Of a DNA stretch of 38,626 bases, positions 1 through 38,626 are shown one piece after another. The stretch is from the NCBI GenBank assembly GCA_944363675.1, contig CALVUT010000040.1:1-38626 (forward strand). The letters run 5' to 3'. The notes beneath the pieces are model-generated. The model saw nothing but the letters and a program-made list of their open reading frames with translations. It searched no databases and was not told the DNA's origin. The translations under genes were made by a program, and so were the position numbers. The DNA comes from an uncultured Bacilli bacterium (lineage in GTDB: Bacteria > Bacillota_I > Bacilli_A > RF39 > UBA660). Numbering within the stretch: position 1 is the stretch's first letter; every line of letters starts with the position of its first letter.

Positions 1-2
1 CA

Positions 3-200
3 TTATATAGTGAAATCTCTTTGGCATTAAGTACATTAAGTAGAGATGAATTTACATACTTTTTAGATGTGTTGTATTTAAAAAAATCAGAAAATTATTT
101 GATTGATAAGATTCAGACTACGAGACATCTATTTAAGACTATTAAAGCAAGTTGCATTGTCAAGATGGCAATTGCTTTAAATGTTTCAGCATATAGCTAA
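3..200 (+). CDS. Partial ORF (C-terminal 65 aa), possible ArpU/RinA- or sigma region 4-like regulator
   Basis: Not in ORF track. Frame 3 is open from the window edge: LYSEISLALSTLSRDEFTYFLDVLYLKKSENYLIDKIQTTRHLFKTIKASCIVKMAIALNVSAYS*. A terminator follows. Family call is from loose pattern resemblance only. Confidence 0.55.
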   Translation, partial: LYSEISLALSTLSRDEFTYFLDVLYLKKSENYLIDKIQTTRHLFKTIKASCIVKMAIALNVSAYS

Positions 201-218
201 CATGTTATATGCTTTTTT
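188..218 (+). terminator. Intrinsic terminator
   Basis: AGCATATAGC-taacat-GTTATATGCT stem with one G-U pair, followed by a T-run, overlapping the stop at 198-200. Confidence 0.7.
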
Positions 219-240
219 ATGTAAAAGTTTAAGAAATATA

Positions 241-269
241 CTGACAAAATTTCAGAAAGATTATACAAT
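241..269 (+). promoter_or_regulatory. Putative sigma-A promoter
   Basis: CTGACA-N17-TACAAT upstream of RBS GAGGT and ATG 295. Confidence 0.5.
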
Positions 270-294
270 ATAATCATGAAAAGAGGTTTGAGAT

Positions 295-1089
295 ATGAGC
301 AGAAAAGGTAAAATTATAATTTATGTTTCCATTGCAATTCTAATTGCATTGATTGGAATTGTTATTGGATATTTTTGTGTAAAGAATTTGGGGGATAATG
401 AAAATTCAAATCCAGTTGAATCACCTGTAGAAATAGATGAAGAAATAGAAATTAACGATCCAATCGAATCAAATGATGAAAGCGTACCAAATAATAATGA
501 TGACACTGGAAATGAATTGCTAGAACAAGAATCCTCTCAAAGTAATGAAAAAAATAATAGTGTTTCAAGTTCTAATTCAAATACAAATTCAAGTAATAAT
601 AGTGTTAATAATCAACCTCAAACATCTAATAATTCGAGTGCTAACACTGGTAATACTAATTCGAATAGTAGTAATAACCAAACCACTCAAGAAAATAATT
701 CTACTAGTGAAGAACAATTGATTACATGGGATAGTATTGATTTTTCTGCAGGAGTTTCTAGTTTGTCTTCAGAAGAGAAAAATTTTCTTTTAAGTTATGC
801 AAAACAACAAATATCAGATTTTGAATTAGATTTTTTGACTTTGTCTCAATGTGAAAATGCTGGAAAAGAATGGGAACAATATGGATGGATGTATAGCTGT
901 ATAGTAGTCAATACACCAAATCCAAATATTCAGTTAACATCTCTTACAATTGAAACAAAAGATATATTTTGCGATAATAATTGGACTGGAAGTCATGTAT
1001 ATGATTGGAAAAATGAAAAAATTGGAAATGTTGCTTATTTAAGAAAGATAGGTTATTCATGTACTAATATTTCAAGTGATATTTATTAA
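295..1089 (+). CDS. Membrane-anchored surface protein: N-terminal TM helix, Asn/Ser-rich linker, Cys-containing C-terminal domain
   Basis: Basic N-terminus plus hydrophobic helix (IIIYVSIAILIALIGIVIGYF), low-complexity N/S stalk, four Cys in the last ~80 aa. Confidence 0.75.
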   Translation: MSRKGKIIIYVSIAILIALIGIVIGYFCVKNLGDNENSNPVESPVEIDEEIEINDPIESNDESVPNNNDDTGNELLEQESSQSNEKNNSVSSSNSNTNSSNNSVNNQPQTSNNSSANTGNTNSNSSNNQTTQENNSTSEEQLITWDSIDFSAGVSSLSSEEKNFLLSYAKQQISDFELDFLTLSQCENAGKEWEQYGWMYSCIVVNTPNPNIQLTSLTIETKDIFCDNNWTGSHVYDWKNEKIGNVAYLRKIGYSCTNISSDIY

Positions 1090-1113
1090 AAGCTATTGAT
1101 TTATAGCTTTTTT
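1088..1113 (+). terminator. Intrinsic terminator-like hairpin just before the adhesin RBS
   Basis: AAAAGCTAT-tgattt-ATAGCTTTT followed by TT. Confidence 0.6.
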
Positions 1114-1131
1114 ATTTTAGGAGGTGAAATA

Positions 1132-4100
1132 ATGAAGAAAAATTTAAAAGGACTATTACTAGTTCTTTTTTTGATGCTGGGAATTAGCATAGAAAGTAAA
1201 GAAATAAATGCTCAAACAGTAACGGATTCCTTTAATAGAACTTTTATCGGGACATATCATTATGTTTTTGATGATGGAAAATTTGGGGATTTTGAATTGT
1301 TTACTAGAAATTCTGATGGAAGTCGAGCATATTGTATTCAGCCAGGCACATCGTTTAAAGGTGGAAATTACATTGGATACACTAATTTAACTAATGATCA
1401 AAAAGCAAGTTATGTTGGTTTAACAAGCAATCAGCTACGAGAAGTTTCACTGATTGCTCAGTTTGGTTATGGATATATTGGGCATAATACAAATGAATGG
1501 TATGTTGCAACGCAAGCACTTATTTGGTCAAAACTTGGAAAAAGTTATCAATTTACCAGTCGTAATTCGGCTGCAAATCCATGGGCTTATGTCATCGCTA
1601 CTCCAACTACAATTCAAGCTAAAATGAATGAGATTGAAAGCCTCGTTGCAAATTATAAAAGGACGCCTGCGTTTAATGCGACTTATGCAACTATAAATGT
1701 AGGCGACAGTTATTCATTTGTGGATTATGCTGGCCTTTTAAGTAATTATCAAGTATCTTCATGTGTTAATTGTAATGCTTCTATATCTGGAAATAACTTA
1801 GTTGTAACTCCTACATCAATTGAAAGTGGGACAATTACATTAGAAAGTAAACGAGGAACATGGACGGAGGAATTTATTGTTTATTCGAGTCCAACAAGTC
1901 AAAATATTATGGTTCCTGGAATAGTAGATCCTCTCAAAGTTAATTTGAGTTTTGATGTTGTAGCTGGAGAATTACAATTAAAAAAATATGATGCAGAAAC
2001 AAAAACTTGCGATAAATATTTAAAAAATACTATATATAAATTATATAAAAATGACGGAACTTATATTCAAGATTTAATTATCGATGAGAATTGTTCTGCT
2101 TCTGCAAAAAATTTAGCTTTGGGAAGTTATTATGTTCAAGAGTATAGCGTTAATGGTAATTTTGAATTGGATTCAACAAAGCATTTTTTTGATATAACCA
2201 AATCACAAACTAAAAAAGAGTTAATTGTTTATGATAGTCCTTTCCTCGGTCAAGTGGAAATATATAAATTTGATTCTATTACAAACTCATGTGTTTCGTC
2301 TGGTTCAGCAAGTTTAAAAGGTACAGTATATGGAATATATAAAAGTGATGGAACTTTAATATCTCAATTAGTTATTGATGAAAATTGTTATGCAAAATCA
2401 GAAAAAAATTTGAGAACAGGAGATTATTATATTCAAGAGATAAAATCTGGAACTGGATATAAAATAGATAATAAAAAATATGATTTCTCTATTACACCAG
2501 AAAATTATAAAAAAGTCTTTACGTTTCAGTTAAAAGATATTCCCTATACGACGTTTCTGACTATAAATAAAACTTATCTCAGCCAGAATGGAGTTCAGGC
2601 AGAAGTGGGTGCAACTTTTGAAGTTTGGAGCACTACCAAAAATAAAAAAGTTGCAACTCTTGTAATAGATAAATCAGCAACGGCAAGTATTCTTTTGCCA
2701 TACGATAAATATATTATTAAACAAGTGTCGGGGAAAGAAGGATATAAGCTTGCAAATGACATTGATTTTTCTGTGAATGAAGAGACAGAACCTGAAACTT
2801 ACATAACTTTGACTAATGAACCTTACAGTGCGAAAATTAAAGTGGAAAAAGTTGATACTAATAATAATAAAATTGCATTGGCAGGAATTAAATTTAAAAT
2901 TTATGATATAGATAATGGAAAATATGTTTGTCAAAACATTACTTATCCTAATGTTGAAGAGATCTGTGTGTTTGAAACTGATATGAACGGGGAATTTATA
3001 ACTCCTGATATTTTATATCCTGGTCATTATCGCCTAGAAGAGGTTGACCAAAGTATATATGGTTATCTTTGGAATCAAAATGGTTTAGAATTTACAATTG
3101 ATGAAAATTCTAATTTTATCGAGGATAAAGATTTAGGTACATTAGTTGTTTTAACTTTTGAAAATCAAGAAGTATTTGGGGAAATTCAAATTCATAAAGT
3201 TGGTGAGGAATTAGTTATTGAAAACAATTCTTATTACTATCAAGAAACTAATCTAGCAGATGTGGTTTTTGAATTATATGATGAAAACGGTAATTTGATT
3301 CAAAAAATTAAAACGGACGAAAATGGTCTTGGAACGTTTAAAAATTTAAAATTAGGAAAATACATTTTAAAGGAAGTGTCAACGAGAGATGGATATGTAT
3401 TGTCAAATGAAGAATATGAAATTGTTTTAGAATATCAGGATCAATATACACCAATTGTTTACAAAACCTTTGAGCTAAAAAACTATTTAAAAAAAGGTAC
3501 ACTAGAATTTACGAAAACTGATTTAGTTGATGATGAACCATTGCCTAACACAACCATTAAAATTTACGATGAAAGTACAAACGTTCTGATTTTTGAAGGA
3601 AAAACTGATAAGGATGGAAAGATTATAATTTCTAATTTGTATGTTGGCAATTTCAGAATTGAAGAAAGTAATGCTCCAGCAGGATATATTTTAAATGATG
3701 AACCCATGTATTTTAGTATCAAAGAAAATGGTAAGATAGAAAAAGTTAATATGACTAACGAAAAAATTAAGGGAATACTAAAACTATTAAAAACTGACGA
3801 ATTAGGTAATCCATTATCAGGAGTAAAAATAAATATATATAAAGAAGATGGCAGTTTATATGGAACATTTATTACAAATGAAGAAGGACTTATAACTATT
3901 GAAAATATAGAATACGGAAATTATGAAATAAAAGAAATCAAAACCTTAGATGGTTACGAAATTAGCTCAGAAAGTCTATATTTTTCAATCGATTCTCAAG
4001 ATGAATTTGTCGAGTTATCATTGGTAAATAAAAAATTACCTCAAACAGGAAAGTATGATTATTCTAAGATTTTAGGTTGTACATTTTTATTTGCAGGAGG

Positions 4101-4152
4101 ATTATTGACTATAGCTTATATTAAGAAGCAAAAAAAGAAGGAGGGAAAATAA
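1132..4152 (+). CDS. Sortase-anchored adhesin: Cys-Gln thioester domain plus SpaA/CnaB-type isopeptide repeats, LPXTG
   Basis: RBS AGGAGGTG before ATG 1132 (preferred to the ORF-track start at 1096). Signal peptide; AYCIQPG and YVATQALIW thioester motifs; repeated G-x-Y-x-x-x-E...GY prealbumin-like units; LPQTG, TM segment and basic tail. Confidence 0.9.
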   Translation: MKKNLKGLLLVLFLMLGISIESKEINAQTVTDSFNRTFIGTYHYVFDDGKFGDFELFTRNSDGSRAYCIQPGTSFKGGNYIGYTNLTNDQKASYVGLTSNQLREVSLIAQFGYGYIGHNTNEWYVATQALIWSKLGKSYQFTSRNSAANPWAYVIATPTTIQAKMNEIESLVANYKRTPAFNATYATINVGDSYSFVDYAGLLSNYQVSSCVNCNASISGNNLVVTPTSIESGTITLESKRGTWTEEFIVYSSPTSQNIMVPGIVDPLKVNLSFDVVAGELQLKKYDAETKTCDKYLKNTIYKLYKNDGTYIQDLIIDENCSASAKNLALGSYYVQEYSVNGNFELDSTKHFFDITKSQTKKELIVYDSPFLGQVEIYKFDSITNSCVSSGSASLKGTVYGIYKSDGTLISQLVIDENCYAKSEKNLRTGDYYIQEIKSGTGYKIDNKKYDFSITPENYKKVFTFQLKDIPYTTFLTINKTYLSQNGVQAEVGATFEVWSTTKNKKVATLVIDKSATASILLPYDKYIIKQVSGKEGYKLANDIDFSVNEETEPETYITLTNEPYSAKIKVEKVDTNNNKIALAGIKFKIYDIDNGKYVCQNITYPNVEEICVFETDMNGEFITPDILYPGHYRLEEVDQSIYGYLWNQNGLEFTIDENSNFIEDKDLGTLVVLTFENQEVFGEIQIHKVGEELVIENNSYYYQETNLADVVFELYDENGNLIQKIKTDENGLGTFKNLKLGKYILKEVSTRDGYVLSNEEYEIVLEYQDQYTPIVYKTFELKNYLKKGTLEFTKTDLVDDEPLPNTTIKIYDESTNVLIFEGKTDKDGKIIISNLYVGNFRIEESNAPAGYILNDEPMYFSIKENGKIEKVNMTNEKIKGILKLLKTDELGNPLSGVKINIYKEDGSLYGTFITNEEGLITIENIEYGNYEIKEIKTLDGYEISSESLYFSIDSQDEFVELSLVNKKLPQTGKYDYSKILGCTFLFAGGLLTIAYIKKQKKKEGK

Positions 4153-4153
4153 T

Positions 4154-4516
4154 ATGGAGCAACAAAACAACTATAAAAATAGTATAGAAATTACAGGAAA
4201 TATTGCTTCTATGTCAGAAGTTAAAGAAAAATCAAATGGTAAAAATTTTATGTATATGAATATTGCTCAAAATAGTCGTGATGGGCGAGCAAGTTTTTAT
4301 CCGATTTATTTAGATGGAAATATTTTAGAAAATGTTTTGAAAGAAGATTTACAAGTTGGAAATAAAATCACTGTTGTTGGAAAATTAGATTCATATCAAA
4401 AAGATGGAAAACAAACTTTGCAAATTCGGCCTTTTGAAATTCAAAAAATCGAAAAACAAATTGTTCAAGAAAATACTAGAGTAATTTCTAGCAATTCAAA
4501 AGAAATGGATATGTAA
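4154..4516 (+). CDS. ssb: Single-stranded DNA-binding protein (ICE type)
   Basis: NSIEITGNI...LQVGNKITVVGKLDSY OB-fold pattern. Lacks the acidic DDLPF tip. Confidence 0.8.
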   Translation: MEQQNNYKNSIEITGNIASMSEVKEKSNGKNFMYMNIAQNSRDGRASFYPIYLDGNILENVLKEDLQVGNKITVVGKLDSYQKDGKQTLQIRPFEIQKIEKQIVQENTRVISSNSKEMDM

Positions 4517-4522
4517 GTTCGT

Positions 4523-5011
4523 ATGCTTTATTTTATTACAGAGTACAAAAATCAGGAAGCAAGAGATACTTTGCGTGATTTAGGATTATATTGTTATTCT
4601 TTGCGAAGTTCAGAAGATGATTGGCAAGAAATTTCTACAATTGAAAATTTAGTGTTAGTCAATCGATATGGCAGTATTATAACAAACGAGGAAATCATTT
4701 TAGGGGAGCAATATCCACAAGATTTCCTCGATTTTTCTCTATTTTCTCTTAAAAACACAAAGGTGAATTCTATAAGTGATTTATTAGAAAATCTAGAAGA
4801 ACTAGGGAATTTGGATTTATCGAGTGATGAGAAAATTATGCAAGAATTACAAAACTTCAAAAATGTAGATTTGAAAAAGGTTCAAAGTTTAAATTATAAC
4901 GAAAAATTAAATTTTATTATCGAAAAATATAAAAAAGATTTCAATACGTATTTAATTTCCAACGGCAATCATATTTATCAGCAATTATTTTTTGACAATT
5001 CAATGGTATAA
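4523..5011 (+). CDS. LPD28-like (large polyvalent protein domain 28) protein
   Basis: LYCYSLRSSEDDWQEISTIENLVLVNRYGSIITNEEI matches the Y-x-LR...DW...TIE..V-x-VN..G-x-I pattern recalled for LPD28. Confidence 0.6.
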   Translation: MLYFITEYKNQEARDTLRDLGLYCYSLRSSEDDWQEISTIENLVLVNRYGSIITNEEIILGEQYPQDFLDFSLFSLKNTKVNSISDLLENLEELGNLDLSSDEKIMQELQNFKNVDLKKVQSLNYNEKLNFIIEKYKKDFNTYLISNGNHIYQQLFFDNSMV

Positions 5012-5108
5012 AAAGGAATAAAAAGGTGTAATACAAATAATTTTAAGAGTGATAATTATGCACCAATAATTTTATGTGATTATTTTTTATCTTAAAGGGG
5101 GGTTGAAG

Positions 5109-5411
5109 ATGAAAAATTTGTTTTTACTAGCAGAAGCTACGCAGCAGAGTGGTATTCAAAAACTTGAAGGTGGAACATACGATATTAACTCTATTATAGA
5201 AGTAATTGGTACACTGACTGATTGGGTTACAAGAATAGGTATTGCTGCTGCAGGCTTGTCTCTAGTTATTGGATTTGTAATGTATTCAGTAGTAGATGTT
5301 GAAAAAAAGGCTCAAGTAAAGCATGGAATTATTTTGACACTACTAGGAATTGCAGGTATTATAACTGCGTTGTCTCTTGTAAATCTAATAATCGAATCGT
5401 TTACAATATAG
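5109..5411 (+). CDS. VirB2/TrbC-like pilin-type membrane protein
   Basis: About 100 aa with two hydrophobic helices separated by a short charged loop; first gene of the T4SS block. RBS AAAGGGGGG favours ATG 5109. Confidence 0.65.
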   Translation: MKNLFLLAEATQQSGIQKLEGGTYDINSIIEVIGTLTDWVTRIGIAAAGLSLVIGFVMYSVVDVEKKAQVKHGIILTLLGIAGIITALSLVNLIIESFTI

Positions 5412-5420
5412 GAGTGGTTT

Positions 5421-6845
5421 ATGATATTAAAAGCGTTAGATTTATTAAGAGAGCTTGGATGGGGATTTATAAGTCTCATATTTAATTTGATAGACGCAAT
5501 TTATGAAATCATCTCAAAAATAAATGAATTAGATATAGTTGGAACTATGGCAAATAATACAATATTTTCAAATTTTTATACTAATATTATTGTAATAGCA
5601 ATAAGTGTATTTGGATTATTTACTATTTGGCAATTTGCTAAAAAAGCAATAGATCCAGAAGAAGGGCCAAATTTTACACAGATTGTAAAAGAAGTAATAA
5701 AATGTGGAATTCTAATATTAGTGTCCACATTTTTATTTGTTCAAGTTTCAACTTTTTCAATTCAGTTATCGGGGTTTGTAGGTACAATGATAAAATCAGA
5801 TAATAACACAACACTTGGAAGTGAACTTCTAATAAATTATATAGATTATTCTAATGGTTATAAATCGAGTGATAAGTTTGAAAATGATGATTATCAAACA
5901 TCGATTAGAAATGGAACTTTTACGGCTTATCAAGGTTATAACGACAAATACGTTGTAAAAGATCGTTGGATTCGTTCTGATGAAAGAGATTACAAATATT
6001 CTATTCAGTGGATTTTAGCTATTTTGTGTGGAGGCTTTTTTCTGTATGCTTTAATATTTTCAGCTGTTATGTTAGCAAAAAGGCAAATAGAATTTTTAGT
6101 TTTATTTGTTATTTCGCCCATAGTGTATGCTACTAGTATTTGTAATAAGCAAAGAAGAAACACATTGATTGAACAGTTAGTTTCTTTAACTTTACAATCA
6201 GCAATGATTATACTAATTATTAACTTAATTGCATTAGTTGCAATTCAAATAAATAGTACTCAGTTTTTTGATAATGACTTTCAAGATATGGCAACACGTT
6301 CCATATTATATCTTGGGTGTGCAATCCTGTTGCTAACAGGAAGTAATAGTATTAGCCAGTTTATTGGAAGTAATATCGGAGCTAGCGCTGGAAGAGAACA
6401 ATTAATGTCCCTTATGGGTTTTGGAAGAATTGCTGGTGGTGCAGGAAAAGCCACTGGAGCCACTGCTTTTGGAACTGGTATGATTTTAGGAGGGGTAGCT
6501 GTAAAAGGTGGAAATTATTTGGCACAGAAAACAGGAGTCGCAGGTAAGGTAGGTAGAGGTGCAAATAATTTATTACAGCAAACAGGTTTAGGGATTGCTA
6601 GCTTTGGAAATAGTTTCGAAAGTAATAATCATAATCCTCTTTCACATGGAGTCCAAAGTGTAGGTAACACGATACGTTCTTATGGATTAAATATAGCATC
6701 ATCAGCTATGAAACGTAATGCAAATAATGAGGGTATTGGTTTAAGCAGAAAAATATCTTCTGGTACTAGTTCAATGATGAAAGGTGGATTAGGTATGATA
6801 AATCCAATTCGTAGAACTCCTACTATTAGATCAAGAAAAAAATAA
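5421..6845 (+). CDS. VirB6/TrbL-like polytopic membrane protein
   Basis: Multiple TM helices, KRQIEFLVLFVISPIVYA motif, Gly-rich cytoplasmic tail; located upstream of PrgI/VirB4. Confidence 0.75.
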   Translation: MILKALDLLRELGWGFISLIFNLIDAIYEIISKINELDIVGTMANNTIFSNFYTNIIVIAISVFGLFTIWQFAKKAIDPEEGPNFTQIVKEVIKCGILILVSTFLFVQVSTFSIQLSGFVGTMIKSDNNTTLGSELLINYIDYSNGYKSSDKFENDDYQTSIRNGTFTAYQGYNDKYVVKDRWIRSDERDYKYSIQWILAILCGGFFLYALIFSAVMLAKRQIEFLVLFVISPIVYATSICNKQRRNTLIEQLVSLTLQSAMIILIINLIALVAIQINSTQFFDNDFQDMATRSILYLGCAILLLTGSNSISQFIGSNIGASAGREQLMSLMGFGRIAGGAGKATGATAFGTGMILGGVAVKGGNYLAQKTGVAGKVGRGANNLLQQTGLGIASFGNSFESNNHNPLSHGVQSVGNTIRSYGLNIASSAMKRNANNEGIGLSRKISSGTSSMMKGGLGMINPIRRTPTIRSRKK

Positions 6846-6871
6846 AAAAATGAAATAAGGAGTGTGATATT

Positions 6872-7177
6872 ATGTACATTACAGTAGCAAGTATTAAAAA
6901 AAATCTAGGGTTTAAAGGATTAGAAATTAATGATTTAATTATAGGCATTCCTGTTTTATTTTTCTTTTTATTGCTATTTTGTTTTACACCATATAAGTTA
7001 GCCAGTATTGTCTTTGCAATAACGGGGGGATTTCTTCTTATTCCGATCCAAGTAAGTCAAAAAAATCGAATGTATAAAATCTTATTTTTAATCATTAGTT
7101 TTTTAGTCTCAACTAAAGAATTTACTTATTATACAAAAGGTAAGGAAGTGATGATATTTGAAAAAAACAAAAGGTGA
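6872..7177 (+). CDS. PrgI/VirB3-like small membrane protein
   Basis: FKGL..DLII followed by two TM helices; overlaps the start of the VirB4 gene. Confidence 0.6.
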   Translation: MYITVASIKKNLGFKGLEINDLIIGIPVLFFFLLLFCFTPYKLASIVFAITGGFLLIPIQVSQKNRMYKILFLIISFLVSTKEFTYYTKGKEVMIFEKNKR

Positions 7178-9617
7178 AAAGGAAAAAAAACTGCTTATAA
7201 AAGTAAAAAGTAAAATAAATAATAATAAAAAAAAGTACTTAACAAAAAGTCAGATGAATAAAAAAATAAAGAATTCTCAATCGTTTATCAATGTCGATTG
7301 TGTATCTGAAAAAGGTATTATTAAATTAAAATCTGGAGAGGTTGCTCAATTACTCTCAGTCCAAGCAATAGATTTATCATTATCCAGTCAAGAACAAAAA
7401 AATTATTTTTATTCTCAATTAAAGTACTTATATCAGATTAAGGATTTAGATTTAAGAATTTATAAATTAAATGAACAATTAAATCTTAATTCTAACAAAG
7501 ATTATATTTTGAAATTAATGGATGAATGTAAAGATAATGAACAACGTTTATTATTTTTGCAAGAAAGGTATGGACTTTTAGAACAATTGGAAAATAATGA
7601 GTTTACTGTTTTTAATTGTTATTTTTTAGTTGTTATAGCAAAAAATGAAAATGCTCTAAAAAAGCAAGTTGAGGAAATAATTCGTATTTGTTATAGTCTT
7701 GTGCCAAGGTTACAACTAGAGGAATTAACTAATAAATATGAAATTTATAAGTTTTTGATTAATTTATATTTTAGTTCTGCTAATCTGGAACAATTATTAT
7801 GGTGTGAATTAACTGAACTGATAACTCCACTTAATATATCTGAGAAAGCTAATTTGTTAAAACTAGAAAATGATGAAGTACAGCTTTTGTCTATTAAAAG
7901 TATTCCGCCTTTTTTAGATGAAGGTTTTGTTGAACAAATATTTAATATGCCAGGTGTCCGTTGTTGTATTCATGTTAAAGATACTGTAGATCCAGATAGT
8001 TTAATAAAAAATTTAGATAGTTCATATCAATTTTTATTGTCTGATAGAATTACTACAAAAAAGCTTTCAGATGCAACAGAACTAGATACTCAAAAAGAAA
8101 ATTTTCAAATTTTAATGGATCAGTTGAAAAATGGAGCAGAAAAAATTAAAGAAGTAAATTTTATTGTTGCAGTCAACGGTGCAAAAAAGAAAAGAGAGGA
8201 TATAATAAAAGAATTAAAGAGATTAGCAGAGTACTATAAAATTCGCTTAGATGTTCCAAGACTTAGACAATATGAAACGTGGCAAAGTTTTGATATTTCT
8301 TCGAGTAGTATTAGTGATTATTCCGTTTATCTTCCTACTTTAACATTAGCTGCTAGTTTTCCTCTTACATCCACTAGTTTTAATGATGAGCAGGGTATTA
8401 TGATGGGATTAGATATTCATACAGCTTTGCCTGTATATTTTGATATGTTTAAACTTACTTCAGATAGAACAAGTCATAATATTTCACTTGTTGCATCTAC
8501 TGGTGGTGGTAAAAGTTTTACTTTAAAAAAATTAATTATAAACGCTATCAATCAAATAGGAGCTAAAGTATTCATTTTTGATTGTGAGAATGAATATAAA
8601 AAGCTGGTTGAACGAAATCACGGTGAATATATTGATTTGTATTCTAAGTCTGGTGGAATTATCAATCCACTACAAATACGTTTTTTACCGGTTGATAATG
8701 GCGAGAATGAAGATGACGTAGCAAATTGTCCTCTTGCTAAACATCTAGGATTCCTAGAAGCTTTTTATAAATGTGCTTTTGAAGAAATTAGTGAAAAGGA
8801 ATTAGTAATTCTGTTAGAAGAAACAGAGAAATTGTATTCTCAATTTGGAATTACTAAAAATTCTACCATATCTATGATAGAAAATATGAAACCAAACGAA
8901 TTTCCACTTTTTTCAGATTTAAAACAATTGATTGTTGAAGAAAAGGAAGTTATCAAAAATAGCGAAAAATTGAAGATTATCGAACAATTAGATATTTTAT
9001 TGGAACGTTTCTTGGTAGGTACAGATGCATTTTTATTTGATGACTATACAAATTTAAATTTAGAAAAAAGTGATTTAATTTGCTTTAATTTGCAAGAATT
9101 ACTTTTTAGTGAAAATAAAAGATTGATTAATACGCAAGTATTAAATGTATTAACTTTTTTAAATAATGCGATAGTAAAGAATAAAATTCTTAATGAAAGT
9201 GTAAAAGACAAAAAACACATTATTGTTGTAGTAGATGAATTTCATCTTTTTATAGATGAAGAAAATCCTGAGCTTCTCAAGAATTTTGGACAAATGGCAA
9301 GAAGACTTAGAAAATATTCTTCTTCATTTGTATGTGCAACACAATCTATTAGAGATTTTATTGGCTCGGCAAATATTTTAAGACATGCAACTGCCATATT
9401 CAACAATTGCCAGTATCAACTGATAGGAATGCTAAAAGAAGATGATCTCTCAGCTTATATAGAACTATTTAAGCAAAATGCTTTAACTGATACCCAAAAA
9501 GAATTTTTGCTACGAGCTAAACAAGGTGAATTTTTATTAAATATTACAAATAAAAAAAGAGTTCGACTATGGGTGCGTGCCACTCAATTAGAACAACAAC
9601 TGATGGGGGAAGATTAA
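7158..9617 (+). CDS. virB4: VirB4-like conjugal transfer ATPase
   Basis: Walker A ASTGGGKS, IFDCENEY, INPL, Walker B VVDEFH, RRLRKY...ATQ. TTG start is uncertain. Confidence 0.92.
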   Translation: MKKTKGEKEKKLLIKVKSKINNNKKKYLTKSQMNKKIKNSQSFINVDCVSEKGIIKLKSGEVAQLLSVQAIDLSLSSQEQKNYFYSQLKYLYQIKDLDLRIYKLNEQLNLNSNKDYILKLMDECKDNEQRLLFLQERYGLLEQLENNEFTVFNCYFLVVIAKNENALKKQVEEIIRICYSLVPRLQLEELTNKYEIYKFLINLYFSSANLEQLLWCELTELITPLNISEKANLLKLENDEVQLLSIKSIPPFLDEGFVEQIFNMPGVRCCIHVKDTVDPDSLIKNLDSSYQFLLSDRITTKKLSDATELDTQKENFQILMDQLKNGAEKIKEVNFIVAVNGAKKKREDIIKELKRLAEYYKIRLDVPRLRQYETWQSFDISSSSISDYSVYLPTLTLAASFPLTSTSFNDEQGIMMGLDIHTALPVYFDMFKLTSDRTSHNISLVASTGGGKSFTLKKLIINAINQIGAKVFIFDCENEYKKLVERNHGEYIDLYSKSGGIINPLQIRFLPVDNGENEDDVANCPLAKHLGFLEAFYKCAFEEISEKELVILLEETEKLYSQFGITKNSTISMIENMKPNEFPLFSDLKQLIVEEKEVIKNSEKLKIIEQLDILLERFLVGTDAFLFDDYTNLNLEKSDLICFNLQELLFSENKRLINTQVLNVLTFLNNAIVKNKILNESVKDKKHIIVVVDEFHLFIDEENPELLKNFGQMARRLRKYSSSFVCATQSIRDFIGSANILRHATAIFNNCQYQLIGMLKEDDLSAYIELFKQNALTDTQKEFLLRAKQGEFLLNITNKKRVRLWVRATQLEQQLMGED

Positions 9618-9845
9618 ATGAGAAAAGATACGAATTATAATGAAATAACACCAGAAAAAGGAAAAATTAAAAAGATTTTTAAAGAAATATATTTTGATGA
9701 TTTCGAAGATCCATGTGAAGAATTTACAGAAGTACTATATGATTTTATTCCAGAAAATCTAGTTGAAAATGAATTAAAGAAACTAAAAGGAATAAAAAGT
9801 AAACATGGAAAATTTTATAGTGTAGAGAAGATTAAGAAAAAGTGA
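9618..9845 (+). CDS. Hypothetical protein (75 aa)
   Basis: Abuts the virB4 stop and the next start; preceded by a GGGGGA RBS. Confidence 0.6.
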   Translation: MRKDTNYNEITPEKGKIKKIFKEIYFDDFEDPCEEFTEVLYDFIPENLVENELKKLKGIKSKHGKFYSVEKIKKK

Positions 9846-9846
9846 A

Positions 9847-10746
9847 ATGAAAAAGATTTTAATTTTAGTTATTTCTACAATTTTGCCAATATTTGCATTT
9901 TTAATTGCTATCCTAGTTGCCGTGATGCTGGTTTTAGATTTTTTTGGAAGTAGCACGACGGATTGGTATGTAAAAGATAACATAGCTTATGCTTCAGATT
10001 ATAAAAATGCTTTAAATGAAAATATTCAAAATGGTTATGTACCATTAGAGAGAATATTATATTTTTATTTATCCAGAGATGATTTGAATTTTAGTAAAAT
10101 ATATAGTGATAATTTAGATACGAGTCTTAAAAGAATGAAGCCGATTTCTCTTGTTTGCTCACAGGGAGAATATAAAAATTTTGCAATATGTAATGAATTA
10201 GAATTAAAGCATAGTAATCAAATTGATGAATATCAACAAAAAATTTTTAATAAACCAATAGATTTTTCAAAAATTGCTGTTACCTCATTTTTTATGGAGC
10301 AACGATATGTTTTTGGAGAATTTGATGTTCATCAAGCTTGGGATTTTGCTGCAGAGGCACAAACTGAAGTAATGTCCGTTTGTGATGGGGTCGTTGAAAA
10401 AGTTTCTTTTACATATCAAGAAAATGTTCCTGATACTGCAGGGGGTCTTGGAAATTATATTGTAATAAAATGTAATATGAACGAAGAGATATATAAGATT
10501 ACTTATGGCCATTTATATCCTAATAGTAAGAAAGTAAACGTTGGTGATATTGTTTCAGGAGGTCAAGTTATCGGAAGTGTCGGAACAACAGGCTACAGCA
10601 CAGGTAATCATCTTCATTATCAAGTCCAATTAGAAGACAACAGTTATGTTGATGGAATGAGTTTGATAGATTTTTCAGATGGAGCAGAATTGCCACCATA
10701 TCATGAAGATTATTTGCCTGGAACTGGACTAGATCCACTTTTTTAA
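9847..10746 (+). CDS. M23 family peptidoglycan endopeptidase (conjugative cell-wall hydrolase)
   Basis: N-terminal TM; HQAWD (HxxxD), YGHL, GTTGYSTGNHLHY (HxH) zinc motifs. Confidence 0.9.
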   Translation: MKKILILVISTILPIFAFLIAILVAVMLVLDFFGSSTTDWYVKDNIAYASDYKNALNENIQNGYVPLERILYFYLSRDDLNFSKIYSDNLDTSLKRMKPISLVCSQGEYKNFAICNELELKHSNQIDEYQQKIFNKPIDFSKIAVTSFFMEQRYVFGEFDVHQAWDFAAEAQTEVMSVCDGVVEKVSFTYQENVPDTAGGLGNYIVIKCNMNEEIYKITYGHLYPNSKKVNVGDIVSGGQVIGSVGTTGYSTGNHLHYQVQLEDNSYVDGMSLIDFSDGAELPPYHEDYLPGTGLDPLF

Positions 10747-10762
10747 AACATAAGAAATGCTC

Positions 10763-11027
10763 GTCGTCATTTTTCACATATTCTTTTTCCTCATGTGTCA
10801 TGTTCAATCGTCATGTTAATATGAAACATGTAGATTTTACAAGAGTTTATGAAAGTATGTCGCCAAATTAAATCATAAAATCGTCATTTTTGCAAGTGCA
10901 AAAATGGACAAGACACCATGGAAAGCATAGATTTTTCTTGTGAAAAATCGCATTCATGGTGTCCAACATCTTATGCTCATTTAAATAAAAGATAGTTTGG
11001 CATATAGTTTTTAAAAAAAATGACGAC
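10763..11027. promoter_or_regulatory. Putative origin of transfer (oriT) region
   Basis: Non-coding gap upstream of RHH-RHH-relaxase. Four TCGTCAT copies (one inverted), palindrome CATTTTTGCA-ag-TGCAAAAATG (10885-10906), nested hairpin at 10912-10963. Confidence 0.7.
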
Positions 11028-11060
11028 AAAAAAATCAAAAAATTGATTGGGGGGATATGT

Positions 11061-11249
11061 ATGTATATAAAACGTATTACTTTTAGAATACCAATAGATT
11101 TGTATACAAAAGTAAAGATATTAGCAAATCAAAATTGTATTAGTTTTAACAAACAGCTCATAGAGTTAGTTGCTTTTGGAATACGTGCATTTTTAGAAAA
11201 AGCCCAAGAAACAACTGTATTGAAAGATGAGGGTTTACAAAATGAATGA
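11061..11249 (+). CDS. Arc-like ribbon-helix-helix DNA-binding protein
   Basis: KRITFRIPIDLYTKVKILA...SFNKQL; RBS GGGGGGA before ATG 11061. Confidence 0.8.
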   Translation: MYIKRITFRIPIDLYTKVKILANQNCISFNKQLIELVAFGIRAFLEKAQETTVLKDEGLQNE

Positions 11250-11613
11250 AGAAAAAATTAGGCGTAGAACGATTCGACTGTCGCCGTTTGTTGATGAAGA
11301 ACTTAATGAAATTGCTAAAAAAAATAAAATGAGTGTAAATAAATTAATTGGGGAATTAATTGTATATCACATAAATGAATTAGATAAAATTAATAATGTG
11401 AGCAATGTAGCAGTTATTTTAAATAATTTAGACAATCTTCAAAAAGAAGTAGTAGATTTACAAAAAAAATGTAATTGGCTAAATATATTAGTAAGACAGA
11501 TATTTGTGAATAGTGGTTTTGCCAGAAATCAAAATTTTAAAGAAGATGAGGTTTATCAAAATTTTGTAAGGAATTATTATAATGAGCGATACGAAAAGAA
11601 ATTCGACTCCTAA
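11242..11613 (+). CDS. RHH relaxosome accessory protein with coiled coil
   Basis: RRTIRLSPFVDEELNEIAKKNKMSVNKLI; RBS GAGGG before ATG 11242; overlaps the relaxase start. Confidence 0.75.
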   Translation: MNEEKIRRRTIRLSPFVDEELNEIAKKNKMSVNKLIGELIVYHINELDKINNVSNVAVILNNLDNLQKEVVDLQKKCNWLNILVRQIFVNSGFARNQNFKEDEVYQNFVRNYYNERYEKKFDS

Positions 11614-12943
11614 AATTATTTTTACTTGTAGATATAGATTGGCTTTAACTAATCCTGATAATAAGGTTAGTAGTTCATTCCATGAAAAAAATATGATAAA
11701 AGACATTAAAAGAATGACTAATTATTATAGAGATCCAAAAAAAGAAATTGTAAGTATGATAGATTATTATAGGGGGAGTAAGCAGGATAAAATAGTGAAT
11801 CTTGTTTTAGAAGACGGACATTATGCTACTGAAAATGAATTACAAAAATTTCAAATTCAAATGTCAAATGCAATTAAGAATTCTAACCTGTATAAGGGAG
11901 TGGTAAGTTTTGATTCAGATTGGCTTATAAAGGCCATTAATATTCGTGAGTTAGAAAAAATAATTGCTAAAGAAGTTATGCCGAAATTTTTGCGAAAATG
12001 TGGTTTTGTAGATATGAAAAAAATGCGTTATTGTTTTTCTTTTCATGGTAATACAAATCACATACATTTACACATGGCTTTTGTAGAAACTGCACCTAAT
12101 CATATCAATAGAGATGGTAAGATATTATATCGTAGAAAAGGAAAAATAACTTCTGATGAAAAGAACTTTTTTAAGAATGAATTGTTAATATCAATAGAAC
12201 GACATAAAGTTATGAGACCATTATTAATGGAAGTAAATCAAGAAATTGATGAGTTCAAAAAATATTTTGACGTTCAGGATAAAAATTTTATTCTTAAAAA
12301 TATTTCTGATATTAAATTAGAAGAGAAAATTGTGAAATTAGGTTTCTTAGTTTCTGAATATCGTAAAGATAATAAATTTAAAAAAGTAAAATATGGTTCT
12401 ATAAAAAACAACGCGATAGGTAAGGAAATAAAAAAAATAACGAAAGAAATCAAAGAAGAGTTATTTAGAAATAAGGATTCAGAATTGTATAAACAGCAAT
12501 TAAATGTGCAAAATTCTTTAAATAAACTTACAGATTACTACAAAATTTTAAATAAGGAAAATCATATTGAAGAGAAAGTGAAAAATAATAAATTAGTGTT
12601 AGATAAACAAAAGTATATAGAAAGTTATGTGCTAAATGCAATTGTTAATCATGCGCTTTTCAGATGTAATCGTCTACAAAATATTGTAAAGACTAAAAAT
12701 ACAAAAGATTGCATTACTTTGGATGATTTGTTGCAAGAGCTTGCTTATGAAAAATCGAGAATATATAAAAACAAAAATTTAAAATTACTAATTTTACAAA
12801 ATTATTTCAATACTTCTGTGAATACAAAAAAAGTATTTTTGAAACAGGAAGTTATTAATGCTGTAAAAAATTTGAACCGAGAAATTGATGAAAGTGCAAA
12901 AGAGTTTCATCAATTATTTGTTAATGATGATTATAAAAGATAA
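11582..12943 (+). CDS. MobL-type HUH relaxase
   Basis: N-terminal Tyr motifs (NYY, IDYY), YKGVVSFD, FHGNTNHIHLHMAFVE three-His motif, RRKGKI. Confidence 0.85.
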   Translation: MSDTKRNSTPKIIFTCRYRLALTNPDNKVSSSFHEKNMIKDIKRMTNYYRDPKKEIVSMIDYYRGSKQDKIVNLVLEDGHYATENELQKFQIQMSNAIKNSNLYKGVVSFDSDWLIKAINIRELEKIIAKEVMPKFLRKCGFVDMKKMRYCFSFHGNTNHIHLHMAFVETAPNHINRDGKILYRRKGKITSDEKNFFKNELLISIERHKVMRPLLMEVNQEIDEFKKYFDVQDKNFILKNISDIKLEEKIVKLGFLVSEYRKDNKFKKVKYGSIKNNAIGKEIKKITKEIKEELFRNKDSELYKQQLNVQNSLNKLTDYYKILNKENHIEEKVKNNKLVLDKQKYIESYVLNAIVNHALFRCNRLQNIVKTKNTKDCITLDDLLQELAYEKSRIYKNKNLKLLILQNYFNTSVNTKKVFLKQEVINAVKNLNREIDESAKEFHQLFVNDDYKR

Positions 12944-12964
12944 TAAACGTAAAGGGGGAATATC

Positions 12965-14164
12965 ATGGAAAAAGAAGATTTAATAAGATTTAAAGAGTTA
13001 TCGGATAAGGCAAAAAGTTCATTATTGTATTATCTTGCTTTTAGAACATGTTATGATGTAGATCCAAATATGAGTGATGAATTTGTGTTACATATAAGTA
13101 AGCTAGCATATCAATGCTGGCTTGAAGATGAATATACAAAAAGTGGAATAGATGACTATGCCTCGCTTATTTCTGAGTTTGTATGTTCTAATCAATTAAG
13201 CCTTTCAGATTTAGAAAATATATCTATTTATGATATTGTTGATTGTGTAGTAAATGAAAAGGATTTTGATGAATTACTGCATTTTGATGTTAGTGAAATG
13301 AAATATTGTTTTACAACAAAGAATGATAATAAGGTGTTTCTTGACGAAGCAAAGCAATGTTGCTGTGAAATTGCTCCAAATGGAAAGTTAGTTTTTCGGA
13401 GTGCACCCATGATAAATTTTAGCTCTGATGTTTTTCAGTATTACTTAGCAGAAAATAATTTTAAAATGATTTCTATGTATATGCACTTATACATTAGAAA
13501 AAGGTTAAAAGAAAAAAACTTAAAAGAGTATTATAAGTCTGGAGTAAAGAACTATGAGAAGTATTGCAAGACTCACAATATTCTAAGTAGAGATATCACA
13601 GAAGCAACAGGTACAAACGAAGATATAGATTTGATGAGTGAAGATAAAATATATACTGATGAAAATAAGTTAAAAAAATTACAAAAAGAATTAAAAACAA
13701 CTGATGATATACATGAACACTATTCATACGTAGCCTCATTAAATAATGGAACGGATTATTATTATGATTACGCAAATGAAGAATATGTGGGAATAGATAA
13801 AAATAATGTAACAAAAACTTTTGAAGACGAGCCTCTTTTTTTCTTAGGAGAATTATTGCCAAATAATAAATTTGTTTATGTTAAAAAAGAAGAGCTAGAC
13901 AAATTATGGAATGCTCTAGATGAGGAATACGAAAAGTCCGTTAAGACATTGGATATATCTGATCGATTAGCCAAAGATAATGTGAACAAAATTTTAAGTA
14001 AAGTATTAAATTACATGGATATGAAAGAAATTAAAGAGCCTTTAAATTCGTCTATGGCATTGCATGTAAGAATAATAGATTGTTTAAATACAGAGCACAA
14101 AAAATATTTAATTTCCCAATCAGAACAATACCAAAAGTTAAAAAATATGGAGTTAGAAAAATGA
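12965..14164 (+). CDS. Hypothetical protein, tandem paralog A
   Basis: RBS AAAGGGGGA; alignable by eye with 14300-15442. Confidence 0.8.
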   Translation: MEKEDLIRFKELSDKAKSSLLYYLAFRTCYDVDPNMSDEFVLHISKLAYQCWLEDEYTKSGIDDYASLISEFVCSNQLSLSDLENISIYDIVDCVVNEKDFDELLHFDVSEMKYCFTTKNDNKVFLDEAKQCCCEIAPNGKLVFRSAPMINFSSDVFQYYLAENNFKMISMYMHLYIRKRLKEKNLKEYYKSGVKNYEKYCKTHNILSRDITEATGTNEDIDLMSEDKIYTDENKLKKLQKELKTTDDIHEHYSYVASLNNGTDYYYDYANEEYVGIDKNNVTKTFEDEPLFFLGELLPNNKFVYVKKEELDKLWNALDEEYEKSVKTLDISDRLAKDNVNKILSKVLNYMDMKEIKEPLNSSMALHVRIIDCLNTEHKKYLISQSEQYQKLKNMELEK

Positions 14165-14310
14165 TAGAAATTATTTTATCTATTGTGATAATGGTTTTAA
14201 TTTTGTTTCTTTTTTCAGCATTAAAAATATCTTCTATGTGTTCGCATGATGAAGAATTGGACAATATGCAAAAAATACTATTTGAATGGAGTGATAGAAA
14301 TGAGCAATGA
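14161..14310 (+). CDS. Small single-TM protein (49 aa)
   Basis: ATGA overlap with the upstream stop, RBS GGAG; MIEIILSIVIMVLILFLFSALKISSMCSHDEE... Confidence 0.65.
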   Translation: MIEIILSIVIMVLILFLFSALKISSMCSHDEELDNMQKILFEWSDRNEQ

Positions 14311-15442
14311 AGATACGAAAGAACAATTATATGATAGTATACGACCTAGAGAACGTTGGATTTTAGATTGCTGTTATTTTTATGATTACTCTATGGATCC
14401 AAAATTAATTCGAGCGATTTTTCTTCAATCTCAAGCTTGTTTTAATATTTCTGGATTATCACATAGCAAACAATTTTATGTGGACTTTATTGCTAGAAAT
14501 GTAGTAAAATATAAAATACCTTTTTTAGAGCTTATGGAAATGGATTCTGAACAAATAGTAGATTGCGCTGTTAAAGGATACAGCTTTGAAGACATACTTG
14601 ATTATGATTCAAATTTAGAATATGCTTTTACTACAAAAGATGATAAACGTGTTTATTTAAATGATGATGGCTTTTTTGTTAAAGATAATAACGGTGAAAT
14701 TATTGAGAAACCAAATGGTATGGTGGATCCTGTTTATGATTTGTTTACATATTATCTAGGGGAAGACATGATAAAATCAATGTCCATGAGAACACATGCT
14801 AATATACGTTCTGTTTTAAAAGAAGAAATTTTTGGGGACGACTTTTTAGAAAAAGAATATGAAAATGGCATAAAAAATTATAGAAAATTTTGCAAAGAAA
14901 GAAATATTCTTAGTTATGATATAAATAAAGCTTTGTTTACGAAAAATGATATGGATATTTTTGAGGAAGATAAAATATACAGTCCTCAAAAGAAAGAGAA
15001 TTTTTTAAAGGGCTTGCTACATGAATTAGGTGAAAATAAAGTAAATAAATATAAATACATAGCTTCGTTTACTAATAATGTAGATTACTATCGTGATTTA
15101 AGCAATGGGAAATATTTAGCTATAGATGCAAATAAAATTATGAAAGAATTTGATAATAATTCACTTTTTTTACTTAAGAATATTGGAAAGAATGAAGATT
15201 TTATTTTTTTAGAAAAAAGTGAAGCTGAAAAAATAGCAGAGGAATTAAGTTTGGAAGTTTTTAAGGAAACTTCTTTTTGTGATACTCATTTAAGTGCCGT
15301 AAAAAGTTTTTTAAAAGCGGTTGATTATAAGGAATTAAAGGTTTTTGACAACATGGCTTATACATTATTAAAAAAAATGTGTTTACTGGAAGAAAATAAA
15401 ATAAAAAAAGATAAAAAATCAACTAAAGAAAAAGAGCTATAA
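14300..15442 (+). CDS. Hypothetical protein, tandem paralog B
   Basis: RBS GGAGTG before ATG 14300 (preferred to 14246); shares motifs with paralog A. Confidence 0.8.
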   Translation: MSNEDTKEQLYDSIRPRERWILDCCYFYDYSMDPKLIRAIFLQSQACFNISGLSHSKQFYVDFIARNVVKYKIPFLELMEMDSEQIVDCAVKGYSFEDILDYDSNLEYAFTTKDDKRVYLNDDGFFVKDNNGEIIEKPNGMVDPVYDLFTYYLGEDMIKSMSMRTHANIRSVLKEEIFGDDFLEKEYENGIKNYRKFCKERNILSYDINKALFTKNDMDIFEEDKIYSPQKKENFLKGLLHELGENKVNKYKYIASFTNNVDYYRDLSNGKYLAIDANKIMKEFDNNSLFLLKNIGKNEDFIFLEKSEAEKIAEELSLEVFKETSFCDTHLSAVKSFLKAVDYKELKVFDNMAYTLLKKMCLLEENKIKKDKKSTKEKEL

Positions 15443-15466
15443 AAAGATCTAGAGGGGGGAAATATA

Positions 15467-15712
15467 ATGGATTTTACTAGACTAAATAATGAATTTTTGA
15501 ATATGCAAAAAAAATTAGAAGATAATGAAATATGTATAAAAAAATTAAAACTTTTTATAAAAAGTATAGATAAAGAAATCATAAAATTGGAAGCTAAAAG
15601 AAAAAATGAAAAAGATGTAGTACAAAATGCGATTTATTGTAGCATTATAGAAATCAAAAAAAATTATAGAAAGGAACTTGAGAAAATTTTGAGTATAGAG
15701 GTTAAAGAATAG
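15467..15712 (+). CDS. Hypothetical coiled-coil protein (81 aa)
   Basis: RBS GAGGGGGG; heptad-like Lys/Glu/Leu pattern. Confidence 0.65.
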   Translation: MDFTRLNNEFLNMQKKLEDNEICIKKLKLFIKSIDKEIIKLEAKRKNEKDVVQNAIYCSIIEIKKNYRKELEKILSIEVKE

Positions 15713-15717
15713 AAGGT

Positions 15718-17829
15718 ATGTTTGATAATTTATTAGTAATCATCTTTTTGATTGTCATACTTTTAATTTTAATGTGTTGTGTTGAACCATGGCTTTTTAA
15801 ACAAAAACTGCAAAATAAAAATGAGCATGGATCTGCGAGATGGTCAACAAGAAAAGAGATTAAAAAAAATTTTAGAAAGTCAAATCTTACCAACATAAAA
15901 GAGGTTGGTTTTCCTATTTTTTTTGATAGAAATCTAAAGCATGTATGGTTTGACACAGCAACTCCACATTGGGTGTATTTAGGTTCATCTGGTTCTGGTA
16001 AATCTTCTACAAGTGTAATACCTTTTTGCTCCTTTTTAGCAAATTCAAAGATTAAACGTTCTGCTTTTATTACTGATCCAAAAGCAGAAGTTTTTAATAA
16101 AACCAGTAAAATGTTTTTTGATAAAGGTTATAAAGTTTTAACTATTGATTTTAGGGAGCCAGAAAAATCTCAAAAAATCAATTTACTTGAACCCTGTATA
16201 ATTGAATATGAATCGTATATGGAGCATTTAAAAAAATCAGATAAAATTCAAAATTATATTGAAACTTTAACCAAAAGAAAAAAGGTTCTTATCAAAGAAG
16301 ATGATTATATATCTAAAAATTTTTTAAAACTTTCCTCAGATGAAACAATAAATTTAGAAAGTTATAAAAGAAATCTAAAAAATAATCTTGATTTAATGAA
16401 TTTAGAATTAGAATCTACTAGTAATGAACAAATGAATGAGGAAAATCTTTCTATGTCTCATTATGCAGAATGTAATAGATTGATTGGTTCCATTAGTTCT
16501 ATGATTATGAGTGAAAAAAATGCAAAAGATCCCTTTTGGAATAATAGTGCTAAAAATTTACTTGAAGGAATAATAGGGGTATTTTTAGAAGATTATAAAG
16601 ACGGAAAAATTTCTCGGGAACAAATAACTTTAACTTCTATAAAAAAATTTCAAAATAGTACAATGACGGAAGAAAATTCAGAATATTTTAAACAATATAT
16701 TGAGCAAAAAAAATATGGCTCCAAAAGTAAGGATAGTTTACTTTCAATATTATCGTCATCTGAGAATACATATAAATCAATTACTTCTGTTTTTAATGAA
16801 AAAATGGCGATATTTGATGATATTAATGTTGCTAATATTACCAGCACTAGTGATTTTGATTTTGATATATTAGGAAAAACGCCAGCAGTCCTTTATGTGA
16901 TTATTCCAGATGAGGATGCTACCTATTTTGGATTAGTTACTATGCTTGTTGGTCTAATTTATAAGGAATTGGTAAAATTAGCAAATTCTCAAGACAACAA
17001 AATACTACCAATTCAAATTGATTTTTTATTAGATGAATTTGCAAACTGTCCTCCTTTCCTAGATCCAGGAATCGAAAAAATGGTTAGTGTTGCTAGAAGT
17101 AGAGGAATGAGATTTCATTTATATATTCAGAGTTTTTCACAACTATATAGTGTTTATGGAAGGGATATAGCTCAAGCTACATTAGATAATTGTGGATTGT
17201 GCTATTTGAAAACAAATACTCAGGAAACAGCTGATGAAATTAGTAAGAGATTAGGAAATTATACGACAGAAACAAATTCTATCAATTATTCTTTTAGTAC
17301 AACACATCCAAGTGGTAGCAAAAGTTCTAATTTAATTGGACGTCAATTACTAACAGCTGACGAAGTTAAGCAGTTACATTTTAAGACTATCATTTTTCCT
17401 GTTGTGGGACATCCCATTTTTAGAGATACAGTTTTTTATAAAAAGTTCAAGTGTTATAAATCAGGTACGATTGATAGGCAAAAAACACATTTAAGCCAGT
17501 TAGAAAATACATATTATACTGTAGACGATATTAAATCAAAAAGATTTAAACATTTGAATTCCACAGGAAGAGAAGAATTGGTGCAAAAAAAGGAATTAGA
17601 CAATCTGGTTACAAATATTAAATCAGAATTTGAAATGTTAAAATATAATATTGATTTTGTTGAAAAAGAAAATAATGTAGTTTGCGTGATAGGATTTTAT
17701 AATCCTTTGTCTACCAATAAAATTTTCAATATTACACAGCTCATAGATGAAGAAAAATACGAATGGAAAGTAAAGAGTCATGACATTGAAGAAAAGTTTG
17801 CAACAGAGTTAGAAATTACATTAATATAG
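15718..17829 (+). CDS. virD4: VirD4/TraG-like type IV coupling protein
   Basis: N-terminal TM, HGSARW, Walker A GSSGSGKS, TDPKAE, DPFW, LLDEFAN, SVARSRG, QSFSQL, RQLLTADEV. Confidence 0.93.
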   Translation: MFDNLLVIIFLIVILLILMCCVEPWLFKQKLQNKNEHGSARWSTRKEIKKNFRKSNLTNIKEVGFPIFFDRNLKHVWFDTATPHWVYLGSSGSGKSSTSVIPFCSFLANSKIKRSAFITDPKAEVFNKTSKMFFDKGYKVLTIDFREPEKSQKINLLEPCIIEYESYMEHLKKSDKIQNYIETLTKRKKVLIKEDDYISKNFLKLSSDETINLESYKRNLKNNLDLMNLELESTSNEQMNEENLSMSHYAECNRLIGSISSMIMSEKNAKDPFWNNSAKNLLEGIIGVFLEDYKDGKISREQITLTSIKKFQNSTMTEENSEYFKQYIEQKKYGSKSKDSLLSILSSSENTYKSITSVFNEKMAIFDDINVANITSTSDFDFDILGKTPAVLYVIIPDEDATYFGLVTMLVGLIYKELVKLANSQDNKILPIQIDFLLDEFANCPPFLDPGIEKMVSVARSRGMRFHLYIQSFSQLYSVYGRDIAQATLDNCGLCYLKTNTQETADEISKRLGNYTTETNSINYSFSTTHPSGSKSSNLIGRQLLTADEVKQLHFKTIIFPVVGHPIFRDTVFYKKFKCYKSGTIDRQKTHLSQLENTYYTVDDIKSKRFKHLNSTGREELVQKKELDNLVTNIKSEFEMLKYNIDFVEKENNVVCVIGFYNPLSTNKIFNITQLIDEEKYEWKVKSHDIEEKFATELEITLI

Positions 17830-17842
17830 GGGGTGATTAGTT

Positions 17843-18070
17843 ATGTATATAAATAATTTAGGAAAAATAATTCGCTCTGAGCGTAGAAGTTGGGGAATGA
17901 GTAAAAGAAAGTTAGCTAAATTATCATATACTGATGTAGAAACGATTGAAGATATAGAATCTGGAAAAGAAAAAAATCCAGATTTTTTTCTTATGCTAAA
18001 AATTTGCGACATATTGGAAATAAGCGTTTTTACTTTATTAAAAGAAAAGAACTTTTTGAAAGGAGAATAG
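17843..18070 (+). CDS. XRE-family HTH transcriptional regulator
   Basis: LGKIIRSERRSWGMSKRKLA...IEDIESG..KNP...LKICDILEIS. Confidence 0.88.
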   Translation: MYINNLGKIIRSERRSWGMSKRKLAKLSYTDVETIEDIESGKEKNPDFFLMLKICDILEISVFTLLKEKNFLKGE

Positions 18071-18074
18071 ATAT

Positions 18075-18665
18075 ATGAGAAAGGCATTAATGTTAGGTGT
18101 TGTATTTTTTTTAATAGGATTTACTATATTAAGTTTTAGCGTTTATCAGGATATACAATATGCACATGAAGATGAAAAAATGTTAGAAGATTTTTTTGCA
18201 TCTGAATATCAATCCGATAATGTAAATATGAGTAAAAATGATTCAAAAACAAATGATTCTGAAAATTATATCAATTCCTATCTTGCAGTAATAGAAATAC
18301 CGAGTTTGAATTTAAAGACTGGAATAGTTATGAGTAATTCTTCTTTCACTACGATGGACCGAAATGTAAGCATATATCCAACTTCAACTATGCCAGATCA
18401 ACACGGAAATTTTATTTTGTTTGCTCATAGCGGGAATAGTCGAACTTCTTATTTTAAAAACATTTGGAATTTGAAAATAGAAGATGAAATCTATATTTAT
18501 TATCATAATGTTAAATATGTTTATAAGGTTTCTAACGTTTCAGAAGTTTCTATGTATAATAACAAACCAATAGAGAATGAAGGCAAAGATAAAATTACAT
18601 TGATTACATGTAATCCGCAAGACAACAGTGTTCGAATAGTTGTACAGGGGGAAAAACATGAATGA
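18075..18665 (+). CDS. Sortase (class D/E-like)
   Basis: N-terminal [24 protein letters not shown], downstream catalytic Arg (VRIVV). Confidence 0.9.
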
Positions 18666-21600
18666 TAAGGACACTCTTCTTAAATTTATAAAATTTGCTT
18701 CTCAATTTTACAAAGCAAGTTACTATAGCTATGATAATGTTTTAAATTTGTATAATTTAACTGATGGTAAAGGCAAAAAGTTTGCTACATATGATGATTG
18801 GAATCGTAATGGTAGACGTATAAAAAGAGGAGAACACGGGTATCGTATATTAACAGATAATCAATGGAAAATAGTAGTTTTTGATATATCACAAACTTGG
18901 GGAAGAACTATAAATTTTTCATTATTTAATAAAAGGAAAACACCAGTAATTCTTGAAAATCTGATTAGTGAATATAATTTAGATAATCTTGATAAAAATG
19001 ATGAAGAAGATAAAAATTTTTATAAAACAATTTATGATATTAGTCTTAAAATGATTGATAAAAAGCAATATGGGTTTTCTGATTCAGAAAAGTCATTTGT
19101 ATCATGTGTAACAGCATTATTAGTTTTAAATCGATGTGATTATATTATTGATAACTTAGCAGATGAATATTTATTTTTGAATGGCAATGATAATAATTCC
19201 TATTTATTAGATACAGCATATTATTTTTATAAAAACTTAATGTTTAAAATCAAAGATTTAGAAAAAAAATTAGAACCTTTAGAAAAAAGTCCTATTCAGT
19301 TAAGTGAAGAGAGTAGTGAAGAAATCAATCAAGAACGAGAACCAATAATTGCTTTGCAATCTTCACTTTTTTCTTTAGAGGAGTCAGAAGAAGAGAAAGA
19401 GCTAAAACATTTGTTAAAAAACGGAAATAATTTTTCTAAAGGTGATCAAGTAATTTATCGTATTATAACAACAGTTTCTGATAAAAAAGAAGCAATAAAA
19501 AAATTAAAAGAGTCTTTTGGAACAGGTGGTTATTCTTATACTTATTTAGATGGAGAGAGTGGTTTTGTTGATTATGATTCAAAAGGAATAACTATTTATC
19601 CTAATGATGAATATGAGTTGCCAATGGAATATAATTGGGATAAAGTATATGAATTTTATCAAATTTTAATTGCTAATAGAGAGTTTCCAGAAAAAAATCT
19701 TTTACGAAAATTAGAAAACCTAGAATCGAATAAAAGTAAAATATTAAATAATGTTTATCATATAACCGATTTGGATATGGCTTATCAATTTTTAGATATT
19801 GTGTATGACAAATATCCTTTAGATGAACTGAAAGAGCTAATTGATAAAATAGATAATGATAAAAGATTTATTGAGAATTATTATGAAACTTTGGAAGATA
19901 TAGAGCAAGCTACCAATCTATTAGATAATCTTATAGAAAGCAAAAAAATTAAAAAAGAAGATGTATTTTCGATAAAAACAACACAAGCTGAATATCCCCA
20001 AAAAGAAATTACAATTTCACTTTCTCCATTTTCCAAAATAAAAAGTGTATCTAGTAAAAAAGAGAAAGAACAACAAGTTTTGGATTTATTTGAAAGTGAT
20101 AGTTCCCAAGAAGAAAACTCCATTGATCAACAAGAACCATTTTATCAAGTAGTTGAACAAACAAATACTCCTACAAGCGACGTTGAGCTATCTGACAAAG
20201 AAATAGCTTCTTATGATACTGATAGAAACAAATTAGATAATCATGAAGAAAAAGAAATTTCAAACAGCAATTATTATATTGAAAATAATATTACATATGG
20301 TAGTGAAAAAACAAAGTACAAAAACAATGTTGCAGCAATTAGACTTTTAAAAAAATTGGAAAAAAACAATGAAATGCCCACTAAAGAAGAACAAGATATT
20401 TTAGCAAAATATTCGGGTTGGGGAGGAATAGCAAGTGCATTTTCTTCTACACGTAATGATTGGTCTAATGAATATGAAGAATTAAGAGGATTATTAATTA
20501 ATGGCGAAGATGAAACGGATTATGAAAAGGCACGTGAGTCAACTCTAACATCTTTTTATACTCCAAATAATGTAATTAAAGCAATGTGGAAAATAATTGA
20601 AAAATTTGGTTTTAGAAATGGTAATATTTTAGAACCCTCAATGGGTATTGGAAATTTTTTTGGAAATATTCCTAAACAATTCGAAAAATCAAAACTTTAT
20701 GGTATTGAACTTGATAATATTAGTGGTAGAATCGCTAAAATGTTATATCCTAACGCGAATATAGAGATAAATGGGTATGAAGAAACCAATTTTCAAGATA
20801 ATTTTTTTGATTTAGCGATTAGTAACATTCCATTTGGAAATTTTTCGGTTTTTGATAGAAAATATAAAAATAGTAATTTTTTGATTCATGATTATTATTT
20901 TCAGAAAACTTTAGATAAGCTTCGAGCAGGAGGCATTGTTGCTTTTATAACTTCCACAAGTACTTTAGATAGAGCTGATAACAGCATACGAAAATATATT
21001 GCTGAACGTGCAGAATTAATTGGCGCCTTTCGTTTACCAAATACCACATTTCAAGAAATAGCCAACACTAAAGTATCATCAGATGTGATTTTTCTTAAAA
21101 AAAGAGACAAATTGGATTTGTCTACTAATCCTTCATGGTTAAATGTTAGTCAGAATGAAGATGGAATTCCTATAAATAATTACTACTTAGAACATCCAGA
21201 AATGTTACTCGGAAAAATGGAGTTTGACGCTTCCATGTATGGTAACGAAAAAAATACTTCGTTGCATTCATTTGATGATGTTACGCTTGATGAGTTGTTA
21301 GATAAAGTGGTTGACTCTTTTAAATCAAACATTTATACTCAGGTTGAGTTAGAAGACAAAAATCAGCAAGACATCATTCCAGCACTTCCTAACCTAAAAA
21401 ATAATGCTTATGTATTAATAGAAGACACATTATATCAGAGAAATGATTCAATTATGATTCCACTAAAAAATCAAGAAGGAAAAATAGCCAGTCGTATCAA
21501 AGCTATGATAGGGGTACGTGATAAATTAAAAGAAGTATTTGATGTTCAATTGCGTGATGGAAGTGATGAGGAATTAAGTATAGCTCAAAAGCAGTTAACA

Positions 21601-24600
21601 ATTGAGTATGACTCTTTTGTTGAAAAATATGGTTTTCTTAACAATAAAGCAAATTTACAGGCTTTTTCCGACGATCCAGATTGTTATCTGATTTCTTCTA
21701 TCGAAGATGAATATAAAGAAAATGATATTGTACTTTACAAAAAGGGGGATGTATTTTTTAAGAGAACCGTTAGAAAATCAAAAGACTTATTGCAGGCTGA
21801 AACTCCAATGGAAGCACTAACAATTTCCATTCATGAACGAAATTATGTTGATTTATCATTTATGAAGAGCCTTATTAATATGAGTGAAGATCAAATAATA
21901 GAACAATTAGATGGCATTATTTATAAAGAACCGACAATATCTAAAGAACGTGGTGAAGATTTTTGGGTGGTAGCTGATGAATATTTATCAGGAAATGTCA
22001 GAGAAAAGTTAAAACAAGCAGAATTATTAAATGAGAACGGTTCTTTGGATAAAAATATAGAAGCCTTAAAAGCAGTGCAACCTGAAGAATTGACAGTGGA
22101 TGATATTGATATTTCTTTGGGGGCCGTGTGGATTCCTCCGAGAATCATAAAAAAGTTTTGTATTGATTTATTAGATATTTCATATTACTACCGAGATTAT
22201 TTGTTTGTTGATTACGTACCTGAAACCAATTTATGGGTATTACAAAGATCAGGAGTTCAATTTGATAGTGAGGTAAAAAATACCAAAACTTGGGGAACAA
22301 AAAGAGCAGACGCATTAACACTTATTAAGTGCTCTCTTAATTTAAAAAATATTTCTGTTTACGATAAAACTGATGATGGTGCATCTATCTTTAATCCTAA
22401 AGAAACTGCTATAGCGCGTGAAAAGCAAAATGAAATTAAAGAAGAATTTAACAACTGGATTTTAAAAAATGAATATGTAAAAAATGAACTGGTAGAAATT
22501 TATAATGAAAAATTTAACTCAATTCGTTTGAGAGAATATGATGGATCATACTTAGAATTTAAAGGAATGGCCACAAATATAAATTTAAGAACTCATCAAA
22601 AAAATGCTATTGCTCGTATTTTACTAGGAGGGAATACACTACTGGCTCATAGTGTAGGAGCTGGAAAAACTTTTGAGATGGCTGCAGCATGTATGGAATT
22701 GAAACGCTTAGGAATTGCCAATAAACCAATGATTATAGTTCCCAATCATTTAACAGAACAATGGGGAAAAGAATTTGTAAGATTATATCCTTTTTCTCAC
22801 ATTCTGGTTGCAACCAAAAAAGATTTTCAGAAGATTAATCGCCAAAAATTTATGACTCGTATAGCAACAGGGGAATGGGATGCAGTAATAGTCGGACACA
22901 GTTCCTTTGAAAAAATACCAGTTTCAAAAGAACTACAATTAAACCATATTAATAATGAAATAAAAAATATAGAAATGGCAATCGAACGACTTAAAATGGA
23001 ACATGGCGAAAGATTTAGTGTAAAAAAAATGGAAGCTATGAAAAAAGGTCTAACTAAAAAGTTTCAAAAATTATTGAGTGAAGAAAAAAAAGATGAAACC
23101 ATTAATTTCGAGCAATTAGGTGTGGACTATTTATTTGTTGACGAAGCACATGAATTTAAAAATTTAGCTCTATTTTCTAAAATGACCAATGTGTCTGGTA
23201 TTAGCTCTGTTGCCAGTCAGAAAGCTAGCGATTTATATATGAAAATTAGATATTTGGATTCATTAAAACCAAATAATTGTGTTGTATTCGCTACAGGAAC
23301 ACCAATCTCAAATTCAATTGCAGAACTGTATACTATGCAAAAATATTTGCAATATAACACTTTAAAACAAATGGGACTTGAGTATTTTGACAGTTGGGCT
23401 AGCGTTTTTGGACAAACTATTACAACATTAGAACTATCCCCTGATAATGGTGGATTTAGAAATAAAACTAGATTTGCAAAATTTAATAATGTTCCAGAGT
23501 TATTAAATTTGTTTAAAAATATTGCTGATGTTCAAACAGCTAAAACATTACAGTTGCCAGTTCCAAAGCTGAAATTTAATCGTTATGAAATTATTTCGGC
23601 ACCAAAAAGTAATGAGCTATCACAGTATATTGAAGAATTGGTACGACGTAGTGAGGATATTAAAAATAATGTTGTAGCTCCATATGAAGATAATATGTTA
23701 AAGGTAACGAATGATGGTAGAAAAGCTGCACTAGATTTGCGATTAATAGATGAAAATATGCCTGATTTACCTGATAGCAAAATAAATTTAGCAGTTAATA
23801 ATATAACCCAGATATATAACGATACTAAGAAAGACAATTTAACTCAATTAGTATTTTGTGATTTATCTACACCTAAAGCAGACAAGAGTTTTAATATTTA
23901 TGATGATATTAAAACTAAGCTTATCAAAAATGGAGTAGAGGAAAATGAAATAGCATTTATTCATGATGCTGATACTGAACAAAAGAAAGCTGAATTATTT
24001 GAAGATGTACGGACAGGTAAAATAAGAATACTTCTAGGCTCAACCTTTAAAATGGGTGCTGGAATGAATGTTCAAAACAAATTAATTGCATTGCATCATT
24101 TAGATTGTCCATGGAGACCTAGTGATATAGAGCAGAGAGAAGGTCGGATACTTCGTCAGGGAAATGAAAATGAAGAGGTTCAGATTTTTCGATACGTAAC
24201 GGAAAGTTCATTTGACGGATATTCCTATCAATTAATTGAAACTAAAGCCAACTTTATTAATCAAATTATGACTTCTAATGTTAGTGCTAGAACCATGGAA
24301 GATGTTGATAATAGTGCTTTAAGTTATTCTGAAGTTAAAGCTATTGCAACTGGAAATCCACTCATTATGGAAAAGTTTAAAGTTGAAACTGAATTAAAAC
24401 AAATTACCCTATTAAAAGCCAAATATGATTCATCTAAAAAAGAAATGGAAAATGACGTATTAATAAATTATCCTAAAGAATTGAATGAACATAAACAAAT
24501 TTTAAAATTAATTGAGCAAGACTTGCCATTGGTAGTTGATACATCAGGCGAAAATTTTTGCATAGAAATCATGGGGACGGTATATGATGAACGTTCTAAA

Positions 24601-25032
24601 GCTAGTGAAAAGTTTGCAACATTAAATTCTATCTTAAAATTAGAGGAAAGAGTTCTTGGACACATTAGTGGTTTTGAAATAGTAGGAAGTAAAGACCAAG
24701 TTATGAATTTATCTCACTTTTATTTAAAGGGGGCATACAAATATCCAATAGAAACATCATCTAGTTCTTTAGGAAACATCATTAAAATTGAAAATGTATT
24801 AAAAAATATTGAAAATCGCAAAACTATTGAAATAGAAACGATTGATAAAATTAATAAAAAATTAAGCCAAACGCAAGAAGAGTTAAAAAAACCGTTTAAT
24901 AAAATAGAAGAATTAAAAGAATTATTGTTGAAAAAAAATAAAATATATAAAGAATTAGGAATTGATCAAGACGAAGAACAAATAATGTTTGATAATGAAT
25001 TAAATGCAAAACAATATGAACTAGATTTATAA
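18658..25032 (+). CDS. DarB-like giant protein: ArdC-like N-terminal domain, N6-adenine methyltransferase, SNF2 helicase
   Basis: [31 protein letters not shown] (ArdC-N); [20 protein letters not shown] (MTase); [29 protein letters not shown] (SF2). RBS GGGGG favours ATG 18658. Confidence 0.92.
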
Positions 25033-25054
25033 AAATATTTTTGCTAAATAGTAC

Positions 25055-25085
25055 TTGATTTTTTTGGGGATTTGAGTGATAAATT
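25055..25085 (+). promoter_or_regulatory. Putative promoter
   Basis: TTGATT followed by extended -10 TGaTAAATT; 19-nt spacing is non-optimal. Confidence 0.4.
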
Positions 25086-25098
25086 GTTTGAAACAAAA

Positions 25099-25203
25099 AA
25101 GCGTTTTTAGACTGTTTATAAGATTGTGATTTAGAGTAATGCCAGCGTTTTATCTACTGGACGTCATAAAATTAATCAACGTAATACGGGCTTAAAAATG
25201 CTT
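25099..25203. repeat. Long imperfect inverted repeat (structured leader)
   Basis: AAGCGTTTTTAGACTGT pairs with ACGGGCTTAAAAATGCTT; inner arms GATTGTGATTT/AAATTAATC and CCAG/CTGG. Confidence 0.65.
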
Positions 25204-25219
25204 CTGAAGGAGGAAGATT

Positions 25220-25735
25220 ATGAAAGAAAAAATTAGTGAGCAAACAAAAGATGCAGTAATTCAATTTAGAAAGCTGGAGGATTCTAATAAGCTTTACTTT
25301 ATGAGTGTAATATTAAACCACTTGACGAATGGTTTAATTAATGATGGAAATTATTTAGATAGTGATACTGCTTATGATAATAACAAATTAGTGTTAGACT
25401 CAAACAGTATTAATTTTGATGATCCTATGAAACTTGCAACAGAACTATTAATTTTAGCAGCTAAAAAGGAAAATATAACTTTGGATCCGAATGGTATTGA
25501 TATAGAACCATATGTAAAAAATAAAAAAGCAATAGAACCAGGGCTGTCATCTTTTTACAAACTGAAATTATATGACAAAATAGATTTTTTGATGGAAACG
25601 TTATATGACATATCAGAAATTGATGAAGTAGAAAAAACAGAATTTGATTTTAATGAATTAATTCATGAACTATTAAATTATCAAGAAGAATATTTTGGCT
25701 TTGATGAAGAAAATGAAACAATGTTAGAAACATAG
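25220..25735 (+). CDS. Acidic hypothetical protein with internal duplication
   Basis: Strong RBS AAGGAGG; FRKLEDSNKLYFMSVIL resembles FYKLKLYDKIDFLMETL. Confidence 0.8.
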   Translation: MKEKISEQTKDAVIQFRKLEDSNKLYFMSVILNHLTNGLINDGNYLDSDTAYDNNKLVLDSNSINFDDPMKLATELLILAAKKENITLDPNGIDIEPYVKNKKAIEPGLSSFYKLKLYDKIDFLMETLYDISEIDEVEKTEFDFNELIHELLNYQEEYFGFDEENETMLET

Positions 25736-25762
25736 TGAAATGTATGATTTATGCCGAGAAAA

Positions 25763-25874
25763 TCCATTGACAATAGGCATTTAAAATTTGTCATGCTAAA
25801 AGCAAAAGCAACATGTTTTTTGTTGCTTTTGTCGTAATTAACAGAATTTTAAATGGGTTCCTGTTGTCAATGGA
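25763..25874. repeat. 112-nt nested hairpin; inner stem may also act as a terminator
   Basis: TCCATTGACAATAGG/CCTGTTGTCAATGGA, CATTTAAAATTTGT/ACAGAATTTTAAATG, CAAAAGCAACA/TGTTGCTTTTG. Confidence 0.8.
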
Positions 25875-25968
25875 GGAATTGGAATAAATGGATTATAAAA
25901 ATTTAAAAAAGTTGTTATGAAGATTTGATATGGGTATGTAATACTGGCTGTTGAGGGGGGTTGGTATT

Positions 25969-26181
25969 ATGAATTACGGAGAAAGAAGTGATAAATATAA
26001 GGAAATAATTGAGGAATACGTTTATATGAAAACTATGCTATCACAAATTAGCATGGTAATAAGTGAAGAAGAATATAAAAGAATAAAAAAATTAATCGAC
26101 GAAAATTATTTAAAAAAAATAGCATTATATATCCCGTATCAAGACTTTATATCATCTAAAAAAATTTTAGTGAGTGTTTGA
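25969..26181 (+). CDS. Small SHOCT-like protein upstream of the recombinase (candidate recombination directionality factor)
   Basis: ML...ISEEEYKRIKKLIDENY pattern typical of small genes before Firmicutes large serine recombinases; RBS GAGGGGGG before ATG 25969. Confidence 0.6.
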   Translation: MNYGERSDKYKEIIEEYVYMKTMLSQISMVISEEEYKRIKKLIDENYLKKIALYIPYQDFISSKKILVSV

Positions 26182-26202
26182 TTTCAATATTATAGAAAGG
26201 TT

Positions 26203-27999
26203 ATGAATAATATGGAAGATAAAACACTTAAAACAAAAGAAATTAATTTTGATGAATTAAAAGAAGGTAAAAATGTAATAACTAAAGAATTTGCACAATC
26301 TTATACGAAAATGCGTTTAAAGGTAGCTGCATATGTTAGAGTAAGTACTGATTTTGAAGAGCAACAAACAAGTTTTCATTCTCAATATGTATATTATGAT
26401 GGATTAATTAAGCAAAATCCAAACTGGGAATTTGCAGGAATATATGCTGATGAGGGTCTTTCTGGTACACAAACCAAAAATCGCGATTCTTTTAATAAAA
26501 TGATAAAAGATGCGCTTAATGAGAAAATCGACATGATTATTACAAAGTCTATTTCAAGATTTGCTAGAAATACTGTAGATACACTAAATATTGTAAGGTT
26601 GCTGAAATCACATAATGTTGATGTATTTTTTGAAAAAGAAAATATACATACTTTTTCTGTTACTAATGAGCTCTTTTTAACATTGTATAGTGCGTTTGCT
26701 CAAGCAGAAAGTGAATCTATTTCGGAAAATATGAAGTCTGGATTGCAAATGAAAATGAAACGTGGAGAATATGTTGGATGTCCTGAGTGTTATGGCTATG
26801 ATTGGAATAAAGAAGCAAAAACTTTGGAGATTAATACTGAAAAAGCTAAAATCGTTAAAAGGATTTTTGAAGAATATGCTCGAGGATATGGTTCTGGCAG
26901 GATTTGTAAAGGATTAAATAATGACAAAATACTTAGTCCAACTGGAAAAAGATGGAGTCCATCTACCATTCGAAGATTACTATTTAACGAAAAATATTTA
27001 GGTGATCTTTGTACTGGAAAAACCTTTGTTGAAAGCCCTGTAACTCATAGAAAGAAAATGAATCAAGGTCAATCTAAACAATGGTATACGGAAAACAAAC
27101 ATGAAGCAATTATCTCAAAGGAGTTGTGGATGAAAGCACATGAAATGTATAAAAAAAGAAGCGATAAATCTAAAAATCATCGTGATAAATATAGTAGAAG
27201 ATACGCTTTTAGCAGCAAGATTTATTGCGGATTTTGTGGAGAACGATTTGTAAGAAGATCTTATATAAAAAATAAAAAAGATATGAACAGTGAAAGAGTA
27301 ATATTTTGGGGATGTAGAAGTCAATTTCATGAAATCTCTTGTGAGAATAAAATTAAATATAAAGATGAAGAGCTAAAAAAAATGTTTGTGTTTTTATTTA
27401 ATCAATTATATAGTGATAAAGATAAATATGTAAAACAGTTTTTACATTATGTAGATACAGTATTGAATAAAGATAACATAGAAAAAGAAATTTATTCATT
27501 AGAAAAAGAACGTGATATGATTGTACAAAAACAATCAAAACTATTGGATTTAGCCCTAGACAATAAAATATCTAAACAAGTTTTAGATAGTAAAATGGCT
27601 GAATTAGATATAAAACACGAAGAAATAAAAGAGGCTTTAGAAAAATTACATCAACATTCTCAATTGAAAAGTGAAAAAATTGCACAAATGAATAAGATAA
27701 TTAGTATAATTGAAGAAAAACGCGAATTAAAAGAATTTGACGATGACATATTTGAAGCTTTAGTAGATAGGATTGTGATTGGAAAAAAATTAGATGATGG
27801 TACTTTTGATTACAAAAGCATACAATTCATTTTAAAAACATCTGAAATAATTACGAATGAAGATATAAAAGGCTTGATTTCAGAGAAAATAAATGATAAA
27901 TTTAGTACGTATAATGAATCCTTGCGCGTAACGAGCGAGGATAAAAAAACTGGCTTGACTGCATATAGGTGCGCCAAGCGATTATGGTTACGCAACTGA
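26203..27999 (+). CDS. Large serine recombinase (integrase)
   Basis: VAAYVRVST catalytic Ser, YADEGLSG, KSISRFARN, recombinase domain (YGY, NEKYLG, HEAIIS), Zn ribbon CGFCG...WGC...C, coiled coil. Confidence 0.95.
   Translation: MNNMEDKTLKTKEINFDELKEGKNVITKEFAQSYTKMRLKVAAYVRVSTDFEEQQTSFHSQYVYYDGLIKQNPNWEFAGIYADEGLSGTQTKNRDSFNKMIKDALNEKIDMIITKSISRFARNTVDTLNIVRLLKSHNVDVFFEKENIHTFSVTNELFLTLYSAFAQAESESISENMKSGLQMKMKRGEYVGCPECYGYDWNKEAKTLEINTEKAKIVKRIFEEYARGYGSGRICKGLNNDKILSPTGKRWSPSTIRRLLFNEKYLGDLCTGKTFVESPVTHRKKMNQGQSKQWYTENKHEAIISKELWMKAHEMYKKRSDKSKNHRDKYSRRYAFSSKIYCGFCGERFVRRSYIKNKKDMNSERVIFWGCRSQFHEISCENKIKYKDEELKKMFVFLFNQLYSDKDKYVKQFLHYVDTVLNKDNIEKEIYSLEKERDMIVQKQSKLLDLALDNKISKQVLDSKMAELDIKHEEIKEALEKLHQHSQLKSEKIAQMNKIISIIEEKRELKEFDDDIFEALVDRIVIGKKLDDGTFDYKSIQFILKTSEIITNEDIKGLISEKINDKFSTYNESLRVTSEDKKTGLTAYRCAKRLWLRN
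27950..27998. other. Putative attR junction (crossover near 27972-27976)
   Basis: Host-like frame CCA AGC GAT TAT GGT TAC GCA (PSDYGYA) starts at 27974. Immediately upstream that frame reads LHIGA and then hits a stop (27956-58), not the GLMY recalled for this family. Confidence 0.65.
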
Positions 28000-28309
28000 T
28001 GGCAGTAGTCTAGATAATATGACTATACAAGAATGCTGGGAATTTCCTTTGGCTAATTGGGATGGATTGTGTTCGGCTCATTGGATGCCTTATTCGACTT
28101 GGACTATCACTCCTTCGTCAAGCAATTCGACTGCTGTTTTTTCCAGTGGGGACAGTGGCCAATTGGACTCTATGAGGGTGAACTATTCTTCCATTTTTGG
28201 CTTTGGAGGCGGTATTGGGGCAACTCCTGTAGTTTATCTTTCTGCTAATGTAAGAATTGTTTCTGGAACAGGAACTGAAGATGATCCGTACATTTTATCT
28301 ATTGGGTAG
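27974..28309 (+). pseudogene. C-terminal fragment of a host surface-protein gene interrupted by the ICE
   Basis: PSDYGYATD...WTITP...GATPVVYLSANVRIVSGTGTEDDPYIL; C-terminus homologous to 28430-29122; no RBS or N-terminus of its own. Confidence 0.75.
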
Positions 28310-28394
28310 GATCATTAATTACAAAGTATCAAGACAAGCAACCTGTATTTCAATGAATAGAATGAAGTGACATAGGAGGAAAAAGAAAAAGCAA

Positions 28395-29122
28395 ATGAAA
28401 ATAAAATATTTTTAGGTATCTCTATTTTAATGATTTTAGGAAGTATTATAGCTATAGGAAATAGACCAGTTCATAATTTTATTGAATATGATGAGAATAC
28501 TACCTTAGCTTTATTTGATGAAAATGGCGAGAAGATTGACAAAGTTCCTTCTAAAGATAGTGGATACACATTAGATACGGAAAGATCTGGTTGTTCGAAT
28601 GGAAGCATTTCTTGGGATGCTGAATTCTGGAGTCCTATTGTTACTGTAAATAGTGAAGTAAATGGCAGAGTAAGTTGTATTCTATATTTTAAAGAGATAA
28701 CTGCTTATGATAAGTGTATTATGGAATATGGGAGTGATTCGGCGCAATGTAATATTTTAGCTGATTTAGATGAAGAAGTTTGTCCAACAGTAGATGAGAA
28801 TGGCAACGTTTTAGTAAGTTCTGCTGAAAGTGAAAATGGTTATTTATGTAGTGTGCCAGATGATTATGGCACAAGTTATTATTACCGAGGAAATGTTACA
28901 AATACTAAATACTATCTATATACAGGATATAATTACTGGGCTATGACACCAGCTAGTTATGTAAATGGTAATGCGATTGCTCGTTACATTGATGCTAGCG
29001 GTTTTGGAAGTAACTATGATGAAGTCTATGAATCATATGGTATTAAACCTGTCATAAATCTAAAAGCAAATAGTCTAAAATCTGGCGATGGAACAATGGA
29101 AAATCCATACAGTATACTTTAG
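28395..29122 (+). pseudogene. Second paralog of the same exported protein family, probably degenerate (start frameshift and internal deletion)
   Basis: ORF 28430-29122 ends YWAMTP...GIKPVINLKANSLKSGDGTMENPY. Its signal-like helix extends upstream of ATG 28430, while ATG 28395 is out of frame by one base. YYYRGNVTN joins directly to TKYYLYTG. Confidence 0.55.
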
Positions 29123-29127
29123 TTAAT

Positions 29128-29158
29128 AGGTGAGTAATTCGAATATGCTTACCTTTTT
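29128..29158 (+). terminator. Intrinsic terminator
   Basis: AGGTGAGTA...TGCTTACCT stem followed by a T-run. Confidence 0.6.
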
Positions 29159-29235
29159 CTTTTGAAAAATAAGTTTGTTCGCTAGTAATTTGCCCTGATT
29201 GATGATATACTTAAGTAGCAAGGTGGGTGATGAAC

Positions 29236-32151
29236 ATGTTTGTACCAATTAAGGTTATGACCGATTATTCTATGTTACAAAGCATGATCACTATCCCTAA
29301 ACTTATACTTTTTCTCAAAAAATATCATATTCAAACTTGTGGTATCTGCGATAAAAATTTATTTGGCCTCATGGAGTTTTACACAAGTATGAAAAATGAA
29401 AACATTAAACCTTTGCTTGGGTTTGAAATTGTCGTAGACTCTATTCCGCTATACCTTTATGCCCGAAATTATAAAGGCTACCAAGCCTTACTTAAAATAA
29501 ATACCTTAAACCAATCCGATGAACTTCATTTAGGCACTTTAGAGCAATTTGAGCAAAATTTAAATATCATTTTACCTTATTTATTTTTAAATCATTATAA
29601 AGATTTAAAAGAAAAATTTACGCATCTTTATATAGGCTATACAACCGAATACGAAAAGAACAACGCTAATGTCGTTACCGAAAACATTATTTTTTGTCCA
29701 AATATCAAAGCCTTTTCTATAAAAGACAGCGAATACTTAAATCTTTTGAAAGCTATTGATCTAGGAGAATCTCTAAAAGTAATGCTCAAAGAAAATTATG
29801 AAAAAAACACCTTTGAATATTATTTGAATGAAAAAATGGAAGACGATAAAACAAGCGAATTTATAGAATCTTGTACTGTGGAATTTCCTCAAAATATCCA
29901 TTACATTCCCAAGTTTCAAGAAAACGTAGATTCAAACAGCTACCTTATTGCGTTAGCCAAAAAAGGTTTAGCTAAAAGATGTCAAAATAAAGTGCCAGAA
30001 GAATATAGTAGTCGTTTAAAATATGAATTATCGGTGATTCAAAAAATGGGCTTTGCTGACTATTTTTTAATTGTCTATGACTATGTAAAATATGCCAAAA
30101 CCCATAATGTGTTAGTCGGTGTTGGTCGTGGTAGTGCGGTTGGTTCATTAGTGAGTTATTCTTTAGGTATAACCGATGTCGATCCTTTAAAATACCATTT
30201 ACTTTTCGAACGATTCTTAAATCCGGATCGTATTACGATGCCAGATATTGATATTGACTTTGAAGAAAGTGGTCGTGAAAAAGTCGTGGCTTATGTAAAG
30301 TCACGTTATGGTGAAAATTGTGTAGCCAATATCATTACCTTTGGAACACTAAAAAGTAAACTCGTCTTAAGAAGTGTCGGGAAAGCTTTAGAAGTAAATC
30401 CTGTTGTTATCGATTCCTTCGTCAATAAAATGGATGCTAAACTAACATTAAAAGAAAACCTCATGAACAAAGATCTGGCATATTATGTAACCCAAAATCA
30501 AGAAATCAAAAGAATGGTTCAAGCTGCCTTACAAATCGAAGGATTAAAAAAACACTCTTCGACACATGCCGCCGGTGTTGTAATATCCAGTGTTCCTTTA
30601 GATGAAGTCATCCCGACTTTTTATAACGGAACAGATCTATTAACAGGGTTTACTATGAACTATTTAGAAGACATGGGCCTTTTAAAAATGGACTTCTTAG
30701 TAATTACAAACTTGACCATTATGAAAAATGTGTTAGAATTGATCTACCAAAACACAGGCCAAAAATTAGATTTAAAAAACATTAATTTAAATGATCCTAA
30801 AGTTTTAGAAACATTTGCCAAAGCAGATACCATAGGTATTTTTCAATTTGAAAGTGAAGGAATGAAAAATTTCTTGCGTAAACTAAAACCAAATAAATTC
30901 TTAGATATTGTCTCTGCAATTGCTTTATTTAGACCAGGACCTATGGAAAATATTGATACTTATATTCGTCGTAAAGAAGGTAAAGAAAAAATCACCTATC
31001 TTCATGAAGACTTAAAAGATATTCTAAGTGAAACATATGGAATTATCGTTTATCAAGAACAAATTATGCAAATTTTAAGTCGCATCGGAGGTTTTAGCTT
31101 TGCCGAAGCCGATACCGTGCGAAGAGCAATGAGCAAAAAGAAAAAAGAATTAATTGAAAGCTTTGAAGCAAAATTTCTTGCCACAGCTATCCAAAAAGGA
31201 TATACAGAACAATTAGCAAAAGAAATTTACGCTTTGATCTTGAAATTTGCAAATTATGGATTTAATAAATCCCATTCAGTTGCCTATGCTATGATTGGAT
31301 ATCAAATGGCTTATTTAAAATGCTATTATCCTTTGTATTTCATTGCCAATTTATTAAATATGAACATTGACTCAGTGACGAAAACAAAAGAATACTTAGC
31401 TTTAGCTAAACAATCAGGAATAATGATATTGCCTCCAGATATCAATTTGAGTTCTTTAACTTATGTAACAAAAGAAAATACGTTGAGACTTCCGTTTGGC
31501 ATAATCAAAAACCTAGGTGTGGAAATGTCAAAAGCCATCGTTTCCAACCGTGGATCCATTGCCTATAGTGATTTTTTTGATTTCGTAAAAAGAAACTATA
31601 AAAATGCCGTTCATCGCAACACCATTGAAGCCTTAATTAAAGCTGGAGCCTTTGATTCTTTCGGATACAATCACAACACACTAACATATAATATAGACTC
31701 AGCTTTAAACTACGCCATGTTATCGAGTGATTTAGCTGATGACTACGTCATGAAACCAACTATGGAACTACAGCCACAAGAACCAGAAGAGACTTCGCGT
31801 CAAGATGAACTGGAAACCTTTGGGTTTTATTTAAGTAATCACCCAGCCAGCAAATACATGGATAAGACTATAATGAAATTAGAAAGAATAGATAAAAATT
31901 ACGATAATCGAGTCCGTTTAGTCGTGTTAATAGATCGTATTAAATCCATTTTGACCAAAAAAGGCGAGAAAATGGCTTTTGTGACAGCAAGTGACGAAAC
32001 CGCTTCTGGAAACTTTGTTTTCTTCGCACCTTTAATGAAAGAATTAGAAAAAGTGAAAGTCGGGGATTTAGTGTGTATAGAAGGGCGCGTGGCCAGACGT
32101 TTTGCCGACTATCAAGTGAATGTGAATAAAGTGACAAAAATCGGTGAATAA
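29236..32151 (+). CDS. dnaE: DNA polymerase III alpha subunit (DnaE type)
   Basis: GRGSAVGS, LLFERFLNPDRITMPDIDIDF, STHAAGVV, GLLKMDFL, YGFNKSHS, C-terminal OB fold. Start is 29227, 29230 or 29236; extended -10 TGaTATACT at 29203-29211. Confidence 0.97.
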   Translation: MFVPIKVMTDYSMLQSMITIPKLILFLKKYHIQTCGICDKNLFGLMEFYTSMKNENIKPLLGFEIVVDSIPLYLYARNYKGYQALLKINTLNQSDELHLGTLEQFEQNLNIILPYLFLNHYKDLKEKFTHLYIGYTTEYEKNNANVVTENIIFCPNIKAFSIKDSEYLNLLKAIDLGESLKVMLKENYEKNTFEYYLNEKMEDDKTSEFIESCTVEFPQNIHYIPKFQENVDSNSYLIALAKKGLAKRCQNKVPEEYSSRLKYELSVIQKMGFADYFLIVYDYVKYAKTHNVLVGVGRGSAVGSLVSYSLGITDVDPLKYHLLFERFLNPDRITMPDIDIDFEESGREKVVAYVKSRYGENCVANIITFGTLKSKLVLRSVGKALEVNPVVIDSFVNKMDAKLTLKENLMNKDLAYYVTQNQEIKRMVQAALQIEGLKKHSSTHAAGVVISSVPLDEVIPTFYNGTDLLTGFTMNYLEDMGLLKMDFLVITNLTIMKNVLELIYQNTGQKLDLKNINLNDPKVLETFAKADTIGIFQFESEGMKNFLRKLKPNKFLDIVSAIALFRPGPMENIDTYIRRKEGKEKITYLHEDLKDILSETYGIIVYQEQIMQILSRIGGFSFAEADTVRRAMSKKKKELIESFEAKFLATAIQKGYTEQLAKEIYALILKFANYGFNKSHSVAYAMIGYQMAYLKCYYPLYFIANLLNMNIDSVTKTKEYLALAKQSGIMILPPDINLSSLTYVTKENTLRLPFGIIKNLGVEMSKAIVSNRGSIAYSDFFDFVKRNYKNAVHRNTIEALIKAGAFDSFGYNHNTLTYNIDSALNYAMLSSDLADDYVMKPTMELQPQEPEETSRQDELETFGFYLSNHPASKYMDKTIMKLERIDKNYDNRVRLVVLIDRIKSILTKKGEKMAFVTASDETASGNFVFFAPLMKELEKVKVGDLVCIEGRVARRFADYQVNVNKVTKIGE

Positions 32152-32154
32152 GAA

Positions 32155-32183
32155 TAGACAAAAAAGATAAATCGTGTTATAAG
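32155..32183 (+). promoter_or_regulatory. Putative polC promoter
   Basis: TAGACA-N17-TATAAG with TG extension. Confidence 0.5.
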
Positions 32184-32201
32184 AAGGAAGGAGAGTGTAT
32201 T

Positions 32202-35200
32202 ATGCAGGATGATGTAGTAAGGTTTTTAGATAGCATTTCTTATGAAAAAGATCGGAAAAGTCTAAAAGATATAGAAATAGAAAAAGTATATTTAAATAAA
32301 GCAAAAAAATTATTTGATGTAGTCATGCGATGCAAAAGACCACTGCCGTATGAAACAGCCAGTGAACTCATACTAGCAAGTAAAAATGGTATTCATCATA
32401 AAGAAAATTGCGTAATCACATTTAAATATGATGAAATTAAAGAAGAAGATATTCTCGTTTATATGACAGAATTATTGAAAATATATAAAATGAAAAAGCC
32501 TTCTTTAGGGGGAATACTAAGTAATTTACCAACAATAGAAAATCATACGATTTCCTTTGAAGTTGGAAATAAAGCTGAAGAAGAAGATCTCAAAAGAGAG
32601 TTTTATTTTATGGAAAGTGAAATGAGTACGTTTGGATTTAATGACCTTTCTTTTACAACCGTGATGAACGAAGAACTTCAAAAAAGTATCAAAGAAGAAA
32701 TTGAACGGGAGAAAAAGGAAACGACGATCAAAGAAGAAAAGCCTAAAATCGAGGGTAACCTTCTTTTAGGAAAAGAAATCCATGGCGAACCAACGGCCAT
32801 TAATAATATCATGGGCGAGTCGAAAGGAATTATTTTAGAAGCTTATATTTTTGGAATAGATACTTTAGAACGTGAAACAATTAATATCATAACATTAAAA
32901 ATTAGTGATAAAACAAACTCTTTACTTGCTAAAATATTCAAAAAAGACAAAAAAGAATACCAGGCAATATTGGGTTCTTTAAAAGAAGGAAACTGGTATC
33001 GCTTTCAAGGAAACGTTGAATACGACAACTTTGCCAAAGACTTTGTTTTGGGAATTCGCAATCTAGAAAAAATAGATAGCAAAGACGCAGCCAATATAGA
33101 TGATGCCGAGACTCCACGAGTGGAATTACATGCCCATACTATGATGAGTGCTATGGATGGGGTCATCGATGCAACTAAACTTGTAAATTACGTTGCTAAG
33201 CTAGGGCAAAAAGCAATTGCAGTCACAGATCATAACTGTGTGCAAGCCTTCCCAGATCTTTTCCATGCAGTTGAAAAAATAAATAAAGGTAAAGAAGGTA
33301 AAGATCGCTTTAAAGTTTTGTATGGAGCTGAGATGAATATTGTTAATGATGATGTCGATTTTATCTTTAATCCTCGTGAATATCATCTTTTAGATTCAAC
33401 TTTTGTTGTTTTCGATACCGAAACCACAGGTTTTTATGCCGGATCAGACCAAATGATTGAAATAGGTGCTGTTAAAATTCAAAATGGGAAAATCTTAGAT
33501 CGTTTTGATGAACTGATTGATCCTCATCGTCCTTTACCAAAGAAAATTACCGAACTAACCTTTATTACGGATGAAATGCTGGCTGGTAAAGACACAGAAG
33601 AAAACGTAACCAAAAGATTTTTAGACTGGGCAGGCGATTTGCCAATGGTTGCTCACAATGCGAAGTTTGATATTTCTTTTATGAAAGCTGCTTGTACCAA
33701 ATATGGTTTTAAAGAATTTGATGCTACTGTTTTAGATACGATGAGTTTGGCAAGAATGTTGCATCCTGAGTGGCCAAATCATAAACTTCAAACTTTAACC
33801 AAACGTCTTGATGTACCTTGGGATGAAGAAAAACACCACCGAGCCGACTATGATGCTGAAGGAACAGCCTTATGCTTTTATAAGATGTGTGAAGTATTAA
33901 GTAGCCGTAATATTGAAACAACAACAGATTTATTGGAAGAAGTCGATATGGATGCTTTAGTACGGTTCTCCTATCCTTTCCATGCTACTCTTATTGCCAA
34001 AGATCGAGTAGGTCTAAAAAATCTATTCAAAATCATCTCCATTGCCAACACAAAATATTTATATAAAAATGAACAGCCAAAAATTCCAAGGCGAGAAGTT
34101 GAAAAGTTAAGAGAAGGTCTTTTAATTGGCTCAGGTTGTGTAAATGGCGAGATCTTTGATAAAGCAGGCAGCAAAGAAGATGAAGAACTAGTAAACATGA
34201 TGAGCTTTTATGATTATATAGAGGTTCAACCTGTCAGTGTCTTTACGCATTTAATTGGCCCAGAAAGAAAGTTTAGCAATACATATGAAGCTGAAGAATA
34301 TTTAAAAAGAATTATCCGGATAGCCAAAGAAGCTGGTAAACCAGTTGTCGCAACTGGAGATGTTCATAATTTAACCAAAGAAGATAAAATCTATCGAGAA
34401 ATTATCGTCAATCAAAAATTCAATGGTAAACTTCATCCTTTAAACAGAAGGGGAATGGAAGTGCCGAATATGTATTTAAAAACAACTGCCGAAATGTTGG
34501 AAGAGTTTTCCTTCTTAAGTGCTGAAGAAGCCTATGAAATTGTTGTTGAAAACACCAATAAAATTGCCGATGAAGTAAGTGAAGTTGAAGTCATTATTGA
34601 TACGAAGGGAATTCCTTTCGCACCCAAAATTGATAATTCGCAAATGATCGTTACCGATATGGTTTATGCTAAAGCTAAAGAATGGTATGGCGAACCTTTG
34701 CCTTATCACATTGAAGAACGAATTGCTCTAGAACTTTACGGGGCTCCTTTTATCGAAGCTGTAAAGAAAAATGCCGAATCAGAAGAAGACAGCATCATTT
34801 ATAAAAGACTTCATGACATCGTTACAAAAGGACCGGATGCTGTGCAAAAAGAAATCGCATTAAGCTTACAAAAAGAAAATACTGAATGGACAGAAGAAGA
34901 TGCCTTAAAAGAAGCCAAAGGGAAAATGACCGCGATTATTGGAGCAAACTTTGACGTCATCTATTTAATTGCTCAAAAGCTCGTTAAACACTCAAATGAC
35001 GAAGGATTCTTAGTAGGTTCCCGTGGTTCTGTTGGTTCCTCTTTTGTTGCCAATCTCATGGGAATTACGGAAGTAAACTCTCTTGCTCCGCATTATCGTT
35101 GCCCAAACTGTAAATTTAGTGAATTTAACGATGAAAATGGTGAGCCATTAGGTAACAATTACAAATGTGGTTTTGATCTTCCGGATTATAAATGCCCAAA

Positions 35201-36731
35201 ATGTGGGACTTTAATGCATAAAGATGGGCATGATATTCCATTCCAAACCTTCTTAGGATTCAATGCCGATAAAGTTCCGGATATTGACCTTAACTTTTCG
35301 GATTTAAATCAAGCTAGTGCTCACGAATATACGAAAGTGTTGTTTGGTGTCGACAATGTTTATCGTGCCGGAACAATTGGCACTGTGGCCGAAAAAACCG
35401 CCTATGGTTATGTAAAAGGTTATTGTGAAAACAAAAATATTATCATGCGTAATATTGAAATTGAACGTCTAGCCATAGGATGTACAGGTTGCAAAAGAAC
35501 GACAGGTCAACATCCAGGGGGAATTGTTGTTATTCCGGGATATATGGAAGTCTTTGATTTCACGCCTTTCCAATATCCTGCTGAAGACCCAACCAGTGCT
35601 TGGCGCACAACTCATTTTGATTACCATGCTATCGATCAAGATGTTTTAAAACTAGATATATTAGGCCACACAGATCCAACACAATTAAGAATGATTCAAG
35701 ATCTAACCGGAGACGATATTACCAAAGTACCATTAGACGATAAAGCGACAATGTCTATTTTTACGAGTACTAAAGCTTTAGGAGTAACCAAAGAACAAAT
35801 TATGTGTGACACCGGAACACTTGGTGTTCCTGAATTCGGTACGCCATTTACCATTCAACTTGTTAAAGATACCAAACCAACAACTTTTGCTGAGCTAGTA
35901 AAAATCTCTGGTTTAGCGCATGGTACCGATGTATGGCTAAACAATGCTCAAGAACTCATTCAAAAAAATGTCGTTCCATTTAGTAAAGTTATCGGTTGTC
36001 GTGACGATATCATGGTTGAACTGATGTATCAAGGCCTAGAACCATACAAAGCATTTAAAATCATGGAATTTGTTCGTAAAGGTAAAGCCAGTAAAGACCC
36101 TGAAACATGGGCAGGCTATGTCGATACAATGAAAAAAGCTAACATTCCAGAATGGTTTATCAATTCTTGTGCGAAGATTAAATACATGTTTCCCAAAGCG
36201 CATGCCGCAGCTTACGTTACCAGTGCCTTTCGAATTGCTTGGTATAAAGTACATAAACCTTTAGTTTACTATGCTACGTATTTTTCAACACGCTTCCAGG
36301 ATTTTGATATCGAAGCTATGGTCAAAGGCTATGATGCTATTCGCGCCAAAATGCTTGAAATTCAAAGTAAAGGTTACGATGCAACAAATAAAGAATCTTC
36401 TTTATTAGAAACGTTAAAACTTGCGTTAGAAGCTACAGCCCGAGGAATAAAATTTAAAAACATTGATATCGAAAAGAGTGATGGAGCAAACTTTATCATG
36501 GACGAAAGTGATAATAGCTTGATCATGCCATTTAGAAGTTTAGATGGATTAGGCGATGCTGTTGCTAATAAGATCATCGAAGAACGCAATCAAAAAGCTT
36601 TTTATAGTATTGAAGACTTCCAAAACCGCGGTAAAGTAAATCAGACGACGGTAGATAAAATGCGTGTTATGGGGGTATTTGGCAACATGCCTGAAACTAG
36701 TCAATTAAGCCTATTTGACGGAGTATTGTAG
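32202..36731 (+). CDS. polC: DNA polymerase III PolC
   Basis: RVELHAHTMMSAMDG (PHP), VVFDTETTG exonuclease, HHRADYD, GSRGSVGSS, KVPDIDLNFS, KYMFPKAHA, C-terminal QLSLF clamp motif. Confidence 0.98.
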   Translation: MQDDVVRFLDSISYEKDRKSLKDIEIEKVYLNKAKKLFDVVMRCKRPLPYETASELILASKNGIHHKENCVITFKYDEIKEEDILVYMTELLKIYKMKKPSLGGILSNLPTIENHTISFEVGNKAEEEDLKREFYFMESEMSTFGFNDLSFTTVMNEELQKSIKEEIEREKKETTIKEEKPKIEGNLLLGKEIHGEPTAINNIMGESKGIILEAYIFGIDTLERETINIITLKISDKTNSLLAKIFKKDKKEYQAILGSLKEGNWYRFQGNVEYDNFAKDFVLGIRNLEKIDSKDAANIDDAETPRVELHAHTMMSAMDGVIDATKLVNYVAKLGQKAIAVTDHNCVQAFPDLFHAVEKINKGKEGKDRFKVLYGAEMNIVNDDVDFIFNPREYHLLDSTFVVFDTETTGFYAGSDQMIEIGAVKIQNGKILDRFDELIDPHRPLPKKITELTFITDEMLAGKDTEENVTKRFLDWAGDLPMVAHNAKFDISFMKAACTKYGFKEFDATVLDTMSLARMLHPEWPNHKLQTLTKRLDVPWDEEKHHRADYDAEGTALCFYKMCEVLSSRNIETTTDLLEEVDMDALVRFSYPFHATLIAKDRVGLKNLFKIISIANTKYLYKNEQPKIPRREVEKLREGLLIGSGCVNGEIFDKAGSKEDEELVNMMSFYDYIEVQPVSVFTHLIGPERKFSNTYEAEEYLKRIIRIAKEAGKPVVATGDVHNLTKEDKIYREIIVNQKFNGKLHPLNRRGMEVPNMYLKTTAEMLEEFSFLSAEEAYEIVVENTNKIADEVSEVEVIIDTKGIPFAPKIDNSQMIVTDMVYAKAKEWYGEPLPYHIEERIALELYGAPFIEAVKKNAESEEDSIIYKRLHDIVTKGPDAVQKEIALSLQKENTEWTEEDALKEAKGKMTAIIGANFDVIYLIAQKLVKHSNDEGFLVGSRGSVGSSFVANLMGITEVNSLAPHYRCPNCKFSEFNDENGEPLGNNYKCGFDLPDYKCPKCGTLMHKDGHDIPFQTFLGFNADKVPDIDLNFSDLNQASAHEYTKVLFGVDNVYRAGTIGTVAEKTAYGYVKGYCENKNIIMRNIEIERLAIGCTGCKRTTGQHPGGIVVIPGYMEVFDFTPFQYPAEDPTSAWRTTHFDYHAIDQDVLKLDILGHTDPTQLRMIQDLTGDDITKVPLDDKATMSIFTSTKALGVTKEQIMCDTGTLGVPEFGTPFTIQLVKDTKPTTFAELVKISGLAHGTDVWLNNAQELIQKNVVPFSKVIGCRDDIMVELMYQGLEPYKAFKIMEFVRKGKASKDPETWAGYVDTMKKANIPEWFINSCAKIKYMFPKAHAAAYVTSAFRIAWYKVHKPLVYYATYFSTRFQDFDIEAMVKGYDAIRAKMLEIQSKGYDATNKESSLLETLKLALEATARGIKFKNIDIEKSDGANFIMDESDNSLIMPFRSLDGLGDAVANKIIEERNQKAFYSIEDFQNRGKVNQTTVDKMRVMGVFGNMPETSQLSLFDGVL

Positions 36732-36746
36732 AAAGTGAGTAAAATA

Positions 36747-37187
36747 ATGGAAAAAGAAAATTTGAACGAATACGTTATTCGTGTGATTACCGTAAATCAT
36801 GAAGGAAAATTTGAGGTCGTAGATTTGCCATACATAGATCATTTTAATGACTTAAACCGAAGCTGCATTATGGATTTTGCCTCAGGAACAAGAGCGGAAA
36901 TGAATAAACATCTGTTCTTTCCTGACCGCATCAACCTTATTCATGAAGAACATCAATTAGAAGGAGGCTTAACAGCCAGATTTGATCAACACTATCAAAT
37001 GCGGACCTTAAAAGAAGTAGAAGAAAATTTAGATGAAAAACAACCATTATTTCAGATTCAACCTGAATTCTGTTATGGTGAGAATCTGGTAATGTTTGAC
37101 TCAAAAGAAGATCAAGAAGAATTTCTAAGATTATACGAAACAGAAAGTGATACTTTAAAAAGAACAAAGAAGCCACCCGTTTTATAG
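36747..37187 (+). CDS. Hypothetical protein
   Basis: ORF 36735-37187 (GTG 36735 or ATG 36747) directly after polC; no recognisable motif. Confidence 0.65.
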   Translation: MEKENLNEYVIRVITVNHEGKFEVVDLPYIDHFNDLNRSCIMDFASGTRAEMNKHLFFPDRINLIHEEHQLEGGLTARFDQHYQMRTLKEVEENLDEKQPLFQIQPEFCYGENLVMFDSKEDQEEFLRLYETESDTLKRTKKPPVL

Positions 37188-37197
37188 GCAGTTTTGC

Positions 37198-37226
37198 TTG
37201 AACTTAGAGTTTAACTATGCTAAAAT
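37198..37226 (+). promoter_or_regulatory. Sigma-A promoter for rpmG-efp
   Basis: TTGAAC-N17-TAAAAT with TG extension. Confidence 0.65.
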
Positions 37227-37257
37227 ACATATAGTTTGATGTGAGGAGGTAATATTT

Positions 37258-37431
37258 ATGGCTAAAAATGAAAACAGACAATTTATTGGATTGAAGTGTT
37301 CTCGTTGTGGTAAACAAATTAGACCAACAACTAAAAATAAGAAAAACACACCAGATAAATTAGAAATTAAAAAGTATTGTTCTACTTGTCATCAAGTAAC
37401 AGTGTTTAAAGAAACAAAAATTGGAAAATAG
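37258..37431 (+). CDS. rpmG: 50S ribosomal protein L33 (Zn-binding form)
   Basis: Below ORF-track cutoff. MAKNENRQFIGLKCSRCGKQIRPTTKNKKNTPDKLEIKKYCSTCHQVTVFKETKIGK; RBS GAGGAGGT. Confidence 0.95.
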   Translation: MAKNENRQFIGLKCSRCGKQIRPTTKNKKNTPDKLEIKKYCSTCHQVTVFKETKIGK

Positions 37432-37446
37432 TGAGGAGAGTTAGGT

Positions 37447-38007
37447 ATGAATATCAATATAAATGATATCAAAAACGGGATGACCATTATTATAGATGGC
37501 AATCTTTGTCAAATTCTAGAATTCCAACATGTTAAACCAGGAAAAGGTAGTGCGTTTGTTCGAATTAAACTAAAAAATCTACGAACTGGCGCAGTCGTTG
37601 AAAATTCTTATAATACGAATATTAAAATTGAAAGAGCTAGAGTAGAACATAATCCTATGCAATTTTTATATGCAGATGGCAATAATTATGTCTTCATGAA
37701 TACCGAAACTTATGATCAAGTAGAAGTTCCTGCTGAGAAGTTAGAAAATGAAAAACGTTTCTTAAAAGAAGGTCTTGAAATTAAATTGGATTATTATGAA
37801 GGCGAATTATTAGGCGTAACTTTGCCAGAAAAAATTGAATTTGAAGTAATTGAAACAGAACCTGCTGTCAAAGGAAATACAACCAATAATGCAATGAAAG
37901 ATGCTACGATTGAAACAGGTTATACGGTAAAAGTTCCATTATTCATTAATCAAGGAGAAAAAATTATTATCTCGACAAGTGATGGAAAATATTCTAGCAG
38001 AGCTTAG
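37447..38007 (+). CDS. efp: Elongation factor P
   Basis: FQHVKPGKGSAFVR, TEPAVKGNT, VKVPLFINQGE, YSSRA. Confidence 0.98.
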   Translation: MNININDIKNGMTIIIDGNLCQILEFQHVKPGKGSAFVRIKLKNLRTGAVVENSYNTNIKIERARVEHNPMQFLYADGNNYVFMNTETYDQVEVPAEKLENEKRFLKEGLEIKLDYYEGELLGVTLPEKIEFEVIETEPAVKGNTTNNAMKDATIETGYTVKVPLFINQGEKIIISTSDGKYSSRA

Positions 38008-38008
38008 G

Positions 38009-38036
38009 AAAACAGATAAAAAATATCTGTTTTTTT
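38009..38036 (+). terminator. Intrinsic terminator
   Basis: AAAACAGATA-aaaaa-TATCTGTTTT plus T-run. Confidence 0.8.
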
Positions 38037-38045
38037 ATCCAAAAA

Positions 38046-38077
38046 TTGACAACGGGGGGGGGGTATCCATGTATAAT
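38046..38077 (+). promoter_or_regulatory. Consensus promoter with G10 tract in the spacer (candidate phase-variable)
   Basis: TTGACA-ac-GGGGGGGGGG-tatccatg-TATAAT; spacer is 20 nt. Confidence 0.8.
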
Positions 38078-38108
38078 TATTATAGGAATATTGAAGGAGT
38101 AAAATAAG

Positions 38109-38626
38109 ATGAATGAATTTGGAAAACGCAAAACAATTTTAATAATAATAGCAAGTTTAATTGTTATAGTATTCTTTTTAGGCGTGTCTTATGCTTTGTG
38201 GGTAGCTAATTTTAGTCAAACGAATGAAAATTTAGTTTCAGCTTCATGTTTCCAAATTGAGTTTAGAGAAGATACCCAAAGTATTTCTTTACAAAATACT
38301 TTTCCTATAACTGATGAAGATGGAAAAAAATTGACGCCTTATACGTTTACGATCACTAACACTTGTGAAGCGTATGCTTCGTACCAAGTGAATCTGGAAG
38401 TATTAAACACATCTACTTTAACTCATTATGAATATGTTAAGGTTGCTTTAGAAGATGATATTTCTTTACTATCCGATAATGATACTATTAAAACAACTTT
38501 AGATAATGCCTCAACATCTTTTAAACTTACAACTGGTTACCTAGATCACAATGAAAGTGTGACCTATAACTTAAGGTTATGGATTGATGAAAATGTTACT
38601 TTAGAAAGTGAAGGTATATTAAATAC
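38109..38626 (+). CDS. Exported protein with SipW-type signal peptide and TasA/camelysin-like N-terminal domain (partial)
   Basis: Not in ORF track because it runs off the window. RBS GAAGGAG; MNEFGKRKTILIIIASLIVIVFFLGVSYA-LW...FPITDEDG..PYTFTITNTC...YNLRLWID. Confidence 0.8.
   Translation, partial: MNEFGKRKTILIIIASLIVIVFFLGVSYALWVANFSQTNENLVSASCFQIEFREDTQSISLQNTFPITDEDGKKLTPYTFTITNTCEAYASYQVNLEVLNTSTLTHYEYVKVALEDDISLLSDNDTIKTTLDNASTSFKLTTGYLDHNESVTYNLRLWIDENVTLESEGILN

What the first reader, a model, noticed from the sequence alone, without database searches (positions are those of the whole stretch)
27950..28309. Serine-recombinase ICE inserted into a conserved motif of a multicopy surface-protein gene family
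Seen: at the end of the recombinase a host-like frame begins abruptly at PSDYGYA (27974). It runs to a WT-x-TP...P-V-V-Y-L...SG-x-GT...PY end that is shared with the next gene. Recalled, not searched: this domain normally reads GLMYPSDYGYA and occurs in many copies in RF39-like Bacilli. Inference: attB is a conserved coding motif present in many paralogs. The element would then have many landing sites, switch a surface gene off on integration and restore it on excision, as the skin element does for sigK. With two elements or promiscuous att pairing it could swap N- and C-terminal halves between paralogs, giving recombinase-driven surface diversification.
Basis: partly seen in the sequence, partly recalled or inferred. 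Interest (0 to 1): 0.82.

Follow-up and report, generated by a model that had tools for sequence, protein, structure and literature searches.

The report
Conjugative element targeting a multicopy-gene motif
A 43-kb conjugative element has cut one member of a large family of membrane-anchored gut-bacterial proteins in two at a conserved, naturally palindromic coding motif, and the same element sits at that motif in different family members in other genomes, so it has many possible landing sites.

Summary
Window 1-27981 is the right 28 kb of an integrative conjugative element (ICE) of about 42.8 kb. Its large serine recombinase (LSR, 26203-27999) abuts attR. The frame from 27974 is the last ~110 codons of a family gene of about 430 codons. 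The missing N-terminal 320 codons lie on contig C71 of the same genome, end in ...GLMYPS and join in frame.

In the closest relative, the C71 flank and dnaE lie 536 nt apart on one contig, so this was a simple insertion.

The crossover is most likely the GA of the Asp codon. It sits at the centre of a natural palindrome made by the Y-P-S-D-Y-G-Y codons.

That motif occurs 0-51 times per genome (523 matches in 47 genomes of the genus). The same ICE interrupts at least 6 different family genes there. A second LSR lineage, 24-32% identical, uses the same GA.

The multi-site attB inference is therefore supported. The skin-like switch and the swapping of gene halves are not. All four sequencing runs laid hold the occupied site, no chimera was seen, and shared C-terminal halves on different N-terminal halves are rare.

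The closest precedent is Tn5397/TndX, which targets Fic-domain DNA with a GA core. I rate this a new variant of a known kind, of moderate interest.

The parts
1..27981 (+). Right-hand 28 kb of an integrative conjugative element of about 42.8 kb. The window starts inside the element.
   Evidence: Window 1-27996 matches G201/G219 contig C1 (reverse strand 15991-44002) at 99.1% nt. In that contig the element measures 42,817 bp from GA to GA, with both ends present.
1096..4152 (+). Element-borne surface adhesin with SpaA repeats and a thioester domain. A sortase gene lies at 18075-18665.
   Evidence: Pfam SpaA 7.5e-95, TED 9.7e-8. Sortase 4.4e-23.
5076..10746 (+). Mating-channel genes: T4SS pilin-like protein (5076-5411), VirB4-like ATPase (7158-9617) and M23 peptidase (9847-10746).
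   Evidence: Pfam T4SS_pilin 7.4e-7, DUF87 2.7e-11, Peptidase_M23 2.5e-19.
11582..17829 (+). DNA-processing genes: a MobL-like relaxase (11582-12943; both Pfam matches just under Pfam's score cut-offs) and the type IV coupling protein (15718-17829).
   Evidence: Pfam MobL 1.3e-6 (28.1 bits against a cut-off of 28.5) and Relaxase 3e-4 (21.5 against 24.6), both below Pfam's score cut-offs. T4SS-DNA_transf 9.8e-61, TraG-D_C 1.3e-27.
18640..25032 (+). 2130-residue SNF2-type helicase with an ArdC-like N-terminus.
   Evidence: Pfam SNF2-rel_dom 2.5e-10, Helicase_C 1.6e-6, ArdcN 1e-3.
26203..27999 (+). Large serine recombinase, 598 residues. Its last 5 codons and its stop lie beyond the crossover, in host DNA.
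   Evidence: Pfam Resolvase, Recombinase and Zn_ribbon_recom. NCBIfam best match CcrB-like, 2.8e-45, far below that model's cut-off. Tail lengths.
27957..27979 (+). Element-side arm of attR (P arm). It is repeated in inverted form at the element's left end on contig C71.
   Evidence: The arm occurs only twice in the genome: at C40 27957 and, inverted with one difference, at C71 91-111. The same pair occurs in G219.
27980..27981 (+). Probable crossover dinucleotide GA, the first two bases of the Asp codon.
   Evidence: GA is the centre of symmetry of both the reconstructed element site and the intact host site. The AG three bases upstream is not excluded.
27982..28309 (+). 3' fragment of the interrupted family gene, about 109 codons with no start of its own. 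It is the hypervariable C-terminal part of a DUF6273-like domain.
   Evidence: It matches residues 304-411 of the 411-residue paralog on C80 (39% id) and residues 317-422 of 422 on C38. The N-terminal partner is on C71.
28430..29122 (+). Neighbouring paralog of the sister subfamily, only 230 residues. It lacks about 165 central residues, including the motif.
   Evidence: Residues 1-187 and 158-229 match two separate stretches of 435-445-residue paralogs.
29227..36731 (+). Host flank: dnaE (29227-32151) and polC (32202-36731), used as the synteny anchor.
   Evidence: Pfam match for polC. The dnaE flank is collinear with the C71 flank in G242 contig C12.

Best explanation
The window holds the right end of an integrative conjugative element of about 42.8 kb. 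Its large serine recombinase integrated it into the coding sequence of a membrane-anchored protein with a DUF6273-like (C-type-lectin-like) domain. The break is in the Asp codon of the motif GLMYPS|DYGYA.

In this low-GC host the motif's codons form an imperfect palindrome, TATCCA-AGT-GA-TTA-TGGATA, centred on a GA. The element's own site is a 21-23-nt inverted repeat around the same GA. That is the layout a serine integrase needs: two dyad-symmetric sites with a shared central dinucleotide.

The motif is the best-conserved stretch of a family that has up to 51 motif copies per genome. The element therefore finds an attB in nearly every host of the genus, and usually in many copies.

Insertion truncates one copy. 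What remains is 320 codons plus 12 element codons and then a stop, and the C-terminal 109 codons are left without a start. The cost is probably small because paralogs remain.

Shown here: the two junctions, the in-frame join, the collinear flanks, reuse of the motif in different genes, and near-identity of the element between two diverged host species.

Inferred: the exact crossover base pair, that excision would restore the gene, and that redundancy is why this target is tolerated.
For: 1. Both halves of the gene.
- The C71 frame ends ...GKVGLMYPS, then EVGAPICSPLLQL and a stop. The window frame continues DYGYATDG....
- The element arm occurs exactly twice in the genome, inverted, at these two places.

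2. One locus.
- In G242 (flanks 87-90% nt identical) the C71 flank and dnaE lie 536 nt apart on one contig.
- The two flanks are adjacent in G237, G207 and G235.

3. A complete copy elsewhere.
- In G219 (the same genome as G201), contig C1 holds the whole element, 42,817 bp, with both junctions in another family gene.
- The element is 99.1% identical to the window, whereas dnaE of the two hosts is 68% identical. That points to recent transfer.

4. Different genes, same motif.
- Right junctions: G000, G219, G217, G244 and metagenome locus L156.
- Left junctions: G000, G219, G218, G244 and proteins P0130 and P0187.
- This makes 6 distinct N-terminal halves.
- The 5 C-terminal fragments are 34-46% identical pairwise.

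5. The arm occurs in 6 of 47 genomes of the genus.

6. Other recombinases at the same place.
- A second recombinase lineage, 24-32% identical, lies at the same GA in G212, G203 and G216. Its arm is in 4 of 47 genomes.
- A 58%-identical recombinase (L032) sits at ...AS|EIAFAGG... of the sister subfamily.

7. Copy number of the motif.
- The degenerate 23-mer is found in 42 of 47 genomes, with 523 matches, 0-51 per genome and a median of 8. The reversed control gives 0.
- The sites used match the family consensus at 16-18 of 20 bases on the left and 13-19 of 20 on the right. That lies within the range of 38 unoccupied sites (12-20 and 13-20).

8. Conjugation genes are present.
Against: - No empty site or intact allele of this particular gene was found. 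The best full-length database relative of the N-terminal half is 61-62% identical. G242 lacks the gene altogether.
- All 4 of 4 runs laid hold the occupied form, and no loose end at the junction was among the 24 listed. A further 101 were not shown, and contigs drop rare variants. Excision, and mobility in this host, are therefore not shown.
- This genome has only 2 exact motif sites left, on C80 and C38, plus a variant on C91. 'Many landing sites' holds for the genus more than for this genome.
- One right junction (G217) has T instead of C before the GA. Either the element arm varies or the crossover lies 3 bases further left.
- In G217 only the last 51 residues of the recombinase match. In metagenome loci L148 and L156 the recombinase reads in two frames near residue 275. 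Some copies may therefore be decaying.
- The family's own copies in this genome do not reach any Pfam threshold.
Confidence: 0.87

Rival explanations
1. Reversible gene switch of the skin/sigK kind. The element would be a resident intervening sequence whose regulated excision turns this surface gene on in some cells.
For: A precise in-frame join is possible. The recombinase is intact in G000 and G219. The recombinase reading frame changes its tail between the integrated form (5 or 9 codons) and the circular form (46 codons).
Against: The element carries a full conjugation set. It is 99.1% identical in a host whose dnaE is 68% identical, so it behaves as a transmissible element. The interrupted gene is one of many paralogs. 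The closest relative lacks the gene entirely. All 4 of 4 runs show the occupied site, with no empty-site contig listed.
Confidence: 0.05
2. Recombinase-driven shuffling. Recombination between junctions in different paralogs would exchange C-terminal variable parts and diversify the surface proteins.
For: The break lies at the boundary between the conserved scaffold and the hypervariable C-terminal part. Of 208 protein pairs with N-terminal parts 90% or more identical, 86 have C-terminal parts under 70% identical. The change point lies 10-20 residues after the Asp in 65 of those 86. Many near-identical sites occur per genome, and two recombinase lineages share the site.
Against: The two halves in G000 lie at one syntenic locus. 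No genome examined has two copies of one element type, or both types. The same C-terminal part on a different N-terminal part is rare: 2 of 63 pairs, and the one of them inspected (P0016-P0083) differs in a variable middle stretch, not at the motif. Homologous recombination at the conserved block, or fast divergence, explains the mosaic equally well.
Confidence: 0.05
3. Relaxed-specificity transposition of the TndX kind. The element would insert almost anywhere with a GA, and the motif hits would be a sampling effect.
For: The GA core is the one reported for Tn5397 (PMC4430133, passages read). By the operational definition of Durrant et al., this recombinase cluster would count as multi-targeting (PMC10083194, passages read).
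Against: Every junction of this element type found lies at the same codon position of the same motif: 5 right and 6 left junctions. No DUF4368 match was found in the recombinase at E <= 0.01. That domain marks 63% of the multi-targeting clade.
Confidence: 0.03

Closest known systems
Tn5397 and its large serine recombinase TndX (Clostridioides difficile)
   Same: Both are conjugative elements moved by a large serine recombinase. Both insert into DNA that encodes a conserved protein domain, at more than one site in a genome, with a central GA dinucleotide (PMC4430133, passages read). The authors already suggest that a ubiquitous domain makes a good target for a promiscuous element.
   Different: The target here is a motif of a DUF6273-like surface-protein family with 0-51 motif matches per genome, against two preferred Fic-domain sites. 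The recombinase shows no DUF4368 match. Its identity to TndX was not measured. No off-motif insertion was seen.
Multi-targeting and shared-target LSRs of Durrant et al. 2022 (PMC10083194)
   Same: The paper defines LSR clusters at 90% identity that hit several target-gene clusters at 50% identity. It names 'sequences that occur at multiple different sites' as one possible cause. It also reports distant LSRs sharing one coding-sequence site (passages read).
   Different: The case here is a site-specific-looking LSR whose many targets come from a conserved motif in paralogs, not from loose specificity. The paper's supplementary tables, which may list this target family, were not available.
skin element / SpoIVCA in sigK, and other gene-interrupting elements that carry serine recombinases
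   Same: A serine recombinase element splits a coding sequence, and precise excision would restore the frame.
   Different: Those elements are non-transmissible, sit in a single-copy regulatory gene, and excise under developmental control (recalled). PMC5025042 was seen only in a search listing. Here the element is conjugative, the gene is one of many paralogs, and no excision was seen.
DUF6273 (PF19789) C-type-lectin-like domains: targets of diversity-generating retroelements, and the N-terminal domain of the Thomasclavelia ramosa IgA peptidase
   Same: Relatives P0028 and P0191 pass the Pfam threshold over nearly the whole domain. The best Foldseek match of the paralog model is that peptidase (9qa6, E 4e-3). 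Its N-terminal domain is DUF6273 (PMC12402451, passage read). The fold is reported as C-type-lectin-like with a variable region (PMC10743442, passages read).
   Different: The copies in this genome do not reach any Pfam threshold. No retroelement was looked for. The structural model is of moderate confidence (mean pLDDT 71).

Membership tests
Large serine recombinase (serine integrase) | N-terminal resolvase catalytic domain followed by a recombinase domain and a zinc-ribbon domain | tested here: met
   Pfam PF00239 8e-32 (residues 41-189), PF07508 5e-28 (213-319), PF13408 6e-7 (336-395). All three are above their cut-offs.
Large serine recombinase (serine integrase) | Dyad-symmetric attachment sites that share a central dinucleotide | tested here: met
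   The inverted arms of the element flank a GA. The intact host sites read TATCCA-AGT-GA-TTA-TGGATA. The exact crossover is inferred from symmetry, not shown.
Large serine recombinase (serine integrase) | Catalysis of attP x attB recombination | not testable with these tools
   This needs an in vitro or in vivo assay.
Integrative conjugative element | Integrase plus coupling protein, VirB4-type ATPase and relaxase inside one element bounded by junctions | tested here: met
   for the genes. The relaxase call is the weakest: both Pfam matches lie just under their score cut-offs (MobL 28.1 bits against 28.5; Relaxase 21.5 against 24.6). for the complete 42,817-bp copy with both junctions in G219.
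Integrative conjugative element | Excision and transfer | tested here: inconclusive
   Transfer is implied: the element is 99.1% identical between hosts whose dnaE is 68% identical. No circular or empty-site form was seen in the contigs of 4 runs.
TndX-like multi-targeting LSR clade | DUF4368 domain, present in 63% of the clade according to PMC10083194 | tested here: not met
   No such match at E <= 0.01. The feature is not universal in the clade, so this lowers membership without excluding it.
TndX-like multi-targeting LSR clade | Insertion at many unrelated sequences | tested here: not met
   All 11 junctions of this element type lie at the same motif.
DUF6273 (PF19789) domain proteins (the target gene) | Match to the Pfam model above the gathering score | tested here: inconclusive
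   The copies in this genome give no match. 9 of 38 aligned relatives match at E <= 0.1. P0028 (29.6 bits) and P0191 (26.4 bits) exceed the cut-off of 23.5.
skin-like developmentally excised intervening element | Regulated excision that reconstitutes a needed single-copy gene, and loss of transmissibility | tested here: not met
   The target is multicopy, the conjugation genes are intact, and 4 of 4 runs hold the occupied site. Regulation itself cannot be tested here.

The most novel reading that the evidence does not exclude
The conserved block ...GLMYPSDYGYATSGG... may be more than a convenient landing pad. It may be the recombination joint of a cassette system. It sits exactly where a conserved lectin-like scaffold meets a hypervariable C-terminal binding part. 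It is a natural serine-recombinase substrate. At least two unrelated recombinase lineages have adopted it. Elements lodged in different paralogs could then exchange, invert or delete C-terminal cassettes and reshape the cell surface of these gut bacteria.
Probability: 0.06. Interest if true: 0.8.

Novelty: new variant of a known kind. Interest (0 to 1): 0.55.

Why it matters
It shows a way for an integrating element to get a wide host range at low cost. It keeps a site-specific serine recombinase but aims it at the most conserved stretch of a large, redundant gene family. The stretch is palindromic only because of its codons.

This differs from two usual routes. One is targeting a single essential gene end and repairing it. 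The other is loosening specificity.

For genome engineering, it offers a recombinase with dozens of natural, near-identical landing sites in uncultured, reduced-genome gut Bacilli.

For annotation, it explains truncated members of this family. Frames ending ...PSEVGAPICSPLLQL, and orphan fragments of about 110 codons, are element junctions rather than decay.

Tried and rejected
- Empty site. The database search with the N-terminal half found no intact allele; the best full-length hit is 61-62% identical. The closest relative lacks the gene. G236 and G213 have other DNA between the flanks, with no family gene.
- Excision evidence. Only contigs were available for the four runs. They bridge the occupied junction and show nothing else at 27980 among the rows listed.
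- Family-wide sample. One genome per genus was searched (200 genomes besides G000). The nearest recombinases are 48-51% identical, and none showed the motif downstream.
- Apparent circular-form junction in G243 C87. It has no recombinase and is followed by host genes, so it is a short relic of the two element ends.
- Second match of the type-2 arm in G203 C13. This is a chance match.
- Structure. The AlphaFold2 model of the C80 paralog has mean pLDDT 71. Foldseek found nothing at E <= 0.001, and the best row is weak.
- Earlier findings of this scan. Nothing was found by place, by words or by sequence.
- Literature. Searches found no description of this element or target. Supplements were closed, so the LSR target tables of PMC10083194 could not be checked.
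- Taxonomy. NCBI lists Candidatus Ventrenecus, the name carried by some homologs, only as Bacteria incertae sedis. The passage search in PMC8035907 found nothing in the part of the text that is held.
Full report
WHAT IS IN THE WINDOW

The window is a whole contig, C40, of a 1.34-Mb genome in 102 contigs with 31.6% GC. Positions 1 to about 27980 encode a conjugation set:
- a T4SS pilin-like protein;
- a VirB4-like ATPase;
- an M23 peptidase;
- a MobL-like relaxase (both Pfam matches lie just under Pfam's score cut-offs);
- a type IV coupling protein;
- a sortase with a SpaA/thioester adhesin;
- a 2130-residue SNF2 helicase with an ArdC-like N-terminus;
- as the last gene, a 598-residue large serine recombinase at 26203..27999.

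To the right lie an orphan frame (27959..28309), a 230-residue paralog (28430..29122), dnaE, polC and efp.

THE OBSERVATION

- It matches the last ~110 residues of 411-422-residue paralogs on contigs C80 and C38.
- Its end aligns with the end of the neighbouring gene at 34% identity over 68 residues, E 2e-5.
- An alignment of 38 family proteins gives the consensus ...WTGKIGLMYPSDYGYATSGGS.... This is the most conserved stretch of the protein.

THE MISSING HALF

Contig C71 carries, 77 nt from its end, a 329-codon frame. It begins MKLEKFKERNNKK..., has a membrane anchor, and ends ...TTWIGKVGLMYPS, followed by EVGAPICSPLLQL and a stop.

The DNA after the Ser codon is the inverted copy of the 21 nt that precede the junction in the window. 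That arm occurs nowhere else in the genome.

Joining C71 to the window at the shared GA gives an uninterrupted ...GLMYPSDYGYA... frame.

ONE LOCUS, SIMPLE INSERTION

G242 is the closest genome of the genus; its flanks are 87-90% identical to G000. There, the C71 flank and dnaE lie on one contig, 536 nt apart. Between them is only a transposase-like fragment: no target gene, no element, no short paralog.

In G237, G207 and G235 the two flanks are adjacent. C71 and C40 are therefore neighbours, and the two gene halves belong to one locus.

A COMPLETE COPY ELSEWHERE

A chicken-gut genome of the same genus appears under two handles, G201 and G219. It holds the same element on one 59.7-kb contig, 42,817 bp from GA to GA. 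Both junctions lie in another family gene...GSIGLMYPS | DYGYATSGGNNIDRE....

The element is 99.1% identical to the window over 28 kb. The host flanks do not match at the nucleotide level, and dnaE is 68% identical. That is the signature of recent horizontal transfer.

In G000 the left part of the element is spread over C71 and C67. Similar pieces on C16, C20, C81 and C1 point to a second, related element. The genome's only other large serine recombinase found (C21, 44% identical) sits in the 3' end of serS.

THE SITE

All left junctions read ...AGT-GA-AGTTGGTGCACC.... The right junctions read ...GGTGCGCCAAG-C-GA-TTATGG..., with T for C in one case.
- The element arms are symmetric around the GA.
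- So is the intact host site: TATCCA-AGT-GA-TTA-TGGATA, the codons of Y-P-S-D-Y-G-Y.
- I therefore place the crossover at the GA at 27980-27981. The AG three bases to the left is not excluded.

COPY NUMBER OF THE SITE

A degenerate 23-mer for YPSDYG(Y/F)A was searched in the 47 genomes of the genus.
- It is found in 42 of the 47, with 523 matches.
- Counts run from 0 to 51 per genome, with a median of 8.
- The reversed control pattern gives none.
- G000 itself has 2 exact sites (C80, C38) and a variant on C91.

The sites that were used match the family consensus as well as 38 unoccupied sites do.

The family is very large. At least 6623 database proteins score E <= 1e-5, and the few that carry a name (3 of the 120 listed) are called hypothetical proteins of Candidatus Ventrenecus species.

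REUSE OF THE MOTIF

For this element type I found the following junctions.
- Right junctions: G000, G219, G217, G244 and a metagenome contig (L156, recombinase 94% identical).
- Left junctions: G000, G219, G218, G244 and two database proteins, P0130 and P0187, that end ...PSEVGAPICSPLLQL or ...ASEVGAPICSPLLQL.

That makes at least 6 different genes. The five C-terminal fragments are 34-46% identical to each other. L148 repeats the window's own junction and is not independent. The arm is present in 6 of the 47 genomes of the genus.

A second recombinase lineage, 24-32% identical, lies at the same GA in three further genes in G212, G203 and G216. Its arm is also at a contig end in G252.

A 58%-identical recombinase (L032) sits at ...AS|EIAFAGG... 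of a sister-subfamily gene. The rest of that gene aligns with the same C-terminal domain.

More distant relatives use serS, a penicillin-binding protein gene and other sites.

THE TARGET PROTEIN

The copies in this genome match no Pfam or NCBIfam model. The link to DUF6273 rests on relatives and on literature.
- 9 of 38 aligned relatives match DUF6273 at E <= 0.1, and two pass the curated cut-off over nearly the whole domain.
- The paralog model (pLDDT 71) has an N-terminal helix followed by a beta-rich body. Its best, weak Foldseek match is the Thomasclavelia ramosa IgA peptidase.
- The N-terminal domain of that peptidase is DUF6273 (PMC12402451, passage).
- DUF6273 is described as C-type-lectin-like and as a target of diversity-generating retroelements (PMC10743442, passages).

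The break thus falls inside the domain, just ahead of its hypervariable end.

THE BOLDER IDEAS

Switch like skin.
- Contigs of 4 runs from 4 studies all bridge the occupied junction (records 3, 12, 17 and 25).
- No alternative form was listed.
- No intact allele exists in the protein database searched.
- Rare excision cannot be excluded from contigs.

Half swapping. In 191 family proteins, 86 of 208 pairs with N-terminal parts 90% or more identical have C-terminal parts under 70% identical. The change point lies 10-20 residues after the Asp in 65 of those 86. That shows a sharp boundary between scaffold and variable part at the motif block.

The reciprocal pattern, the same C-terminal part on a different N-terminal part, is rare. 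It occurs in 2 of 63 pairs. In the one of the two that was inspected (P0016-P0083) the difference lies in a variable middle stretch, not at the motif.

No genome showed two elements of one type, or both types. The idea is not excluded, but nothing here needs it.

COMPARISON WITH WHAT IS KNOWN

Tn5397/TndX is the nearest precedent. It is a conjugative element with a large serine recombinase, aimed at DNA encoding a Fic domain. It has two preferred sites and a GA core, and its authors argue that a ubiquitous domain is a good target (PMC4430133, passages).

Durrant et al. define multi-targeting LSRs and name multi-copy target sequences as one cause. They also report distant LSRs sharing one coding site (PMC10083194, passages).

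Three things are new here:
- the target is a palindromic codon motif in a family with up to 51 motif copies per genome;
- the specificity appears strict rather than loose, since all 11 junctions lie at one position and there is no DUF4368 match;
- at least two recombinase lineages share the same dinucleotide.

My literature searches found no description of it. Supplementary tables could not be read.

VERDICT

The core inference, a conserved multicopy coding motif serving as attB, is supported. The switch and shuffling ideas are unsupported. This is a new variant of a known kind, of moderate interest.

Noticed in passing
G000 contig C21 19366-21132 (minus strand): The genome's only other large serine recombinase found (44% identical) lies directly upstream of the last ~50 codons of a seryl-tRNA synthetase-like gene. 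L013, from another genus, shows the same arrangement. Pieces on C16, C20, C81 and C1 resemble the left part of the ICE at 85-96% identity, which suggests a second, related element.
   Followed up: partly
window 28430-29122: The neighbouring paralog has 230 residues instead of about 435. Residues 1-187 and 158-229 match two separate stretches of full-length paralogs. About 165 central residues, including the motif, are therefore missing, apparently through a deletion between two similar YY..G..YW stretches.
   Followed up: partly
window 27982-27999; G219 contig C1: The recombinase reading frame runs across the crossover. Its tail is 5 host-encoded codons in this genome and 9 in G219. It would be 46 element-encoded codons in the circular form. 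Whether the tail matters for activity or direction is unknown.
   Followed up: partly
L268 (G243:C87:21075-24095): A short relic consists of about 50 nt of the element's right end joined to about 80 nt of its left end around ...CAAGTGAAGG.... It has no recombinase and is followed by host genes (a thioredoxin-like protein and a tRNA methyltransferase-like protein). It looks like an element site left in a chromosome.
   Followed up: partly
L148 and L156 (metagenome contigs): In both contigs the recombinase matches in two overlapping pieces in different frames near residue 275. This is either a frameshift or an assembly error. In the window the gene is intact.
   Followed up: no
L267 (G217:C131): The right junction is present, but only the last 51 residues of the recombinase match upstream. 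This is probably a decayed copy. It is also the one junction with T instead of C before the GA.
   Followed up: no
L018 (G081:C33) and L012 (G197:C9): Recombinases 38% and 47% identical are each followed by the extreme C-terminal end of a similar domain. In L018 the fragment starts at ...YYWTMS... and matches DUF6273 positions 129-171 at E 5e-4, below the cut-off. Other lineages may therefore use a second conserved motif of the same kind of gene.
   Followed up: partly
L274 (G242:C12:14000-22000), about 3965-4500: At the syntenic locus the closest relative has only a 536-nt spacer with a fragment of a transposase-like gene. The slot between the C71 flank and dnaE is therefore variable across the genus: empty in G237, G207 and G235, and holding other DNA in G236 and G213.
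   Followed up: partly
family proteins P0001-P0204: There is a sharp mosaic. Many pairs are 90-98% identical up to the motif block and 50-70% identical after it, including indels. The cause (recombination, hypermutation or selection) was not resolved. No diversity-generating retroelement was searched for.
   Followed up: partly
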